Shown: positions 1-64,000 of the stretch, one piece after another
How the letters are laid out: the number at the start of each line of letters is the position of its first letter
How positions within the stretch are numbered: position 1 is the stretch's first letter
NCBI GenBank assembly: GCA_964291675.2
Contig: OZ219865.1
Location: forward strand, 384,001 to 448,000
Reading direction: 5' to 3'
DNA: 64,000 bases
Origin: Alphaproteobacteria bacterium
Lineage (GTDB): Bacteria; Pseudomonadota; Alphaproteobacteria; MPNO01
Notes under the pieces: model-generated
What the model saw: the letters and a program-made list of their open reading frames with translations, nothing else
The model's database searches: none
What the model was told of the DNA's origin: nothing
Translations under genes and position numbers: made by a program

Positions 1-108
1 AAGGTCACCATGTGGCTGCGCCAGCAGGGCTACGACGGCGCGACCAATGTCGGCGGCGGCATCAACGCCTGGGCGGAGCGGATCGACCCGTCCTTGCCGC
101 AGTACTGA
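1..108 (+). CDS. Rhodanese-like domain protein, 3' end (partial)
   Basis: Frame 1 reads KVTMWLRQQGYDGATNVGGGINAWAERIDPSLPQY*, a typical rhodanese/MoeB C-terminal motif (GGI.AW...IDP.LP.Y). Confidence 0.8.
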   Translation, partial: KVTMWLRQQGYDGATNVGGGINAWAERIDPSLPQY

Positions 109-164
109 GCGAAGGGTCATCCCCGAGGCGCGCGGCGCTACTATCCTGTCAGGCAAATTAACGC

Positions 165-193
165 TTGACACGGGACGCGTCTTGGGGTATATT
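165..193 (+). promoter_or_regulatory. Sigma70-type promoter
   Basis: TTGACA (165-170), 17-nt spacer, TATATT (188-193). Confidence 0.65.
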
Positions 194-212
194 TGCCAAT
201 GCCGCGAGAATC

Positions 213-238
213 GGCGCCGGACATGCCGGCGCCTTTTT
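213..238 (+). terminator. Intrinsic terminator
   Basis: GGCGCCGG-acatg-CCGGCGCC stem-loop followed by TTTTT. Confidence 0.75.
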
Positions 239-307
239 CCGTGGGGGCGGTGTGCCGTCCAGGAAGTTGGCGTGCTCCCGCGTCCTGTCCCAGCCGCGTC
301 GCCGGCG

Positions 308-856
308 CTAAATCACCGCCTCGACGCGGGCGACCTCGGGGACGTAGTGGCGCAGCAGGTTCTCGACCCCCATCTTGAGGGTCGCCGTCGAGCTCGGGCA
401 GCCCTGGCAGGCGCCCTGCATCTGCAGATAGACCACGCCGTCCTCGAAGCCGTGGAAGATGATGTCGCCGCCGTCCATCGCGACGGCGGGCCGGACGCGG
501 GTGTCGAGCAGGTCCTTGATCTGCGTCACCACCTCGTCGTCGTCGGTCTCCGGCAGGGGCGAATCGGCGCTCTCGTCCACGACCGGCAGCCCGGCCGTCA
601 GATGCTCCATCAGCGCGCCGAGGATGGACGGCTTGAGGACATACCATTCGATCGCGTCGTCCTTGGTGACGCTGACGAAATCGGCGCCGAAGAACACCGC
701 CGCCACCCCGTCGACCGCGAACAGACGCGCGGCCAGAGGCGAGGACGCCGCCATCTCGGGGTTGGCGAAATGGACGGTTCCGTTCGCCATGATCGTCCGG
801 CCCGGCAGGAATTTGAGGGTCGCCGGGTTGGGGGTCTGCTCGGTCTGGATGAACAT
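308..856 (-). CDS. NifU/Nfu family Fe-S cluster carrier protein
   Basis: MFIQTEQTPNPATLKFLPG N-terminus; RVRPAVAMDGGDI and GACQGCPSS motifs. Confidence 0.95.
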   Translation of the reverse strand: MFIQTEQTPNPATLKFLPGRTIMANGTVHFANPEMAASSPLAARLFAVDGVAAVFFGADFVSVTKDDAIEWYVLKPSILGALMEHLTAGLPVVDESADSPLPETDDDEVVTQIKDLLDTRVRPAVAMDGGDIIFHGFEDGVVYLQMQGACQGCPSSTATLKMGVENLLRHYVPEVARVEAVI

Positions 857-914
857 GGCTGCTCTCGTCCTGGGCGGCTGCGTTCAGGGTGACATAGCAC
901 AAAATCGGCGCCGA

Positions 915-1472
915 TCAATTCTCGGCGCGGTAGCGGTTGAGCAGGGGAAGCTGGGTCAGGATGAACACGAAGCTGAGCCCCATGATGCCGAACACCTTGA
1001 AGCTGACCCAGAAATCGGTGCTCTGGGTGCGCCAGACCAGCTCGTTGAGCAACGCCATCGCGACGAAGAAGACGCCGAAGCGGAAGGTCAGCCTGGTCCA
1101 GCCCTCGTCGTTCATCTGCCAGGCCGCGCCCAGCACCGGCTTGAGCAGCGGCCTGCCGAAGGCGAGCCCGCCCAGCAACACCGCCGCGATCAGCCCCTGC
1201 ACGATGGTCGGCTTGACCTTGATGAAGGTCTCGTCGTTGAGCCAGAGGGTAAGGCCGCCGAACACGCCGACCACGCCGGCGGTGATCAGCGGCATCAGCG
1301 GCACCTGCCGGCTGACCGCGTAGGACAGCGCCAGCGCGGCGGCGGTGGCGATCATCAGCGCGGCGGTCGCGGCGATCAGGTCGGACAGCACATAGGCGAC
1401 GAAGAAGACGGCGAGCGGGCCGTACTCGGTGACCGGCTTGACCGCCCGAGCCGGGCCGGTTGCGGTTGTCAT
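915..1472 (-). CDS. ispZ: Intracellular septation protein A (YciB/IspZ)
   Basis: EYGPLAVFF, FIKVKPTI and DFWVSFKVFG motifs; multi-pass membrane protein. Confidence 0.9.
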   Translation of the reverse strand: MTTATGPARAVKPVTEYGPLAVFFVAYVLSDLIAATAALMIATAAALALSYAVSRQVPLMPLITAGVVGVFGGLTLWLNDETFIKVKPTIVQGLIAAVLLGGLAFGRPLLKPVLGAAWQMNDEGWTRLTFRFGVFFVAMALLNELVWRTQSTDFWVSFKVFGIMGLSFVFILTQLPLLNRYRAEN

Positions 1473-1623
1473 CGGCGGTCGGCCTCCCGGCGCGGTGCGG
1501 ACTTCGCGGGGCGGCCGCGTCGCGACCGCGCCCTACGGAGATGCAAGATGGGCGAAGCGGGCGCGCCTTTCAACCGCCGCCCTGGCGGGGTTGCGGCGGC
1601 AAGATTTGTGCTACGCTTCCGCC

Positions 1624-2166
1624 ATGGCAACGGCCGCCTGCAAACCGGGAACCAGGACGCCGCTCTCCGGCGAGGAGAGGAGGAGGCTCGAAGCGCTGCT
1701 CAAGGTGGCGGCGGAGAGCCCGTTTCCGGGCGAGCGCGCGAACGCGCTGGACGCCGCACGCAGGCTTGCCGGGCGTCACGGCATGTCGTTGCAGGAGGCC
1801 ACTCGGCCGGCCGCCGCCGCGGTCCGGCCGACGCGGCTGCCGCGCCGCGCCGGCCGGTTCGACGCGCGCGACATCGCCGATTTCGTCGCCTATTCGGAAG
1901 CCCGGCTGCGGGCCGACAAGGAACGCTACGAGCGTGCTCTGCGGGAGGCCATCGAACGCGGCCTCGACGACGGCATGCGGGTGCGCGCCCGCGCTGCCCA
2001 GCCGGATGCGTCGCCAAGGCCGCGCGGACCGTGCCGGAGCCCGCACAGCTTCGCCAGGGTGCTGCTGTCGGAGACCAGCCTGCCGCTCGGCGAGATCGTC
2101 AGCCTGACCGGGCTCGACATCTACCGGATCGTCGGCCTCAAGCTGAAGATGCGCTCCGCCGCCTGA
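1624..2166 (+). CDS. Hypothetical protein (DUF2786-like N-terminus, HTH-like C-terminus)
   Basis: LLKVAAESPFPGERANALDAARRL resembles DUF2786; C-terminal LPLGEIVSLTGLDIYRIV; start chosen at ATG 1624. Confidence 0.6.
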   Translation: MATAACKPGTRTPLSGEERRRLEALLKVAAESPFPGERANALDAARRLAGRHGMSLQEATRPAAAAVRPTRLPRRAGRFDARDIADFVAYSEARLRADKERYERALREAIERGLDDGMRVRARAAQPDASPRPRGPCRSPHSFARVLLSETSLPLGEIVSLTGLDIYRIVGLKLKMRSAA

Positions 2167-2173
2167 CCCCGGG

Positions 2174-3220
2174 CTACGGCTCGGGCACGAAGAACTGCAT
2201 GCCGAACCAGCGCCAGCGGCCGTCGCCGGCCGGCAGGGTGCAGTTGATGCGGGCGCGGCCGGGCGGGAAGGCTTCGGCGAGCTTGACGATGACCCGTCCC
2301 CGTCTCCGCCGTTCCAGCGCCGTGCGGCCCTGGCCGGATGCGTAGCAGGCCATCGAACGCAGCCCGCGGAGCGCGGCGCCGGCGACGGTGAACGCGAACT
2401 CCGGCGGGTTGTTGCGCCGGGTGAGCAGCGGATCGGCGGGCGCGATGTCCCGCGCCTCGATCGGCAGCGCATTGGCGGCGAGAACGAATCGGTCGAGGCT
2501 GCCATAGGTCTCGTTCATCGCGAAACGCGGCAGGTACAGATGGTCGGCGCCGTGATAGAGCACCCCCGAGTGCTGCCCGAACGCCGCGACGAAGCCGGCC
2601 TTGTCGACTTCGCTGCGCGCCGCGCTGCTGGTCTCGCCGAACGGGTAGGCGAACAGCGCTGGCCGTTTGCCGAGCTCCTGCTCGAAACGCCTGTTCGACC
2701 GGGCCAGCTCGTCGGCGTTCCCGACCGGCGGCAGCAGCGGCATATGCGGGTGCGAAGCGGTCTGGCTGCCGATGGTAACCCCGGCCGCCGCCAGCTCGCG
2801 GATCTGGTCCCAGTCCATGTAATTCCTGAAGCCGCGGTCGATCGGGTCGGTCGCGACGAACAGGGTGAAGGGAAGCCCGGCCTCGCGCAGCCGCGGCCAG
2901 CCCTCCCGGTAGAGCGACAGGAAGGCATCGTCGACGCTGAGCCCCACCGTGCGGTCGGGCAGCTTCCGCTTCTCGCGGATCGCGGCCGCGATCAGCGGCA
3001 GTGGCAGGACGGTGAATCGCCCGCTCTTGAGCGTCTCGATATGCGCGTCCAGCTGGGCGATCGAGGTGTTGGTCGACGGGTGGGCGCTCTCGCCGAAGCG
3101 GTGATACATGAAGACCACCGCCGAGCTGTCGGCCAATGCCGGCGCCGCGACGAGCAACGCCGCCGCGGCCGCGACCGCGACGAGGACGGGGCGCCGCAAC
3201 CGGCGGAAACCAATCCTCAT
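2174..3220 (-). CDS. Exported polysaccharide deacetylase family protein
   Basis: Signal peptide; MYHRF, SVDDAF, GSQTASHPH and FAYPFGE NodB-type motifs. Confidence 0.9.
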   Translation of the reverse strand: MRIGFRRLRRPVLVAVAAAAALLVAAPALADSSAVVFMYHRFGESAHPSTNTSIAQLDAHIETLKSGRFTVLPLPLIAAAIREKRKLPDRTVGLSVDDAFLSLYREGWPRLREAGLPFTLFVATDPIDRGFRNYMDWDQIRELAAAGVTIGSQTASHPHMPLLPPVGNADELARSNRRFEQELGKRPALFAYPFGETSSAARSEVDKAGFVAAFGQHSGVLYHGADHLYLPRFAMNETYGSLDRFVLAANALPIEARDIAPADPLLTRRNNPPEFAFTVAGAALRGLRSMACYASGQGRTALERRRRGRVIVKLAEAFPPGRARINCTLPAGDGRWRWFGMQFFVPEP

Positions 3221-3330
3221 GACCTGTTACCCGATGAATGGGCGCGTCGACCGCACGCCATCCGGCATTGTCGGCCGGCGCCCCGGGGAGTCAATCGAAA
3301 CCGCCCGCCGGCTCGATTTCCCCTTTGCCC

Positions 3331-3358
3331 TTGCCCGGCGCGGCGATCCGAATAGATT
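3331..3358 (+). promoter_or_regulatory. Candidate sigma70 promoter of the catabolic operon
   Basis: TTGCCC-N16-TAGATT upstream of the DUF35 gene. Confidence 0.4.
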
Positions 3359-3395
3359 GCTTCCATCCGGAGGCCTCCGGGAGAGGGAGTCCAGC

Positions 3396-3830
3396 TTGAC
3401 CGAGACGGCGCATGCGGAACCGCCGCTGATCGCGGGCGAGGCGGTGAGCTTCGACGACGACGGAAGGCCGACGCTGATCGGCTCGGAATGCGCCGACTGC
3501 CGGGCCCGGGCGTTCCCGCCGGCCGCGCTCTGCCCGGAATGCATGGGCGGCGATGTCCGGAAGCTGGCGCTGGGCCGTTCGGGCCGGCTCTACAGCTACT
3601 CCACCGTCCACGTGGCGCCGCGCGGCTGGACGGTCCCCTACATCGCCGGCTATGTCGACCTGCCCGAAGGGGTGCGCGTGTTCACCCACGTGGTGGATGC
3701 GGCGGACGCCGAGCTCTCGATGGAGATGGAGGTCGAGCTCACCACCGCCGCGCTCGGCAGCGACGGCGACGGGCGGGCGTTCTCCAGCTACGCCTTCCGC
3801 CCCCGCAGGACGGGGAGAGCCGATGCGTGA
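3396..3830 (+). CDS. Zn-ribbon/OB-fold (DUF35) thiolase partner protein
   Basis: CADC...CPEC zinc ribbon, then GRLYSYSTVH..PY..GYVDL.EG OB-fold; TTG start after GAGGGAG. Confidence 0.9.
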   Translation: MTETAHAEPPLIAGEAVSFDDDGRPTLIGSECADCRARAFPPAALCPECMGGDVRKLALGRSGRLYSYSTVHVAPRGWTVPYIAGYVDLPEGVRVFTHVVDAADAELSMEMEVELTTAALGSDGDGRAFSSYAFRPRRTGRADA

Positions 3831-4962
3831 CGTCTCGGTGATCGGCGCCGGCATGGTCCGGTTCGCCAAGCAGCCGGACAAGACGCTGGCCGGGATCGCC
3901 TGGCCCGCGGTCAAGCAGGCGATCGACGACTCGGGCGTCGCGAAACGGGATATCGAGGCCGCCTGGTGCGGCACCGCGCTCGGCGGGATGATGTCGGGGC
4001 AGCGCATCCTCAAGGCGATCGGCCTGACCGGCCTCCCCATCGTCAATGTCGAGAACGCCTGCTCGTCCTCGTCGAGCGCATTCCGCGAGGCCTGGATCGC
4101 GGTGGCGGCCGGGCTCTACGACGTGGCGCTGGTCATCGGGGTCGAGAAGCTCACCAGGTTCGGCGGCGGCACCCTGCCGCTGGAGACCGAGGATTTCGAG
4201 GTCGCCCACGGCATGGTGATGCCGGCGCTCTACGGCATGCGGGCGAAGCGCTACATGCACGATTACGGGCTGACGCGCGAACAGCTCGCCCGCGTCGCGG
4301 TGAAGGCGCACGACCACGGCGCGCTCAACGAGGACGCCCAGTACCGCAACCGGATCACCGTCGGCGAGGTGATGGCGGCGAGACCCATCGCCGACCCCTT
4401 CACGTTGCTGCATTGCTGCCCGTCGGGCGACGGGGCGGCGGCGCTGGTGATCGCCGCGGACTCGGTCGCCGCGCGCTATACCGCGAGACCGGTCCGGGTG
4501 CGCGCCTCCGAGCTCGCATCGGGCAAGTACATGACCGGCTTCCGCGACATGACCACGCCCGAGATCACCGTGCGCGGCGCCGCGGAAGCCTACGAGACGG
4601 CCGGACTCGGCCCGGAAGACATCGACGTCGCCGAGGTGCACGACGCCTTCACCATCGCCGAGCTCCTGTACTACGAGGCCCTCGGCTTCTGCGCTCGCGG
4701 CGACGCGGCGGGGCTGCTGGAGGATGGCGAGACCTCGCTCGGCGGGCGCATACCGGTAAACCCGTCCGGCGGGTTGCTGTCGAAGGGACACCCGATCGGC
4801 GCCACCGGCGCGGCGCAGATGGTCGAGATCGTCCGCCAGCTACGCGGCGATTGCGGCACCCGCCAGGTCGAGGGGGCGAGAACCGGGCTCACCCATTGCA
4901 CGGGTGGCGGCATCTCGGGCTTCGACCACGGCGCCTGCTCGATCCACATTTTCTCGAACTAG
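3823..4962 (+). CDS. Thiolase family protein (SCP2/SCPx-type)
   Basis: VENACSS, EVHDAF and NPSGGLLSKGHPIGATG motifs; overlaps DUF35 gene. Confidence 0.92.
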   Translation: MRDVSVIGAGMVRFAKQPDKTLAGIAWPAVKQAIDDSGVAKRDIEAAWCGTALGGMMSGQRILKAIGLTGLPIVNVENACSSSSSAFREAWIAVAAGLYDVALVIGVEKLTRFGGGTLPLETEDFEVAHGMVMPALYGMRAKRYMHDYGLTREQLARVAVKAHDHGALNEDAQYRNRITVGEVMAARPIADPFTLLHCCPSGDGAAALVIAADSVAARYTARPVRVRASELASGKYMTGFRDMTTPEITVRGAAEAYETAGLGPEDIDVAEVHDAFTIAELLYYEALGFCARGDAAGLLEDGETSLGGRIPVNPSGGLLSKGHPIGATGAAQMVEIVRQLRGDCGTRQVEGARTGLTHCTGGGISGFDHGACSIHIFSN

Positions 4963-4976
4963 CGGCGAGGGAAGGG

Positions 4977-5849
4977 ATGAAACCTCCGCCATTCACCTAT
5001 CACGACCCGCGAACGATCCCCGAAGTGCTGGATCTGCTGGCGGAGAAGGACAACGCGCGGCTGCTCTCGGGCGGGCAGTCGCTGATGCCCATGCTCAACA
5101 TGCGCTACGTGCTGCCCGACGACGTGATCGACCTCAACCGGGTCGACGGGCTGACGGGGATCGAGGCGGCCAACGGCTCGCTCAGCATCCGCGGCATGAC
5201 GCGCCAGCGCGACATCGAGTTCTCCGATGCGGTCTCGGCGCGCTGCCCGATCATGAGCGAGGCGATCCTCCAGGTCGGCCACCGCCAGACCCGCAACCGC
5301 GGCACGCTCGGCGGCAGCCTCGCCCATCTCGACCCCTCGGCCGAGATCCCGGCGGTGGCGATGGCGCTCGACGCGACGATCCATGTCGAGAGCAAGCGCG
5401 GCAGGCGCGACATCGCGATGGCCGATTTCCCGGCCGGCTACATGACCCCGTCGATCGAGCTCGACGAGATGGTGACGGCTGCGACCTTCCCGCTCTGGGA
5501 CGAGGGACACGGCTACGCCTTCATCGAGTTCGCCCGCCGGCACGGCGATTTCGCCATCGTGTCGGCCGCCGCGCTGCTCACCGTGGACGGCGCCGGCAAG
5601 GTCGACCGGGTCTCGATCACGGTCAGCGGCGTCGGCCCCTCGCCGGTGCGCTGCACCGAGGCCGAGGCGATGATTTTGGGGCAGACGCCCGGGCTCGAGC
5701 TGTTCCGCGAGGCGGCGGAGACCGCGCGCGCCTACGAGGCGATGGAGGACGTGCATGCGCCGTCTTCCTATCGCCAGCATCTGGCGGCCGTGCTGTCGCG
5801 GCGCGCGCTCGAGAAGGCGCAGACGCGTCTGGGAGGTTCCAATGGCTGA
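4977..5849 (+). CDS. Molybdenum hydroxylase (xanthine dehydrogenase/CoxM family) FAD-binding subunit
   Basis: MKPPPFTYH, GGQSLMPMLNMR, RNRGTLGGS and RRHGDFA motifs. Confidence 0.93.
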   Translation: MKPPPFTYHDPRTIPEVLDLLAEKDNARLLSGGQSLMPMLNMRYVLPDDVIDLNRVDGLTGIEAANGSLSIRGMTRQRDIEFSDAVSARCPIMSEAILQVGHRQTRNRGTLGGSLAHLDPSAEIPAVAMALDATIHVESKRGRRDIAMADFPAGYMTPSIELDEMVTAATFPLWDEGHGYAFIEFARRHGDFAIVSAAALLTVDGAGKVDRVSITVSGVGPSPVRCTEAEAMILGQTPGLELFREAAETARAYEAMEDVHAPSSYRQHLAAVLSRRALEKAQTRLGGSNG

Positions 5850-6333
5850 CCGGCGCCGGATCAGCGTCACCATCAACGGCGACACCTACGAGCGCGAGGT
5901 CGAGACCAGGCTCCTGCTGTCCGACTTCATCCGCCACGAATGCGAGCTCACCGGCACCCATGTCGGCTGCGAGCACGGGGTGTGCGGCGCCTGCACCATC
6001 CTGCTCGACGGGTTGACGGCCAGAAGCTGCCTGATGCTCGCCGTCCAGGCGGACGGCCACGAGCTTCTGACCATCGAGGGCATCGCGCCCAACGAGGAGG
6101 AGCTGCACCCGCTGCAACAGGCATTTATGGACAATCACGGCCTGCAATGCGGCTACTGCACGCCGGGCATGCTGACCACGCTGCTCGAATTCCTGCGCGA
6201 CAACCCGGACCCGACGGAGCAGGAGGTGAGGATCGCCATCTCCGGCAATCTCTGCCGCTGCACCGGATACCAGGGGATCGTCGACGCCGCGCTCGATGCG
6301 GCGGGGCGCCTGAGGGCGGAGGCCGGGGCCTAA
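5842..6333 (+). CDS. Molybdenum hydroxylase (2Fe-2S) small subunit (CoxS family)
   Basis: GCEHGVCGACT, QCGYCTPG and GNLCRCTGY motifs. Confidence 0.95.
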   Translation: MADRRRISVTINGDTYEREVETRLLLSDFIRHECELTGTHVGCEHGVCGACTILLDGLTARSCLMLAVQADGHELLTIEGIAPNEEELHPLQQAFMDNHGLQCGYCTPGMLTTLLEFLRDNPDPTEQEVRIAISGNLCRCTGYQGIVDAALDAAGRLRAEAGA

Positions 6334-6337
6334 CGTC

Positions 6338-8677
6338 ATGGGTGCCAAGGCGATGGGCGCCCGGGTCAAACGCATGGAGGACCCGGCGCTTCTGACCGGC
6401 CGCGCGACCTTCACCGACGACATCCACCTGCCGGGCATGCTGGAGGCGGCTTTCGTCCGCTCGGCCCAGGCGCATGCGCGCATCCGCGCGATCGACAAGG
6501 CGGCGGCCGAGGCGATGCCGGGCGTCTTCCACGTGGTGACGGCGGCCGACCTGCCACCCGGGCTGCGCCAGGTCCGGGTGCCGTTCCAGGTGCCCAACCC
6601 GGCGATCACCCAGCCCTTCCAGCAGCGCCTGCTGGAAGACGAGGAGGTGTGCTTCGTCGGCGAGGCGATCGCCATGGTGCTCGCCGAGACCCGCTACCAG
6701 GCGGAGGACGCCGCCGCCGCGGTCGAAATCGACTACGAGGTGCTGCCCGCCGCGTCGAACTGCCGGGACGCGCTGGCCGACGGCGCGCCGCCCTGCCACG
6801 CCGACAGCGGGAACAACCTCTGCGCCGAGTTCAAGCTGGGCTATGGCGACGCCGCCGGCGCCTTCGCCGATGCCGAGCACGTCTTCGCGGCCTCGCTGTG
6901 GAGCCACCGGGGCGCCGGGCTCGCGGTGGAGAACCGGGCCGTGGTCGCCGAGCCCGACGCCTTGCGCGACGTGGTCACGCTGTGGTCGGCCACCCAGTCC
7001 CCCTTCCTGGTCAAGCAGAACGTGGTCGACATGCTGGACTGGCCGGCCGACCGGCTGCGCGTGATCGCGCCCGAGGTGGGCGGCGGGTTCGGCCCCAAGA
7101 CGGTCTACTATGTCGAGGAGGCGCTGATCCCGCTCTGCGCGATGACCTTCGACCGGCCGATCAAGTGGGTCGAGGACCGGCGCGAGAACTTCGTCGCCAC
7201 CAACCAGGAGCGCGACCAGTACTGGGACATGGCGCTTGCCTGCGACGGGGACGGAAAGATCCTCGCGGTGCGCGGCACGATGATCCACGACACCGGCGCC
7301 TACATGCCGTGGGGGATCATCAGCCCCTACATCTCCGCGACCACGGTGCCCGGCCCCTATGTCGTGCCCGCTTACGAGCTGACCACCCGCGTCGCGCTGA
7401 CCAACAAGGTCGCGGTGACCCCGGTGCGCGGCGCCGGGCGGCCGCAGGCGGTGTTCGCGATGGAGCGCCTGCTCGACCGCGCGGCGGACGGGCTGGGCAT
7501 CGACCGGGCGGAGATCCGGCGCCGCAACTTCATCCCGACGGACGCGATGCCGTACTCCTTCGGGCTGATCTTCCGCGACGGCAAGCCGATGACCTATGAC
7601 AGCGGCGACTACCCGCGCTGCCAGGCGGAGGCGCTGGCGCTCGCCGATTACGACGGCTTCCCGGGGCGGCGAGATAAGGCCGAGGCCGAAGGCCGCCATG
7701 TCGGGATCGGCATCGCCAACTTCGTCGAGGGCACCGGGCTCGGGCCGTTCGAGGGCGCGACGGTGCGGGTGCACGCGAACGGCAGGATCACCGTCTATAC
7801 CGGGGGCGGCGATTCCGGCCAGGGGCACTGGACGACGCTCGCCCAGCTCTGCGCCGAGCCGCTCGGCGTCGATCCGGCGGACGTCGCCGTCGAGGTCGGC
7901 GATACCGGCAAGATCGCCAACGGCATCGGCACCTTCGCGAGCCGGATCGCGGTGAATGCCGGCAACTCGGTCCATCTCGCCGCGACCTCGGTGCGCGAGA
8001 AGGCGATCAGGATCGCCTCGCATCTGCTGGAGGCGGCCGAGGAAGACCTCGACATCGAGGACGGGCGGATCTTCGTCAAGGGGGTGCCCGAGGTGTCGAC
8101 GACCTTGCGCGACGTCGCCCGGGCGGTGCGCGGCATGCCCGGCTTCTCGCTGCCCGGCGGGGTCGAGCCCGGCCTCGAATCGACCGAGTATTTCTCCCCG
8201 CCCCAGGCGGCCTATTGCAACGGCACCGCGGTCGTCGAGGTCGAGGTCGATCCCGATACCGGCCATGTCGAGATCCTGAACTACGCGATGGCGCACGATT
8301 CGGGGAACCTGATCAACCCCTTCATCGTAGACGGCCAGGTGCACGGCGCCTGCGCGCACGGCATCGGCAACACCCTGCTGGAGTGGATGGGCTATGACGG
8401 CGACGCCCAGCCGGTGACGACGAATTTCGCCGACTACCTGCTGCCGGGCGCGCCCGACGTGCCCCGGATCGACGTGGTCCACGTCGAGTCGCCCACCCCC
8501 AACAACCCGCTCGGCGTCAAGGGGGCGGGGGAGGGGGGGACGATCCCCGCGCTCGCCGCCATCGTCGCCGCGGTCGAGGACGCGCTCGGCCCGTTCGGGG
8601 TGGCGCTCGACGACGTGCCGATCATGCCGGGCCGGCTGGCCGCGCTGATCGAGGACGCGAGAGCGCGCGCCGGGTGA
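6338..8677 (+). CDS. Molybdenum hydroxylase molybdopterin-binding large subunit (CoxL-like, not form I CODH)
   Basis: GGGFGPK, PVRGAGRPQ, GQGHWT and GVKGAGEGG motifs. Confidence 0.93.
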   Translation: MGAKAMGARVKRMEDPALLTGRATFTDDIHLPGMLEAAFVRSAQAHARIRAIDKAAAEAMPGVFHVVTAADLPPGLRQVRVPFQVPNPAITQPFQQRLLEDEEVCFVGEAIAMVLAETRYQAEDAAAAVEIDYEVLPAASNCRDALADGAPPCHADSGNNLCAEFKLGYGDAAGAFADAEHVFAASLWSHRGAGLAVENRAVVAEPDALRDVVTLWSATQSPFLVKQNVVDMLDWPADRLRVIAPEVGGGFGPKTVYYVEEALIPLCAMTFDRPIKWVEDRRENFVATNQERDQYWDMALACDGDGKILAVRGTMIHDTGAYMPWGIISPYISATTVPGPYVVPAYELTTRVALTNKVAVTPVRGAGRPQAVFAMERLLDRAADGLGIDRAEIRRRNFIPTDAMPYSFGLIFRDGKPMTYDSGDYPRCQAEALALADYDGFPGRRDKAEAEGRHVGIGIANFVEGTGLGPFEGATVRVHANGRITVYTGGGDSGQGHWTTLAQLCAEPLGVDPADVAVEVGDTGKIANGIGTFASRIAVNAGNSVHLAATSVREKAIRIASHLLEAAEEDLDIEDGRIFVKGVPEVSTTLRDVARAVRGMPGFSLPGGVEPGLESTEYFSPPQAAYCNGTAVVEVEVDPDTGHVEILNYAMAHDSGNLINPFIVDGQVHGACAHGIGNTLLEWMGYDGDAQPVTTNFADYLLPGAPDVPRIDVVHVESPTPNNPLGVKGAGEGGTIPALAAIVAAVEDALGPFGVALDDVPIMPGRLAALIEDARARAG

Positions 8678-9894
8678 GCGGGGCGCGCCCTCTCGCCGGC
8701 GTTCGCGTCCTCGACCTGACGCAGTTCCTCGCCGGTCCCTTCGCGACCCAGATCCTCGGCGATCTCGGCGCCGAGGTGATCAAGCTCGAATCGCCCTCGG
8801 GCGACTGGTCGCGCAGCCTGCCGCCGCATTTCGTCGGCCCCGACAGCGCCTACTATCTCAGCGTTAACCGCAACAAGAGGAGCGTGGTCGCCGACATGAA
8901 GTCGGCCGAGGGGCTGGCGCTGGTCAAGCGGCTGGCCGGCGCCTCGGACATCGTGATGGAGAATTTCCGCCCCGGCGTGCTGGCCCGGCTGGGGCTGGTC
9001 TACGAAGAGCTCGCGGCCGGGCATGCGGGGCTGATCTGGTGCTCGATCAGCGGCTTCGGCCAGGACGGCCCGGACCGTGACCGCCCGGCCTACGACATGA
9101 TCGTCCAGGCGCTGTCGGGCGGGATGAGCATGACCGGCGTGCCCGGCGAGCCCGCGGTCCGGGCGGGTATCCCGATCGGCGACCTCTGCGCCGGCATGTA
9201 CGGCGCCATCGGCGTGCTCGCCGCGCTGGAGGAGAGGCGGCGCACCGGCAAGGGCCGGCTGGTCGACGTGGCCATGCTCGACTGCCAGGTGGCGATGCTG
9301 TGCTACCAGGCGGCCTATTTCCTGCATTCCGGCGTCGAACCGGGCCGCCAGGGGCGCGGCCACGCCTCGATCCCGACCTACCGCTCCTTCGATGCCGGCA
9401 ACGGCAGCGAGCTGGTGATCACCGCCAACACCGAGCGCATGTGGCGGGCGCTCTGCGGCGTGCTCGGCCTGCAAGGGCTGGTCGACGATCGGCGCTTCGC
9501 GACCAATGACGACCGCTACGCCAACCGCTTCGAGCTGTGGCCGCTGCTCGAGGCGGCGTTCCGCGAGAGGGACGCCGACGACTGGGTGCCGCTGCTGCTG
9601 GAGGCCGGCATACCGGTCGGCCGGGTCAACACGCTGGGGGCGGCGCTGTCGAACCCGCAGATCGGGCACCGCGACATGGTGCTCGATCTCGCCGCGCGCG
9701 ACGGGCGCCGGGTGCGGGTCGCCGGCAACCCGATCAAGTTCGCCGACGGCGCGCCGCCGGACGCCGCCTTCCCGCCGCTGCTCGGCGAGGATACCCGGGC
9801 GGTGCTCGCCGGCGTGCTCGGGCTGAGCGGCGCGGAGATCGAGGCGGCGCTGGCGGCGGGCATCGTCAGCGAACCGGAGGAGGGAACGACATGA
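8674..9894 (+). CDS. Family III CoA transferase (CaiB/BaiF)
   Basis: PLAGVRVLDLT, NRNKRS, ENFRPG and SGFGQDGP motifs; GTG start overlaps previous stop. Confidence 0.93.
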   Translation: MSGARPLAGVRVLDLTQFLAGPFATQILGDLGAEVIKLESPSGDWSRSLPPHFVGPDSAYYLSVNRNKRSVVADMKSAEGLALVKRLAGASDIVMENFRPGVLARLGLVYEELAAGHAGLIWCSISGFGQDGPDRDRPAYDMIVQALSGGMSMTGVPGEPAVRAGIPIGDLCAGMYGAIGVLAALEERRRTGKGRLVDVAMLDCQVAMLCYQAAYFLHSGVEPGRQGRGHASIPTYRSFDAGNGSELVITANTERMWRALCGVLGLQGLVDDRRFATNDDRYANRFELWPLLEAAFRERDADDWVPLLLEAGIPVGRVNTLGAALSNPQIGHRDMVLDLAARDGRRVRVAGNPIKFADGAPPDAAFPPLLGEDTRAVLAGVLGLSGAEIEAALAAGIVSEPEEGTT

Positions 9895-10613
9895 CCGGCG
9901 AGACAATCGCCCTGCAACGGGACGGCGAGATCGCCCGCGTGCGGATCGACCGGCCGGACGCCGGCAACACGATGTCGGCCGGGATGATCGCGGAGCTCAC
10001 CCGGCTGCTGAACGAGGCCGGGTCGGACCCTGCGCTGAAGGCCATCGTGCTGACCGGGGCGGGCGAGGATTTCTGTCTCGGGCGCGAGCCCGGTGCCGGC
10101 GGAGCCAGCCGCACCGCGCTGGAGATGCGCGAGTCGCTGACCGGCCCCATCCTCGGCCTCTACGCCGCGGTGCGCGGCGCCGAGATCCCCGTCGTCGCCT
10201 CGGTGCAGGGCCGGGCCGCCGGGTTCGGCTGCGCGACGGCGGCGGTGTGCGATCTCACCATCGCCGCCGCCGACGCCGCGTTCAGCCTGCCCGAGATGAC
10301 GCACGACCTGCCGCCGACGCTCGCGATGTGCGCCCATATCGACCGGACCATGCCGAAGGCGATCGCCTGGCTGGTCTACTCGACGGAGAGCGTCGATGCG
10401 GCGACCGCGCGGACGCTCGGCTTCGTCAGCCACGTCGTCCCGGCGGCATCGCTGGAGCAGGAAACCGAAGCCCTGCTGGCGACGCTCACGGCGCGGCGGC
10501 GCGATGCGCTGATCACCTGCAAGCGCTTCCTCGCCAATGCGCGGCTGATGGAGACCGACAAGGCCGCCGATTACGCCGGCAACGTGCTGTCGGTGATCCT
10601 GTCGTCGCGCTGA
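9891..10613 (+). CDS. Enoyl-CoA hydratase/isomerase (crotonase) family protein
   Basis: LTGAGEDFCLG, PVVASVQGRAAGFG and FSLPE motifs. Confidence 0.88.
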   Translation: MTGETIALQRDGEIARVRIDRPDAGNTMSAGMIAELTRLLNEAGSDPALKAIVLTGAGEDFCLGREPGAGGASRTALEMRESLTGPILGLYAAVRGAEIPVVASVQGRAAGFGCATAAVCDLTIAAADAAFSLPEMTHDLPPTLAMCAHIDRTMPKAIAWLVYSTESVDAATARTLGFVSHVVPAASLEQETEALLATLTARRRDALITCKRFLANARLMETDKAADYAGNVLSVILSSR

Positions 10614-11737
10614 GCGGTATCGAGCACCCGGTCGAGGATCCAGTTGTCGACCGCGTGAACCCCGGCCTCGCGGTGGCTGAACCGGCCGGGCCGCGCATGC
10701 GGCGAGGCGAGGCCCTGCTGCTGCATCTCGGTCGCGCGGTTGTCCTCGGGGTGCGACGCGTCGGTCCGGGCGATGTAGTCCGCCACGATCGCCGCGAAAT
10801 CGGCCCGCTCGGTCACCGTCTCCGGGAAGCAGAGCCCGGTCAGCACCCGGGTGCGGTCTGCGGCCAACGGACGGAACGACATCCACCACATGCAGTCGAC
10901 CGTGAAGACCAGGAACGAGGCCGGGTAGAGGCCGATGAAATAGGTGCCCTCGGCCGCGCGGCCGTCGAGCGCGGGGATCGGCGGCAGCGTCTCCGCCGCG
11001 CCGAGCCGGGCGGCGATCGATCCCCGGTGCCCGAACCAGGAGCCGGACCAGTGCCCGGACGCCGCGAGCTGTTCCGGCAGCTGGTCGGCCAGCGTGCCGC
11101 GGTGGACGACGGCGACATGGTAGCTCTCGCGCTGGTTCTCCAGGCAGAGCTTCCAGTTGCAGGCCACGTCGTAGGCCCGCCGGTGGACGCAGGTCATGTG
11201 CTCCGCCCGGTGCGAGCGGAGGTATTCGGGAAGATTGCCCAAATGTTCGTCGAGCCCCGCACCTTCGGCTGAGAAGTCGAGAAAGACGAACCCGGCCCAT
11301 TCGGCCAGGCGGAGCGGCACCAGCCCGTACCCGGCGGGGTCGAAATTCTCCGCCCGTTCCATCCCGGCCGCCGCGACAAGTCTGCCGTCGAGCGCGTAGC
11401 TCCAGCCGTGATAGGGGCAGGAGATCGCCTTGGCATTGCCGCTGCCCGAGACCAGCCGGGAGCCGCGATGCCGGCAGGTATTGGCGAAGGCGCGGAGCGC
11501 CCCGTCCGCGCCGCGCAGCACGATCGCCGGCATCCCCGCGAGGTCGACGGTACAATAGTCGCCCGGCCCGGGGATGTCCCCGGCGCGGCAGGCGAGGTTC
11601 CAGTGCACCCGGAATATCCGCTCCCGCTCGCGCGCGTAGAACGCCGGGTCCGTGTAGCAGTCGGGCGGCAGCGTCTCGGCTTCGAGCAAAGGCAGGCGCA
11701 CCTTGGCGTAGCGCGCCGGGTCGAACGGCCCGGTCAA
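10571..11737 (-). CDS. Rieske non-heme iron oxygenase alpha subunit (choline monooxygenase/CntA-like group)
   Basis: CRHRG...CPYHGW Rieske motif; NWK..ENQRESYHVAVVH iron-site motif; ED...EMQQQGL; TTG start overlapping upstream TGA. Confidence 0.9.
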   Translation of the reverse strand: MTGPFDPARYAKVRLPLLEAETLPPDCYTDPAFYARERERIFRVHWNLACRAGDIPGPGDYCTVDLAGMPAIVLRGADGALRAFANTCRHRGSRLVSGSGNAKAISCPYHGWSYALDGRLVAAAGMERAENFDPAGYGLVPLRLAEWAGFVFLDFSAEGAGLDEHLGNLPEYLRSHRAEHMTCVHRRAYDVACNWKLCLENQRESYHVAVVHRGTLADQLPEQLAASGHWSGSWFGHRGSIAARLGAAETLPPIPALDGRAAEGTYFIGLYPASFLVFTVDCMWWMSFRPLAADRTRVLTGLCFPETVTERADFAAIVADYIARTDASHPEDNRATEMQQQGLASPHARPGRFSHREAGVHAVDNWILDRVLDTAQRDDRITDSTLPA

Positions 11738-12468
11738 TGGATCGCGGCGAAGGCGGGGTCGTCGGCGTCGAAGGCGGGCAGCACGAGTCCCAGCTTCCCT
11801 TCGACGACGGCGCGGGCGCGGCCGACATAGTCCTCGCGCATCGCCTCGTTGGTCCGCTTCTTGATGCCCCATCTGCGGTAGAGCGCGTTGTTGCGCGAGC
11901 CCGAGCGCCCGAAGAAGGGCGGGAACAGGGGGAAGATCCGGTCGACATGGGCCTGGATCAGCGCCTTCCCCTCCTCGGTCTGGCAGATGTCTGTGCAAAA
12001 ATTCTCGCCGAACTCGGCATGGAAGTGCTCTTCCGGCATCGTCATCCGTGCCAGCCTTCGCACCGGGTGGAAAGAGCACTGCACAAGGTCCTCGACCTGA
12101 AGGATTTCCGCGAGGTCGCCCAGCATCTTGATGACGCAGAACTCCTCCCAGGTCTGCAGGTCGAAGCTCATCACCGAGAGCGGGCTCTTCTCGGTCGTCT
12201 CGGGCAGCATGCGCTCCTCGGGGATGCCCATCTCGCGGCCGAGCTCGAAGAAGCGGTAGTGGTGGCCGTACTCCTCCATCACGATCCGGCAGGTCAGCCA
12301 CTTGGCGTAGGGCGTCGGCGCGAGCGCGATCGCCGGTTCGTCGTAGACCCGGGAGCCGTGCAGCTCGTTGATCGCATGGCTGACGACGATCTTGCGGCAG
12401 CACTCCCGGTACTCCTCCGGCGCGCCGCGAAAGGCTTCCACGCTCTCGATCTGCGGAAAATCGCTCAT
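11734..12468 (-). CDS. Ferritin-like diiron protein, PaaA/PaaC (acyl-CoA epoxidase) family
   Basis: INELHG...APT...EEYGH and EEHFH (two ExxH motifs); WGIKKRTNEAMR resembles the PaaA C-terminal segment. Confidence 0.8.
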   Translation of the reverse strand: MSDFPQIESVEAFRGAPEEYRECCRKIVVSHAINELHGSRVYDEPAIALAPTPYAKWLTCRIVMEEYGHHYRFFELGREMGIPEERMLPETTEKSPLSVMSFDLQTWEEFCVIKMLGDLAEILQVEDLVQCSFHPVRRLARMTMPEEHFHAEFGENFCTDICQTEEGKALIQAHVDRIFPLFPPFFGRSGSRNNALYRRWGIKKRTNEAMREDYVGRARAVVEGKLGLVLPAFDADDPAFAAIH

Positions 12469-13502
12469 GCCGCCCCCCGGCCCGGCTTCTCGGCCTCAGT
12501 ATAGAACGCATCGGCATGGCAGTCCCGGCGGGCGAGGCCGAGGGCCAGCAGGCGCTCGGTGCAGGTCTCGACCATCGCCGGCGGGCCGGCGAGATAGGCC
12601 TTGAACCCGTCGAGATCGTCGAAATCCGCCGCCAGCGCGTCGGCGAGCCAGCCGGTGCGGCGTCCGGTCGGCCCGTCCGGCTCCGACAGGACGGTGACCG
12701 CGCGCAGATTGGGGTGCCGTGCCGCGAGCGCCTGGAAATGAGCTTCCAGATAGACGTCGCGCTCCGCCCGGGCGCCGAAATAGAGGAACATCTCCTGCCG
12801 GGCGCCGCCGGCGAGCGCGCTGTCGGCGATCGACTTGATCGGGGCGAGGCCGGACCCGCCGGCGACCAGCAGTATCGGCCCGCGGTGGCGCTTGCGGTAA
12901 TGCGCCGTTCCCATCGGACCCGCGACCGCGACCGGATCGCCGGTCCTCAGCGTGTCGAGGACATGGCGGGTGACCAGACCGCCGGGCGCCAGGCGGACGT
13001 GGAATTCGAGCCGCTCGTCGCCGGGTTGCGAGGCCATGGAAAAATCCCGCGGTGGCAGCCCGTCGAAGGCGAGCGCGGCGTATTGCCCGGCGGTGAAGTC
13101 GAACGGCCCGCCGCTCTCGATGTCGAGCGCGAGAATCCGGATGTCGCGCGTCGCGCGTTCGATCGCCGCGACCCGGCAGGCGAGGCGTCGGCTCGCGTGC
13201 ACCGCCTCTTCGTCCGCCCCCACGGGCTCGACCGCGCAGTCCGACCACGGCACCGCGCGGCAGGCGAGGATCAGCCCGCGCCCGCGCTCCTCGTCGTTCA
13301 GCGCGTAAGCCGAATAGGGCGACATCTCGACCTCGCCCGCGGCCAGATGCGACTTGCAGCCGCCGCAATTGCCCGACCGGCAGCCATGCGGATAGTCGAT
13401 CCCAGCTTCCAGCGCGGTCTCGAGGATGGTGCGGCCGGTCGGCACCTCGAACTCCGCCCAGGATTCCCCGCCGGGGTTGTTCAGACTGACGCGATAGGTC
13501 AT
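12465..13502 (-). CDS. 2Fe-2S ferredoxin:FAD/NAD(P)H oxidoreductase (oxygenase reductase, N-terminal ferredoxin)
   Basis: CRSGNCGGCK...LAC, RDFSMAS, AGGSGLAPI and YLAGPP motifs; ATG 13502 with AGGAGG RBS. Confidence 0.9.
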   Translation of the reverse strand: MTYRVSLNNPGGESWAEFEVPTGRTILETALEAGIDYPHGCRSGNCGGCKSHLAAGEVEMSPYSAYALNDEERGRGLILACRAVPWSDCAVEPVGADEEAVHASRRLACRVAAIERATRDIRILALDIESGGPFDFTAGQYAALAFDGLPPRDFSMASQPGDERLEFHVRLAPGGLVTRHVLDTLRTGDPVAVAGPMGTAHYRKRHRGPILLVAGGSGLAPIKSIADSALAGGARQEMFLYFGARAERDVYLEAHFQALAARHPNLRAVTVLSEPDGPTGRRTGWLADALAADFDDLDGFKAYLAGPPAMVETCTERLLALGLARRDCHADAFYTEAEKPGRGAA

Positions 13503-13578
13503 TCCTCCTATATCGAGCCCGGCGGCGGCGATGTCCACCGGCCGGGCCGGCAGACGGAACGCCGACAGGAGGACAGAC

Positions 13579-14577
13579 ATGGAGGGCACCCCGTTTTCAC
13601 TCGCCACATTCGCCGGCGGACCGGCGGGACCGTTCGCGGCGATCGTGTTGGGCGGGACGGCGTTCTCCGTCGCCGGCGTCTATCCCGACTATCGCGACAG
13701 CGCGCGCGGGCGGGCCGGACCGCTGACCGCGACCGGCAGCATCCAGGACATGCTGGAGGGCTGGGACCACAACTTCCCGGTGCTGCAGGAAATCGTCGCC
13801 TTCATCGAGGAGGAGGGGGGTGAGCGCTTCGCTGCCGTCTCGGCCGCCGTCGACGGGCTTCGCGTGCTGCCGCCGGTCCTCCGCCCCGGCAAGATCCTGA
13901 ACGCGGCGCAGAATTTTCAGGAACATGTCGACGAGATGATCCGCGCCGGCAACACGCCCGAGGGCGGGCCGCGCTGGACCGGCGACCGGTCGGCGACGAT
14001 GCCCTATCTGTTTCTCAAGGCGTCCGGCGCGCTGGCCGGCGCCCGTGACGACATCGCCATCCCGCGCGGCATGGAGAAGATCGACTGGGAGGCCGAGATC
14101 GCCTGCGCGGTCTGGAAGCGGGGCAGGCGGATCGGCGCCGACGTCGCGCTCGATCACGTCGCGGGGTGGATGACCGCCAACGACGTCTCCTGCCGCGACC
14201 TCAACATGCGTCCCGACCGCCCGGCGCTGAAATCGGACTGGTTCGGCGGCAAGAGCCACAACGACTTCGCGCCGATGGGGCCGGTGCTGGTGCCCAAGGC
14301 GTTCGTCGCCGACCACATGAACCTGTTCCTCCGCCTCGCGGTGAACGGCGAGATCAAGCAGGACGGCAACACCTCGCAATTCATCTACACGCCGGAGGAG
14401 CAGATCGAATTCGCCTCCGGCATCGCCGAAGTCGAGGTCGGCGACATCTTCGTGTGCGGCACCTGCGGCGGCGTCGGCATGGGGACCGGCACCTTCCTGC
14501 AAGTCGGCGACGTGATGGAGACCGAGGTCGAGGGCCTCGGCAAGATGACCAACCGCCTGGTGGCGGATAGCGGTTGA
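13579..14577 (+). CDS. Fumarylacetoacetate hydrolase family protein
   Basis: IDWEAE, ANDVSCRD, GKS..FAPMGP and GT.GGVG motifs; AGGAGG RBS. Confidence 0.9.
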   Translation: MEGTPFSLATFAGGPAGPFAAIVLGGTAFSVAGVYPDYRDSARGRAGPLTATGSIQDMLEGWDHNFPVLQEIVAFIEEEGGERFAAVSAAVDGLRVLPPVLRPGKILNAAQNFQEHVDEMIRAGNTPEGGPRWTGDRSATMPYLFLKASGALAGARDDIAIPRGMEKIDWEAEIACAVWKRGRRIGADVALDHVAGWMTANDVSCRDLNMRPDRPALKSDWFGGKSHNDFAPMGPVLVPKAFVADHMNLFLRLAVNGEIKQDGNTSQFIYTPEEQIEFASGIAEVEVGDIFVCGTCGGVGMGTGTFLQVGDVMETEVEGLGKMTNRLVADSG

Positions 14578-14587
14578 GCCGCGCCGC

Positions 14588-14785
14588 CTATCGCACGATG
14601 GCGCCGCGGGGAACCATGGAGAGCGGGGAGGCCTCGGCGTTCTGGCCGTCGTACTGCCAGGGAGAGAAGACCTGGTCCGAGAGCAGCACGATCGCCACGA
14701 TCAGAGCGACGACGACGAGAAGCTGCTGGAAGCCGGGGCGATCGCCCCTTGGCGGCGACAGGAATGATTGACGCATTGGCTGCAT
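14588..14785 (-). CDS. Small single-TM hypothetical protein (65 aa)
   Basis: GGGGAGG RBS before ATG; hydrophobic stretch LLVVVALIVAIVLL. Confidence 0.5.
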   Translation of the reverse strand: MQPMRQSFLSPPRGDRPGFQQLLVVVALIVAIVLLSDQVFSPWQYDGQNAEASPLSMVPRGAIVR

Positions 14786-14930
14786 GCCTCCCCCGATGAA
14801 GATCGCCGGCGTCGGCACGGCAGAGTGAATATCTGCTACTTTCGGTAGAAATACAACATACTTTTGCGTGTGTTGCAGAGATATTTGTCGGCTCGGCCGG
14901 GCCGGGGGCGCGGGCGGACTCCGCTTCGGG

Positions 14931-15173
14931 CTAGCTGAACGCCTTGAAGGTGATCAGCGTGAACGTGTCCTTGACCCCGGGCAGGAGCTGGACCTGCTCG
15001 GTGACGAAGTGGCCGATGTCCTGGTCGTCGGCGAGATAGAACTTCATCAGGAGATCGAACTGGCCTGAAATCGAATGCACCTCCGAGGCCTGCTCGATCT
15101 TTTCGATCGCCTCCGCCGCCACGCCGTAGGCCTGGCCGAGCTCGCACTTGACCATGACGAAAATGGTCTGCAT
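14931..15173 (-). CDS. Stand-alone Lrp/AsnC ligand-binding domain protein
   Basis: MQTIFVMVKC...EVHSISGQFDLLMK...GVKDTFTLITF; no HTH. Confidence 0.88.
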   Translation of the reverse strand: MQTIFVMVKCELGQAYGVAAEAIEKIEQASEVHSISGQFDLLMKFYLADDQDIGHFVTEQVQLLPGVKDTFTLITFKAFS

Positions 15174-16531
15174 CAGCCCGTCTCTCCGGTCCCGCCCGGG
15201 CGCAGCAGGAAGGCGGGCACGTGGCCGCCCATGCCGACCACCGAATCGGCGGGCTCCTTCTTGCCCGGCCTGCGCCGCTCGCGTCTGGGAGGGGCGGCTT
15301 TCGGTTCCGCGACGGCTGCCGCATTCTTCTCGGACTTCGCCTTCGCCTTGCCCTTGGACGAGCGCGGCTTGCGGGTCCGCTTCGCCGCCGGCTTGCCGAG
15401 CTCGCCGCGTTCGAGCCCGGCGACCTCGAACCCGGGTATCTCCTTGCCGATCAACCTGGCGATGGCGGAAACCGCTTCGGCATCCCCCGGAGTCGCGATG
15501 GTGAAGGCGCGGCCCTCCTTGCCGGCCCGGCCGGTGCGTCCGATGCGGTGGATGTAGTCCTCGGGGTTGTAGGGGACGTCGAAGTTGAAGACATGGGACA
15601 GATCGACGATATCCAGCCCGCGCGCGGCGACGTCGCTGGCGACCAGGATGCGTATCTCGTTGTTGCGGAACGCCTCCAGGGTCTGGAGGCGGACCGGCTG
15701 CGCCATGTCGCCGTGCAGCGCGGCGACCGCGAAGCCGTGTTTCCTGAGCGAGCGGTATAGAATGTCGACATCGCGCTTGCGGTTGCAGAAGACGAGCGCG
15801 TTCTGCACGTCCTCGCTCTCGACGATGCGGCGCAGCGCCTTCCGCTTGTCGCCGGCCTCGACCACGGCAAGGCGCTGGATCACCGTCTCCGCCGGGCTCG
15901 CCGGCGGGTCGACGTGGATTTCCCTGGGGTTCATCAGGAAGGCGTCGGCGAGGCGGCGGATCTCCGCCGGCATGGTCGCCGAGAAGAACAGGGTCTGGCG
16001 GATCTTCGGCAACTGTCCGACGATTTTCTCCACGTCGGGGATGAAACCCATGTCGAGCATCCGGTCGGCCTCGTCGATCACCAGGACCTTGATGTCGCTC
16101 AACAGGATGCGGCCGCTCTCGTAATGATCGATCAGCCGGCCCGGCGTGGCGATCAGCACGTCGACGCCGCGGCCCAGCTTCTTCGACTGCTCGTCCATCG
16201 AGACGCCGCCGATCAGCAGCGCCTGGGAGAGCTTGTGGAACTTGCCGTACTCGTCGAAGTTCTTCGAGATCTGCATCGCGAGTTCGCGCGTCGGCGTCAG
16301 GATCAGCGAACGCGGCATGCGCGCCCGGGCCCGCCCGGATGACAGGATCTCGATCATCGGCAGCACGAAGGAGGCGGTCTTGCCGGTCCCCGTCTGGGCG
16401 CAGCCCAGGATGTCGCGACCGGTCAGCGCGGCCGGGATCGATTGGTGTTGTATCGGCGTCGGCGTCTCGTAGCCGACATCCGAAATCGCCCGTAGGACGT
16501 CGGGGCCAAGCCCCAGCTCATCAAAACCCAT
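15173..16531 (-). CDS. rhlE: DEAD-box RNA helicase (RhlE-like)
   Basis: Q motif, AQTGTGKT, PTRELA, DEAD, SAT and HRIGRTGR motifs. Confidence 0.93.
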   Translation of the reverse strand: MGFDELGLGPDVLRAISDVGYETPTPIQHQSIPAALTGRDILGCAQTGTGKTASFVLPMIEILSSGRARARMPRSLILTPTRELAMQISKNFDEYGKFHKLSQALLIGGVSMDEQSKKLGRGVDVLIATPGRLIDHYESGRILLSDIKVLVIDEADRMLDMGFIPDVEKIVGQLPKIRQTLFFSATMPAEIRRLADAFLMNPREIHVDPPASPAETVIQRLAVVEAGDKRKALRRIVESEDVQNALVFCNRKRDVDILYRSLRKHGFAVAALHGDMAQPVRLQTLEAFRNNEIRILVASDVAARGLDIVDLSHVFNFDVPYNPEDYIHRIGRTGRAGKEGRAFTIATPGDAEAVSAIARLIGKEIPGFEVAGLERGELGKPAAKRTRKPRSSKGKAKAKSEKNAAAVAEPKAAPPRRERRRPGKKEPADSVVGMGGHVPAFLLRPGGTGETG

Positions 16532-16632
16532 TGATACTCAAGACAGTATGAAGGAAGGCCGCAGTTCTCTGCGGTTGCACCCCATTTGGTTCCCCCGGCG
16601 CGTTTTGTCAAACGCCGATTCGTCGAATCGCC

Positions 16633-18609
16633 TCAGACATCGAGCTCGCCCGCGGCATCGGCGCGGTCGCGGATGAAGGCGAGGCGGGTTTCCGGCTTGC
16701 GGCCCATGAGCTGTTCGACGAGCGCGGCGGTCGCCTCGATGCCGGCGCCGGCCTCCCCGTTGGCGATGCCGATCTGGTAGAGCACGCGCCGCGCCGGGTC
16801 CATGGTGGTCTCGCGAAGCTGTCCGGGCGGCATCTCGCCGAGCCCCTTGAAACGGCTCACCTCGATCTTGCCGCGGCCCCGGAAATGCTCGGCGATCAGC
16901 CGGTCGCGGTGGGCGTCGTCCCGGGCGTAGAGCGTCTGCCCGCCCTGGCTCACCCGGTAGAGCGGCGGAACCGCGAGATAGAGATGGTCGTTCTCGATGA
17001 GCTGGCGCATCTCGCGGAAGAAGAAGGTCATCAGCAGCGAGGCAATATGCGCCCCGTCGACATCGGCGTCGGTCATGATGATGACCCGCTGGTAGCGCAG
17101 CCTGGCGTCGTCGTAATCCGCTCCCCGGCCGCAGCCGAGCGCCTGGACGAGGTCGGCGAGATCCTGGTTCTGGCGCAGCTTCTCGGGCGATGCGCTGGCG
17201 ACGTTCAGGATCTTGCCGCGCAGGGGAAGGATCGCCTGGGTCTCCCGGTCGCGCGCCTGCTTGGCGGAGCCGCCCGCCGAATCGCCCTCTACGAGGAAGA
17301 TCTCGGTGCCGTCGGCCGAGGCGCGGCTGCAATCGGTGAGCTTGCCGGGGAGGCGTACCCGCCGCGTCGGGGTCTTGCGCGCGAATTCGCGGTCCTGCTT
17401 GCGCCGCAGCCGGTCTTCCGCGCGTTCCACCACGTGCTCCAGCAGCGCGCTGGCGCTCGCCGGATCGGCGGTCAGGAAGTGGTCGAAATGGTCCTTGACC
17501 GCGGCATCCACCTGGCGCGCGGCCGTGGCGGTCGACAGCCGGTCCTTGGTCTGGCCCTGGAAGACGGGATCGGGGATGAAGACCGAGAGCAGCCCGCAGG
17601 CGGCGCCCAGGATGTCGTCCCCGGCGATCTGCCCGGCGCGCCGGTTGCCGGTCAGCTCGCCATAGGCCTTGAGCCCGCGGACCAGCGCGGCGCGGAGCCC
17701 GTTCTCGTGGGTCCCGCCGTGCGGCGTCGGCACGGTGTTGCAGTAGGAGCGGAAGAACCGCGCCGCGTCCTCGGGCCAGGCGATCGCCCATTCGGCGCGG
17801 CCGCCGCCATTGAGCGCGGCCTCGCCCGCGAACGGGCGATTGCCGACCAGCGGCGCCCCGGCCAGCGAGTCCGCCAGGTCGTCGACGAGCCCGCCCGGAA
17901 AGCACAGCGTCTCCTCGGCCGGGATCGCGGGATGCCCGTCGCCGCGCGGCGCGGCGCAGCGCCAGCGGATCTCGACCCCTTTCGAGAGATACGCCTTCGA
18001 GCGGGCGAGCGCGTACAGCCGGTCGGCGCGGAGCGCCGCCTCCGCGCCGAAGATCTTCGGGTCGGGATGGAACCGCACCGAGGTGCCGCGACGGTTGCGG
18101 GCGCTCCCCTTGTTTTCCAGCGGACCCTTCGCCCGGCCGCGCGCGTAGCTCTGCCGCCAGAGCGACCGGTCGCGGGCGACCTCCACCGTCATCCGGTCGC
18201 TCAGCGCGTTGACCACCGAAATCCCGACGCCGTGCAGCCCGCCGGCGGTCTTGTAGGCCTCGCCGCCGAACTTGCCGCCGGCGTGAAGCGTCGTCATGAC
18301 GACTTCGAGGGCCGACTTGTCGGCGAATTTGGGATGCGGCTCGACCGGGATGCCGCGCCCGTTGTCGCGCACCACGACCGAGCCGTCGGCTTCGAGCGCG
18401 ATCTCGATCCAGCTCGCATGGCCGGCGACCACCTCGTCCATCGCATTGTCGAGCACCTCGGCCGCGAGATGGTGCAGCGCCGCCTCGTCGGTGCCGCCGA
18501 TATACATGCCGGGCCGCCGGCGCACCGGCTCCAGCCCTTCCAGGACCTCGATGTCGCGGGCCGAGTAGCGCTCGGCGCGGGGCGGCGGTTTGACGGCGGT
18601 ACGCGGCAT
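16633..18609 (-). CDS. parE: DNA topoisomerase IV subunit B
   Basis: LEGLEPVRRRPGMYIG, EGDSAGGSAKQARDR, MTDADVDGAHI and RFKGLGEM motifs; 658 aa, no GyrB insert. Confidence 0.93.
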   Translation of the reverse strand: MPRTAVKPPPRAERYSARDIEVLEGLEPVRRRPGMYIGGTDEAALHHLAAEVLDNAMDEVVAGHASWIEIALEADGSVVVRDNGRGIPVEPHPKFADKSALEVVMTTLHAGGKFGGEAYKTAGGLHGVGISVVNALSDRMTVEVARDRSLWRQSYARGRAKGPLENKGSARNRRGTSVRFHPDPKIFGAEAALRADRLYALARSKAYLSKGVEIRWRCAAPRGDGHPAIPAEETLCFPGGLVDDLADSLAGAPLVGNRPFAGEAALNGGGRAEWAIAWPEDAARFFRSYCNTVPTPHGGTHENGLRAALVRGLKAYGELTGNRRAGQIAGDDILGAACGLLSVFIPDPVFQGQTKDRLSTATAARQVDAAVKDHFDHFLTADPASASALLEHVVERAEDRLRRKQDREFARKTPTRRVRLPGKLTDCSRASADGTEIFLVEGDSAGGSAKQARDRETQAILPLRGKILNVASASPEKLRQNQDLADLVQALGCGRGADYDDARLRYQRVIIMTDADVDGAHIASLLMTFFFREMRQLIENDHLYLAVPPLYRVSQGGQTLYARDDAHRDRLIAEHFRGRGKIEVSRFKGLGEMPPGQLRETTMDPARRVLYQIGIANGEAGAGIEATAALVEQLMGRKPETRLAFIRDRADAAGELDV

Positions 18610-18763
18610 CAGGGCACGGGCCGGGGGACCGGGAAGTCGGGTTCGGAAACGCTGGATATGGTATTCAGGTGCGCAAGAATAACAAGACCCTGTGTTGGCG
18701 GGCGCGGATACGCAAGAAACGGGCCGTTCCGCTGACCGGCGCCGTCTGCCGCCGCCTCGATCC

Positions 18764-20173
18764 TCAGACGCTGTAATAGAGCGCGAACTCGATCGGGTGC
18801 GGCGTGTACTCGAAGGCCTGGATCTCCTCCCTTCTCAGGTCGAGATAGCCGTCGATCAGGTCGTCGGTGAACACGTCGCCCTTCTTGAGGAAGGCCCGGT
18901 CGGCGTCCAGCGCGTCGACCGCCTCGCGCAGCGAGTGGCAGACCGTCGGAATGCCCTCGAGCTCCTCGGCCGGCAGGTCGTAGAGGTTCTTGTCCATCGG
19001 GTCGCCCGGATGGATCTTGTTCTCGATGCCGTCGATTCCGGCCATCAGCATCGCCGCGAAGGCGAGATAGGGGTTGGCCGAGGGGTCCGGGAAGCGGACC
19101 TCGACGCGCTTGCCCTTCGGGCTGGAGGAGAACGGGATGCGGCAGGCGGCCGAGCGGTTGCGCGCCGAGTAGGCGAGCAGGACCGGCGCCTCGAAACCCG
19201 GCACCAGGCGCTTGTAGCTGTTGGTAGTGGGGTTGGAGAAGGCGTTGATCGCCTTGGCGTGCTGGATGATGCCGCCGATATAGTAGAGCGCGTTCTCCGA
19301 CAGGTCGGCATAGCTGGAGCCGGCGAAGACCGGCCGGTCGTCCTTCCAGATCGACTGGTGGACATGCATGCCGGACCCGTTGTCGTCGACGATGGGCTTG
19401 GGCATGAAGGTCGCCGTCTTGCCATAGGAGTGGGCGACGCTCTGGACGACGTATTTGTAGATCTGCACCTGGTCGGCGATGGACAGCAGATCGGCGCCGG
19501 CGATGCCGAGCTCGTTCTGGCTCGGCGCCACCTCGTGGTGGTGCTTCTCGATGTCGACGCCCATCTCGCCCATCACGCTGAGCATCTCGGCGCGCAAATC
19601 GCTCAGCGAATCGACCGGCGGGACCGGGAAATAGCCGCCCTTGATTGCCGGCCGGTGCCCGATATTGCCGCCCTCGAAGCTGCGCGCGGTGTTGTAGGGG
19701 CCCTCCTCTTCGTCGATCGCATAGAAGGTGCTGTTCATCGACACCTCGAAGCGCACGTCGTCGAACACGAAAAACTCGAGCTCGGGCCCGAACATCGCCC
19801 GGTCGCCGATCCCGGACTGCCGGAGATAGGCCTCGGCGCGCTTGGCGGTCGAGCGCGGGTCGCGGGTATAGGGCTGGCCGGTGGTGGGCTCGAGCACGTC
19901 GCAGAACACGATCAGCGAGGTCTGCGCCGAGAACGGGTCGAGCACGGCGCTGTCCGGGTCCGGCATGAGGCACATGTCGGACTCGGAGATGTCCTTCCAG
20001 CCGGCGATGGACGAGCCGTCGAACATGATGCCCGACGCCAGCATGTCCTCGTCGAAGGTCTTCACCGCCTGCGCGGTGTGCTGCCACTTGCCGCGCGGGT
20101 CGGTGAAGCGGAAGTCGACGTATTTGACGTCATGCTCCCCGATGAGGTCGAGGATATTGGGGGCGTCTGACAT
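18764..20173 (-). CDS. glnA: Glutamine synthetase type I
   Basis: FDGSSI, HHHEVA, NGSGMH and adenylylation site NLYDLP. Confidence 0.98.
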
Positions 20174-20223
20174 GGTTCGGTTCCTTCGGAGGATTGCGGT
20201 CTTTGGGACGGCGTCCGTCGCGG

Positions 20224-20658
<435 letters not shown>

Positions 20659-20662
20659 TCAG

Positions 20663-20731
20663 CGTATAGTGCTCGAATAGTGGTGAAACAAGTTCGTAAT
20701 TTAGCGCACTGCGCTGCGTTTTTCTCAGCGC
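20663..20731 (-). promoter_or_regulatory. glnB promoter region: sigma70-like promoter with overlapping NtrC-like boxes
   Basis: Minus strand TTGTTT-N17-TATACG; imperfect TGCAC-N7-GTGCA-like sites near 20670-20687 and 20692-20709. Confidence 0.4.
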
Positions 20732-20750
20732 TTCAGGAGACCGGCGCGCC

Positions 20751-21248
20751 TTACAGCAGCGGCACCTCGTAGAGCAGCGCCTCGCCGTTTTGCGTGTCGC
20801 GCACGGTCGCGAACATGCTGCGGGCGAGCCGCGCCCGGTCGGCCGGGTCCAGCCGGTCGGTCACCTCGCCGACGATCGCGTGCATCGCGGCCTGGACGTC
20901 GCGCGTGGTCTCGCGCAGCCCCGCCAACGCGCGCCGCAGCCGGTCGGGATCGTGCGGCTCCGCGCCCAGCGCGGTGACGACCCCGGCGCGGGCGCGGGCC
21001 AGCGCCTCCACCCTGCGCGAGACGTCGTCGCGGCGCGCATCCAGCGCGGTTGCGATGCCGAGGCGGGTTTCTCCGGGCAGGTCGCGGACGAACTCGGCAA
21101 AGCTGTACTCGGCCTCCTGGGCCGGCCGCGCAGCCCCGTCGGCGCCGAGCCAGAGCCCGGCGATCGCGCCGGCGAGGAACAGGTTGAACGCGATCGAGAG
21201 CGCCAGCGCATGCCGGCGCGAGGGGAGGATGGATCGCAGGTCGGTCAT
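20751..21248 (-). CDS. Periplasmic heavy-metal-sensor-like protein (CnrX/ZraP-like)
   Basis: LSIAFNLFLAGAIAG anchor followed by a helical domain ending LDPADRARLA. Confidence 0.75.
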   Translation of the reverse strand: MTDLRSILPSRRHALALSIAFNLFLAGAIAGLWLGADGAARPAQEAEYSFAEFVRDLPGETRLGIATALDARRDDVSRRVEALARARAGVVTALGAEPHDPDRLRRALAGLRETTRDVQAAMHAIVGEVTDRLDPADRARLARSMFATVRDTQNGEALLYEVPLL

Positions 21249-21249
21249 G

Positions 21250-21732
21250 TCATTCGAGCTCCAGCAGGTCGACCACCGCGATCGACGGCGCCTCGCCGGC
21301 GATCAGCGACGCCTCGACCAGACCCAGGCCGGAATCGCCGGTCCCGGACGGCGCGAGCGACAGCCCGAGCCAAAGCCCCGCGGCGGCGGCCATGGCGAAG
21401 ACCGCCCCGCGGCCGAGCGCCGCCGCGAGCGCGGCGAAGAAGGGCGCGGCGGGCGCATCGTCCGCCCGGAGCGCCGCGATCCGTGCGGCGAGCGCCGCCG
21501 GAGGGGGGGGAGGGGGGTCGAGCCGGGCCAGCGCCGCGTCCAGCTCATGCGCGTCGGCGAGCAGGGCGCGGGCGTCGGCCGAACGGCCGGCCAGCGCCAG
21601 CGCGGCGAAGCGCTCGGCATCGGGCCAGCGGTCGAGATCCGCGCCATAGGCGGCGGCGAGCTCGGCGAACCGGGCCAACGCCATGCCAGCCCCCGTTCCC
21701 GGGCGGTCGGAATTCCCGTTTTCCGTTGTCAT
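21250..21732 (-). CDS. Putative membrane anti-sigma factor
   Basis: RFAELAAAYGADLDRWP N-terminus and a single TM (AAAAGLWLG); directly after the ECF sigma gene. Confidence 0.7.
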   Translation of the reverse strand: MTTENGNSDRPGTGAGMALARFAELAAAYGADLDRWPDAERFAALALAGRSADARALLADAHELDAALARLDPPPPPPAALAARIAALRADDAPAAPFFAALAAALGRGAVFAMAAAAGLWLGLSLAPSGTGDSGLGLVEASLIAGEAPSIAVVDLLELE

Positions 21733-22316
21733 AAAACAGGTTCCAGAAGGTTTTTAACATCGGGCGCAAGTATTTTTCGGAGCCGTCTCCGGGCCCGCGC
21801 CAGCAACGATTCGAGCGCTTCTTCGCTGGCGCCGAGAGCTTCGGCCGCCTCGCGGCCGCTCAGCCCGTGGAAGTGGACCAGCACCAGGGCGACGCGCTGG
21901 CGCTCGGGCAGGTCGCGCAGCGCGCGGTGCACCGCGCGCCGGATCGCCAGGTCGTCGTCGACGCCGGCGCAATCGGGGGAAGCGAGATCTTCGGCCTCGT
22001 CCGGCATCGGGACGAGCCGCGCGCGTGCCCGGCGGCGGTCGATGCAGAGGTTGGTGGCGACCCGCAGCAGCCAGGACCGCAGCGCCGCTCCGTCGGGCTG
22101 CCAGGCGGGCGCCTTGCGGAGCAATCTGACGAAGGTCTCCTGGGCGACGTCCTCCGCGTCGGCGCGATCGCCGAGGATGCGCCAGGCGCAGGCGAAGACC
22201 GATGCCAGATGGCGCTCCGACAGCGCACGCATCGCATCGCCGCTGCCGCCCGCGAGCCGAAGGACGAGGGCGTCGTCCGTTTCGGCCGCTTGCGGCTGCC
22301 GGGGCGCGGGCGGCAT
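21729..22316 (-). CDS. ECF-type RNA polymerase sigma factor
   Basis: DAEDVAQETF and WLLRVATNLCIDRRR (region 2); LPERQRVAL..EAAEAL..SLLARARRRL (region 4). Confidence 0.93.
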   Translation of the reverse strand: MPPAPRQPQAAETDDALVLRLAGGSGDAMRALSERHLASVFACAWRILGDRADAEDVAQETFVRLLRKAPAWQPDGAALRSWLLRVATNLCIDRRRARARLVPMPDEAEDLASPDCAGVDDDLAIRRAVHRALRDLPERQRVALVLVHFHGLSGREAAEALGASEEALESLLARARRRLRKILAPDVKNLLEPVL

Positions 22317-22325
22317 GCGGCGGCG

Positions 22326-22832
22326 CTATTTCCGCTTCGCGCCGTGCCGCCAGCCGCGATGCCAGCGCCGCTGGGGCAATTCCCCGGCGGCGATCGCGCC
22401 GTCTCCATCGGCGTCGTAGCGCTTGAACCAGCGCGCCGAAGGCGCGGCGATCTCGGCCGCGGTGACCTTCCGGTCGCCGTCGCTGTCCAGCATGTCGAAC
22501 AGGCTGGTGGCGCCGACGCTGCGTATCAGCCGGCCGCGGCGGCGGAACTCGTCGACCGACAGCGTGCCGTCGCCGTCGAGATCGGCTGCGGCGACCAGGC
22601 GCTGCTGCTCGGCGCCGATCTCGGCGAGCGACACGGTGCCGCTGCCGTCGGTATCGAAGATGCGGAGGAACCGGGTCGCGCGGCGGTTCGCCGTCGGTTT
22701 CTCCTGCGCGCCGGCGCGGCTCGCCTCCTGTCCGGCATCGCCGCCGGACGATTGCGCCAGCGCGCCATTCGCGCCGAGGGCGAGCAGGGCGGCCAGTGCG
22801 GCTGCGCCCAGGGTCTTTGTCGGATCGGTCAT
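22326..22832 (-). CDS. Secreted EF-hand domain protein
   Basis: Signal peptide (ALA-Q); four loops DTDGSGTVSLAE, DLDGDGTLSVDE, DSDGDRKVTAAE, DADGDGAIAAGE. Confidence 0.85.
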   Translation of the reverse strand: MTDPTKTLGAAALAALLALGANGALAQSSGGDAGQEASRAGAQEKPTANRRATRFLRIFDTDGSGTVSLAEIGAEQQRLVAAADLDGDGTLSVDEFRRRGRLIRSVGATSLFDMLDSDGDRKVTAAEIAAPSARWFKRYDADGDGAIAAGELPQRRWHRGWRHGAKRK

Positions 22833-22959
22833 TTCAGGTCTCTCCAAAGGGTCGGATACCCGTAGTCACGGCGCAGGCGGCGAAAACCCGTTGCGGCGAT
22901 TTTGCCCATCGACCGCGTTCATGCTAGACGACGCGCGCGCCGCAAGCGGGAGGGTTTCG

Positions 22960-24126
22960 GTGAAGCCGGCCAACAGCGTCCTCTCGGGTTACGGGACGAC
23001 GATCTTCGAGGTCATGTCGCGCCTCGCCCAGGAACACGATTCGGTCAATCTGGGCCAGGGCTTCCCGGACGGCAACGGACCGGCGGACGTGGTCGCCGCG
23101 GCGACCGACTATCTGGAGAACGGCGTCAACCAGTACCCGTCGATGATGGGCATCCCGCCGCTGCGCGAGGCGGTCGCGGCGCACGCGAAGCGGTTCTACG
23201 GCCTCGACGTGGACTGGCCGCGCGAGGTGCTGATCACATCGGGCGGGACCGAGGCGCTGGGCGCGGCGCTGTTCGGGCTGATCGAGCCGGGCGACGAGGC
23301 GGTGCTGATCGAGCCGCTCTACGATTCCTACCTGCCGATCGTGCGGCGCGCCGGCGCGATTCCGCGAACGGTGCGGCTGGAGCCGCCCGGCTGGACCCTG
23401 CCGGTCGACGAGCTGCGCGCCGCGTTCTCGGACAAGACCAAGCTGATCCTGTTCAACACGCCGATGAACCCATGCGCCAAGGTGTTCGACCGCGACGAGC
23501 TCGAGCTGATCGCCGGGCTCTGCATCCGGCACGACGCCTATGCCGTCTGCGACGAGGTCTACGAGCACCTCGCCTTCGACGGCCGGCCGCATATCCCGAT
23601 GATCGCGCTGCCCGGCATGCGGGAACGGGCGGTGCGGATCGCCTCGGCGGGCAAGATATTCTCGCTCACCGGCTGGAAGGTCGGCATGGTCACCGCGGCG
23701 CCCGATTTGCTGACCCCGATCGCCAAGGCGCATCAGTTCCTCACCTTCACCACCCCGCCCAACTTGCAGAGCGCGGTCGCCTACGGGCTCAACAAGGACG
23801 ATTCCTATTTTGCCGGGCTCAACGCCGACATGCAGGCCAGGCGGGATTTGCTGGCCGCCGGGCTCGCCGATATCGGCTTCGGCATCGTGCCCTGCGCGGG
23901 GACCTATTTCCTGACCACCGATTTCCGCCCGCTCGGCTTCAATGGCGACGATGTCGATTTCTGCCGCCACATCACCGTCGAGGCGGGAGTCACGGCGGTG
24001 CCGGTCAGCGCGTTCTACGAGAGCGGCCAGGTGCGGCATTTCGCCCGCTTCGCCTTCTGCAAGGAGGCGGCCGCTCTGGATGAGGCGATCGCGCGGCTCG
24101 GCCGCCATTTCGCCGCCGGGGCTTGA
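22960..24126 (+). CDS. PLP-dependent aminotransferase class I/II (YbdL-like)
   Basis: TIFEVMS, NLGQGFPD, DEVYEH and SAGKIFSLTGWKVG motifs; GTG start. Confidence 0.92.
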   Translation: MKPANSVLSGYGTTIFEVMSRLAQEHDSVNLGQGFPDGNGPADVVAAATDYLENGVNQYPSMMGIPPLREAVAAHAKRFYGLDVDWPREVLITSGGTEALGAALFGLIEPGDEAVLIEPLYDSYLPIVRRAGAIPRTVRLEPPGWTLPVDELRAAFSDKTKLILFNTPMNPCAKVFDRDELELIAGLCIRHDAYAVCDEVYEHLAFDGRPHIPMIALPGMRERAVRIASAGKIFSLTGWKVGMVTAAPDLLTPIAKAHQFLTFTTPPNLQSAVAYGLNKDDSYFAGLNADMQARRDLLAAGLADIGFGIVPCAGTYFLTTDFRPLGFNGDDVDFCRHITVEAGVTAVPVSAFYESGQVRHFARFAFCKEAAALDEAIARLGRHFAAGA

Positions 24127-24161
24127 CGGGCGCGCGAATCGGGGGCTAGAGACCCCCCGGC

Positions 24162-24239
24162 GGTGGCTGTAGCTCAGCCGGTTAGAGCGCCTGGTTGTGG
24201 TCCAGGAGGTCGGGGGTTCGAATCCCCTCAGCCACCCCA
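24162..24239 (+). tRNA. tRNA-His(GUG), with encoded G-1 and CCA
   Basis: Acceptor GTGGCTG/CAGCCAC, anticodon arm CCTGG-ttGTGgt-CCAGG, GGTTCGAATCC T-loop, C73 then CCA. Confidence 0.97.
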
Positions 24240-24309
24240 GCGCCGCCCGGTCTCGACACGGTTCCGGGAACGCGCGACAATCCGCCCGCTCAGCGCAGCC
24301 GAGGCGCCG

Positions 24310-24474
24310 ATGGGGAGTGAGAACGACAACGGGCGTAAGGGCAACGGGCGCGACCCCGACGACGAAGAACGCAAGGAACAGCCCTGGCCCGACGACAGCG
24401 TGCCGCGGCCGCCGGGTCAGCCGCCGATCGACGAGCCCCCGGCGGACCGGCCCGACCCCGGCGCGCCGGCCTGA
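24310..24474 (+). CDS. Small Pro/acidic-rich hypothetical protein (54 aa)
   Basis: GAGG RBS before ATG; low-complexity sequence; fills the gap after the tRNA. Confidence 0.4.
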   Translation: MGSENDNGRKGNGRDPDDEERKEQPWPDDSVPRPPGQPPIDEPPADRPDPGAPA

Positions 24475-24539
24475 CCGGCCGGTCCGGGGCGCCGGGATCG
24501 GGACGCGCCGGGCGATTGGGGAGGCGGGGCGGAGGCGAG

Positions 24540-24836
24540 GTGCGCGGCTGTCACGACATAGGCGGCATGATCGCCGGTCCGCTCGACCGGCGCGAGACGG
24601 AGACGCCGGGCTGGGCGCGGCTCGCCGAGGCGCTGCGCGCGCTGGTCGATTCGCGCTACTGCCTGCACGAGCAGCGGCGCCGCATCGAGGCGTTGGGCCC
24701 GGAGACCTACGCGAAACTCGGCTACCACGAGCTCCGCATCGTCGCCCTGGCGGAGGCGCTCGCGGAGAAGGACATCGTCGGCGCGGACGAGCTCGCCCGG
24801 CGCATGGCGGCGCTCGGGCGCCGCGCCACGGAATAG
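24540..24836 (+). CDS. Nitrile hydratase beta N-terminal / thiocyanate hydrolase beta-like protein
   Basis: (M)RGCHDIGG, HEQRRRIEALG..Y..LGYHE and L.EK.IV..DEL match NHase beta N-terminal half; GGAGG RBS. Confidence 0.75.
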   Translation: MRGCHDIGGMIAGPLDRRETETPGWARLAEALRALVDSRYCLHEQRRRIEALGPETYAKLGYHELRIVALAEALAEKDIVGADELARRMAALGRRATE

Positions 24837-24846
24837 GAGGCGCCCC

Positions 24847-25542
24847 ATGGCCCGCGATTTCGAAGACCATTGCTGGAAGGACGTGATCCCGCCGGACGTG
24901 CTGGAGATCTACGCCGCCTACCGGCGCGAGGTCTATGTCGGGCGGAGACCGGCGCTGCTCGCGGTCGACCTCTACAACCTGGTCTATCGCGGCGGGGCGC
25001 GGCCGGTCGGCGAGCTGATCGACCGCTACCCGAGCGCCTGCGGCGTCTTCGCCCACGACGCCATCGAGCCCACGAGAAAGCTGTTCGCCGCCGCCCGCTC
25101 GCTCGGCCTGCCGGCGATCTACACCACCGCCGCCAGCAAGCGCGGCAGCGTCACCGCCACCAACCGGCAGGTCGGCACCGGATCGGGCGACGATTACGAG
25201 ATCTACGAGGCGTTCGCGCCGCGTCCCGGCGATCTGCTGATCGAGAAGGAGCGCGCCAGCGCCTTCTACGGCACGCCGCTGGTCGCCCACCTCACCCGGC
25301 TCGGGGTCGACAGCCTGCTGATCTGCGGCGATTCGACCTCGGGATGCGTGCGGGCGTCCACGGTCGACGCCTATTCGAACGGGTACCACGCGACCGTGGT
25401 CGAGGAGTGCGTGTTCGACCGTGCCGAGCTGATCCACAAGATCGCCCTGTTCGACCTGCACCACAAATACGCCGACGTGATGACCCTCGACGAGGTGCTG
25501 GAGGCGCTCGCCGGGCGCGAGCGGGATGAGGCGGCGGCCTGA
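24847..25542 (+). CDS. Isochorismatase-family cysteine hydrolase (N-carbamoylsarcosine/maleamate amidase-like)
   Basis: Catalytic triad motifs VD, EKERASAFYGT and STSGCVRASTVDA; AGGAGG RBS. Confidence 0.9.
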   Translation: MARDFEDHCWKDVIPPDVLEIYAAYRREVYVGRRPALLAVDLYNLVYRGGARPVGELIDRYPSACGVFAHDAIEPTRKLFAAARSLGLPAIYTTAASKRGSVTATNRQVGTGSGDDYEIYEAFAPRPGDLLIEKERASAFYGTPLVAHLTRLGVDSLLICGDSTSGCVRASTVDAYSNGYHATVVEECVFDRAELIHKIALFDLHHKYADVMTLDEVLEALAGRERDEAAA

Positions 25543-25585
25543 ACGCCGCCCGCGAAGCCGCCGCGAGCCACACCCGGTCGGGTCG

Positions 25586-27034
25586 ATGTCGGCCGAGCTG
25601 CTGACCGTCGAGGAGATGTCGCGCGCCGATGCGCTGGCGATCGCCGGCGGCACGCCGGGGGTCGAGCTGATGGAGGCGGCGGGCCGGGCGGTGGCCGACC
25701 GGATCTGCCTGCGCTGGGCGAGCCGGCCGACCGCGGTGCTCTGCGGCCCCGGCAACAACGGCGGCGACGGGTTCGTGATCGCGCGCCTGCTCGCCGGACG
25801 CGGCTGGCCGGTGCGGGTTGCGCTCTATGGCGACCGGGACCGGCTGAAGGGCGATGCGGCCGCCAATGCGGCGCGCTGGGACGGCGATGTCGAGGCGATG
25901 TCGGCGGACGCGGTGGACGGCGCCGAGCTCGTGGTCGATGCCATCTTCGGGGCCGGGCTCGCGCGCGAAGTCGACGGCGCGGCGCGCGCCGCGATCGCGG
26001 CCGTCGGCGATCGCCCGTGCGTCGCGGTCGACGTGCCGAGCGGTGTCGACGGCAACAGCGGCGCCATCCTGGGCGCGGCGCCCAAAGCCGCGATGACGGT
26101 TACCTTTTTTCGCAGGAAACCCGGTCATCTGCTTGTTCCAGCACGGTTTGTTATGGGCGAAGTCCATGTCGCCGATATCGGTATCCCGGACGCCGTGCTG
26201 GAAGAAATCCGTCCCGCCGCCTTCGCCAACGAGCCCGATCTGTGGTCGGGAGCGCTGCGCTGGCCGCGGCCGGACGACCACAAGTACAGCCGCGGCCACG
26301 CGGTGATTTCCGGCGGCAGCGAGATGACCGGCGCGGCCCGGCTCGCCGCTCGCGCGGCGATGCGGATCGGCGCGGGCATGGTGAGCGTGCTGTGCCGTCC
26401 GGAGGCGCGCATGATCTACGCCGCGGACCTGGTCGGGCCGCTGGTCGTGTCGTCGGACGATCCGCAGGCCTTCGCCGACTATCTCGCCGATCCGCGGCGC
26501 AGCGCCGTGCTGGTCGGGCCGGGGGCGGGCGTGTCGGAGGAGACGCGGGATCTCTCGATCCGCGCGCTCGCCACCGGCAAGCCGGCGGTGCTCGACGCGG
26601 ATGCGCTGACCGCGTTCGCCGAATCGCCTCAAACCCTGTTCCGGGCGATCGGCGGGACGCAGGCCGTGCTCACCCCGCATGAGGGCGAATTCGCCCGCCT
26701 CTTCGCTCTCGACGGCGACAAGCCGTCGCGGGCGCGCGCGGCGGCGGCGCGGAGCGGAGCCGTGGTGCTGCTGAAGGGCACCGACACGACGATCGCCGAT
26801 CCCGGCGGCCGCGTCGCGATTAACGCGAACGCGCCGCCCGAGCTCGCGACCGCGGGTGCGGGAGACGTGCTGGCCGGACTCGTCCTCGGGTTGCTCGCCC
26901 AGGGGCTGCCGCCCTTCGAGGCCGCCTGCGCGGCGGCCTGGATTCACGGCGAAGCGGCGTCGGCGTTCGGTCCCGGGCTGATCGCGGACGATCTGCCCGA
27001 CCTGGTTCCGCCGGTGCTGCGCCGCCTGCGATAG
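25586..27034 (+). CDS. nnr: Bifunctional NAD(P)H-hydrate epimerase/dehydratase
   Basis: LMEAAG, CGPGNNGGDG, TPHEGEF and ATAGAGDVLAG motifs. Confidence 0.93.
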   Translation: MSAELLTVEEMSRADALAIAGGTPGVELMEAAGRAVADRICLRWASRPTAVLCGPGNNGGDGFVIARLLAGRGWPVRVALYGDRDRLKGDAAANAARWDGDVEAMSADAVDGAELVVDAIFGAGLAREVDGAARAAIAAVGDRPCVAVDVPSGVDGNSGAILGAAPKAAMTVTFFRRKPGHLLVPARFVMGEVHVADIGIPDAVLEEIRPAAFANEPDLWSGALRWPRPDDHKYSRGHAVISGGSEMTGAARLAARAAMRIGAGMVSVLCRPEARMIYAADLVGPLVVSSDDPQAFADYLADPRRSAVLVGPGAGVSEETRDLSIRALATGKPAVLDADALTAFAESPQTLFRAIGGTQAVLTPHEGEFARLFALDGDKPSRARAAAARSGAVVLLKGTDTTIADPGGRVAINANAPPELATAGAGDVLAGLVLGLLAQGLPPFEAACAAAWIHGEAASAFGPGLIADDLPDLVPPVLRRLR

Positions 27035-27047
27035 CGGCGGGGACGCG

Positions 27048-27989
27048 CTACCGGGCTTCCACCGGCACGCGGTCGTCCTCGACGGCAGCCGCGCGCATCG
27101 CCTTCTGGATCTTCTCGAAGGCGCGCACCTCGATCTGCCGCACCCGCTCGCGCGATACCCCGAACTCCTGGCTCAGCTCCTCCAGCGTCAGCGGGGTCTC
27201 GGCGAGGCGCCGCATGGTGAGGATCCGCTTCTCCCGCGGGTTCAGGTGATCCATCGCGCCGCGCAGGAGGGCGCGGCGCCGCTGCAGCTCCTCGGCCTCG
27301 GCGAGCAGCGTTTCCTGCGAGTCCGAATCGTCGACCAGCCAGTCCATCCACTCGCCTTCGCCGTCCGCGCGAAGCGGCGCGTTGAGCGAGTTGTCCGGCG
27401 CCGCCATCCGGCGGTTCATCTGCACCACCTCGTCTTCCGAGACGTTGAGCCGGGTGGCGATCTCGGTCACCTTCTCGGGGTGCAGGTCGCCCTCCTCGAT
27501 CGCCTTGATCTCGCCCTTGATGCGCCGCAGGTTGAAGAACAGCTTCTTCTGGGCGGCGGTGGTGCCGATCTTCACCAGCGACCAGGAGTGCAGGATGTAT
27601 TCCTGGATCGCCGCGCGAATCCACCACATCGCATAGGTGGCGAGCCGGAACCCGCGGTCCGGGTCGAACCGCTTGACCGCCTGCATCATCCCGACATTGC
27701 CCTCCGAGATCAGCTCGCCCATCGGCAGCCCGTAGCCGCGATAGCCGGAGGCGATCTTGGCCACCAGCCGCAGATGGCTGGTCACCAGCCGGTGGGCCGC
27801 CTCGGTGTCGCCGTCCTCGCGCCAGCGCTTGGCCAGCATGAACTCCTCGTCCGCCTCCAGGATGGGGAATTTGCGGATATCCCGGAGATAGCGCGAGAGA
27901 TTGCTCTCGGGGTCGAGCTGCGGTGCCGCGGGAACCGCTGCCGTTCTCGCTGCCATCGACTTCTCCTCCTGGGGGCTGCCGCTGCTCAT
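27048..27989 (-). CDS. rpoH: RNA polymerase sigma factor RpoH
   Basis: RpoH box QKKLFFNLR and GFRLATYAMWWIRA; downstream of rluD (start may be 27956). Confidence 0.96.
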   Translation of the reverse strand: MSSGSPQEEKSMAARTAAVPAAPQLDPESNLSRYLRDIRKFPILEADEEFMLAKRWREDGDTEAAHRLVTSHLRLVAKIASGYRGYGLPMGELISEGNVGMMQAVKRFDPDRGFRLATYAMWWIRAAIQEYILHSWSLVKIGTTAAQKKLFFNLRRIKGEIKAIEEGDLHPEKVTEIATRLNVSEDEVVQMNRRMAAPDNSLNAPLRADGEGEWMDWLVDDSDSQETLLAEAEELQRRRALLRGAMDHLNPREKRILTMRRLAETPLTLEELSQEFGVSRERVRQIEVRAFEKIQKAMRAAAVEDDRVPVEAR

Positions 27990-28067
27990 GCCGCCACGCC
28001 TGTCAAACGGTGAAACGGGAACCCGCGACCCGGGGTCCGGAGGAGATATGGCGTGGCACGGGCCAAT

Positions 28068-29066
28068 TTACCACATCTCCTTCAGAGCGTTTTCCAATAG
28101 CCTGAGTTCATTCGGCAAATCGGTTTCGAACAGAAGCTCCTCGCCGCTGCCCGGATGGCGGAAGCCGAGCCGGTGGGCGTGCAGCGCGTGACGTTCGAGT
28201 CCCGCCACCGCGCCCGCTCCGCGCTCGCCCAGGGTGCGGCGCCGCGCGGCCGTCAGCCCGCCGCCATAGCTGGCGTCGCCGATCACCGGCAGTCCGCGGT
28301 GGGCGAGATGCACGCGTATCTGGTGGGTCCGCCCGGTGGCGAGCCTGCATTCGAGCCGGCTGGCGGCGGTGCCGAACCGCCGGACCAGGCGGTAGCGGGT
28401 CAGCGCCGCCCTGCCGCCGGTGGCGAGCACCGCCATCTTCTTGCGGTTGCGCGCGCTCCGCCCGATATTGCCGGCGATCTCGCCGGACGGCCGCGCCGGC
28501 GTGCCCCAGGCGAAGGCGGTGTAGGCGCGGGCGACGCTGCGCGCCTTGAACTGGGCGGCGAGCGAGGCATGGCTGCGGTCGTTCTTCGCCGCCACCATCA
28601 GGCCGCTGGTCGGCTTGTCGAGCCGGTGCACGATGCCGGGCCGGCGCACGCCGCCGATGCCCGACAGCGAGTCGCCGCAATGCGCGATCAGCGCGTTGAC
28701 CAGGGTGCCGTCGGGGTTTCCGGGGGCGGGGTGGACCACCAGCCCGGCCTGCTTGTCGACCACGATCACGTCATCGTCCTCGTACAGGACGGCGAGGGGA
28801 ATGCGCTCCCCCGCCGGCAGCGGGTCGGCAATCTCGGGAACGATTACGGCGAAAATTTGGCCCGGTTTGACCTTGTATGAGGGCTCTTCTATCGTCCCCG
28901 CCGCGCCCGGGAGCGTGACCGCCCCGCTCTCGATCAGCCGCTTGATCCTGGTCCGCGAGAGCCCGAGCGCGCCGGCGAGGACGCGGTCGAGCCGCCCGCC
29001 CGCGGATTCGGGCGTCGCGGTGACCGTACGGCAGTCGCCCGCCGGGCCTTCGCTGGGTGCCAACAT
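28068..29066 (-). CDS. rluD: RluA/RluD-family pseudouridine synthase with S4 domain
   Basis: RLDRVLA..LSRTRI, VVHPAPGN, GIVHRLDK and TGRTHQIRVH motifs; start uncertain. Confidence 0.9.
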   Translation of the reverse strand: MLAPSEGPAGDCRTVTATPESAGGRLDRVLAGALGLSRTRIKRLIESGAVTLPGAAGTIEEPSYKVKPGQIFAVIVPEIADPLPAGERIPLAVLYEDDDVIVVDKQAGLVVHPAPGNPDGTLVNALIAHCGDSLSGIGGVRRPGIVHRLDKPTSGLMVAAKNDRSHASLAAQFKARSVARAYTAFAWGTPARPSGEIAGNIGRSARNRKKMAVLATGGRAALTRYRLVRRFGTAASRLECRLATGRTHQIRVHLAHRGLPVIGDASYGGGLTAARRRTLGERGAGAVAGLERHALHAHRLGFRHPGSGEELLFETDLPNELRLLENALKEMW

Positions 29067-29088
29067 GGCGGGAGAGTGAGCACAATCC

Positions 29089-29370
29089 ATGCCGGCGCTC
29101 AAGGCTCTCGTGATCGGGATGGCGCTACTTATTGTCGCAGGGCTGGCGGTGGTCGCGGTCACCATCGCCAACCGGACGCTGGATGGCGGCGGCCCCACGG
29201 ATGCCGCTCTCGCGCTGCCGCGGGGCGCCGAGATCCTCGAGACCGCGCTCGACGGCGGGCGCATCGCGCTCCGCCTGCGGCTCGCCGACGGCAGCACGGC
29301 GATCCACGTCTACGACCTCGATACCGGAGAGCGCGCGGCGGTCGCCCGGATCGAGCCCGGCGGCGGCTAA
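29089..29370 (+). CDS. Small membrane-anchored hypothetical protein
   Basis: LKALVIGMALLIVAGL TM, then LPRGAEI..; divergent from rluD as often seen in alphaproteobacteria. Confidence 0.7.
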   Translation: MPALKALVIGMALLIVAGLAVVAVTIANRTLDGGGPTDAALALPRGAEILETALDGGRIALRLRLADGSTAIHVYDLDTGERAAVARIEPGGG

Positions 29371-29417
29371 CCCGGCTTGATCCGCGCCGCAGAACCCGGT
29401 ATCCATGTGTCCGCGGC

Positions 29418-29493
29418 GTCCCCTTCGTCTAGTGGCCTAGGACATCGGCCTCTCACGCCGAAAACAGGGGTTCGAGTCCCCTAGGGGACGCCA
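29418..29493 (+). tRNA. tRNA-Glu(CUC)
   Basis: GTCCCCT/AGGGGAC acceptor, TCGGC-ctCTCac-GCCGA anticodon arm, GGTTCGAGTCC, CCA; upstream TTGATC-N17-TATCCA. Confidence 0.97.
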
Positions 29494-29744
29494 GCTTTTT
29501 TCCTAATTCCTTGAAAATATAGATTCTTTCGAGACGTCCGACAGTGTACCCCACATTCTGTCTGCCCCGTCGCGTAACCCATTGAACTGCATGGAATCAG
29601 GCGGGATGGTGTGGGGAATTGGGGTTTGCTTTAGCGACGAGCGCGACCGGGCGCCGGTCATGCGGGAAGCGGCCTGCCCGGTCGACCATCTGAATGCGAG
29701 GCTCGCGGCGCTCGGGAACGGCGCCGCACATCGGGGAGAATGAC

Positions 29745-30047
29745 ATGCGGATGATCGTTACTGCGGCCCTCGCCGTGATCCTCACCGCCGGCGCGGCTGG
29801 CGCGTGCGAGGTCGAAGACTGGCGGTGGGAGTACACGGCGATCATGAACGCGCTCCAAATCGAGGGCGTGACCACCTGCGCCAAGGGCGAGATGTCCGTC
29901 CGCATTTACGAAGCAGAAGGGGAGAAGCTCAAGTTCCTAGCCGTCGATAACGCCTATGTCGAGCGGCACATATTCCAGTCAATGGTTACCGGCATCGCGC
30001 GGAAACCCGCCAAGCTGACTATCAAGTACACCATCGACGCGGAATAG
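29745..30047 (+). CDS. Secreted hypothetical protein (100 aa)
   Basis: GGGGAG RBS; signal peptide MRMIVTAALAVILTAGAAGA; two Cys; beta-rich pattern. Confidence 0.65.
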   Translation: MRMIVTAALAVILTAGAAGACEVEDWRWEYTAIMNALQIEGVTTCAKGEMSVRIYEAEGEKLKFLAVDNAYVERHIFQSMVTGIARKPAKLTIKYTIDAE

Positions 30048-30132
30048 GCAGGTCGCGGCGTTCGGGAATGACGCCACCCAACCGGGAGGCGGCTGCCGCA
30101 CCGCTCGCGCTCGGGGAACATAGCCCGAGACA

Positions 30133-30493
30133 TGGAGCGGGCTCCTGGTGCCGGACAGGTGGATTGAAATGATTTGACCGGTGCGCCGGGCATTCGAAGG
30201 ATCGACGCCCATGGCAAAGCACCGCACCCACAGCATCGCCTTCAAGCGCCAGGTCGTTGAGGAGTATCTCGCCGGCGAGACGCTCCACGGTTTGGCCCGC
30301 CGTCCCGACCTGTTCCGCACCCCGATCCGGATCTGGGTGGACAAGTACGAGACTGGCGCCTTCCACGAGGAGGCCGAGGCGGCCGGCATGATCCAGGAAT
30401 ACGAGGCCCGGATCGCCGCGCTAGAACGCCCAGTCGGCCCGCCGCTGGGTCGATCGGAGCACCGGGCGCGAAGTAAGCTGTCCGTCGCCCACA
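30133..30493 (+). mobile_element. Degenerate IS3-family element (orfA fragment, orfB missing)
   Basis: From ATG 30211, MAKHRTHSIAFKRQVVEEYLAGETLHGLARR...YEARIAALER resembles IS3 OrfA; similarity lost after ~30440; TG-starting IR-like end containing CGGACAG, with a partial complement CTGTCCG at ~30478. Confidence 0.75.
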
Positions 30494-30568
30494 ACCGCCG
30501 CCGCACCAAGCGGCCCGCCGATCAGGGAATCGTCGACCGCCGTTCCCACGCCATAGCCGCGCCGACCT

Positions 30569-31285
30569 CTACAGCTCGCGCAGCAGGCGGCCGTAGCCGT
30601 CGATGCGGTCGTCGATGCCGCAGCGGCGCAGCGACTCCCACACGATGGCCTGGATGGCGGCGATCACGGTGATGCCGAATCGCCGCTCCAGCGGTTCGAT
30701 GAGGTCGATCACGCCCCAATGCGGTGCGGGGATGTAGAGCGTGTCGGCGTCGGGGCGGGAGCGGCACAGCGCTTCGGCGAGCCCGGCGATCTCGTTCCGC
30801 GGCATGGTGGCGAGCTCGGCCACGGTCTTCCCGGCGCCGCGCGACTCCAGCAGGTCGAAGCCGCAATCGGCGAGGTAGCCCGCGTCGAACCCGCCCGGCT
30901 CGGCGAAGGGGTGGAGCAGGACCAGCTTGTCCGCGCCCGCGGCCCGCAGCGCGTTGACCTGGGCGGTGAGGCTGGACGTCACCGGAACGCCGATCTCCGC
31001 CTCGGTCCGGCGCATCGCCTCGGCGAGCCCGTCACGGCCCATCGACAGGTTGATCGGCACGCCGCCGAACACCACGATGTCGACCCCGGCGCCCCCCATC
31101 TCGCGGGCCGCCTCCAGGGTCATCTCGACGCTGCGCGCGGTCTCTTCGGCCGTGAGCCGCTTGATGGCGAGCGTGGTGAGCACCAGCGTCACGCCTTGCG
31201 GGACCATCCTGTAGAACTCGTAGGGAAAGGTCTCGGTCAGGAAGGGCGGCGAGGTGTAGCCGATCCGGGCGCGGTAGCCGTACAT
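30569..31285 (-). CDS. Maleate isomerase / arylmalonate decarboxylase / Asp-Glu racemase superfamily protein
   Basis: YGYRARIG, GVPVTSS..A...AL, LERRFG..VI and GYGRLL motifs; GGGGAGG RBS. Confidence 0.8.
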   Translation of the reverse strand: MYGYRARIGYTSPPFLTETFPYEFYRMVPQGVTLVLTTLAIKRLTAEETARSVEMTLEAAREMGGAGVDIVVFGGVPINLSMGRDGLAEAMRRTEAEIGVPVTSSLTAQVNALRAAGADKLVLLHPFAEPGGFDAGYLADCGFDLLESRGAGKTVAELATMPRNEIAGLAEALCRSRPDADTLYIPAPHWGVIDLIEPLERRFGITVIAAIQAIVWESLRRCGIDDRIDGYGRLLREL

Positions 31286-31302
31286 GGGGCCTCCCCGGCG
31301 GG

Positions 31303-32313
31303 TCAGGCCGCGTCGAGGCGGAGCAGCGCGCGGGCGTTGGTCTCGTAAATGCGCCTGCGCGCCGCCGCATCGATGTCGAGCGCATCGACCGCATCGATGG
31401 TGCCGCCGATGAACAGCGCCCCGCCCTCCGGGTCGAACGGGGCGTCGGTCGCGAACAGGCTGCGTCCGGCGCCGAAGAATTCGTAGCCGCACACGGTTGC
31501 CGGGCGCGAGCCGTTGAGCGCCGTGTCGCCATACAGCATGCGGTAATAGTCGATGGGCTGCTTGTCGAGCCCGGCGCGGGCGGCGAGCGGATTGTCGCCG
31601 ATCCCGCCCTCGAAGAGCTGCTCGAAGCCGATGGCGATCTTCTCCGCGAAGAACGGGATCATGCCGCCCATGTGGTGGGTGACGATCTTGAGGCCGGGCA
31701 GGGCGTCGAACAGGCCGGAGAAGATCAGCCGCGCCATGCAGGCGCTGGTCTCGTAGGGCCAGCCGAAGGTGAACCAGATCTCGTGCTCGGAAAACTCCTC
31801 GCTCACGTAGTCGGGGTGGTTGGGCCCGCGGATCGGATGCACCCAGACCGGCAGGTCGTGCCCCGCCAGGCATTCGAACAGGGGGCGGAACGGGGCGGCG
31901 CTGAGCGGCCGGCCCAATACGTTGGTGAAGACCTGCACGCCGCGCGCGCCGAGCTCGCCGATCGCGCGCTCGGCTTCGGCCACCGCGCCGTCCGGGTCGT
32001 TCAGCGCGACCGAAGCGGTGAAGGCGGGGAAGCGGTCGGGGTAGCGGTCGCAGAGTTCTGCCATGCCGTCATTGGCGATGCGCGCGAGCTCGGCGCTTTC
32101 CGCCGGGGTGCCGAGCGCCTCGAGCGGCGGGTTGGCGAGCGACAGCACCTGACAGTAGTCCGCGAAGCCGTCCATCATGCGCAGCCGCGCCTCGACATCG
32201 GTCAGCGTCGGCAGCAGCGGATAGCGGCCCAGCATCCGCTTGTCCGGGATGACCGCCTTCAGCCTCTCGAAATAGGCGGCGGGCAGGATGTGGTTGAAGA
32301 CGTCGAGTTTCAT
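31303..32313 (-). CDS. Amidohydrolase_2 family protein (ACMSD/decarboxylase-like)
   Basis: DVFNHILP, WVHP, FGWPYET, THHMGG and FATDAPFD motifs. Confidence 0.88.
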   Translation of the reverse strand: MKLDVFNHILPAAYFERLKAVIPDKRMLGRYPLLPTLTDVEARLRMMDGFADYCQVLSLANPPLEALGTPAESAELARIANDGMAELCDRYPDRFPAFTASVALNDPDGAVAEAERAIGELGARGVQVFTNVLGRPLSAAPFRPLFECLAGHDLPVWVHPIRGPNHPDYVSEEFSEHEIWFTFGWPYETSACMARLIFSGLFDALPGLKIVTHHMGGMIPFFAEKIAIGFEQLFEGGIGDNPLAARAGLDKQPIDYYRMLYGDTALNGSRPATVCGYEFFGAGRSLFATDAPFDPEGGALFIGGTIDAVDALDIDAAARRRIYETNARALLRLDAA

Positions 32314-32404
32314 CGCTTGTCGTCCGGCACGCTTTTCCCATCGGCGCCCGCATTGTAGCGTTGCGCCGCGACCGCCGCTGCCCGAACGACCGGGAGGCTC
32401 CGCC

Positions 32405-32983
32405 ATGGCCGGCTACACCGTCCCCGCCTTCGCGCGCTTCATCGACGATTTGCGCGCCCATTTCGCTAACGACCTGCCGGAACGGGAGCGCTGGCGCGGC
32501 GTGAGGGACCTGCTCGGAATTCTCGTCGCCGACCCGCAGATGCGCGCGGCCTCGCGCGGCTGGACCGCGAAGAAGGGGCGCGAATACGTGCTCCACCACG
32601 ACCCGGATCACGGCTTTTTCGTCGGCGCGCTGGTGCGCGAGCCCGGCCACCGCGCCTTCATCCACGACCACGCCCACACATGGACGGTCTATGGCGTGCT
32701 CGACGGGGCCGAGATCACCCATGTCTACCAGCGCACCGACGACGGCGGCACGCCCGGCAAGGCGACGCTGGAGCTGATCGACAGGCACGATGCGCCGACC
32801 GGCCATGTCGACCTGATCGGCCCCTGGGTGCCGCATTCCGAATGGGGCGCGTCCGACCGCTCGGTGGCGATCACGGTGCGCAGCGACCGCCCCGGCGGCT
32901 ACAGCCAGAACCGCTTCTTCCCCGGGACCGGCAGCACCGACAACACCCATCGCGGGCTGGTGCTGGTGCCGCTCGCGGTCTGA
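32405..32983 (+). CDS. Cysteine-dioxygenase-like cupin
   Basis: IHDHAHTWTVYGVLDGAE..Y.RTDDG and PHSE (3-His metal site); GGGAGG RBS. Confidence 0.78.
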   Translation: MAGYTVPAFARFIDDLRAHFANDLPERERWRGVRDLLGILVADPQMRAASRGWTAKKGREYVLHHDPDHGFFVGALVREPGHRAFIHDHAHTWTVYGVLDGAEITHVYQRTDDGGTPGKATLELIDRHDAPTGHVDLIGPWVPHSEWGASDRSVAITVRSDRPGGYSQNRFFPGTGSTDNTHRGLVLVPLAV

Positions 32984-32990
32984 GCGGCGC

Positions 32991-35390
32991 TCAGGCGGCG
33001 CGGCGCCGGCGCCACTGGCTCAGCAGCACCAGGGCGAGCACCGCCAGGCCGAACGGGTAGACGATCTCCTTGGGCGGGCGGTCGACCTGCTCGACGTCGA
33101 TATCGGTGATCCGGTCGCCGAAGGTGAGCCCCGCCTTCTCGGCCGGGCCGTTGAAGGCGGTGTCGCTCACCTCGTAGCCGCCGCCCTCGGCCGGGCCGAG
33201 CTCGATCCCGACGCGCTGCGCCAGCGACTGCCGGCCCTCCGGCGGCGGCGGGACGATGGTGAACAGCTTGTAGCGGTCGCCGTAATCGGTCGACCGCACC
33301 GCGTGCAGGCGGATCTTGCGGTCCTCCGGGATCTGTCCGGGCGATGCCTCGACTTCGGCGAGTCCTATGGACGAGAACTCGGGCTTGACCAGGTTGAGCA
33401 CGAAATCCGGCCGGAACAGCGAGACGATCACCAGCGCCAGCAGAACCCCCTCCCAGAGGCGCACCCTGACCAGCAGCCAGCCCTGGGTCAGCGCGCTGAA
33501 GGCGAGGATCGCGATCAGCGAGACCGCGAACACCAGCGCGCCGTGGCCCACGCTGTCGACGCCGATGAGCAGGAGCTCCGGGTTGAACACGAAGACCAGC
33601 GGCAGGATCGCGGTGCGGATGTCGTAGAGGAAGGACTGCACCCCGGTGCGCAGCGGATCGGCCCCCGATATGGCCGACGCGGCGAAGGCCGCGAGACAGA
33701 CCGGCGGCGTCGAATCCGCCATCAGCCCGAAATAGAACACGAACAGGTGGACGGCGATCAGCGGCAGGACGAGCCCCGACGCGTTGCCCAGCTCGACGAT
33801 GACGCCGGCCATCAGCGAGGCGACGACGATGTAGTTCGCCGTCGTCGGCAGACCCATGCCGAGGATGATGCAGACCACCGCGGTGAGCAGCAGCAGGATG
33901 TAGACGTTGCCGCCCGAGATCGCCTCGACCACGCCGACCATGGCGTTGTTGAGCCCGGTCGAGGAGACCGCGCCGACGATGATTCCGGCGGTCGCGACCG
34001 CGACCGCGATGTTCACCATGTTGCGCGCGCCGGACACCAGCCCGTCATAGATCTCCACGAACCCGTCGGCGACCGCGCGGGCGATGCCACGCTCGCCGCC
34101 GCGCAAGGCGGCCACCGCGTGCTGGATCACGATGATCGCCATCAGCAGCATGATCGACCAGAAGACGGCGCTGCCCGCGGTCCAGCGCTCGACCATCAGC
34201 AAATAGATCAGCACGACGATCGGGATCAGGAAATGAACGCCGCGCACGAAGGTGCGGCGCAGATGCGGAATATCCGCCCGCGGCAGCCCGGACAGGCCGA
34301 GCTTGAGCGCCTCGAGGTGCGAGATGTAGAGCAGCGCCATGTAGCTGATCGCCGCGGGTATGGCGGCGGCGACGATGACGTCGAAATAGCTGATGCCGAT
34401 GAACTCGGCGATGATGAACGCCGCCGCCCCCATGATCGGCGGCATGATCTGGCCGTTGGTCGAGGCGGCGACCTCGATCGCGCCCGCCTTGGTGGCGGGC
34501 ATGCCGATGCGGCGCATGACCGGGATGGTGAAGGTGCCGGTGGTCACGACATTGGCGATCGACGAGCCGGAGATCATGCCGGTCATGCCCGAGGCCAGGA
34601 TCGCCGCCTTGGCCGGACCGCCGCGATAGCGCCCGACCATGGCAAACGACAGGTCGAGGAAGTACTGGCCGGCGCCCGCCTTGTCCAAGAGCGCGCCGAA
34701 CAGCACGAACAGGAAGACGAAGCTGACCGATACGTCGATCGGGATGCCGAAGATCGCCTCGCCGCCGAGCCACTGATAGCCGATCAGACGCTCCAGCGAG
34801 ACCCCCTTGTGGGAGACGATCTCGGGCATCGACTGGCCGAAGATCGAATAGAGCAGGAACACCCCGGCGACGATCACCAGCGGGATGCCGATGCTGCGCC
34901 GCGTCGCCTCCAGCAGGAGCAGGATCCCGATGCCGCCGACGATCGCCTCGACCGGGAGGGCGAACTCCCGGCCGAACAGCGAGACGTCGTAGCTCAGCAG
35001 GATTCCCTGGCGCGCGACCAGGCCGTCATAGCCGAGAAACAGGTAGAGCGCCGCGCCGCAGCCGAGCAGCGCGAGCGCGACATCGTAGAGCGGCAGGCCG
35101 CGGTCGCGCCCGAGCCGCTTGGAGAGCGGAAACAGGAGGAAGCAGAGGACCAGCCCGAAGGCGAGATGGACGCCCCGCGCCGGCACGTCGACGATGATGC
35201 CGAAGCCGAGCGCGAACGGCAGCGGCGAGGCGATCCAGAGCTGGAAGAGCGACCACAGCGCGGCGATGCCGCCGACCAGGGCGGCGAGCCATGGCGCCAT
35301 CCCGCGGCCGCCGTCCTCCAGCTCTTCGAGCGTTTCCCGGACCCGCGCCGCCGATGGCTCCGCCTGGTCGCCGTAGTCGCGCTCCGCCAT
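32991..35390 (-). CDS. TAXI-TRAP transporter fused permease (4TM/12TM)
   Basis: GGPAKAA, SGSSIANVVTTG, MPPIMGAAAF and GMGLPTTANY motifs. Confidence 0.93.
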   Translation of the reverse strand: MAERDYGDQAEPSAARVRETLEELEDGGRGMAPWLAALVGGIAALWSLFQLWIASPLPFALGFGIIVDVPARGVHLAFGLVLCFLLFPLSKRLGRDRGLPLYDVALALLGCGAALYLFLGYDGLVARQGILLSYDVSLFGREFALPVEAIVGGIGILLLLEATRRSIGIPLVIVAGVFLLYSIFGQSMPEIVSHKGVSLERLIGYQWLGGEAIFGIPIDVSVSFVFLFVLFGALLDKAGAGQYFLDLSFAMVGRYRGGPAKAAILASGMTGMISGSSIANVVTTGTFTIPVMRRIGMPATKAGAIEVAASTNGQIMPPIMGAAAFIIAEFIGISYFDVIVAAAIPAAISYMALLYISHLEALKLGLSGLPRADIPHLRRTFVRGVHFLIPIVVLIYLLMVERWTAGSAVFWSIMLLMAIIVIQHAVAALRGGERGIARAVADGFVEIYDGLVSGARNMVNIAVAVATAGIIVGAVSSTGLNNAMVGVVEAISGGNVYILLLLTAVVCIILGMGLPTTANYIVVASLMAGVIVELGNASGLVLPLIAVHLFVFYFGLMADSTPPVCLAAFAASAISGADPLRTGVQSFLYDIRTAILPLVFVFNPELLLIGVDSVGHGALVFAVSLIAILAFSALTQGWLLVRVRLWEGVLLALVIVSLFRPDFVLNLVKPEFSSIGLAEVEASPGQIPEDRKIRLHAVRSTDYGDRYKLFTIVPPPPEGRQSLAQRVGIELGPAEGGGYEVSDTAFNGPAEKAGLTFGDRITDIDVEQVDRPPKEIVYPFGLAVLALVLLSQWRRRRAA

Positions 35391-35408
35391 CCGTCACCCG
35401 GACGAATA

Positions 35409-35449
35409 GGGGCGGGTCCCGCGCGGCATCGCCGGCGGGTACCCGCCCC
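35409..35449. other. Intergenic stem-loop between the TAXI receptor and permease genes
   Basis: GGGGCGGGT...ACCCGCCCC inverted repeat; possible mRNA stabiliser or partial terminator. Confidence 0.5.
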
Positions 35450-35482
35450 GGTCGGAGTAGAACCAGATGCGCCGGCGGCCGG

Positions 35483-36481
35483 CTACATCAAGCCCTTCTC
35501 CTTGTAGTACTTGGCCGCTCCGTTGTGCAGCGGCGCCGACAGCCCGTCCTTCATCATCCGCTTCGGGTCGAGGTTGCGGAACGCCGGATGCAGCTTGCGG
35601 AAATCCGCGATGTTCTCCAGCGCCGCCCGGGTCACCTCATAGACCACCTGGTCGGACACGTCGGCGCTGGTGACGAACGTCGCCATCACGCCGAAGGTCG
35701 TAACGTCGGCGGCGGTGCTCTTGTAGGTCCCCTTCGGGATGGTCGCGAACGCATAGAACGGGTTCCCGGAGACCAGCTTCTTCTCGACCATGCCGGCCAG
35801 GTTGATGATGCGCGCGCCGCACCCGTCGGTGGCGACCGCGACCCCGGCATTGGGCACGCCGACGGTGTAGCCGTAGCCGTCGATCTTGCCGTCGCACAGC
35901 GCCTTGGACTGCTCGGTCGAGGTCAGCTCGGAGGCCAGCTTGAAGTCGCCGACCTTGGTTCCATAGGCCTTCATCAGCACTTCGGTGGTGCCGCGCTGGC
36001 CGGAGCCGGGATTGCCGATATTGAACCTCTTGCCCTTCAAATCGGCCCAGGAATTGATGCCCGAATCCTTGCCCACGATGATGTGGTAGGGCTCCGGATG
36101 GACCGAGAACACCGCGCGCAGCTTCTTGAAGTGGGTCACCTTGTCGGACGACCCGTTATAGGAATGGTATTGCCAGTCGGACTGGGCGACGCCGAAATCG
36201 AGCTCGCCGGCGGCGATCTGCCCGATATTGTAGGTCGACCCGCCGGTCGAGGGCGCCGAGCAGCGGATGCCGTGCTTGCGGCCCTTCTTGCGGCCTTCCG
36301 CGGCCTCCTTGTGGACCAGACGGCAGATCGTGTTGCCGACGACGAAATAGACGCCGGTGGGACCGCCGGTACCGATGGAGATGAATGTCCGCTTGCTGGC
36401 CGCCTCGGCCGTACCCGCCGCGCTCAGCGCAAGCCCGGCGGCGGCCGCGACGGCGGCGAGCGCTCCGATTCTCTTAACCAT
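35483..36481 (-). CDS. TAXI family TRAP solute-binding protein
   Basis: Signal peptide; IGTGGPTGVYF, STGGSTYN, GNPGSGQR and PLHNGAAKYY motifs. Confidence 0.95.
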   Translation of the reverse strand: MVKRIGALAAVAAAAGLALSAAGTAEAASKRTFISIGTGGPTGVYFVVGNTICRLVHKEAAEGRKKGRKHGIRCSAPSTGGSTYNIGQIAAGELDFGVAQSDWQYHSYNGSSDKVTHFKKLRAVFSVHPEPYHIIVGKDSGINSWADLKGKRFNIGNPGSGQRGTTEVLMKAYGTKVGDFKLASELTSTEQSKALCDGKIDGYGYTVGVPNAGVAVATDGCGARIINLAGMVEKKLVSGNPFYAFATIPKGTYKSTAADVTTFGVMATFVTSADVSDQVVYEVTRAALENIADFRKLHPAFRNLDPKRMMKDGLSAPLHNGAAKYYKEKGLM

Positions 36482-36569
36482 GATGTGTTCTCCCTAGCTG
36501 TCGGGTTCCGGCGCTCCGCGCCGACGACTTGAGCGACGCGATCTTCCCGCATGGAAGTGCCGGGACTTC

Positions 36570-36598
36570 AGGCTAGTGAGGGGCCGGGGGGGCGTCAA
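36570..36598 (-). promoter_or_regulatory. Sigma70-type promoter for the TAXI operon
   Basis: Minus strand TTGACG-N17-TAGCCT. Confidence 0.55.
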
Positions 36599-36663
36599 GC
36601 GCGATACGCCCCGCGGGCGCCGGTTTGTCCGGCCCCTCCAAGGGACACCAATGCGCGGAAGCC

Positions 36664-36870
36664 CTACGGCAGGCGAATCAGCAAGCCGAGGACGATCACC
36701 GCAAGGGAGAACATGCCGGCAACCGCCAGCAACAGGCGGGTTTCGCGCTTCGCCATGTCCTCGGCGAGGCGCGCGATGTCGGTCCGGTACTCGGCCTGCC
36801 GCGTTTCGGTCCTCGCTTCTACCGCCGCCACTTCGCCCTCCAGCCGCGCCAGCCGTTCGGAAAGCGCCAT
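36664..36870 (-). CDS. Small coiled-coil protein with C-terminal TM (68 aa), probably leaderless
   Basis: [14 protein letters not shown]...[19 protein letters not shown] followed by a hydrophobic tail; TTGAAG-N17-TACCTT ends 6 nt before ATG. Confidence 0.65.
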
Positions 36871-36949
36871 GTCCCGAAGGTAGCAGCGGCCTGCTCTTTC
36901 TTCAAGTTTCGGCCCGCGCGACGGGTTGGGGAGCGGGGCCCGCATTTGT

Positions 36950-36978
36950 TTGAATTTCCGGTGCCATGTGCCTATAAG
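36950..36978 (+). promoter_or_regulatory. Sigma70-type promoter of the nuo operon
   Basis: TTGAAT-N17-TATAAG, ~60 nt before nuoA. Confidence 0.6.
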
Positions 36979-37038
36979 TCCTGCATCGAATTGCCTGCCG
37001 CCGGGGCGGTTCCGCGGACAACCCCGGGGAGGGGAGAG

Positions 37039-37410
37039 ATGGCGCTGGACTCGATGCTGCTCGAGTATCTGCCGATCCTGATTTTCCTCGGCATCGCCGT
37101 GGCGATGGCCGTGGCGGCGGTGGCCGCCTCCTACATCATCGCCCGGCAGCGGCCCGACAGCGAGAAGGTCTCGGCCTACGAATGCGGTTTCGAGGCGTTC
37201 GACGACGCGCGCAGCCAGTTCGACGTGCGCTTCTACCTCGTCGCCATCCTGTTCATCATCTTCGATCTCGAAATCGCGTTCCTGTTCCCCTGGGCGATCT
37301 CGCTCGGGGCGATCGGCATGCTGGGCTTCTGGTCGATGGTGGTCTTCCTCGCGGTGCTGACCATCGGCTTCGTGTACGAATGGAAGAAGGGCGCACTCGA
37401 ATGGGAGTGA
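37039..37410 (+). CDS. nuoA: NADH-quinone oxidoreductase subunit A
   Basis: [21 protein letters not shown] and [10 protein letters not shown] motifs. Confidence 0.96.
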
Positions 37411-37922
37411 GCGTCAACCCCGCCGACACCGGCGCGGCGATGCGGGCGATCGGTGCCGAGCTGTCCGACAAGGGGTTCATCGTCACCCAGGTCGACAAGC
37501 TGATGAGCTGGGCGCAGAGCGGGTCGCTGTGGCCGATGACCTTCGGGCTGGCCTGCTGCGCGGTGGAGATGATGCACTCGGCGGCGAGCCGCTACGATCT
37601 CGACCGCTTCGGGGTGATCTTCCGCCCCAGCCCGCGCCAGTCCGACGTGATGATCGTCGCCGGAACGCTGACCAACAAGATGGCCCCGGCGCTGCGCAAG
37701 GTCTACGACCAGATGGCCGAGCCGCGCTGGGTGATCTCGATGGGGAGCTGCGCCAATGGCGGCGGCTACTACCACTACTCCTACTCCGTGGTACGAGGCT
37801 GCGACCGGATCGTCCCGGTCGACATCTACGTTCCCGGCTGCCCGCCGACGGCGGAGGCGCTGCTCTATGGGATTCTCCAGCTTCAGAAGAAGATCAAGCG
37901 GACGAGCAGCTTCGCCCGTTGA
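37401..37922 (+). CDS. nuoB: NADH-quinone oxidoreductase subunit B
   Basis: [10 protein letters not shown] and PGCPP motifs. Confidence 0.96.
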
Positions 37923-37960
37923 CCGGTGACATCGACCCAGCGGACCGCGCAAGGCACAGG

Positions 37961-38578
37961 ATGAACCAGGCGCTCATCGAACTCGGCGAGTATGTCGGCG
38001 CGGCGCTGCCGGTCGACGGCGCCGAAATCTCGGCGGCCGGGGACGAGCTCGTGCTCGCCGTGCCGGCCGCCGAGCTCGAGCGCGCGCTGACCTGGCTGCG
38101 CGACGACCCGCAATGCCTGTTCGAGATGCTGGTCGACATATGCGGCGTCGACTACCCGGAACGCGCGCGGCGCTTCGAGGTGGTCTACAACCTGCTCAGC
38201 CTGCGCCACAACCAGCGCATCCGGGTCAAGCTGTCGGCCGATGCCGAGACCCCGGTGCCGTCGGCGGTCGGCGTCTACTCCGCCGCCGGCTGGTACGAGC
38301 GCGAGGCCTGGGACCTCTACGGCATCTTCTTCACCGGCAACCCGGATCTGCGCCGGATCATGACCGATTACGGGTTCGAGGGGCATCCGCTCAGGAAGGA
38401 CTTTCCGCTGACCGGCTTCGTCGAGCTGCGCTACGACGACGAGCAGAAGCGCTGCGCCTACGAGCCGGTGCAGCTCACCCAGGATTTTCGCGACTTCGAC
38501 TTCATGAGCCCGTGGGAGGGTGCCCGATACGTCCTGCCGGGCGACGAGAAGGCCGCCGAGGGCGGCGACGGGGACTGA
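37961..38578 (+). CDS. nuoC: NADH-quinone oxidoreductase subunit C
   Basis: [11 protein letters not shown] and [10 protein letters not shown] motifs. Confidence 0.95.
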
Positions 38579-38579
38579 C

Positions 38580-39758
38580 TTGGCCGAGACCGAGATCAAG
38601 AACCTGACGATGAATTTCGGCCCGCAGCACCCTGCCGCGCACGGCGTGCTCAGGCTGGTGGTCGAGATGGACGGCGAGGTGATCGAGCGCGCCGACCCGC
38701 ATATCGGCCTCTTGCACCGCGGCACCGAGAAGCTGATCGAGCACAAGACCTATGTCCAGGCGGTGCCCTATTTCGACCGGCTGGACTACGTCTCGCCGAT
38801 GTGCCAGGAGCACGCCTTCGCGCTGGCGACGGAAAGGCTGCTGGGCATCGCGGTGCCCGAGCGCGGGCAATACATCCGGGTGCTGTTCAGCGAGATCACC
38901 CGCCTGCTCAACCACATCATGAATGTCTGCGCCTTCGCGCTCGACGTGGGCGCGATGACGCCGTTCCTCTGGGGCTTCGAGGAACGCGAGAAAATGATGG
39001 GGTTCTACGACAAGGTCTCCGGCGCCCGGCTGCACGCCGCCTATTTCCGGCCGGGCGGGGTGCACCGCGACATGCCGGCCGGGCTGGCCGACGAGATCGC
39101 CGCGTTCTGCGGGACCTTCCCGAAATTCATCGACGATACCGAGTCGCTGCTCACCGAGAACCGCATCTTCAAGCAGCGCACCGTCGACATCGGCACGGTC
39201 TCCCGCGAGGACGCGCTCGACTGGGGGCTCACGGGCCCCATGCTCAGGGGCTCGGGCGTGCCCTGGGATCTGCGCAAGGCCCAGCCCTACGACGTCTACG
39301 GGCGGATGGATTTCGACATTCCGGTAGGCCGGAACGGCGACTGCTACGACCGCTACCTCGTGCGGATCGAGGAGATGCGCCAGTCGCTGCGCATCGTCGA
39401 GCAGTGCCTCGGCGCGCTGCCCGACGGTCCGGTCAAGACCGAGGACGGCAAGGTATCGCCGCCCTCCCGGGCCGAGATGAAGGGCTCGATGGAGGCGCTG
39501 ATCCACCACTTCAAGCTCTATACCGAGGGCTACAAGGTGCCGGCGGGCGAGACCTATACGGCGGTCGAGGCGCCGAAGGGCGAGTTCGGCGTCTATCTCG
39601 TCTCCGACGGCAGCAACAAGCCCTATCGCTGCAAGATTCGCGCGCCCGGCTTCGCCTTCCTCCAGGCGACCGAGTTCATGTCCAAGGGCCACATGCTGGC
39701 CGATCTGGTGGCCATCGTGGGCTCGATGGACATCGTGTTCGGGGAGATCGACCGGTGA
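38580..39758 (+). CDS. nuoD: NADH-quinone oxidoreductase subunit D
   Basis: [15 protein letters not shown] and DIVFGEIDR motifs; TTG start. Confidence 0.96.
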
Positions 39759-40357
39759 GCGGGGGTTTCGCGCTGACGCCCGAGAACCGGGCCAAGGCCG
39801 AGGCCTTCGTCGCGCGCTACCCCGAAGGGCGGCAGGCCTCGGCGGTGCTCGCCGTGCTTGACATCGCGCAGCGCCAGAACGGCGGCTGGCTGTCGCCGTC
39901 GGCGGTCGAGCACGTCGCCCGGATGCTCGACATGGCGGAGATCCGGATCTACGAGATCGTATCGTTCTACGAGATGCTGCACGCCGAACCGGTGGGCGAG
40001 CACATGGTCAGGGTCTGCACCACCACCCCCTGCATGCTGCGCGGCAGCACCGACATTCTGGAGGCCTGCAAGGGCGAGCTCGGCGTCGAGATCGGCGGCA
40101 CCACCGCGGACGGCAAGTTCACCCTGACCGAGTTCGAGTGCCTCGGCGCCTGCGTCAACGCGCCGATCGTCTGGATCGACGACGACTACTACGAGGATCT
40201 CGACCCGGAGAGGGTTGTGGCGATCCTCAAGGCGTTGCGCGCCGGAGAACCGCCCGAGCCGGGCTCGCAGATCGGCCGCCGGGGATCGGCGCCGCTCGGC
40301 GAATGGACCTCGCAGACCGGGTTCGCGCCCGCCGGCGGGGCGGGGGAGGGCGGCTGA
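39755..40357 (+). CDS. nuoE: NADH-quinone oxidoreductase subunit E
   Basis: CTTTPC and [10 protein letters not shown] motifs; GTG start. Confidence 0.94.
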
Positions 40358-41646
40358 TGGCGCTCGCCGACAAAGACCGCATCTTCACCAACCTCTACGG
40401 CCAGGACGACTGGCGGCTCGCCGGGGCCAGGCGGCGCGGCGACTGGGACGGTACCGGCGCGCTGCTCGCCAAGGGGCGCGACTGGGCGGTCGAGGAGGTC
40501 AAGTCGTCGGGGCTTCGCGGGCGCGGCGGGGCCGGGTTCCCGACCGGGCTCAAATGGTCCTTCATGCCCAGGGAATCGGACGGCCGGCCGTCATATCTCG
40601 TCGTCAACGCGGACGAGAGCGAGCCCGGAACCTGCAAGGATCGCGACATCTTGCGGAACGATCCCCACAAGCTGATCGAAGGGTCGCTGCTGGCCGGCTT
40701 CGCCATGGGGGCGCACACCGCCTTCATCTACGTGCGCGGCGAGTTCTTCCGCGAGGCCGAGCGGCTGGAGACGGCGGTCGGCGAGGCGCGCGAGGCCGGG
40801 CTGATCGGTCCCGACGCCTGCGGCTCGGGCTGGGATTTCGACATCGTCGTCCATCGCGGCGCCGGCGCCTATATCTGCGGCGAGGAGACCGGGCTCCTGG
40901 AAAGCCTCGAGGGCAAGAAGGGGATGCCCCGGATCAAGCCGCCGTTTCCGGCCAATACCGGTCTCTACGGCTGTCCGACGACGATCAACAACGTCGAGAC
41001 GATCGCCGTGGTGCCGGCGATCCTGCGCCGCGGCGCCTCCTGGTTCGCCGGGTTCGGACGGGAGAACAACACCGGCACCAAGGTGTTCTGCATCTCCGGC
41101 CATGTGAACGACCCGTGCAACGTCGAAGAGGAGATGGGGATCCCGCTGCGCGAGCTGATCGAGAAGCACGCCGGCGGGGTGCGCGGCGGCTGGGACAACC
41201 TCAAGGCGGTGATCCCGGGCGGCTCGTCGGTACCGCTCATCCCGAGATCGCTGTGCGACACCGCGATCATGGACTTCGACGGGCTGCGCGACCTCAAGTC
41301 GGGGCTCGGCACGGCGGCGGTGATCGTCATGGACGAATCGACCGACGTGGTCGCAGCCATCGCCCGGCTGTCGAAGTTCTACATGCACGAATCCTGCGGC
41401 CAGTGCACGCCCTGCCGCGAGGGCACGGGCTGGATGTGGCGGGTGATGGAGCGGCTGGTCCGCGGCGATGCCGAGGTCGAGGAGATCGACATGCTGCTCG
41501 CCGTGAGCTACGAGATCGAGGGCCACACGATCTGCGCCCACGGCGACGCCTCGGCCTGGCCGATCCAGGGCCTGATGCGCCACTTCCGCGACGAGGTGGA
41601 GAGCCGCATCGTCGCCCGCAAGTCGGGCCGCGAGGCGGCGGCGTAG
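40357..41646 (+). CDS. nuoF: NADH-quinone oxidoreductase subunit F
   Basis: [19 protein letters not shown] and [12 protein letters not shown] motifs. Confidence 0.96.
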
Positions 41647-41651
41647 ACGGG

Positions 41652-42248
41652 ATGTCCGAGCTCCGGATCGAGTATCTGGTCCTGTTCGCGGGGTTCGTGC
41701 TGCCCGGCGCGATATCGATGTATGTGTATGCGTTGAATGTTCCTCAAAGAGAAGAAAACCTGAAGAATAAGATAATCGAATGTATTTGCTTCAGCATTTT
41801 GAATTTTATTGTTATGATAGTTCCGATCCGATACGCGCTGGAACACTGGAACTTGAACGATAACTTTATATGGAGCTATGCTCTCTTAATTTTGTCCTTT
41901 ATTGCGATGCCCATTATTTGGCCATATATTTTGATCCAGTTGCTGGATAAATTCGAGAAGTTTCGTTGGATCGCTCCGCGCCCGAAGACTTCTTGGGATT
42001 TCGTGTTCCAAAAAGAGACCGGCTGTTGGCTGCAGGTCGCGATGAAGGACGGTAGCCGGATCGGCGGGAAGTTCAGCCAGAATTCATACGCAACCGCCTA
42101 TCCGGATCCCGGCCATCTCTATCTTGAAGAGGTCTGGGAAGTGGATGGCGATGGCGGTTTCCTGAGGCAGTACCTGAACGAGCCCGGGATAATCTTGAGG
42201 CCCGAAGACTATAACTATGTCCTCGTCTATGGAGGTGGAGATGGATGA
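41652..42248 (+). CDS. Low-GC membrane protein, DUF6338-like
   Basis: Three predicted TMs (FVLPG motif), then SWDFVF...G.RIGG.F...S.A..YP...HLYLEE.W...GIIL; visibly AT-rich relative to nuo genes. Confidence 0.75.
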   Translation: MSELRIEYLVLFAGFVLPGAISMYVYALNVPQREENLKNKIIECICFSILNFIVMIVPIRYALEHWNLNDNFIWSYALLILSFIAMPIIWPYILIQLLDKFEKFRWIAPRPKTSWDFVFQKETGCWLQVAMKDGSRIGGKFSQNSYATAYPDPGHLYLEEVWEVDGDGGFLRQYLNEPGIILRPEDYNYVLVYGGGDG

Positions 42249-42417
42249 AAAACGGAAGGGACAAAGGCGAGTTTCCTCGCGCGGCGTCTTGGGGGAGAGG
42301 TTCGGTTATCAGCCGCAAACCGCCGCGCCGGCCAATCCGCCCACGGGCAAAGGTTCGAAGTCTGCGCCAAAGAGCGGTGCGAGCGGTTCGTCGTCCGATA
42401 GCAAGAAAACGAAGTAG
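42241..42417 (+). CDS. Small basic Ser/Gly/Pro-rich peptide (58 aa) with GYQP...NPP.G.GS motif
   Basis: GGAGGTGGAG RBS; ATG overlaps the end of the DUF6338-like gene. Confidence 0.55.
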   Translation: MDEKRKGQRRVSSRGVLGERFGYQPQTAAPANPPTGKGSKSAPKSGASGSSSDSKKTK

Positions 42418-42470
42418 GCCCGCGGCGGGGCGGGATCGCTGACAGGTTAAGCGTCTGAAATGACTATGCC

Positions 42471-44528
42471 ATGGCCACACTGACCATCGACGGAATCGAG
42501 ATCGAGGTCGAGGACGGGATCACCGTCCTGCAGGCCTGCGAGGAGGCCGGCATCGAGATCCCGCGCTTCTGCTATCACGAGCGGCTGTCGATCGCCGGCA
42601 ATTGCCGCATGTGCCTGGTCGAGATGGAGCGCTCGCCCAAGCCGATCGCCTCCTGCGCCATGCCGGTCGGCAACAACATGGTGATCCGCACCGACACGCC
42701 GATGGTCCAGAAGGCGCGCCAGGGGGTGATGGAGTTCCTGCTGATCAACCATCCGCTCGACTGCCCGATCTGCGACCAGGGCGGCGAGTGCGATTTGCAG
42801 GACCAGGCGATGGCCTACGGCTTCGACCGCTCGCGCTTCGCCGAGAACAAGCGCGCCGTGCCGGACAAGGATTTCGGCCCGCTGGTCGAGACCCACATGA
42901 CGCGCTGCATCCACTGCACGCGCTGCATCCGCTTCGTGACCGAAATCGCCGGCGTCGAGGAGCTCGGCGCCACCGGGCGCGGCGAGCACATGGAGGTCGG
43001 CACCTATGTCGAGAAGGCGCTCGCCTCCGAGCTGTCGGGCAACATCATCGATCTCTGCCCGGTGGGCGCGCTGACCTCGAAACCCTACGCCTTCAACGCG
43101 CGTCCCTGGGAGCTCGCCAAGACCGAGACCGTGGACGTGATGGACGCGGTCGGCAGCAATGTCCGCGTCGACTCGCGGGACGGCGAGGTGCAGCGGGTGA
43201 TCCCGCTGCTGAACGAGGACATCAACGAGGAGTGGATTTCCGACAAGGCGCGGTTCGCCTGCGACGGGCTGCGCCGCCAGCGCCTCGACACGCCCTATGT
43301 GCGCCGCGACGGCAGGCTGGCGCCCGCGAGCTGGGCGGAGGCGCTCGGCGCGGTCGCCGACAGGCTGGGCGGGACCGCGCCGGAGCGCATGGCGGCGATC
43401 GCCGGCGACCTGGCCTGCTGCGAGTCGATGGCGATGCTGAAGGACCTGTTCGCCGCGCTCGGCTCGCCCCATGTCGATGCGCGCCAGGAGGGGGCGAAGC
43501 TCTCGGCGGCGGCGCGCGCCGGCTACCTGTTCAACACCGCCATCGCCGGGATCGAGGACGCCGATGCCTGCCTGATCGTGGGCGCGGACGTGCGCCGCGA
43601 AGCCCCGCTGGTCAATGCGCGCCTGCGCAAGCGGCATTCGATGGGCGGCTTCCCGGTCGGGCTGATCGGCGAGCCGGTCGACCTCGCCTGGCGCTACGAC
43701 CATCTCGGCAACGACGCCGCCCTGCTCTCTGAAATCGCCGTCGGCGAACACCCGTTCCGCTCAAAACTGGAAGCGGCCGCGCGTCCGATGATCGTCCTCG
43801 GCGAGGCGGCCTACGCGCGCGACGACGGGGCGCGAATCCTCGGCACCGCCCGTGCGATCGCCGAACGCTTCGGCATGGCGGGCGAAGAGTGGAACGGGTT
43901 CAACGTGCTGCACCGTGCCGCCGCCCGGGTCGGCGGGCTCGATCTCGGCCTGGTGCCGGGCGAGGGCGGGCGCGACGTGGACGCGATCCTGGCGGGCGCG
44001 GAAAGCGGCGAGATCGAAGCGGTCTATCTGCTCGGCGCCGACGAGATCGACACGCAAAGGCTCGGCGAAGCCTTCGTGGTCTATCAGGGCCATCACGGCG
44101 ACGCCGGGGCGATGCGCGCCGACGTCATCCTGCCGGGCGCGGCCTATACCGAGAAGGAGGCGACCTACGTCAACCTCGAGGGCCGGCCGCAGCGCACCGC
44201 CCGCGCGGTGCATCCGCCGGGCGAGGCGCGCGAGGACTGGCGCATCCTGCGCGCGCTGTCCGAGATTCTCGGCCGGAAGCTGCCCTGCGACACGGTGGAC
44301 GAGGTGCGCGCGCGGATGGCGGCGATCGCCCCGGTCCTCGCCGGGATCGGCGCGGTCGAGCGGGCGCCCTGGCAGGCGTTCGGCGAGGACGGGCCGCCCG
44401 ATCCCGGACCGCTCGGCACCGCGATCGGCAACTACTACATGACCGACCCGATCTCGCGGTCGTCGGAGACCATGGCGGCCTGCACGCGGGCCTTCCTGGA
44501 GACCTCCCGGGCGGCGGCGCATGGATAG
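42471..44528 (+). CDS. nuoG: NADH-quinone oxidoreductase subunit G
   Basis: [21 protein letters not shown] and RCIHCTRC motifs. Confidence 0.96.
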
Positions 44529-45540
44529 CTTCCTCGACATCTATGTCTGGCCGACGGTGCTGATCGTGCTGTCGATCGTCGCCATCGTGGTGCCGGTGCT
44601 GGCGGGGGCGGCCTACATGACCCTGGCCGAGCGCAAGGTCATCGCGGCGATCCAGCTCCGCAAAGGCCCCAACGTGGTCGGCCCGTTCGGCCTGTTCCAG
44701 CCGATCGCCGACGGCATCAAGATCCTGTTCAAGGAGACCATCATCCCGACCGGCGCCAACCGGGCCGTGTTCCTGATGGCGCCGATGCTGACCTTCATCC
44801 TGAGCCTGGTCGCCTGGGCGGTCATCCCGTTCGACGACGGCTGGGTGCTGGCCGACATCAATGTCGGGATCCTCTATCTGTTCGCGATCTCCTCCCTCGG
44901 GGTCTACGGCATCATCATGGCCGGGTGGGCGTCGAACTCGAAATACGCCTTTCTCGGCGCGCTGCGCTCGGCCGCCCAGATGGTGTCCTACGAGGTGGCG
45001 ATCGGCTTCGTGATCATCAGCGTGCTGCTCTGCGTCGGCTCGCTCAATTTGAGCGAGATCGTCAAGGCGCAAGAGGGGCTGTGGTTCTGCATCCCGCTAT
45101 TGCCGATGTTCGTGATGTTCTTCGTCTCGACGCTCGCCGAGACCAACCGCGCGCCGTTCGACCTGCCCGAGGCCGAGGCCGAGCTGGTGGCGGGCTACAA
45201 CGTCGAATACTCGTCGATCACGTTCGCGCTCTTCTTCGTCGGCGAGTACGCCAACATGATCCTGATGAGCGCGATGACGACGGTGCTGTTCCTCGGCGGC
45301 TGGCTGCCGCCGATCGACATCGCGCCGTTCAACTGGATCCCGGGCGCGATCTGGTTCGGCGCCAAGGTGGCGTTCTGCCTGTTCGTCTTCCTGTGGGTGC
45401 GCGCAACCTTCCCGCGCTACCGCTACGACCAGCTGATGCGGCTCGGCTGGAAGGTGTTCCTGCCGGGCTCGCTGCTCTGGCTGGTGCTGGTAGCGGGCTA
45501 TCTGGTGGCCACCGGCACGGCGCCGATGGGGGTGAAGTGA
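44521..45540 (+). CDS. nuoH: NADH-quinone oxidoreductase subunit H
   Basis: [22 protein letters not shown] and PRYRYDQLM motifs. Confidence 0.96.
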
Positions 45541-46028
45541 TGGCCCTGCTCGACCGATCCGCCCGGGCGCTGTTCCTGACCGAGCTCCTGTCGGGGATGG
45601 CGGTGACGCTGCGCTATTTGTTCAAGCCCAAGGTGACGCTGAACTACCCCTACGAGAAGGGTCCGCTGAGCCCGCGCTTCCGCGGCGAGCACGCGCTCAG
45701 GCGCTACCCCAACGGCGAGGAGCGCTGCATCGCCTGCAAGCTGTGCGAGGCGATCTGCCCGGCCCAGGCGATCACCATCGAGGCCGAGCCGCGCGCCGAC
45801 GGCAGCCGGCGGACGACGCGCTACGACATCGACATGACCAAGTGCATCTATTGCGGGTTCTGCGAGGAGGCCTGCCCGGTCGATGCCATCGTCGAGGGGC
45901 CGAACTTCGAGTTCGCCACCGAGACCCGCGAGGAGCTGATGTACAACAAGGAAAAGCTCCTCGACAACGGCGATCGCTGGGAGGCGGACCTCGCCGCCAG
46001 GCTCGGCGCCGATGCGCCCTACCGCTAG
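45540..46028 (+). CDS. nuoI: NADH-quinone oxidoreductase subunit I
   Basis: [12 protein letters not shown] and [12 protein letters not shown] motifs. Confidence 0.96.
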
Positions 46029-46037
46029 GCGCCGGCG

Positions 46038-46652
46038 ATGATCGTCCAGACCGCCGCCTTCTACCTGTTCGCCGCCGTCGCCGTGGCGGCCGCGGTCATG
46101 GTGATCTCGGCGCGCAACCCGGTCCACTCGGTGCTGTTCCTGATCCTCGCCTTCTTCAACGCGGCCGGGCTGTTCGTGCTGATGGGCGCGGAGTTCATCG
46201 CCATGACGCTGGTCATCGTCTATGTCGGCGCGGTGGCGGTGCTGTTCCTCTTCGTCGTCATGATGCTCGACATCAACTTCGTCGAGCTGCGCCAGGGCTT
46301 TCTGCAATATCTGCCGACCGGGGCGCTGATCGGCGTGGTCCTGCTGGCCGAGCTGGTGCTGGTCTTCGCCGGCTGGGCGTTCGCCCCCGACGAGGCGGTG
46401 GTCCGCGCCGCGCCGACCCCGCCGGCGAACGAGATCACCAATACCCACGCGCTCGGGCGCATCCTCTACACCGACTACATCTACGCCTTCCAGGCGGCCG
46501 GGGTGATCCTGCTGATCGCCATGATCGGCGCCATCGTGCTGACGCTGCGGGCGCGCGAGGGGGTGCGCAAGCAGCGCATCGGCGACCAGCTCGGGCGCGC
46601 CCGCGCGGATGCCGTGGAGCTCAAGAAGGTCGAGCCGGGGAGCGGCGTCTGA
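46038..46652 (+). CDS. nuoJ: NADH-quinone oxidoreductase subunit J
   Basis: NPVHSVLFL and [16 protein letters not shown] motifs. Confidence 0.96.
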
Positions 46653-46653
46653 C

Positions 46654-46959
46654 GTGGTCGGTCTCGCGCACTACCTGACGGTCGCCGCGATCCTGTTCAC
46701 GCTCGGGATTTTCGGCATCTTCCTCAACCGCAAGAACGTGATCGTCATTCTGATGTCGATCGAGCTCATCCTGCTCGCGGTCAACATCAACCTGGTCGCC
46801 TTCTCGGTCCACCTCCAGGACCTGGCTGGCCAGGTCTTCGCGCTGCTGGTGCTCGCCATCGCCGCGGCGGAGGCGGCCATCGGGCTTGCCATCATCGTCG
46901 TCTATTTCCGCAACCGCGGCTCGATCGCGGTCGAGGACATCAACCTGATGCGGGGCTAG
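46654..46959 (+). CDS. nuoK: NADH-quinone oxidoreductase subunit K
   Basis: [14 protein letters not shown] and [10 protein letters not shown] motifs; GTG start. Confidence 0.95.
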
Positions 46960-46962
46960 GGC

Positions 46963-48893
46963 GTGCTGTATTCGCTTGCCGTCTTCCTGCCGCTGATCGG
47001 CGCCGCGATCGCCGGGCCGTTCGGCCGGCTGATCGGCGACCGGGCCGCGCAATACGTGACCTGCGGGGCGCTGATCGGCTCGGCCGCGATCTCGACCCTG
47101 ATCCTCTACGAGGTGGCGCTCGGCGGCGAGCCGCGCTCGATCGTGCTGTTCTCCTGGATGACCTCGGGCACGTTCGACGCGGTCTGGTCGCTGCGCTTCG
47201 ACCAGCTCGCCGCGGTGATGGTCTTCGTGGTGTCGGTGGTCTCGGCCTGCGTGCATGTCTACTCGATCGGCTACATGCACCACGACCCGTCGATCCCGCG
47301 CTTCATGGCCTATCTCAGCCTGTTCACCTTCTTCATGCTGGCGCTGGTGACGGCGGACAACCTGCTCCAGCTTTTCTTCGGCTGGGAGGGGGTGGGGCTC
47401 TGCTCCTACTTCCTGATCGGCTTCTGGTACGACCGGCCGGCCGCCAACGCGGCCGCGATCAAGGCCTTCATCGTCAACCGGGTGGGCGATTTCGGCTTCG
47501 CGCTCGGCATCATGGGCGTGTTCCTGGTGTTCGGCTCGATCGAGCTGCCGGCGATCTTCGGCGCCGCGCCGGAGAAGGCCGAGGCGACGATCTCCTTCCT
47601 CGGCCTGGAGGGGCATGCGCTGACCGTGCTCTGCATCCTCTGTTCATCGGCGCGATGGGGAAATCGGCGCAGCTCGGCCTGCACACCTGGCTGCCCGACG
47701 CGATGGAGGGGCCGACCCCGGTCTCGGCCCTGATCCACGCGGCGACGATGGTCACCGCGGGCGTCTTCCTGGTCGCGCGCATGTCGCCGCTCTTCGAATA
47801 CGCCCCCGCGGCGCTCACCCTGGTGGCGATCGTCGGCGCCGCGACCGCGTTCTTCGCCGCGACCATCGGGCTCTGCCAGAACGACATCAAGCGGGTGATC
47901 GCCTATTCGACATGCAGCCAGCTCGGCTACATGTTCTTCGCCTGCGGGGTCTCGGCCTATTCCGCCGGCATCTTCCACCTGATGACGCATGCCTTCTTCA
48001 AGGCGCTCCTGTTCCTCGGCGCGGGCTCGGTGATCCACGCGATGTCGTCCGAGCAGGACATGCGCCGGATGGGCGGGCTCTACCGGCTGATCCCGACGAC
48101 CTACGGGCTGATGTGGATCGGCAGCCTGGCGCTCGCCGGCATCCCGGTCTTCGCCGGGTTCTATTCCAAGGACGTGATCATCGAATCGGCCTTTGCCGCG
48201 CATACCCTGGCCGGGGACTTCGCCTTCTGGGCCGGCATCGCGGCGGCCTTCATGACCGCCTTCTATTCCTGGCGGCTGCTGATCATGACCTTCCACGGCG
48301 CGCCCAGGGCGGACGAGCGCACCATGGCGCATGTCCATGAATCGCCGCTGTCGATGATCGCGCCGCTGGTCGTGCTGGCCGCCGGCGCGGTGTTCTCCGG
48401 CATGCTCGGCTACCGCTACTTCGTGGGCGACGGTCTCGCCTCGTTCTGGGGCGATTCGATCCTCGTCCTGCCCGGCCACGACGCGCTCGCGGACGCCCAC
48501 CACGCGCCGCTCTGGGTCATCGCGCTCCCCGTCGCCGTCGCCGTCGCCGGGATCGCGCTCGCCTACTGGTTCTACATGTTGCGGCCCGGCCTGCCGGTCG
48601 CGCTCGCCGCAAGGTTCGCGCGCCTCTACCGGTTCCTGCTCAACAAGTGGTATTTCGACGAGCTTTACGACTGGCTGTTCGTGCGCCCGGCCCACCGCAT
48701 CGGCCGCGGGCTGTGGAAGGAGGGCGACGGCACGCTGATCGACGGGCTCGGCCCCGACGGGCTGTCCGCGGTCGCCCGCACGCTGGCGCGCCGGGCCAGC
48801 ATGCTGCAGTCGGGCTATGTCTACCACTACGCCTTCGCCATGCTGATCGGCGTCGCCGCCTTCGTGACCTGGTACCTCTATGCGCAGGGCTGA
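46963..48893 (+). CDS. nuoL: NADH-quinone oxidoreductase subunit L (frameshift at ~47640, probably a sequence error)
   Basis: N-terminal part ...WEGVGLCSY...LCIL continues in the -1 frame as (L)[26 protein letters not shown]; one C missing. Confidence 0.92.
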
Positions 48894-48905
48894 GGGGAGA
48901 CCGGC

Positions 48906-50420
48906 GTGACCGACTGGCCGATTCTCAGCCTGGTGATCTTCCTGCCGACGGTGGGCGCGCTGTTCGTGTTCATCGTGCGCGGGGACGCGCGCACGGTCGC
49001 GCGCAACGCGCGGATGACCGCGCTCTGGACCTCGCTGATCACCTTCGCGCTGTCGCTCGGCCTCTGGATCGACTTCGACAACTCGACCGCGTCCTTCCAG
49101 TTCGTCGAGCGCGCCGACTGGATCCCCATCCTCGGCGCCAGCTACCATCTCGGGGTGGACGGCATCTCGATGCTGTTCGTGATCCTGTCCACCTTCCTCA
49201 CCCCGCTCTGCGTGCTGGCGAGCTGGGAGGCGATCCAGACCCGCGTCAAGGAGTACATGATCGCCTTCCTGCTGCTCGAGACCTTCATGGTCGGGATGTT
49301 CTGCGCGCTCGACTTCGTGCTGTTCTACATCTTCTTCGAGGGCGTGCTGATCCCGATGTTCCTGATCATCGGGGTCTGGGGCGGCGCCAACCGGGTCTAC
49401 GCGGCGTTCAAGTTCTTCCTCTACACGCTGACCGGCTCGGTGCTGCTGCTGGTCGCGGTCATGGTGATCTATTTCGACGCCGAGACCACCGACATCGTCC
49501 GCCTGATCGGGATCGGCTTCGATCCCGAGCTGCAGATCTGGCTGTGGCTCGCCTTCTTCGCGAGCTTCGCGGTCAAGGTGCCGATGTGGCCGGTCCACAC
49601 CTGGCTGCCCGACGCCCATGTCGAGGCGCCGACCGCGGGCTCGGTGATCCTCGCCGGCGTGCTGCTCAAGATGGGGGCCTACGGCTTCCTGCGCTTCTCG
49701 CTGCCGATGCTGCCGGTGGCGAGCGAGTTCTTCGCGCCCTTCGTCTACACGCTGAGCATCATCGCGATCGTCTACACCTCGCTGGTCGCGCTCGCCCAGG
49801 AGGACATGAAGAAGCTGATCGCCTATTCGTCGGTCGCCCATATGGGGTTCGTCACCATCGGCATCTTCACGGTGCAGACCCAGGGCGTCGAAGGGGCGAT
49901 CGTCCAGATGCTGAGCCACGGCGTGATCTCGGCCGCCTTGTTCCTCTGCGTCGGCGTGGTGTACGACCGCCTCCACACGCGCGAGATCGCGCGCTATGGC
50001 GGGCTGGTCCACCGCATGCCGGTCTACGCGGCGGTGTTCATGGTCTTCACCCTGGGGGCGGTGGGGCTGCCGGGGACCAGCGGGTTCGTGGGCGAGTTCC
50101 TGGTCCTGGTCGGCGCCTTCCAGGTCAATACCTGGCTCGCCCTGCTGGCCACCACCGGGATCGTGCTCGGCGCGGCCTACATGCTCTATCTCTATCGCCG
50201 GGTGATCTTCGGCGCGCTCACCAGGGAAGACCTCAAGACCATGGCGGATCTCAACCGGCGCGAGATCGCCGTCTTCGCGCCTTTGGTGGCGGCGACGCTG
50301 TGGATGGGCATCTGGCCGGAGCCGTTCCTCGACGTGATGCACGCCTCGGTCGCCAACCTGATCGAGAACTACCAGGTCGCGCTCGATGCGTCGGGCACGC
50401 TCGCGGTCGCCGGACGATGA
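48906..50420 (+). CDS. nuoM: NADH-quinone oxidoreductase subunit M
   Basis: [20 protein letters not shown] and KKLIAYSS motifs. Confidence 0.96.
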
Positions 50421-51868
50421 CGCCCCTGGTGCCCGATCTCGCGCTGATCCTGCCCGAGCTGATCCTCGTCTGCGGCGCGATGGCGCTGCTGATGCTGGGG
50501 GTCTTTCTCGGCGACCGGTCCTACCACAGCGTGAGCTGGCTCTCGGTGGCGCTGATCCTCGGCGCCGGGGTCGCGGCGAGCCTGACCACCGAGATCCGCG
50601 CCACCCTGTTCGACGGCCGGTTCGTGGTCGACGCCTTCGGACATTTCATGAAGTGGCTGGCCTTCGCTGGGCTCCGCGCTCGCCATCGTCATGTCCTTCG
50701 GCTACAACCGCCGCGAGCGGATCGGCCGGCCGGAATACCCCATCCTGATCGTCTTCGCGACGCTCGGGATGTCGATGATGATCTCGGCCAACGACCTGAT
50801 CTCGCTCTATGTCGGGCTCGAGCTCCAGTCGCTGGCGCTCTACGTGATCGCCGCCTTCCGGCGCGATTCGGCGCGCTCCTCGGAGGCCGGGCTGAAATAT
50901 TTCGTCCTCGGCGCGCTGTCGTCGGGCATGCTGCTCTACGGCTGCTCGATGGTCTACGGCTTCGCCGGCTCGACCGGTTTCGAGACCCTGGCCGAGCTGT
51001 TCTCGCGCCCCGGCACCGGGATCGAGATCGGCGTCGTCGTCGGGCTGGTCTTCGTCATCGCCGGGCTCGCCTTCAAGATCTCCGCCGTGCCGTTCCACAT
51101 GTGGACGCCCGACGTCTACCAGGGCGCGCCCACGCCGGTGACCGCCTTCTTCGCCATCGCCCCCAAGATCGCCGCGATGGCGCTGTTCACGCGCGTGCTC
51201 ATCGGGCCGTTCTTCGATCTGTTCCAGCAATGGCAGCAGGTCGTCATCTTCATCTCGATCCTGTCGATGATCCTGGGCGCGCTGGCGGCGATCTGGCAGA
51301 CCAACATCAAGCGGCTGCTCGCCTACAGCTCGATCGGCCATGTCGGCTACGCCCTGGTCGGCCTGGCGGCGGGCAGCGCCGACGGCGTGCGCGGCATCGT
51401 GATCTACATGGCGGTCTATCTGGTGATGACCGCGGGCACCTTCGCCTGCGTGCTGGCGATGCGCCAGAACGGCCGCATGGTCGAGGGGCTCGCCGACCTC
51501 GCGGGGCTCTCGCGGAACGCGCCGCTGCTCGCGCTGGCGCTGGCCATCTTCATGTTCTCGATGGCCGGAATCCCGCCGCTCGCCGGTTCTTCTCCAAGCT
51601 CTACGTGTTCCTCGCGGCGATCGACGCGGGGCTCTACACGCTCGCGGTGATCGGCGTGCTGACCAGCGTGATCTCGGCCTTCTACTATCTGCGGATCGTC
51701 AAGATCATGTATTTCGACGAACCTGCCGAGGCGTTCGACAAGCCGATGGGGCGCAGCCTCGCCGCGATCGCCGCGGTCTCCAGCGTGCTGGTCGTCGTGT
51801 TCATCGCCTTCCAGACCCCCATCGTGCGGGCGGCCGAGATTGCCGCGACCGTGCTGTTCTTCACCTGA
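50417..51868 (+). CDS. nuoN: NADH-quinone oxidoreductase subunit N (compensating indels at ~50665 and ~51586)
   Basis: N- and C-termini lie in one frame; the core ([23 protein letters not shown]) lies in the +1 frame. Confidence 0.9.
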
Positions 51869-51871
51869 CCG

Positions 51872-52586
51872 GTGGCTCTTCCGGCAGGCTACCGGCTGGT
51901 CGGGCTGCGGCGGATCGACAGCACCAACGCCGAGGCGCTGCGCCGCGCCGCCGGCGGGGCGCCGCACGGCACGGTCGTCCTCGCCGGGGAACAGACCGCC
52001 GGGCGCGGCCGGCGCGGCCGAAGTCTGGATCTCCGCGCCGGGGAACCTGTTCATGACCATCCTCGTCCGCCCGCCCGAGGGCTGCGCCATGGCCCAGCTC
52101 TCCTTCGTCGCCGCCGTCGCGCTCGGCGACGCCTTGGCGGCGGAGGTCGATTTTCGCTTCAAATGGCCGAACGACCTGCTGGTGGAGGGACGCAAGATCG
52201 CCGGCATCCTGATCGAGGCCGATGGCGCGGCGGCGGCGGTGGGGGTGGGCGTGAACACCGCGCGTACGCCGGAGGCGGTGGGCGACAGTGCCGGCGATCT
52301 CGCCGGGTGCAGGCCCGCCGCCGAGCTTGCCAGCCACATCTGTCGCGCCTTCGACCCCTGGTACCGGCGCTGGCTCGCCGAGGGGTTCGGGCCGGTGCGC
52401 GCGGCCTGGCTCGCCCGTGCCGCCGGGATCGGGGAGGAGGTCGCCGCCCGTTCGGCGGGCGGTCCGGTCACCGGCCGCTTCGATCGGCTCGCGGCGGACG
52501 GCGCGCTGATCCTCGTCGACGCATCGGGAGCGGAAGTCGAGATCTCCGCCGGCGAGGTGGTCTTCGGGAGGGGCGGGTGCTGCTGA
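51872..52586 (+). CDS. birA: Biotin--[acetyl-CoA-carboxylase] ligase (frameshift at ~52021)
   Basis: [14 protein letters not shown], then +1 frame [20 protein letters not shown]. Confidence 0.88.
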
Positions 52587-53350
52587 CCATCGATTCGGGC
52601 AACACCAATATCGTCTTCGCGCTCTATGACGGCGAAGAGCAGATGGGCGTCTGGCGGAGCTCCAGCGATCCGCGCCGCACGGCCGACGAATACGCGGTCT
52701 GGCTGAGCCAGCTCATGTCGCTGCGCGATCTCTCGGCGGGCGATGTCGACGCCGCGATCGTCGCCACCGTCGTGCCCGAGGCGCTGTTCAGCCTGCGCAC
52801 GCTGTGCCGCTCCTATTTCGGCTGCGAGGCGCTGGTGATCGGCGAGCCGGGGGTCGAGCTCGGCATCGGCGTCAAGGTGGACAACCCGGCCGAGGTCGGC
52901 ACCGACCGCCTGGTCAACGCGGTCGGCGCACATGAGCGGTTCGGCGGACCCCTGATCGTCATCGATTTCGGCACCGCGACCACCTTCGACGTGGTCGACG
53001 GCGAGGGCAGCTATGTCGGCGGCGTGATTGCGCCCGGGATCAACCTGTCGCTGGACGCGCTCCACGCGGCGGCCGCGCAGCTCCCCCGCGTCGCCGTCCG
53101 GCGGCCGCCCCGGGTGATCGGCAAGCGCACCGTGCCGGCGATGCTGTCCGGCATCTATTGGGGCTATATCGGGCTGATCGAGGGGCTGGTGGCGCGCATC
53201 GCCGAGGAATACGGCGCCGACATGAAGGTGATCGCCACCGGCGGGCTGGCGCCGCTCTTCGCCGAGGGGACGCCGGTCATCGGCGACGTCGATCCCGAGA
53301 TGACGCTGCGCGGCCTGGCCTCGATCTGGCGGCGGAACCGGGACGCATGA
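52577..53350 (+). CDS. coaX: Type III pantothenate kinase
   Basis: IDSGNTN, GTDR, DFGTATT and ATGG motifs; GTG start. Confidence 0.93.
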
Positions 53351-54996
53351 AGAGCGCGCAAGAGCTTTCGTTCGTCGCCCTCGGCGGCGCCGGCGAGATC
53401 GGCATGAATCTCAGCCTCTACGGTTGTGGCGGGCGCTGGCTGATGGTCGATCTCGGGCTCGGATTCGCGGACGACTCGACACCGGGGATCGACATCCTGG
53501 TTCCCGATCCGGCGTTTATCGTCGAACGCCGCGAGGCGCTTGACGGGATCGTGCTGACCCATGCGCATGAGGACCATCTGGGTGCGGTCGCCACCCTCTG
53601 GCCGCGGCTGCGCCGCCCGGTCTACGCCTCGCCCTTCGCGGCGGCGGTGCTGGGCCGGAAGCTGGCGGAGGCCGGGCTGAAGAACGTGCCGCTCCGCATC
53701 GTCCAGCCCAACGCGCGCTTCGATGTCGGCCCCTTCGAGATCGAGTATCTGACCGCGGCGCATTCGATCCCCGAGGGCCACGTGCTCGCCATCCGGACGG
53801 CCGCGGGGCTTGCCGTCCATGCCACCGACTGGAAGCTCGATCCCTCGCCGCTGGTCGGCGCGACGACCGACGAGAACCGCCTGCGCGCGCTGGGCGCCGA
53901 GGGCGTCAGCGCGCTCACCGTCGATTCGACCAACGCCATGGTTGAGGGGCGCGCCGGTTCCGAGGGCGTGCTGAGGGACAGCCTGACCGAGATTGTCGCG
54001 AACTGCGCCGGCCGCGTCGCGATCGCCTGTTTTTCCAGCAACATCGCGCGCATCGAGACCATCGCGCATGCCGCGGCGGCCAACGATCGCCAGGCCTGCC
54101 TGGTGGGGCGGTCGCTCTGGCGCATGGTCGAGGCGGCGCGCGAGACGGGCTATCTGGCCGACACGCCGCCCTTCCTCACCGAGCACGACGCCGGGTACCT
54201 GCCGCCGGACAGGGTGGCGATGGCGGTCACCGGAAGCCAGGGCGAGAAGCGCTCGGCGCTGGCTCGGATCGCCGCCGGCGACCACCCCGCGGTGGCGCTG
54301 GAGCCCGGCGACACGGTGATATTTTCCTCGCGCCAGATCCCCGGCAACGAGCTCGCGATTTCGCGCGTGCAGAACCAGCTCGTGAGGCGGGGGATCGAGG
54401 TGATCGACGACGGCGCACGCGACACCCACGTCTCCGGCCACCCGGCGCGCGAGGAACTGCGCGCGCTCTATGAATGGCTGGCCCCCGCCGCCGTGGTGCC
54501 GATCCACGGCGAGGCGCGCCATCTCTTCGAGCAGGCCGCGCTCGCCCGCTCCGCCGGGGTGCCCGATGCGATGGTGGCGGAGAACGGCACGCTCGTCAGG
54601 CTGATACCCGGGCCGCTGGAGGCGCTGGGCGAGGTCGAGACCGGGCGGCTCGGGCTCGACGGCAAGCGGCTGGTGCCGGTCGACGGCGGGGCGGTGCGGA
54701 TGCGCCATCGCATCGGCTTCGCAGGCTCCGCGGTCGCCACGGTGGTCCTCGACCGCCGCGGCGCGCTGGCGGCCGACCCCCGGGTGACGCTGCACGGGGT
54801 GGTCGAGCCCGACGATGCGGAAGAGATCGAGGAGGAGGCGATCGACGCGGTGATCGATGCCATAGACGACCTCCCGAAGGGCGCCAGGCGCGACGACGAA
54901 GGTATCGCCGAAGCCGCGCGCCGCGCCCTGGTGCGCGCCGTCCGGCGGGCGATCGGAAAGCGCCCGGTGGCCCAGGTCCATGTCGTCCGGGTCTGA
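53347..54996 (+). CDS. rnj: Ribonuclease J
   Basis: [30 protein letters not shown] and PIHGE motifs. Confidence 0.94.
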
Positions 54997-55011
54997 GCGG
55001 AGCCCGCGCGG

Positions 55012-55257
55012 ATGAGCTGGTTCACCGGACTCATGGTCTTCCTGATCCTCTGGTGGCTGGTCTTCTTCGTCACGCTTCCCTTCGGGGTCCGCGCGCCGCA
55101 CGAGGCGGGCGAGAGCGTCGAGCCGGGCCATGCCGACGGCGCGCCGGTTCGGCCGCGGCTGTGGTTCAAGGTCGGGATCACCACCGTGGTAACGGCCGTC
55201 CTCTGGGGCATCGCCTATTGGCTGATCGCCTCCGACCTGATTTCGTTCCGCGGCTGA
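55012..55257 (+). CDS. DUF1467 family membrane protein
   Basis: WWLVFFVTLPFGVR...PG.ADGAP motif; usual position after rnj. Confidence 0.85.
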   Translation: MSWFTGLMVFLILWWLVFFVTLPFGVRAPHEAGESVEPGHADGAPVRPRLWFKVGITTVVTAVLWGIAYWLIASDLISFRG

Positions 55258-55263
55258 ACGCGC

Positions 55264-55827
55264 ATGTCCTATTGCGACATCGCCCCCGGCCATCCCGTGC
55301 ACGGCCCCTATCACGACACCGAATACGGCTTTCCGGTGCGCGAGGATCCGGTGCTGTTCGAGCGCCTCGCGCTGGAGATCAACCAGGCGGGGCTTTCCTG
55401 GCTCACCGTGCTCGCGAAACGGGATGCCTTCCACGCCGCCTTCGACGGCTTCGACGTCGCCACGGTGGCGCGCTACGGGGACGCCGAACGGGCGCGGCTT
55501 CTGGGCGATGCAGGGATCATACGCAACCGCCTGAAGATCGATGCCGTGATCGCCAACGCACGCACCCTCGAGGGGCTGATCGCCGAACATGGCTCCTTCG
55601 CCGCCTGGCTCGACGATCACCACCCGCTGCCGAAAGACGCGTGGGTGAAGCTGTTCAAGCAGACCTTTCGTTTCACCGGCGGCGAGATCACCGGGGAGTT
55701 CCTCATGAGCACCGGCTACCTGCCCGGCGCGCATGCCGAGAGCTGCCCGGTCTGGCGCCGGATCATGGCGCTGGATCCGCCCTGGGCGGAGGCGCACGGT
55801 GACGCGCGCCGGGCGGATGTGCCATGA
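55264..55827 (+). CDS. tag: DNA-3-methyladenine glycosylase I
   Basis: YHDTEYG, LFERLALEINQAGLSW and IIRNRLKI motifs. Confidence 0.92.
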   Translation: MSYCDIAPGHPVHGPYHDTEYGFPVREDPVLFERLALEINQAGLSWLTVLAKRDAFHAAFDGFDVATVARYGDAERARLLGDAGIIRNRLKIDAVIANARTLEGLIAEHGSFAAWLDDHHPLPKDAWVKLFKQTFRFTGGEITGEFLMSTGYLPGAHAESCPVWRRIMALDPPWAEAHGDARRADVP

Positions 55828-55898
55828 TCGCCGCCGCCGCGGGGTCGGGACGATAGCGGGGACGCCTGGGAGACCGATGCAAGTCTGGGAGTTCGGCG

Positions 55899-57484
55899 GT
55901 GGCGCCTGACGACGCGAAGGCGCGTCTCGCGCTCACCGACATCTGCAAGACCTTCCCCGGGGTCGTCGCGAACGACCGCGTCTCGCTTTCCCTCCGGCCG
56001 GGCGAGATCCACGCGCTGCTTGGCCAGAACGGCGCCGGCAAGTCGACGCTCGTGAAGATCGTCTATGGCGTGCTGCGCGCCGATTCGGGCGAGATGCGGT
56101 GGAACGGAACCCCCGTGCAGGTCGCCTCGCCGGCCCAGGCGCGCCGGCTCGGCATCGGCATGGTGTTCCAGCATTTCTCGCTCTTCGATTCGCTGACCGT
56201 GGCGGAAAACATCGCGCTCGGAATCGACGAGAACGTGCCGATGCGCGACCTCACCGAGCGCATCGGCCAGGTCTCGGCACGCTACGGCCTGGCCCTCGAT
56301 CCGGGGCGCCACGTGCACACGCTTTCGGTCGGCGAGCGCCAGCGGGTGGAGATCGTCCGCTGCCTGCTGCAGAGCCCGAGCCTCCTGATCATGGACGAGC
56401 CGACCTCGGTGCTCACCCCGCAGGAAGCCGACCGGCTGTTCGAGACGCTGCGCCAGCTCGCCTCGGAAGGCGTGACGGTGCTCTATATCTCGCACAAGCT
56501 GGAGGAGATCCGCGCGCTCTGCGAGGCGGCGACGGTGCTGCGCGGCGGAGGGTGGTGGCGACCTGCGATCCGCGCACGCGAGACCGCCCGCGGCCTGGCC
56601 CAGATGATGATCGGCGGCGAGCTCGCGACGCCGGTGCGCGGCGCCGAGGGAGGGGAAGGCGCGGAACGGCTGGAGGTCCGGGGGCTGTCGCTCGAACCGG
56701 ACCACCCCTTCGGCACCCCGATCCGAAATGCGAGCCTCGCCGTGCGCGCCGGCGAGATCCTCGGCATCGCCGGGGTCGCGGGGAACGGCCAGCCCGAGCT
56801 TCTGGCCGCGTTGAGCGGCGAGACCCTGTGCCCGGACGCCGGGGCGGTCCTGCTCGACGGCGAGCCGGTCGGCCGCCTCGGCCCGCGCGAGCGCCGGGCG
56901 CGCGGGCTCTGCGTGGTGCCCGAGGAACGGCTCGGCCAGGCCACGGTGCCGGAGATGACGCTCGCCGAGAACGGGTTTCTGAGCGCCTATCTCCGCGAGG
57001 GCCTGCTGCGCCACTGGCTCCTGCAGCTCCGCGCCATGCACCGTTTCGCCGCCGACATCGTCCAGTCCTATAGCGTGATGACCCCCGGCACCGCCGCCAG
57101 GCCGGCAGCCTGTCCGGCGGCAATCTGCAGAAATTCATCATCGGCCGGGAAATCCTCCAGAACCCGGAGATCCTGATCGCCGCGCACCCCACCTGGGGCG
57201 TCGATGCCGGCGCCGCGGCGGCGATCCAGCAGGCCCTGCTCGACCTCGCCAAGGCGGGCGCGGCGGTCCTCGTGGTCTCGCAGGACCTCGACGAGCTGTT
57301 CGCGATCAGCGACCGCCTCGCCGTGATCTGCGAGGGCCGGCTGTCGGCCAGCCGGCGGACCGAGGACACCACCGTCGCCCAGGCCGGGCTCCTGATGGGC
57401 GGCATGTTCGACGACGCACGGCGAGATCGTCGAGACCCATGCTGCCTAGGCTGGAACCGCGCGGCGGCGTCTCCGCCGCGATGA
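55899..57484 (+). CDS. Nucleoside/purine ABC transporter ATP-binding protein (indels at ~56549, ~56577, ~57098, possibly ~57420)
   Basis: GQNGAGKST, LSVGERQR and DEPT; the second half (LSGGNLQKF, SQDLDE) is in a shifted frame; true stop may be 57449. Confidence 0.85.
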
Positions 57485-58530
57485 TGGTGCTGACGCCGCT
57501 GATCGCCGTCGGCGTGACCCTGATCGCCGGGGTGATCCTGTTCGCCGCGCTCGGCTTCGATCCCGGCCTCGCGCTCTATACCTTCTTCGTCAAGCCGGTC
57601 TCCAGCGTCTACGGGGTGTCCGAGCTGCTGCTCAAGGCGACGCCGCTGGCGATCATCGCCATCGGGCTGGCGTTCGGTTTCCGCGCCAATGTGTGGAATA
57701 TCGGGGCCGAGGGGCAGTTCACCCTGGGCGCGGTCTGCGGCGGCGGCGTGGCGCTGGCGCTGCACGGCGTGGACAGCTTCCTGGTGCTGCCGGCGATGGC
57801 GCTCGCGGGCATCGCGGGCGGTCTCGCCTGGGCGGCGGTCCCGGCCTTTCTCCGGGTGCGGTTCAACGCCAACGAGATCCTGACCAGCCTGATGCTGACC
57901 TACGTGGCGATACTGGTCCTGAGCTACCTGGTGCACGGGCCGTGGCGCGACCCGGAAGGGCTGAACTTCCCGGAATCCCGCATGTTCGAGGACCCGGCGC
58001 TGCTCCCGGTGATCCTCGACGAGACCCGGCTCTCGATCGCCGCGCCGATCGCGCTGCTGATCGTCCTCGCCGGCTGGCTGGTGCTGAGCCGCGCCTTCGT
58101 CGGCTTCCAGATCAAGGTGGTCGGGCAGTCGCCGGCGGCGGCGAGCTATGCCGGGTTCTCGGAGAAGAAGCTGATCTGGACCGTGCTCTGCGCCTCCGGC
58201 GCGCTGGCCGGGCTCGCCGGCATGTTCGAGGTGTCCGGCCCGATCGGCCAGCTCCACCCGGTCATCTCGCCGGGCTACGGCTTCACCGCGATCATCGTCG
58301 CCTTCCTCGGCCGGCTGCATCCCGTCGGCGTTCTGCTTCGCCTCGCTGCTGGTCGCGCTCAGCTATCTCGGCGGCGAGCTGGCGCAGATCGAGCTCAAGC
58401 TGCCGCTGGCGCTCACCGGGGTGTTCCAGGGGATGCTGCTGTTCTTCCTGCTCGGGACCGACGTGCTGATCCGCTACCGCATCCGCTTCCGGCCGCGCGG
58501 CGCGCGCTCGCCGCGGCCGAGGGGGGCTGA
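57439..58530 (+). CDS. Nucleoside/purine ABC transporter permease (indels at ~58336 and ~58500)
   Basis: WNIGAEGQ, NEILTSLML and GYGFTAIIVAFLGRLHP; the C-terminal TM segment is in the +1 frame. Confidence 0.85.
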   Translation: MLPRLEPRGGVSAAMMVLTPLIAVGVTLIAGVILFAALGFDPGLALYTFFVKPVSSVYGVSELLLKATPLAIIAIGLAFGFRANVWNIGAEGQFTLGAVCGGGVALALHGVDSFLVLPAMALAGIAGGLAWAAVPAFLRVRFNANEILTSLMLTYVAILVLSYLVHGPWRDPEGLNFPESRMFEDPALLPVILDETRLSIAAPIALLIVLAGWLVLSRAFVGFQIKVVGQSPAAASYAGFSEKKLIWTVLCASGALAGLAGMFEVSGPIGQLHPVISPGYGFTAIIVAFLGRLHPVGVLLRLAAGRAQLSRRRAGADRAQAAAGAHRGVPGDAAVLPARDRRADPLPHPLPAARRALAAAEGG

Positions 58531-58531
58531 G

Positions 58532-59452
58532 TTGGATACCGCCGCCGCCGTTCTGGTCTCCATGATGGCCGCCGCCACGCCGCTGCTCTACGCCGCGCTC
58601 GGCGAGCTGGTGACCGAGAAGTCGGGCGTGCTCAATCTCGGCGTCGAGGGGATGATGATCACCGGCGCGGTGACCGCCTTCGCGACCGCGACGATCACCG
58701 GGAGCTCGGCGCTCGGCATCGTCGCCGGGGCCGCGGCGGCGACCGCGCTGTCGCTGATCTTCGCCTTGCTTACGCTCACCCTGGTCGCCAACCAGGTGGC
58801 GACCGGGCTTGCGCTCACCATCTTCGGCATCGGGCTCAGCGCGCTGATCGGCCAGGGCTATGTGGGGGAGCCGCTGGACGCGCTGCCCGCGCTCCACATC
58901 CCGGGCATCAGCGACATCACCTTCATCGGCCCGGTGCTCTTCGGCCACGACTTCCTGATCTATTTCTCCTTCGTCATGGTGGGTGCGGTGGCCTGGTTCC
59001 TGTACCGCACCCGCGCCGGGCTGGTGCTGCGCGCGGTGGGCGAGTCGCACGACGCGGCGCATGCGATCGGCTATCCCGTCATCGCCATCCGCTATCTCGC
59101 GGTCGCCTTCGGCGGCGCCATGGCGGGGCTCGGCGGCGCCTATCTGTCGGTCGCCTATACCCCGATGTGGATCGAGAACATGACCGCGGGACGGGGCTGG
59201 ATCGCGCTCGCCCTGGTCGTGTTCGCGACCTGGCGGCCGGGCCGGGTGCTGCTCGGCGCCTATCTGTTCGGCGGCGTCACCATATTGCAGCTCCACGGCC
59301 AGGGGTTCGGGCTCGGCGTCGCATCGCAGATCTTCTCGATGCTGCCCTATCTCGCGACCATCCTCGTCCTGGTGCTGATCTCCAGCGACCGCGCCCTGAT
59401 CCGGCTCAACGCGCCGGCCGATATCGGCAGGATTTTCCGCCCCGCGAGCTGA
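58532..59452 (+). CDS. Nucleoside/purine ABC transporter permease
   Basis: EKSGVLNLGVEGMM, ANQVATG and AGRGWIALALV motifs; TTG start. Confidence 0.9.
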   Translation: MDTAAAVLVSMMAAATPLLYAALGELVTEKSGVLNLGVEGMMITGAVTAFATATITGSSALGIVAGAAAATALSLIFALLTLTLVANQVATGLALTIFGIGLSALIGQGYVGEPLDALPALHIPGISDITFIGPVLFGHDFLIYFSFVMVGAVAWFLYRTRAGLVLRAVGESHDAAHAIGYPVIAIRYLAVAFGGAMAGLGGAYLSVAYTPMWIENMTAGRGWIALALVVFATWRPGRVLLGAYLFGGVTILQLHGQGFGLGVASQIFSMLPYLATILVLVLISSDRALIRLNAPADIGRIFRPAS

Positions 59453-59523
59453 TTCGCGGCCTTACCACCGGCGACTTTGTTGGGTTATTCTGACGCGAGT
59501 TGCAAGACAAGGAGAGGCGATCC

Positions 59524-60597
59524 ATGAAACGTGCAGGACTCTTGCTTGCGGCGGCGGCCGCTCTCGGCCTCGCCGCCGGCGCCCAGGCCGCCGACAAGCT
59601 CAAGGTCGGCTTCGTCTATGTCGGCCCGATCGGCGACCACGGCTGGACCTACCGCCACGACGTCGGCCGCCTGGCGGTCGCCAAGGCGCTCGGCGACAAG
59701 GTGGAGACTACCTATGTCGAGAGCGTGAGCGAGGGCGCCGACGCCGAACGCGTCATCCGCCAGCTCGCCTCGACCGGCCACGGGCTGATCTTCACCACCT
59801 CGTTCGGCTTCATGAACCCGACCGTCAAGGTCGCCAAGAAGTTCCCCAAGGTGAAGTTCGAACACTGCTCGGGATTCAAGCGGGCGGCGAACGTCTCGAC
59901 CTATCTGGCGCGGTTCTACGAGGGCCGGACGATCTCGGGCCTGATCGCCGGCAAGATGACCAAGTCGAACGTCATCGGTTACATCGCCTCCTTCCCGATT
60001 CCCGAGGTGGTGCGCGGCATCAACGCCTTCACGCTCGCGCTCCGCGAGGTCAATCCCAAGGCCGAGGTCAAGGTGGTCTGGGTCAACACCTGGTACGACC
60101 CGGGCAAGGAGGGCGATGCCGCCAAGGCGCTGATCGACCAGGGCGCCGACGTCATCCTGCAGCACACCGATTCGCCCGCTCCGGCGCAGATCGCGCAGCA
60201 ACGCGGGGTGTGGGCGGTCGGCCAGGCCTCCGACATGACCAAGTTCGCGCCCAAGGCCCATCTGACGGCGATCATCGACGACTGGAACAGCTACTACGTC
60301 GCCCGGACGAAGGCGGTTCTCGACGGAACCTGGAAGTCGGAGGATGTCTGGGGCGGGCTCAACACCGGCATGATTGCGATGGCGCCCTACAACTCCGCCA
60401 TCCCGAAGGACGTGGTCGCGCTCGCCAAGCAGGCCGAGGCCGACATCAAGTCGGGCAAGCGCCACCCCTTCCAGGGGCCGGTGCGCAACCAGGCGGGCAA
60501 GGTCGTCATCCCCGAGGGCAAGTCGGCCGATGACGGGATGCTGCTCTCGATGGACTGGTACGTGGAGGGCGTGCAGGGCAAGCTGCCCGGCAAGTAG
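59524..60597 (+). CDS. BMP family ABC transporter substrate-binding protein (purine/nucleoside)
   Basis: KVGFVYVGPIGDHGWTY, PIPEVVRGINAF and QHTDS motifs. Confidence 0.93.
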   Translation: MKRAGLLLAAAAALGLAAGAQAADKLKVGFVYVGPIGDHGWTYRHDVGRLAVAKALGDKVETTYVESVSEGADAERVIRQLASTGHGLIFTTSFGFMNPTVKVAKKFPKVKFEHCSGFKRAANVSTYLARFYEGRTISGLIAGKMTKSNVIGYIASFPIPEVVRGINAFTLALREVNPKAEVKVVWVNTWYDPGKEGDAAKALIDQGADVILQHTDSPAPAQIAQQRGVWAVGQASDMTKFAPKAHLTAIIDDWNSYYVARTKAVLDGTWKSEDVWGGLNTGMIAMAPYNSAIPKDVVALAKQAEADIKSGKRHPFQGPVRNQAGKVVIPEGKSADDGMLLSMDWYVEGVQGKLPGK

Positions 60598-60609
60598 ACC
60601 CAAGCAGGG

Positions 60610-60644
60610 AAGAGCCCGGCGCGCCCGCCGCGCCGGGCTTTTTC
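60610..60644 (+). terminator. Intrinsic terminator after the BMP gene
   Basis: AAGAGCCCGGCGCG-cccgc-CGCGCCGGGCTTTTT. Confidence 0.8.
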
Positions 60645-60711
60645 ACGGCCGTTTGCCGCCCGCCCGGTTTTTTGTAGAGTGCGGCCTTCCCGACCCCGGC
60701 CCGAGAATCGA

Positions 60712-62055
60712 ATGCGGCTCTCCAGCTTCTTCCTGCCCACGTCGAGGGACGACCCGGCCGAGGCGCAGATCGTCTCGCACCGGCTGATGCTGCGCGCCGG
60801 GATGATCCGCCAGGCCAGCGCCGGCATCTACTCCTGGCTGCCGCTCGGCTTGCGCGCGCTGCGCAATGTCGAGCGCATCGTGCGCGAGGAGCAGGACCGC
60901 GCGGGCTGCCAGGAGATGCTGATGCCGACCATCCAGTCGGCGGATCTGTGGCGCGAGAGCGGGCGCTACGAGGGTTACGGCAAGGAGATGCTGCGCATCG
61001 AGGACCGTCACGGCCGCGATATGCTGTACGGTCCGACGAATGAGGAACAGATCACGGAAATCTTCAGGCATTACATCAAGAGTTACCGTGAACTGCCCAA
61101 GCTGCTTTATCATATCCAGTGGAAGTTCCGCGACGAGGTACGCCCGCGCTTCGGCGTGATGCGGGGCCGCGAGTTCCTCATGAAGGACAGCTATTCCTTC
61201 GATCTCGACTACGAGGGCGCGCGCCGGTCGTACAACAAGATGTTCGTCTCGTATCTGCGCACCTTCGCGAGGCTCGGGCTCAGGGCGATCCCGATGCAGG
61301 CCGATACCGGCCCGATCGGCGGCGATCTCAGCCACGAGTTCATCATCCTCGCGGGCACCGGCGAGAGCGAGGTGTTCTGCCACCGCGCGCTCGTCGAGCA
61401 GGACGTGCTCGGCGACGACGTGGACTACGAGGCGGATCTGGCGCCCGAGGTCGCGCGCTGGACCGGGCACTACGCGGCGACCGACGAGAAGTTCGACGAG
61501 GCCGAGGCCGCGGCGCTCGGCGGCGACCTGGTGCGGGCGCGGGGTATCGAGGTCGGCCATATCTTCTATTTCGGCACCAAGTACTCCAAGGCGATGAACG
61601 CGGCGGTGCGCGGCCCGGACGACGACGAGATCTTCCTGGAGATGGGCTCCTACGGGATCGGCGTGTCGCGCCTGGTGGGCGCCATCATCGAGGCCTCGCA
61701 TGACGAGGACGGCATCGTCTGGCCGGAAGCGGTCGCGCCGTTCCGGGTCGGGCTGATCAACCTGAAGGCCGGCGACGGGAGGTGCGACGACGCCTGCGAG
61801 GAGATTTACCGGACGCTGGAAAGGGCGGGCTGCGAGACTTTGGTGGACGACCGCGCTCTGCGCGCGGGCGCCAAGTTCGCCGACATGGACCTGATCGGCC
61901 TGCCGTGGCAGGTCATCGTCGGCCCGCGCGGGGTCGCCGGCGGCAGCGTCGAGCTCAAGCGGCGCGACAGCGGCGCGCGCGAGGAGCTGTCGCTGGAGTC
62001 CGCGCTCGCCCGGCTGACCGCGCCGCCCGGCGCCGGAGGCTCGGCTAGTTCGTGA
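60712..62055 (+). CDS. proS: Proline--tRNA ligase (short alphaproteobacterial type)
   Basis: [26 protein letters not shown] and GIEVGHIF motifs; no editing insert. Confidence 0.96.
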
Positions 62056-63299
62056 TTTTCTCGCCGCTTGAGCGCATGATCGCGATGCGCTACCTGCGGG
62101 CCCGGCGCGAAGAGGGTTTCATCTCCGTCATCGCGGGGTTCTCGCTGGCCGGCATCGCGCTTGGCGTCGGTACGCTGATCGTCGTCATGTCGGTGATGAA
62201 CGGCTTCCGGGCCGAGCTCATGTCCCGCATCCTCGGGCTCAACGGCCATCTCGGCGTGCGCGCGGCGTCGGGCAGTCTCAAGGACTTCGATTCGCTGGCC
62301 GAGAGGCTGAGGGCGCTCCCGGGCGTGGTCAGCGTGACCCCGCTGGTCGAGGGCCAGGTGATGGCGACCGCCAACGGGGTGGCTGGCGGCGCCCTGGTGC
62401 GCGCGCTGCGCCCGGGCGATCTCAAGGCGAGGCGCGCCATCGCCGAAGGCATCGAGCGCGGCAGCCTCGACGACTTCAAGGGCAGGAGCGCCGTCCTGGT
62501 GGGCGACAGCTTCGCCAGGCGCTACGGGCTGGCGCCCGGCTCGAAGCTGCGGCTGATCTCGCCGGAGACCAGCACCACCGCCTTCGGCACCATGCCCCGG
62601 ACCAAGACCTACAGGGTCGCCGCGATCTTCGACGTCGGCATGTTCCAGTACGACAACGGCTTCGTGTTCATGACCCTCGACGCCGCCCAGCGCCACTTCC
62701 GCACCGGGCAGGCGGTGACCCAGCTCGAAGTGTTTCTCGACGACCCCGAGGGCGTCGACGGCATCAAGCCGCGGATCCGCGGACAGACCGAGCGCAAGCT
62801 GCGGCTGATCGACTGGCAGCAATCGAACGCCGCCTTCTTCAACGCCATCGAGGTGGAGAGGAACGTGATGTTCCTCATCCTGACGCTGATCATCCTGGTG
62901 GCGGCGTTCAACATCGTTTCCAGCCTGATCATGCTGGTCAAGGACAAGGGCTCCGACATCGCGATCCTCAGGACCATGGGGGCGAGCCGGGCGGCGGTGA
63001 TGCGTGTGTTTCTGCTGGCCGGCGCCTCTATCGGCATCGTCGGTACGCTGATCGGCTTCGGTCTCGGCCTCGCCTTTGCGAGCAATATCGAGACCATCCG
63101 CGGCTGGCTGGAGGCGCTTTCGGGCACCAATTTGTTCGCCGCCGAGATCTATTTCCTGTCGCGCCTGCCGTCGCGTGTCGAGGCGGACGACGTGCTGTTC
63201 GTCGTCGCGCTGTCGATCGCGCTGTCGCTGCTGGCGACGCTCTACCCGGCCTGGCGGGCGGCGCGGCTCGATCCGGTCGAGGCGCTGCGCTATGAGTGA
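62052..63299 (+). CDS. lolE: Lipoprotein-releasing ABC transporter permease LolC/E
   Basis: RYLRARR..FIS, SVMNGF and [18 protein letters not shown] motifs. Confidence 0.92.
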
Positions 63300-63999
63300 T
63301 CCCGCGCCCGCCCTCGCCCTGCACCAGGTCGCCAAGACCTACCGCCAGGCGGGCGGCGGGCTGGAGGTGCTGAAATCGGTCAGCCTCTCGGTGATGCCGG
63401 GCGAGATCGTCGCCGTCGTCGGCCCCTCGGGTGCCGGCAAGTCGACCCTGCTCCATATCGCCGGGCTGCTCGACCGGCCGACCGGCGGATCGGTCCGCTT
63501 CGGCGACCAGGACTGCAGCGCGCTCGGCGACGACCGGCGGACCGCGCTCAGGCGCGGCGGCATCGGCTTCGTCTACCAGTTCCACCATTTGCTGCCCGAG
63601 TTCTCCGCGCTCGAGAACATCGTGCTGCCGCAGATGATCGCCGGCCGCCACAGGCGGGAGGCGGCGGTCCGGGCGCGCGAGCTCCTCGGGCGGATGGGGC
63701 TCGCCGAACGCGCCAGCCACCGCCCGGCGCGGCTTTCCGGCGGCGAACAGCAACGGGTGGCGATCGGCCGGGCGCTGGCCAACCGTCCGAAAGTGCTGAT
63801 CGCCGACGAACCGACGGGAAATCTCGACCCGCAGACCGCCTCGTCGGTGTTCGAGATGCTGCTGTCCGCGGTGCGCGATCACGGGGTGGCGGCGCTGATC
63901 GCCACCCACAACACCGAGCTCGCCGCCCGGATGGACCGCCGCCTGGTGCTGCGCGACGGCGCAATCCAGCCCGGCGACATATCCCGGACCGTCGAGTAA
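63292..63999 (+). CDS. lolD: Lipoprotein-releasing ABC transporter ATP-binding protein
   Basis: [27 protein letters not shown] and ADEPTGNLD motifs. Confidence 0.93.
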
Positions 64000-64000
64000 T

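Follow-up and report, generated by a model that had tools for sequence, protein, structure and literature searches.

Does one reductase serve two different terminal oxygenases at this locus, and what might such a system oxidise? On the minus strand of the window (the whole 64-kb stretch of DNA analysed), three genes encode an NADH-dependent reductase of the BenC/T4moF/MmoC type (345 aa, 12465..13502), a putative stand-alone PaaA-fold diiron oxygenase (244 aa, 11734..12468) and an alpha-only Rieske non-haem iron oxygenase (388 aa, 10571..11737). As the sequence-only reading had described, they are joined by 4-nt overlaps: the reductase stop and the diiron ATG share the four bases ATGA (12465..12468, minus strand), and the TTG start of the Rieske gene overlaps the diiron stop as TTGA (11734..11737, minus strand). 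The CATGA-type reductase/diiron junction is kept in 9/9 loci of the window's own Defluviicoccus-like clade, and the CATTGAC diiron/Rieske junction in five of its eight Rieske-bearing loci, with the tblastn match beginning later and the junction unseen in the other three. All three genes are under purifying selection, with dN/dS against 8–9 orthologous loci of 0.14–0.19 for the Rieske gene, 0.12–0.29 for the reductase gene and 0.04–0.10 for the diiron gene, the most constrained of the operon. Given these low values and a GC3 of 0.86–0.90 for the stop-to-stop ORFs 11734–12495 and 12465–13679, which contain the genes for the diiron protein and the reductase, we regard the three ORFs as real genes and not chance ORFs. 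Pfam searches of the neighbouring ORFs found no further reductase or ferredoxin gene beside the triad.

The middle protein combines a PaaA fold with the full PaaA diiron ligand set, yet is not PaaA itself. The motifs first quoted for it are present in the translation (MEEYGHH at 64–70, PEEHFH at 145–150, WGIKKRTN at 200–207), and it scored above the Pfam cut-off for PaaA_PaaC (PF05138; 74.1 vs 28.5 bits) and below the NCBIfam cut-off for PaaA (79.2 vs 280). Its putative ligands (E35, E66, H69, D118, E147, H150) occupy invariant or nearly invariant columns of the family alignment, and all six align with the PaaA ligands as listed in PMC4498308 (Glu42, Glu72, His75, Asp126, Glu155, His158). For the AF2 model (pLDDT 93.5), the best PDB match by superposition was PaaA (3pw8_C; TMq 0.86, rmsd 2.0 Å, 26% identity), followed by SSO1313, PaaC and BoxB. 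Beyond fold, ligands and Pfam family, the likeness to PaaABC(D)E extends to a CoA-related setting, whereas the differences include length (the solved PaaA chain has 311 aa and the Dinoroseobacter shibae paaA gene 978 bp), an Ile/Val in place of Lys68 of the 'lysine bridge' that PMC4498308 describes, and the position of the 2Fe-2S domain, which that source places C-terminally in PaaE and which is N-terminal in the reductase here. SSO1313 of Sulfolobus solfataricus (PDB 4mud) resembles our protein as a stand-alone PaaA_PaaC fold of about 235 aa (E 4.7e-8, TMq 0.80), but is just 22% identical, and its entry is named merely 'related protein'. BoxAB provides an example of a diiron aryl-CoA oxygenase working with a reductase alone, without PaaB/C-type subunits; BoxB has a related fold (TMq 0.73) but is far longer (471–481 aa), the target-normalised TM being just 0.39–0.40, and the NCBIfam scores were 16.9 vs a cut-off of 499 for BoxB (diiron protein) and 27 vs 459 for BoxA (reductase).

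Relatives of the diiron protein number 2071 at E≤1e-3 and are encoded in at least 524 species genomes, with 33 representatives at 50% identity found at E≤1e-30 and 153 at E≤1e-10. By these sequence comparisons the family is separate, compact and widespread, and our literature search found no paper describing it. Evaluating gene context in the best 80 of the at least 524 loci, we found PaaB, PaaC or PaaD beside the diiron gene in none (0/80), and tblastn with the D. shibae proteins (E≤1e-3) found no homologue of the three in the 64-kb window, in agreement on both counts with the sequence-only reading of a PaaA-like protein without these partners. A dedicated reductase with an N-terminal 2Fe-2S domain, also proposed, is equally borne out: its gene precedes that of the diiron protein in 9/9 window-clade loci and 54/60 others, and it is the family's conserved partner. 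The window's reductase gene starts with ATG behind an AGGAGG ribosome-binding site, and its product has the domain order [2Fe-2S] ferredoxin, FAD, NAD (Fer2 15–85, FAD_binding_6 109–202, NAD_binding_1 212–314). BenC was the top NCBIfam match (175.9 bits, below the cut-off of 430), and the nearest solved structures were 5ogx (4.8e-50), BenC 1krh, T4moF 4wqm and MmoC 1tvc, an architecture found both in reductases of Rieske systems (BenC, CarAd) and in those of diiron systems (T4moF, MmoC).

For the family at large, the earlier label 'minimal single-subunit' oxygenase is doubtful, as an SDR gene lies between the reductase and diiron genes in 66/67 loci outside the window clade (0/9 inside) and one in-frame SDR-diiron fusion exists. 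This SDR is MFE-2-like, of the 3-hydroxyacyl-CoA-dehydrogenase type, and catalytically intact, with its N-S-Y-K residues kept in 64 aligned copies. Clusters outside the window clade usually also carry acyl-CoA ligase, MarR and FAH hydrolase genes, and sometimes a hotdog thioesterase; feruloyl-CoA synthetase and 4-coumarate ligase are among the ligase's nearest solved structures. A gentisate 1,2-dioxygenase lies near the diiron gene in 37/57 other loci and in 0/9 of the window clade, and is bona fide (574 bits on TIGR02272 vs a cut-off of 442). A marine clade carries FAH, amidohydrolase_2 and TPP-enzyme genes instead.

The third gene encodes a protein with Rieske (71 bits) and Ring_hydroxyl_A (109.7 bits) domains, whose TTG start is supported by the FDPAxYAKVRL N-terminus shared among homologues. 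Invariant residues comprise the cluster-binding C88, H90, C107 and H110 as well as N194-W195-K196, E200, E204, H207, H212 and D332. No beta-subunit ORF follows the gene, as the sequence-only reading had it, and at its 3' end it shares 43 nt with the convergent enoyl-CoA hydratase gene. The nearest solved structures were CntA 6y8j (about 2e-38), 3n0q and Stc2 3vca, matching the N-terminal half only, and the top NCBIfam match was GbcA (168.8 bits vs a cut-off of 670). The protein resembles CntA, Stc2 and GbcA in having an alpha subunit without a beta, and the reductase recalls class IB systems (BenABC, AntABC), where a Rieske oxygenase takes its electrons directly from a BenC-type three-domain reductase, without a separate ferredoxin. 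All equivalog scores fell far under their cut-offs, however, and the reductase is conserved here alongside the diiron protein rather than the Rieske protein.

The triad is not conserved as a unit, an outcome that the sequence-only reading had named as refuting its proposal: the Rieske gene sits behind the diiron gene in 8/9 window-clade loci and in 0/61 elsewhere, and the remaining clade member (L008) has the reductase/diiron pair without it, so the pair does not need the Rieske gene. The reductase/diiron module is old. SDR-linked clades surround the window's clade (100/99 support) in the tree, which makes SDR loss and Rieske gain derived; only four conserved positions and a C-terminal tail distinguish the window clade's diiron proteins from those of other loci. 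We infer from operon structure alone that the 'one reductase, two oxygenases' arrangement is a recent, lineage-specific rewiring.

What the module does was read from neighbouring genes, as were CoA dependence, substrate and product. A convergent, CoA-dependent operon on the plus strand (3108..10613; Pfam and NCBIfam assignments) is possibly functionally linked to the triad, and encodes a ChsH2/DUF35 OB-fold protein, a thiolase-like protein (to 4962), CoxM-like FAD (to 5849), CoxS-like 2Fe-2S (to 6333) and CoxL-like Mo (6338–8677) subunits, a family III CoA-transferase (8674–9894) and an enoyl-CoA hydratase (about 9900–10613). Clade members keep this operon in synteny with the triad (Mo large subunit in 8/8 loci), and 4/37 other loci likewise have a Mo large subunit gene close to that of the diiron protein. 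Together with the ligase and thioesterase of other clusters, the CoA-transferase makes the CoA-thioester chemistry first suggested plausible. Known CoA-dependent routes to gentisate use salicyloyl-CoA 5-hydroxylase SdgC and 4-hydroxybenzoyl-CoA 1-hydroxylase PhgA, and the relatives' clusters resemble these in gene context (ligase, hydroxylase, thioesterase, gentisate dioxygenase), as far as PMC13215587 and PMC11848710 describe them. By homology search across the 64 kb, the window lacks the acyl-CoA ligase, thioesterase and gentisate dioxygenase of those pathways, and an MFE-2-like SDR as well, so that the gentisate link comes from relatives only 62–78% identical. SdgC and PhgA are flavoproteins, hence another protein family, and are set apart from the diiron protein by description.

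The reductase/diiron module probably works as an aryl-CoA oxygenase whose product goes into gentisate cleavage. The diiron family would be the oxygenase of a reductase/diiron(/SDR) system and, like PaaA and BoxB, would attack the ring of a CoA-activated aromatic acid at the carbons beta/gamma to the thioester; with the SDR it would yield a (di)hydroxybenzoyl-CoA for hydrolysis and cleavage via the gentisate route. Loss of the SDR and dioxygenase genes from the cluster would have occurred in the Defluviicoccus-like lineage, together with insertion of a Rieske monooxygenase gene behind the diiron gene. One reductase would then give electrons to both oxygenases, a reasonable inference from operon structure alone, and the Rieske enzyme would most likely add a second oxygenation (or a demethylation) on the same aromatic acyl substrate, a role that SDR-dependent steps would take in other lineages. 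We give this whole explanation, of one coupled operon with a single reductase, two terminal oxygenases and a later Rieske insertion into an aryl-CoA oxygenase family, about an even chance of being right. Against it, the nearest solved Rieske relatives (CntA, Stc2, 4qup) act on quaternary amines or N-methyl groups, not aryl-CoA. The Ile/Val at the Lys68 position, the loci that have no gentisate dioxygenase nearby, the lack of ligase, thioesterase, SDR and dioxygenase in the window, and the loci with the pair but no Rieske gene also count against it. Given its gentisate-pathway surroundings elsewhere, this unstudied, widespread relative of phenylacetyl-CoA epoxidase probably marks an undescribed route for hydroxylating CoA-bound aromatic acids.

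Those Rieske relatives suggest a different role for the third gene, as an operon passenger acting on an unrelated quaternary amine or methylated compound and perhaps borrowing the reductase, while the pair goes on doing what it did ancestrally, helped by an SDR whose gene lies elsewhere in the genome. Its linkage to the diiron gene in 0/61 loci outside the clade, the Rieske-free L008, the near-unchanged diiron protein and the affinities to CntA, Stc2, a demethylase and GbcA all fit. We nonetheless consider this unlikely, as the Rieske/diiron stop/start overlap is kept in at least 5/8 loci, all family scores are far under their cut-offs, the matches span only the N-terminal half of the protein, and no amine transporter or catabolic gene lies beside the triad. 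Assigning the Rieske protein no oxygenase activity at all, but a shuttle role from reductase to diiron protein like that of the Rieske ferredoxin T4moC in four-component diiron monooxygenases, is scarcely credible: diiron monooxygenases using a Rieske carrier exist and the reductase has a T4moF-type protein among its nearest structures, but this is a full 388-aa protein under purifying selection with a catalytic domain (invariant His207/His212 and Asp332), the reductase has its own 2Fe-2S domain, and 54/60 other loci have reductase and diiron protein without it.

The diiron family might instead oxygenate an aliphatic or benzylic beta-carbon of an acyl-CoA, not the ring, the SDR oxidising 3-hydroxyacyl-CoA to 3-oxoacyl-CoA in an O2-dependent beta-oxidation shortcut whose later steps would fall in the window to the opposite-strand thiolase, DUF35, hydratase and CoA-transferase. 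We judge this improbable, even though the SDR is an intact 3-hydroxyacyl-CoA-dehydrogenase type, those four genes lie within 8 kb, the ligase counts feruloyl-CoA synthetase and 4-coumarate ligase among its nearest solved relatives, and a Variovorax plasmid carries a distant PaaA-like gene together with genes for an SDR, an OB-fold protein, a thiolase, a MaoC protein and an AMP-ligase. The conserved gene clusters annotated across the 80 loci include no thiolase, the recurrent partners there are gentisate dioxygenase, FAH and thioesterase, and PaaA and BoxB, the sole characterised relatives, epoxidise aromatic rings according to PMC4498308. An iron-free structural (PaaC-like) or regulatory protein would agree with the PaaC-like size of about 240–250 aa, yet seems very improbable beside the near-invariant ligand positions, the conserved dedicated reductase and a closer match to PaaA (26% identity, TM 0.86) than to PaaC (12%, 0.77).

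Upstream of the reductase, a 76-bp divergent intergenic region (13503..13578) is a putative shared control region, in which a sigma-70 consensus was not found and a near-palindrome at 13533–13555 may be due to chance, the region being GC-rich. Beyond it lies a divergent FAH-family hydrolase/isomerase gene (13579..14577, plus strand; ATG at 13579 with an AGGAGG ribosome-binding site), whose product matches Pfam FAA_hydrolase at 187 bits and has HpcE/HpaG-type enzymes as its nearest solved structures; in 8/9 clade loci and 24/50 others, an FAH-family gene is found no more than 5 kb from that of the diiron protein.

Three minus-strand genes at positions 10571–13502 of the window, hereafter the triad, are joined to one another by 4-nt overlaps. 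They lie in DNA of about 70% G+C whose closest public relatives are Defluviicoccus-like alphaproteobacterial metagenome-assembled genomes (MAGs), one of which (locus L001) encodes a diiron protein 98% identical to that of the window. The triad comprises a 345-aa reductase (12465–13502, minus strand), with an ATG start preceded by AGGAGG, a 244-aa ferritin-like diiron protein (11734–12468, minus strand), whose ATG start overlaps the reductase stop as ATGA, and a 388-aa Rieske alpha subunit (10571–11737, minus strand), whose TTG start overlaps the diiron stop as TTGA and gives an N-terminus also present in homologues. This arrangement had been noticed in the sequence-only reading, and our open reading frames (ORFs), the ATGA and TTGA overlaps and the Pfam domains confirm it; the motifs quoted there all occur in the diiron protein translation, within MEEYGHH, PEEHFH and WGIKKRTN. 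Compared with 8–9 orthologous loci, dN/dS was 0.04–0.10 for the diiron gene, 0.14–0.19 for the Rieske gene and 0.12–0.29 for the reductase gene, and the triad genes are real and under constraint. Among the loci that group with the window (the window clade), the ATGA junction occurs in all nine and the TTGA junction in at least five of the eight that bear a Rieske gene. No triad protein reached the cut-off of any NCBIfam equivalog.

The reductase gene diverges from a gene for a divergent FAH-family hydrolase (13579–14577, plus strand), and the two start codons are 76 bp apart (13503–13578) with an AGGAGG ribosome-binding site at both. A near-palindrome at 13533–13555 might serve as an operator; we saw no sigma-70 consensus in 13503–13578, and a promoter scan of 10300–13800 returned nothing.

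The diiron protein belongs to Pfam PaaA_PaaC (PF05138; 74.1 bits against a cut-off of 28.5), scores below threshold with the PaaA equivalog TIGR02156 (79.2 bits against 280), and in a phmmer search of the PDB retrieved PaaA (1.2e-13), then the stand-alone SSO1313 (4mud, 4.7e-8) and BoxB (3e-3). Its AlphaFold2 model (pLDDT 93.5, pTM 0.89) matched PaaA best (TMq 0.86, rmsd 2.0 Å, 26% identity), followed by SSO1313 at TMq 0.80, PaaC at TMq 0.77 with 12% identity, and BoxB at TMq 0.73, yet 0.39–0.40 when normalised by BoxB length. Residues E35, E66, H69, D118, E147 and H150 align to chain positions 44, 74, 77, 128, 157 and 160 of 3pvr_A, which are native Glu42, Glu72, His75, Asp126, Glu155 and His158, exactly the residues that a review (PMC4498308, section 3.2) expects to bind iron in PaaA. 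Across the 21 family members of our alignment, each of the six columns is either invariant or conserved to at least 90%. One relative, P0002 (86% identical), is garbled across the E147/H150 stretch, which looks like a frameshift in the record, caused by sequencing error or reflecting a pseudogene.

While sharing the PaaA fold and all six ligand positions, the diiron protein differs from PaaA in equivalog score, subunit set, reductase type, length and lysine bridge. Where PaaA has Lys68, described in PMC4498308 as a "lysine bridge" beside the diiron site, the window clade has Ile62 and 55 of 57 other sequences have Val; according to the same paper, PaaA by itself is insoluble on account of a hydrophobic interface with PaaC. 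With queries from the annotated D. shibae paaABCDE cluster, tblastn found no match to PaaB, PaaC or PaaD in the window or in any of 80 related loci, a search in which a very remote homologue of the divergent PaaC is missable. These loci are the best 80 of at least 524 and come nearly all from alphaproteobacterial MAGs; their ORFs were clustered and cluster representatives annotated by Pfam/NCBIfam. Pfam was run on 89 of 126 selected ORFs, from seven of nine chosen loci, and no second PF05138 protein, PaaB or PaaD was found among the 89. PaaE carries its 2Fe-2S domain at the C-terminus and FAD/NAD at the N-terminus, whereas the window reductase is reversed, with Fer2 (15–85) first, and scores 132.9 with the PaaE model, below the cut-off of 420.8. 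BoxB is 471–481 aa long compared with 244 aa here, and its equivalog gives 16.9 bits against a cut-off of 499. PaaABCE and BoxAB, which define the "hybrid" aerobic aromatic pathways, were the only characterised diiron aryl-CoA oxygenases recovered as relatives, and by these comparisons the window protein is predicted to work like PaaA and BoxB while belonging to neither.

The Rieske protein has the Pfam domains Rieske and Ring_hydroxyl_A, and C88, H90, C107 and H110 (CxH...CxxH), N194-W195-K196, E200, E204, H207, H212 and D332 are invariant, which argues for a catalytic oxygenase in which D332 would be the carboxylate of the 2-His-1-carboxylate site. No beta-subunit ORF follows the gene, and in motif, site and lack of a beta subunit the protein agrees with the alpha-only group (CntA/GbcA/Stc2), with a sub-threshold score for the GbcA equivalog (168.8 against 670). 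Its nearest solved relatives (CntA, 3n0q, Stc2, a demethylase) match only the N-terminal half (residues 21–219), and its family is large and unnamed, with source labels such as "aromatic ring-hydroxylating dioxygenase subunit alpha" or "choline monooxygenase". The reductase shows the domain order Fer2, FAD_binding_6, NAD_binding_1 of the BenC type (class IB), again below the equivalog threshold (BenC, 175.9 against 430). Since its nearest structures serve P450 (5ogx), Rieske (BenC 1krh and CarAd 7c3a) and diiron enzymes (T4moF 4wqm and MmoC 1tvc), one reductase for both oxygenases would be chemically unremarkable. It is also the sole electron donor encoded near the operon, and "one reductase, two oxygenases" is a plausible description of an arrangement that is confined to one clade.

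Evaluating gene neighbourhoods only in loci with sufficient flank on the side concerned, we found an upstream, same-strand reductase gene both in the window clade (9/9) and in the other loci (54/60). A gene for an MFE-2-like short-chain dehydrogenase (SDR) separates reductase and diiron genes in 66 of 67 other loci and in none of the nine clade loci, whereas the downstream Rieske gene is present in 8/9 clade loci and 0/61 elsewhere. These counts divide the earlier interpretation of the window as a minimal single-subunit diiron oxygenase sharing its reductase with a Rieske enzyme: the absence of PaaB/C/D stands, in the window as in the 80 loci, but the triad is not the conserved unit. None of the nine clade loci has a gentisate 1,2-dioxygenase within 4 kb (37/57 other loci), a MarR regulator (33/50), a 4HBT thioesterase (10/57) or a 201-aa protein of no known family that we call u201 (37/57). 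The FAH hydrolase lies within 5 kb in 8/9 clade and 24/50 other loci, an upstream acyl-CoA ligase gene in 4/8 and 22/53, and the large subunit of a molybdenum hydroxylase in 8/8 and 4/37. The genes typically run ligase< MarR< reductase> SDR> diiron> gentisate dioxygenase> u201> FAH, and the gentisate dioxygenase is a genuine one, scoring 574 bits with TIGR02272 (cut-off 442). The conserved pair of reductase and diiron protein, the latter with the PaaA ligands, sits in clusters for CoA ligation, thioester hydrolysis and gentisate cleavage. Within the 64-kb window we found no acyl-CoA ligase, 4HBT thioesterase, gentisate 1,2-dioxygenase or SDR of the MFE-2-like type; where clade loci have the ligase, it lies between FAH and reductase, a position from which it is missing in the window.

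The SDR keeps its glycine-rich loop and the catalytic N, S and Y-x3-K in 64 adjacent copies, and it scores best with NCBIfam models of the 3-oxoacyl reductase type; the conserved stretch at the catalytic Tyr presumably resembles that of MFE-2-type (3R)-hydroxyacyl-CoA dehydrogenases. The u201 protein (about 190–200 aa) is encoded after the diiron gene or the gentisate dioxygenase gene (e.g., L059:9773–10378 and L072:8659–9264, in two of the related loci), is mostly helical in its AlphaFold model (pLDDT 94), and retrieved nothing from Pfam or NCBIfam and no fold of significant similarity from the PDB (best E 0.11); possibly it is an enzyme that the pathway still lacks.

Facing the triad in the window, and convergent with it, is an operon for CoA-dependent catabolism (3108–10613, plus strand), which encodes a ChsH2/DUF35 OB-fold protein, an SCP-x-type thiolase, a complete CoxM/S/L-like molybdenum hydroxylase, a family III CoA-transferase and an enoyl-CoA hydratase. 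At its 3' end the hydratase gene shares 43 nt with the Rieske gene, and the operon is syntenic with the triad across the window clade. A molybdenum hydroxylase large subunit also occurs upstream of the reductase in four unrelated loci (L032, L034, L038 and L072).

We built a maximum-likelihood tree of 75 rows, comprising the window, 66 of 74 clustered PaaA-like ORFs, 7 distant representatives and D. shibae PaaA; the other 8 ORFs were left out because their length fell outside 225–300 aa. The window, the eight Rieske-linked loci and L008 (a clade locus without the Rieske gene) form one clade (100/99 support), nested in a 22-row set whose remaining members are SDR-linked marine loci and which itself lies inside lineages with SDR plus gentisate dioxygenase. 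The tree was rooted at midpoint, and the distant proteins P0127 and P0155 were placed inside the ingroup on long branches, so that polarity rests on nesting and the root is not a firm one. Read in this way, the tree would make the loss of the SDR and the gain of the Rieske gene derived events in one lineage. Relative to 57 others, the clade's diiron protein is changed at four conserved positions (A23C, V62I, L136V and N138R) and has a short C-terminal tail, and its diiron chemistry is probably unchanged.

With regard to chemistry, we propose that the diiron enzyme acts as an oxygenase on an aromatic acid bound to CoA. The known target of BoxB is the ring of benzoyl-CoA, by C2–C3 epoxidation. 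For PaaA it is ring C1–C2 epoxidation of phenylacetyl-CoA, as described in PMC4498308. Both target positions are beta/gamma to the thioester. In the SDR clusters, an epoxidation or hydroxylation adjacent to the thioester would be followed by addition of water, after which the SDR would oxidise the beta-hydroxyl and bring aromaticity back, yielding dihydroxybenzoyl-CoA (gentisyl-CoA); the thioester would then be hydrolysed, gentisate dioxygenase would cleave the ring and FAH would process the product. In the window lineage, a reductase-coupled Rieske monooxygenase could carry out a second oxygenation instead of hydration and dehydrogenation, or else the Rieske enzyme might demethylate or hydroxylate a precursor.

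Several other explanations bear on this proposal. One would have the family hydroxylate the beta-carbon of a side chain rather than the ring. That would suit the type of the SDR, the window's convergent thiolase/DUF35/hydratase/CoA-transferase operon, and a cluster on Variovorax sp. WDL1 plasmid 4 (L084) in which a 373-aa PaaA_PaaC protein adjoins SDR, OB-fold, thiolase, two MaoC and AMP-ligase genes. As for the Rieske gene, it might be an unrelated passenger; that its product is a mere electron carrier is very unlikely in view of its invariant catalytic residues, and we reject this idea. A further candidate, in which the diiron protein is an inactive scaffold like PaaC, is likewise very unlikely and rejected, in this case on account of the conserved iron ligands.

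An aerobic CoA-dependent route from benzoate/hydroxybenzoate to gentisate was described biochemically in the 1990s, and a pathway from benzoyl-CoA via 3-hydroxybenzoyl-CoA was reportedly worked out by Altenschmidt et al. in 1993; to our knowledge, the genes of the CoA-dependent aerobic route from benzoate to gentisate have never been assigned. The SdgC and PhgA routes use flavoproteins. They are the known CoA-dependent gentisate routes, named in PMC13215587 and PMC11848710. Our literature search, which left subscription journals and bioRxiv supplements outside its range, found no PaaA-like diiron protein tied to gentisate, gentisyl-CoA or hydroxybenzoyl-CoA hydroxylation, nor any description of the PaaA-like/reductase family in the open sources searched, beyond which print coverage is possible. 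The most far-reaching reading is that the reductase/SDR/PaaA-like trio is a third type of diiron aryl-CoA oxygenase beside PaaABCE and BoxAB, that it supplies the missing genes for CoA-dependent aerobic conversion of benzoate/hydroxybenzoate to gentisate, and that the window lineage is a diiron and Rieske hybrid acting through one reductase on the same substrate; taken whole, we consider this rather unlikely.

The main value of the locus lies in the family of stand-alone PaaA-like proteins with their reductase (and SDR), and in the gentisate clusters in which this family occurs. Should the far-reaching reading be true, a third architecture would come from a compact family encoded in the genomes of at least 524 species, in which a PaaA active site is combined with a different set of partners (a class-IB-type reductase, in most cases an SDR, and none of PaaB/C/D), and probably also a new entry to the gentisate pathway. 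The window clade would then be a natural experiment in module swapping, with an SDR-dependent step replaced by a Rieske oxygenase on the same reductase. PMC13186573 proposes that PaaA and PaaC serve as markers for phenylacetate catabolism in genomes, a use in which the PaaA-like family would give false positives.

The family is large: 2071 proteins were relatives at E ≤ 1e-3 among the candidates of a word-indexed search, the 120 best being 64–91% identical and 196–245 aa long, and a 50%-identity representative library held 386 at E ≤ 1e-3, 153 at 1e-10 and 33 at 1e-30. A one-genome-per-species collection contained 599 matched stretches, at least 524 of which encode a relative. Searching a plasmid collection by tblastn gave 323 records, all below 60% identity (26–28% among the matches listed), which are true paaA genes or other PaaA-like subfamilies, so that no cultured, annotated close relative was found. 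Because PaaB/C/D are missing and the equivalog score is sub-threshold, the source annotations of relatives look like over-annotations. Fused or longer forms account for six matches, including P0391 (546 aa, single-member), an in-frame SDR-diiron fusion with a linker of about 8 residues, and P0392 and P0394, which look like frameshifted read-throughs of the SDR/diiron gene pair. Other PaaA_PaaC contexts include Paracoccus denitrificans plasmid 1 (L083), where a true paa cluster has an extra 250-aa PaaA_PaaC protein after paaE, and a Burkholderia locus (L081) with a stand-alone PaaA_PaaC protein beside radical SAM, PaaI thioesterase and cupin genes.

Elsewhere in the window, ordinary housekeeping genes (15173–29309 and 38508–51650) flank the catabolic island, among them a DEAD-box helicase, a GyrB/ParE-type topoisomerase subunit, glnA, a PII protein, an ECF sigma factor, an rpoH/rpoD-like sigma factor, a pseudouridine synthase and a long nuo (complex I) operon. 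At 31303–36493 (minus strand), an amidohydrolase_2 gene, whose product is 29% identical to its counterpart in marine PaaA-like clusters, adjoins a fused TRAP DctM-type transporter and an NMT1-like binding protein, and this stretch may be a further aromatic-acid uptake/decarboxylase unit.

Follow-up and report, generated by a model that had tools for sequence, protein, structure and literature searches.

One of the closest described counterparts of the locus analyzed here is 'operon 9' of P. stutzeri, in which, according to the available portion of the source (PMC10433244), small proline-rich ORFs come after a DUF6338 gene, as in the window (the whole 64,000-nucleotide stretch of an alphaproteobacterial contig under analysis). 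In the same portion of that report, mass spectrometry detected three proline-rich small proteins whose genes come immediately after that of DUF6338 (44-114 spectra, 98-100% coverage, near full length) in an analysis from which membrane fractions had been left out, and the authors regarded all three as species-specific. Our literature search found a conserved DUF6338–peptide pair described nowhere, and DUF6338 named only in PMC10433244. Unlike operon 9, the window copy lies inside the nuo operon, and its peptide belongs to a motif-sharing family that extends across phyla.

Paracoccus carries two unidentified reading frames (URFs) between NQO1 and NQO3. The URFs of Rhodobacter capsulatus and Rhodovulum are likewise non-nuo ORFs at junctions of alphaproteobacterial nuo/nqo operons and are transcribed with nuo. 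In the available part of PMC13066640, Rhodovulum urf1, which lies between nuoE and nuoF, encodes a structural component of the LH1-RC complex, and urf1 products combine N-terminal membrane helices with a compact C-terminal domain, like DUF6338; in the available part of PMC9036352, the R. capsulatus nuo-operon gene urf7 was proposed to encode an assembly-linked methyltransferase. These URFs differ from the window locus in the junction occupied by urf1, and neither a partner peptide nor allele exchange is reported in those parts of the two papers. In a phylogenomic study of complex I (PMC4453560), non-nuo ORFs appear merely as a counting rule.

Two-gene toxin-antitoxin and abortive-infection modules, such as those with CBASS 2TM/SLATT effectors, provide a further comparison: they too are compact co-translated pairs found on mobile elements and beside defense genes, and the candidate effector of the present locus is, like the 2TM/SLATT effectors, a small multi-pass membrane protein. 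Unlike the antitoxins of such modules, the candidate antitoxin here is probably disordered, has no DNA-binding fold, and is sometimes present in two or three copies; the nuo loci require no sensor or enzyme partner.

In the window, the interval between nuoF and nuoG contained only two ORFs, a DUF6338 gene of 198 codons and an overlapping ORF of 58 codons, all four genes being on the plus strand. The left flank, nuoF (40357..41646; Pfam Complex1_51K, SLBB_2, and NADH_4Fe-4S), ended with a TAG at 41644-41646, and direct reading of the sequence placed a spacer of 5 nt (41647..41651) between this stop and the ATG (41652) of the DUF6338 gene (41652..42248; product P0002), which closed with a TGA at 42246-42248. 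The 58-aa peptide gene (42241..42417; product P0001) began within the final codons of DUF6338, overlapping its stop by 8 nt, and its GGAGG ribosome-binding site (42231..42235), located 5 nt upstream of the start, was also within the end of that gene. A 53-nt spacer (42418..42470), in which neither the sequence nor the terminator scan revealed a terminator, led to the right flank, nuoG (42471..44528; Pfam Fer2_4, NADH-G_4Fe-4S_3, Molybdopterin, and NADH_dhqG_C). The gene arrangement given in the initial annotation, including the 5-nt distance from the nuoF stop and the overlapping small ORF with a strong ribosome-binding site, was thus recovered in full.

The same annotation had described the AT-rich first gene as part of a foreign cassette, and the composition agreed: GC content was 0.41 at 41700-41999 vs 0.67-0.70 in the flanks and 0.48 over the whole DUF6338 gene, the two 1-kb bins covering the cassette (0.602 and 0.627) were the lowest among all 64 bins of the window, and GC3 was 0.63 in the DUF6338 gene compared to 0.93 in both nuoF and nuoG. 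Between 41000 and 43000, one promoter-like site was observed (0.4 expected), located inside the DUF6338 gene at 41902-41930, along with two terminator-like sites (1.9 expected); no flanking repeats were found around the cassette beyond short chance pairs, and an Rfam search of this region gave 0 matches. A transposon or insertion element was ruled out by the presence of only two ORFs between nuoF and nuoG and by the missing repeats; the initial annotation, too, had seen no transposase or repeats. Its proposal that both genes would be expressed from the nuo transcript is consistent with the absence of promoter and terminator signals of their own.

The Pfam profile of DUF6338 (PF19865) matched P0002 with an E-value of 1.8e-37 and 129.3 bits (cut-off 26.5), residues 8-193 aligning with profile positions 7-200 of 205; by this match P0002 belongs to the family over its full length, and the family call of the initial annotation was upheld. 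At E up to 0.001, the family comprised 1966 clusters at 50% identity. Pairwise dN/dS of 0.07-0.08 (where dS was finite) indicates that the gene is under purifying selection. AlphaFold models featured three long helices, predicted to be transmembrane (residues 6-29, 37-64, and 69-103; 41667..41960), followed by a seven-strand beta domain (residues 114-193; 41991..42230), in line with the three membrane segments and the beta-rich domain previously noted. Lysine and arginine residues numbered three in loop 1, zero in loop 2, and five after helix 3, which by the positive-inside rule suggests that the N-terminus is outside and that the C-terminus and the beta-barrel are cytoplasmic.

Foldseek searches with two independent models returned, among the PDB matches listed, exclusively chains with an Sm/LSm fold (probability 0.94-1.00; TM for the target 0.45-0.68), at E-values of 0.009-0.05 with none at or below 0.001; the C-terminal domain is a candidate Sm-like barrel. 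The best E-value of a profile search against PDB sequences was 0.43. MscS-type channels also combine three membrane helices with an Sm-like beta domain. The layout of DUF6338, with three helices preceding a cytoplasmic beta domain, recalls these channels, but no MscS chain was among the matches listed. Conserved residues across the family were located both in the helix region (P18, G19, N51, and P87) and in the beta domain, where W115, D116, F119, G139, S145, P151, and G179 were conserved in at least 89% of 137 family representatives. A catalytic triad in the beta domain was considered and rejected, since H155, found in the nuo subfamily, is absent from the conserved residues of the wider family. 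PADLOC, PHROGs, and NCBIfam gave no match for P0002 or P0001, PADLOC returned 0 families for two plasmid-encoded DUF6338 proteins, and no known toxin or antitoxin family was among the Pfam, NCBIfam, and PADLOC matches. An alignment-based search found no longer fused forms of DUF6338, a result of little weight.

The 58-aa peptide contains the stretch FGYQPQTAAPANPPTGKGS and is proline-rich, with a conserved E-x-x-G-[YF]-x-P ... P-P motif (residues 19-39; 42295..42357). In an alignment of 11 sequences, E19, G22, P25, and P33 were invariant and P34 was nearly so; the peptides were also basic, with conserved PPKKP-type ends. No Pfam family matched the peptide, and the best score in an ESM Atlas search was 0.75, under the meaningful level. 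The small ORF was retained in all 10 related nuo loci with its motif, its ATG, and a GGAG-like site located at most 20 nt before that ATG, and the start varied from 20 nt inside the DUF6338 gene to 22 nt past its stop. Judging from this arrangement, the peptide gene is translationally coupled to the DUF6338 gene. Starting from an alternative in-frame ATG (42217), the product would have 66 aa; the relatives favor the 58-aa start. Pairwise dN/dS of the peptide gene was 0.20-0.47.

The initial annotation had stated that DUF6338 genes often stand next to tiny, frequently unannotated ORFs with a GYQP...PP.G.S-type motif, and this proved correct. A small ORF encoding G[YFW]xP on the same strand directly followed the DUF6338 gene in 26 of 27 loci, including the window and 10/10 nuo loci, 12/13 plasmid or phage loci, and 3/3 E. 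coli loci; L024 had no such ORF after its DUF6338 gene. As a control, G[YFW]xP ORFs were counted in 20/20 downstream regions vs 2/20 on the reverse strand and 65/510 control windows, and the stricter pattern of G[YFW]xP followed by PP within 3-30 residues occurred in 18/20 downstream regions vs 5/510 control windows. The conserved motif, ATG, and GGAG-like site, together with this excess over the control windows, rule out a chance ORF. Peptide genes numbered one to three per locus, as tandem paralogs. The P. stutzeri peptides are likewise proline-rich and have PPPKK-type ends; they lack G[YFW]xP, so the motif is not universal. A natural fusion, P0101, joins DUF6338 to a GYRP...PP.GGS tail and was the only such fusion among 23 representatives with tails of at least 15 aa; in its model the body had a pLDDT above 90 and the motif-bearing tail 56-78, which means that the tail is not confidently docked. 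DUF6338 and the peptide form a genuine two-gene module; in Gammaproteobacteria, Betaproteobacteria, Alphaproteobacteria, and Actinobacteria, the pairing is also carried by plasmids, a phage-plasmid, Tn7-like cargo, and integrated elements.

The scan of species-representative genomes, which was skewed towards the DUF6338 subfamily of the window, found the cassette at the nuoF–nuoG junction in 10/10 full-length relatives, which belong to several lineages of Alphaproteobacteria (L011, a partial match of 33 residues on a Bacteroidetes contig, was excluded from every count). In one of these loci (L009) the DUF6338 gene was split over two frames. Two clades, one uniting the window with L001 and L002 and the other uniting L004, L005, and L006, were common to the nuo and cassette trees. 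The shared junction and the matching clades rule out a recent insertion; of the 'foreign cassette' in the initial annotation, the foreign-like composition therefore stood and a fresh arrival did not. On these comparisons the cassette is an old but hypervariable resident of the operon, inherited with it, and its alleles have been exchanged.

Exchangeable variable loci between conserved flanks are known from O-antigen and capsule loci and from defense hotspots. As in such loci, identity here fell sharply between conserved genes and synonymous sites inside were saturated; unlike them, the slot measures only ~820 nt, lies inside an essential respiratory operon, and holds a constant gene pair instead of alternative sets of genes. 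Compared with L002, whose nuoF protein is 97.7% identical to that of the window, identity per 100 nt was 92-100% up to 41651, 41-78% over 41652-42517, and 97% from 42518, and identity to both L002 and L001 returned at the nuoG start codon. The proportion of synonymous differences between the window and L002 was 0.084 in nuoF and 0.113 in nuoG vs 0.756 in the DUF6338 gene and 0.675 in the peptide gene; saturated synonymous sites in the cassette beside near-identical flanks point to swapped alleles. The weaker codon bias of the cassette could raise its synonymous rate somewhat, hardly from 0.1 to saturation. In AU tests, for which the clades had been chosen after the trees were seen, the nuo data rejected a window–L001 pairing (p-AU 0.0007) and the cassette data rejected a window–L002 pairing (p-AU 0.012). 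Replacement of alleles would have proceeded by recombination through the flanking nuoF and nuoG sequences, which are highly conserved.

Outside the nuo operon the surroundings of the module were different. While nuo linkage was conserved in 10/10 relatives of the subfamily, nuo genes were nearby in 0/16 of the other loci (plasmids, a phage-plasmid, and E. coli elements). Defense-type genes were adjacent or nearby in about half of these 16 loci (L012, L015, L018, L020, L021, L024, L025, and L027), a raw count given without a background rate. L018 has a CBASS cyclase (E 5.8e-125) and a 2TM effector immediately upstream of the module. In L015 a Prok-E2 and an E1-JAB protein precede it, and in L012 it is followed by a ThsB-like TIR and a caspase; L020 has a CHAT protease downstream, L024 a type I restriction enzyme upstream, and TIR and SIR2 genes occur near the module in E. 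coli elements. Among the 11 nuo loci, defense neighbors were found in none.

The reading that we tentatively favor is that the two genes, expressed from the nuo transcript, may form a self-contained module for conflict or addiction, resembling toxin-antitoxin or abortive-infection systems. The peptide motif would bind the Sm-like domain, and the bound peptide would prevent activity of the membrane protein, which may oligomerize into a ring; with the membrane protein held in check in this way, the pair would act as a conflict or addiction module. The essential nuo operon could offer it a safe and constantly transcribed home, in which alleles would turn over by recombination through the conserved nuoF and nuoG flanks. 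Several observations count against a conflict module: one to three tandem peptide genes are unusual for antitoxins, the peptide motif is not universal, the tail of P0101 is not confidently docked in its model, the Foldseek E-values behind the Sm-like assignment are no better than about 0.01, and neither a PADLOC, PHROGs, or NCBIfam match nor defense neighbors were found for the pair at the nuo loci. A bolder form of the same idea, which we regard as unlikely, is that the pair represents a new class of two-component conflict module, in which a ring of Sm-like domains would be shut by a multivalent, short-lived motif peptide, and that the nuo lineage is a mobile cassette without a recombinase. 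In Alphaproteobacteria, homologous recombination through the ultra-conserved flanks might let such a cassette spread and diversify, with the essential operon supplying expression and protection against loss.

The alternative that fares best is a role in complex I as an accessory or assembly factor specific to the lineage, with the membrane protein and the peptide recruited to the enzyme encoded around them, as may have happened to other URFs of alphaproteobacterial nuo operons. The position kept in every relative, the clades shared with the nuo tree, purifying selection on the cassette, and a predicted membrane protein that would be co-transcribed with nuo and has no signals of its own all agree with such a role, for which urf1 and urf7 are precedents. 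It is nevertheless unlikely: the same two-gene module exists without nuo genes nearby in all 16 non-nuo loci, the nuo-linked loci number only 10 in a scan biased to this subfamily, and the low GC3 of the DUF6338 gene speaks against a stoichiometric, highly expressed subunit. The saturated cassette between near-identical flanks and the conflict between trees weigh further against it, as a co-adapted subunit is not expected to be swapped.

Tandem peptide genes are typical of multi-peptide bacteriocin loci. The paralogous copies seen here, with their proline-rich, basic sequences and conserved ends, could therefore also be read as cationic peptides that are themselves active in an antimicrobial or signaling role, DUF6338 being a membrane protein for immunity, export, or reception. 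In the available portion of PMC10433244 the authors raise an antimicrobial role, and DUF6338 is also placed in biosynthetic gene clusters. We consider a peptide product distinctly improbable. The peptides lack a signal or leader sequence, the pair is not adjoined by a modifying enzyme or an ABC exporter at the nuo loci and at most of the plasmid loci, and the neighbors in all 11 nuo loci are nuoF and nuoG, a setting without the hallmarks of a RiPP or bacteriocin locus. The near-full-length recovery of the P. stutzeri peptides in that portion of the study and the predicted cytoplasmic orientation of the conserved DUF6338 domain also argue against it.

Very improbable, finally, is a degenerating passenger, that is, an old functionless insertion tolerated because clean removal is rare, with the small ORF incidental: the AT-rich and poorly codon-adapted sequence, the split gene of L009, the lack of a known function, and a peptide without a family match would suit it, but it is already disfavored by the selection data (dN/dS below 0.5 even for the peptide gene), by motif residues, ATG, and GGAG-like signals kept in 10/10 loci despite saturated synonymous sites, and by a pairing retained across phyla.

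With the pair read, tentatively, as a conflict or addiction module, DUF6338, a family of unknown function, gains a partner and a testable hypothesis, and a tiny, often unannotated peptide gene family is found to be conserved across phyla. A junction of the complex I operon can stably accommodate an accessory module that is exchangeable and diverges fast, which is relevant to the interpretation of nuo operons, to small-protein annotation, and possibly to the catalog of defense and addiction systems.

The complex I operon spans approximately 36.6-51.7 kb of the window, and Pfam matches for the ORFs scanned placed nuoA, C, D, E, F, G, H, I, J, K, L, M, and N in order. The sole non-nuo coding sequence inside it lies between nuoF and nuoG. 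There, a 198-aa ORF on the forward strand begins with an ATG at 41652, 5 nt past the nuoF stop codon (41644-41646, +), and its product is a full-length member of PF19865 (DUF6338; Pfam E-value 1.8e-37). A 58-aa peptide ORF (42241-42417, +) starts within the last codons of the DUF6338 gene, 5 nt after GGAGG, and nuoG begins at 42471 on the same strand. This cassette is the most AT-rich part of the 64-kb window: GC content is 0.41 at 41700-41999, the two 1-kb bins containing the cassette have the lowest GC of 64 bins, and GC at third codon positions is 0.63-0.67 compared to 0.93 in nuoF and nuoG. Counts of promoter-like and terminator-like sites around the cassette were not above shuffled expectation, and neither flanking repeats beside it nor an Rfam match around it were found. 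The two-gene cassette in the nuo operon was therefore confirmed, and its description in the initial annotation (layout, RBS, AT-richness, absence of repeats and of an own promoter) was right in every checkable detail. One sigma-70-like site (TTGCGA, 17-nt spacer, TATATT; 41902-41930, +) lies within the DUF6338 gene, its count being likewise not above shuffled expectation. Elsewhere in the operon, nuoL (46963-48893) consists of two overlapping ORFs (46963-47733 and 47655-48893), and the Pfam Proton_antipo_M match breaks between them at profile positions 84 and 93, which is a frameshift or sequencing error; past the nuo genes, 53158-55257 encodes RNase J and a DUF1467 protein in an ordinary-looking context.

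A pattern scan using one genome per species gave 11 loci, of which 10 were kept after dropping L011, a 33-residue fragment. In every one of these 10, nuoF and nuoG flank the DUF6338 gene, which is followed by a small ORF with an ATG start and a GGAG-like site at most 20 nt before it; the start ranges from 20 nt inside the DUF6338 gene to 22 nt past its stop. All 10 small ORFs encode the motif [LI][LI][IVF]-E-x-x-G-[YF]-x-P, seven residues, P-[PS], and the peptide alignment shows no variation at residues E19, G22, P25, and P33. Tandem duplication of the motif is seen in the Acetobacteraceae-type clade (L004, 5595-5777; L005, 5615-5842; L006, 5593-5805) and in many metagenomic relatives. The small ORF is thus a gene; its 58-aa product is hydrophilic, proline-rich, without a signal sequence, and gave no family match. 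Among the relatives, the L009 DUF6338 gene (5001-5563) is interrupted near 5264 and continues in another frame, and the L010 nuoF (3633-4876) is in two pieces, both being either pseudogenes or MAG assembly errors. The L008 contig is labelled Mycobacteriaceae, yet its nuo operon is of alphaproteobacterial type, includes the cassette, and encodes Nuo proteins about 71% identical to those of the window; the contig is probably mis-binned.

The DUF6338 family comprises 1966 clusters at 50% identity (E up to 0.001). Members were found by tblastn in 20 plasmid records and one phage record and by blastn in 6 of 5426 complete E. coli genomes. In 15 of the 16 non-nuo loci studied (13 plasmid or phage and 3 E. 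coli; the exception is L024), one to three small same-strand ORFs lie downstream of the DUF6338 gene, each with one to three G[YFW]xP copies and a proline-rich end, often PPKKP. Such ORFs are unannotated in the plasmid records of L013 (3765-3950), L018 (4549-4746), and L019 (4439-4702), as is the first of those in L015 (4571-4717). When the downstream regions of 20 loci were compared with their own reverse strand and with 510 control windows of 600 nt, an ORF with G[YFW]xP was present in 20/20 downstream regions, 2/20 reverse strands, and 65/510 control windows, and the motif followed by PP within 3-30 residues in 18/20 downstream regions and 5/510 control windows. The association of DUF6338 with tiny, often unannotated motif ORFs, stated in the initial annotation, was borne out by this control. 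A search of a large protein collection with the nuo-type peptide profile returned 32 further small proteins, all unnamed or "hypothetical" and all lacking Pfam domains; that collection does not include the peptide of the window itself. Four of the proteins from this search (P0185, P0195, P0198, and P0204; 101-121 aa) carry LIIE[KR]GGYRP...PP at the start and then a longer non-proline-rich C-terminal part, and may put the motif to another use. In one family representative, P0101, the motif is fused to the DUF6338 C-terminus, the only case among 23 representatives with tails of at least 15 aa.

Independent experimental support for small ORFs after DUF6338 comes from another species: a proteogenomics paper on Pseudomonas stutzeri describes three new small proteins, rich in proline and encoded immediately downstream of a DUF6338 gene, which were detected with 44-114 spectra and 98-100% coverage and which its authors regard as exclusive to P. 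stutzeri (PMC10433244). These peptides have the proline-rich PPPKK-type end in common but no G[YFW]xP; the motif is therefore frequent without being universal.

AlphaFold models were made of the window protein (27-sequence alignment, pLDDT 71.8) and P0101 (135-sequence alignment, pLDDT 88.3); in both, three long helices precede one further helix and a strongly bent beta sheet. All PDB matches listed for the two models were Sm/LSm-fold chains, with TM (target) up to 0.68 and E-values of only about 0.01. Lysine and arginine residues number three in loop 1, zero in loop 2, and five after helix 3, a distribution suggesting a cytoplasmic beta domain. Among 137 family representatives, P18, G19, N51, and P87 are conserved in the helices and W115, D116, F119, G139, S145, P151, and G179 in the barrel, with no obvious catalytic set among the conserved positions.

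The clades (window, L001, L002) and (L004, L005, L006) appear in both the concatenated NuoD, F, G, H tree and the DUF6338 tree, which argues for long co-inheritance of the cassette with the operon. Together with the identical position in 10/10 relatives, this disfavours a recent insertion. The initial interpretation is thus partly supported: the DUF6338 family, the real small ORF, and the motif stood, whereas the wording "foreign cassette" did not. Compared per 100 nt with L002 (a Defluviicoccus MAG), the window is 92-100% identical in nucleotides from nuoD to nuoF, only 41-78% across 41652-42517, and 97% again from 42518; on the right-hand side, the match picks up again at the start codon of nuoG. 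Synonymous difference amounts to 0.084 for nuoF and 0.113 for nuoG versus a saturated 0.756 for the DUF6338 gene and 0.675 for the peptide gene, a divergence that selection on the protein cannot explain. In the nuo tree, the window groups with L002 (support 100/99), whereas in the DUF6338 tree its partner is L001 (99/97); AU tests, on groups named after the trees were seen, rejected the opposite pairings (p 0.0007 for nuo data, p 0.012 for cassette data). By these comparisons the cassette history is partly uncoupled from its flanks, and allele replacement by recombination through the conserved flanks is the simplest account. Purifying selection acts throughout on DUF6338 (dN/dS 0.07-0.08) and more weakly on the peptide gene (0.20-0.47).

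Outside nuo, the pair resides on plasmids both small and large, on a phage-plasmid of Klebsiella, in Tn7-like cargo, and within E. coli elements that bear an integrase. In L018 it adjoins a CBASS cyclase and a 2TM effector; in L015, a prokaryotic E2 and an E1-JAB protein, which are degraded in L021; in L012, a ThsB-like TIR and a caspase; and in L020, a CHAT protease. In L024, a type I restriction enzyme adjoins DUF6338. In the E. coli chromosomes L025 and L027, the integrase-bearing element lies next to yfhL/shoB and also holds TIR genes, with SIR2 in L025, and the peptide has three motif copies. Defence-type neighbours occur in about half of the 16 non-nuo loci, as a raw count. Neither the DUF6338 protein nor the peptide matched a PADLOC, PHROGs, or NCBIfam model; no toxin-antitoxin or defence family described so far corresponds to the cassette as a system.

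The pair is conserved and translationally coupled, joining a membrane protein with a predicted Sm-like domain to a linear-motif peptide, with a mobile lifestyle elsewhere and a resident but exchangeable copy in nuo. We considered that the peptide motif may dock on the cytoplasmic barrel and, once docked, would keep the membrane protein, which may form a ring oligomer, in an inactive state. The pair would then behave as an addiction or abortive-infection-type module for which the nuo site provides constant transcription and protection from deletion. Taken as a whole, this proposal is tentative, though we favour it. The main rival is a lineage-specific complex I accessory factor, which is favoured by the fixed position but which the mobile relatives, poor codon adaptation, and allele swapping make unlikely. 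A peptide-product locus ranks below that and is doubtful, and a decaying passenger is highly improbable.

URFs in alphaproteobacterial nuo operons have long been known, and Paracoccus presumably has two at the same nuoF-nuoG junction. A recent paper identified urf1 of one such operon as a component of the LH1-RC complex (PMC13066640). In the literature searched, we came across no account of DUF6338 and a peptide paired at this junction, nor of the peptide family as conserved. The cassette is a real, largely undescribed module with a putative function and an unusual evolutionary pattern, and it deserves experimental follow-up.
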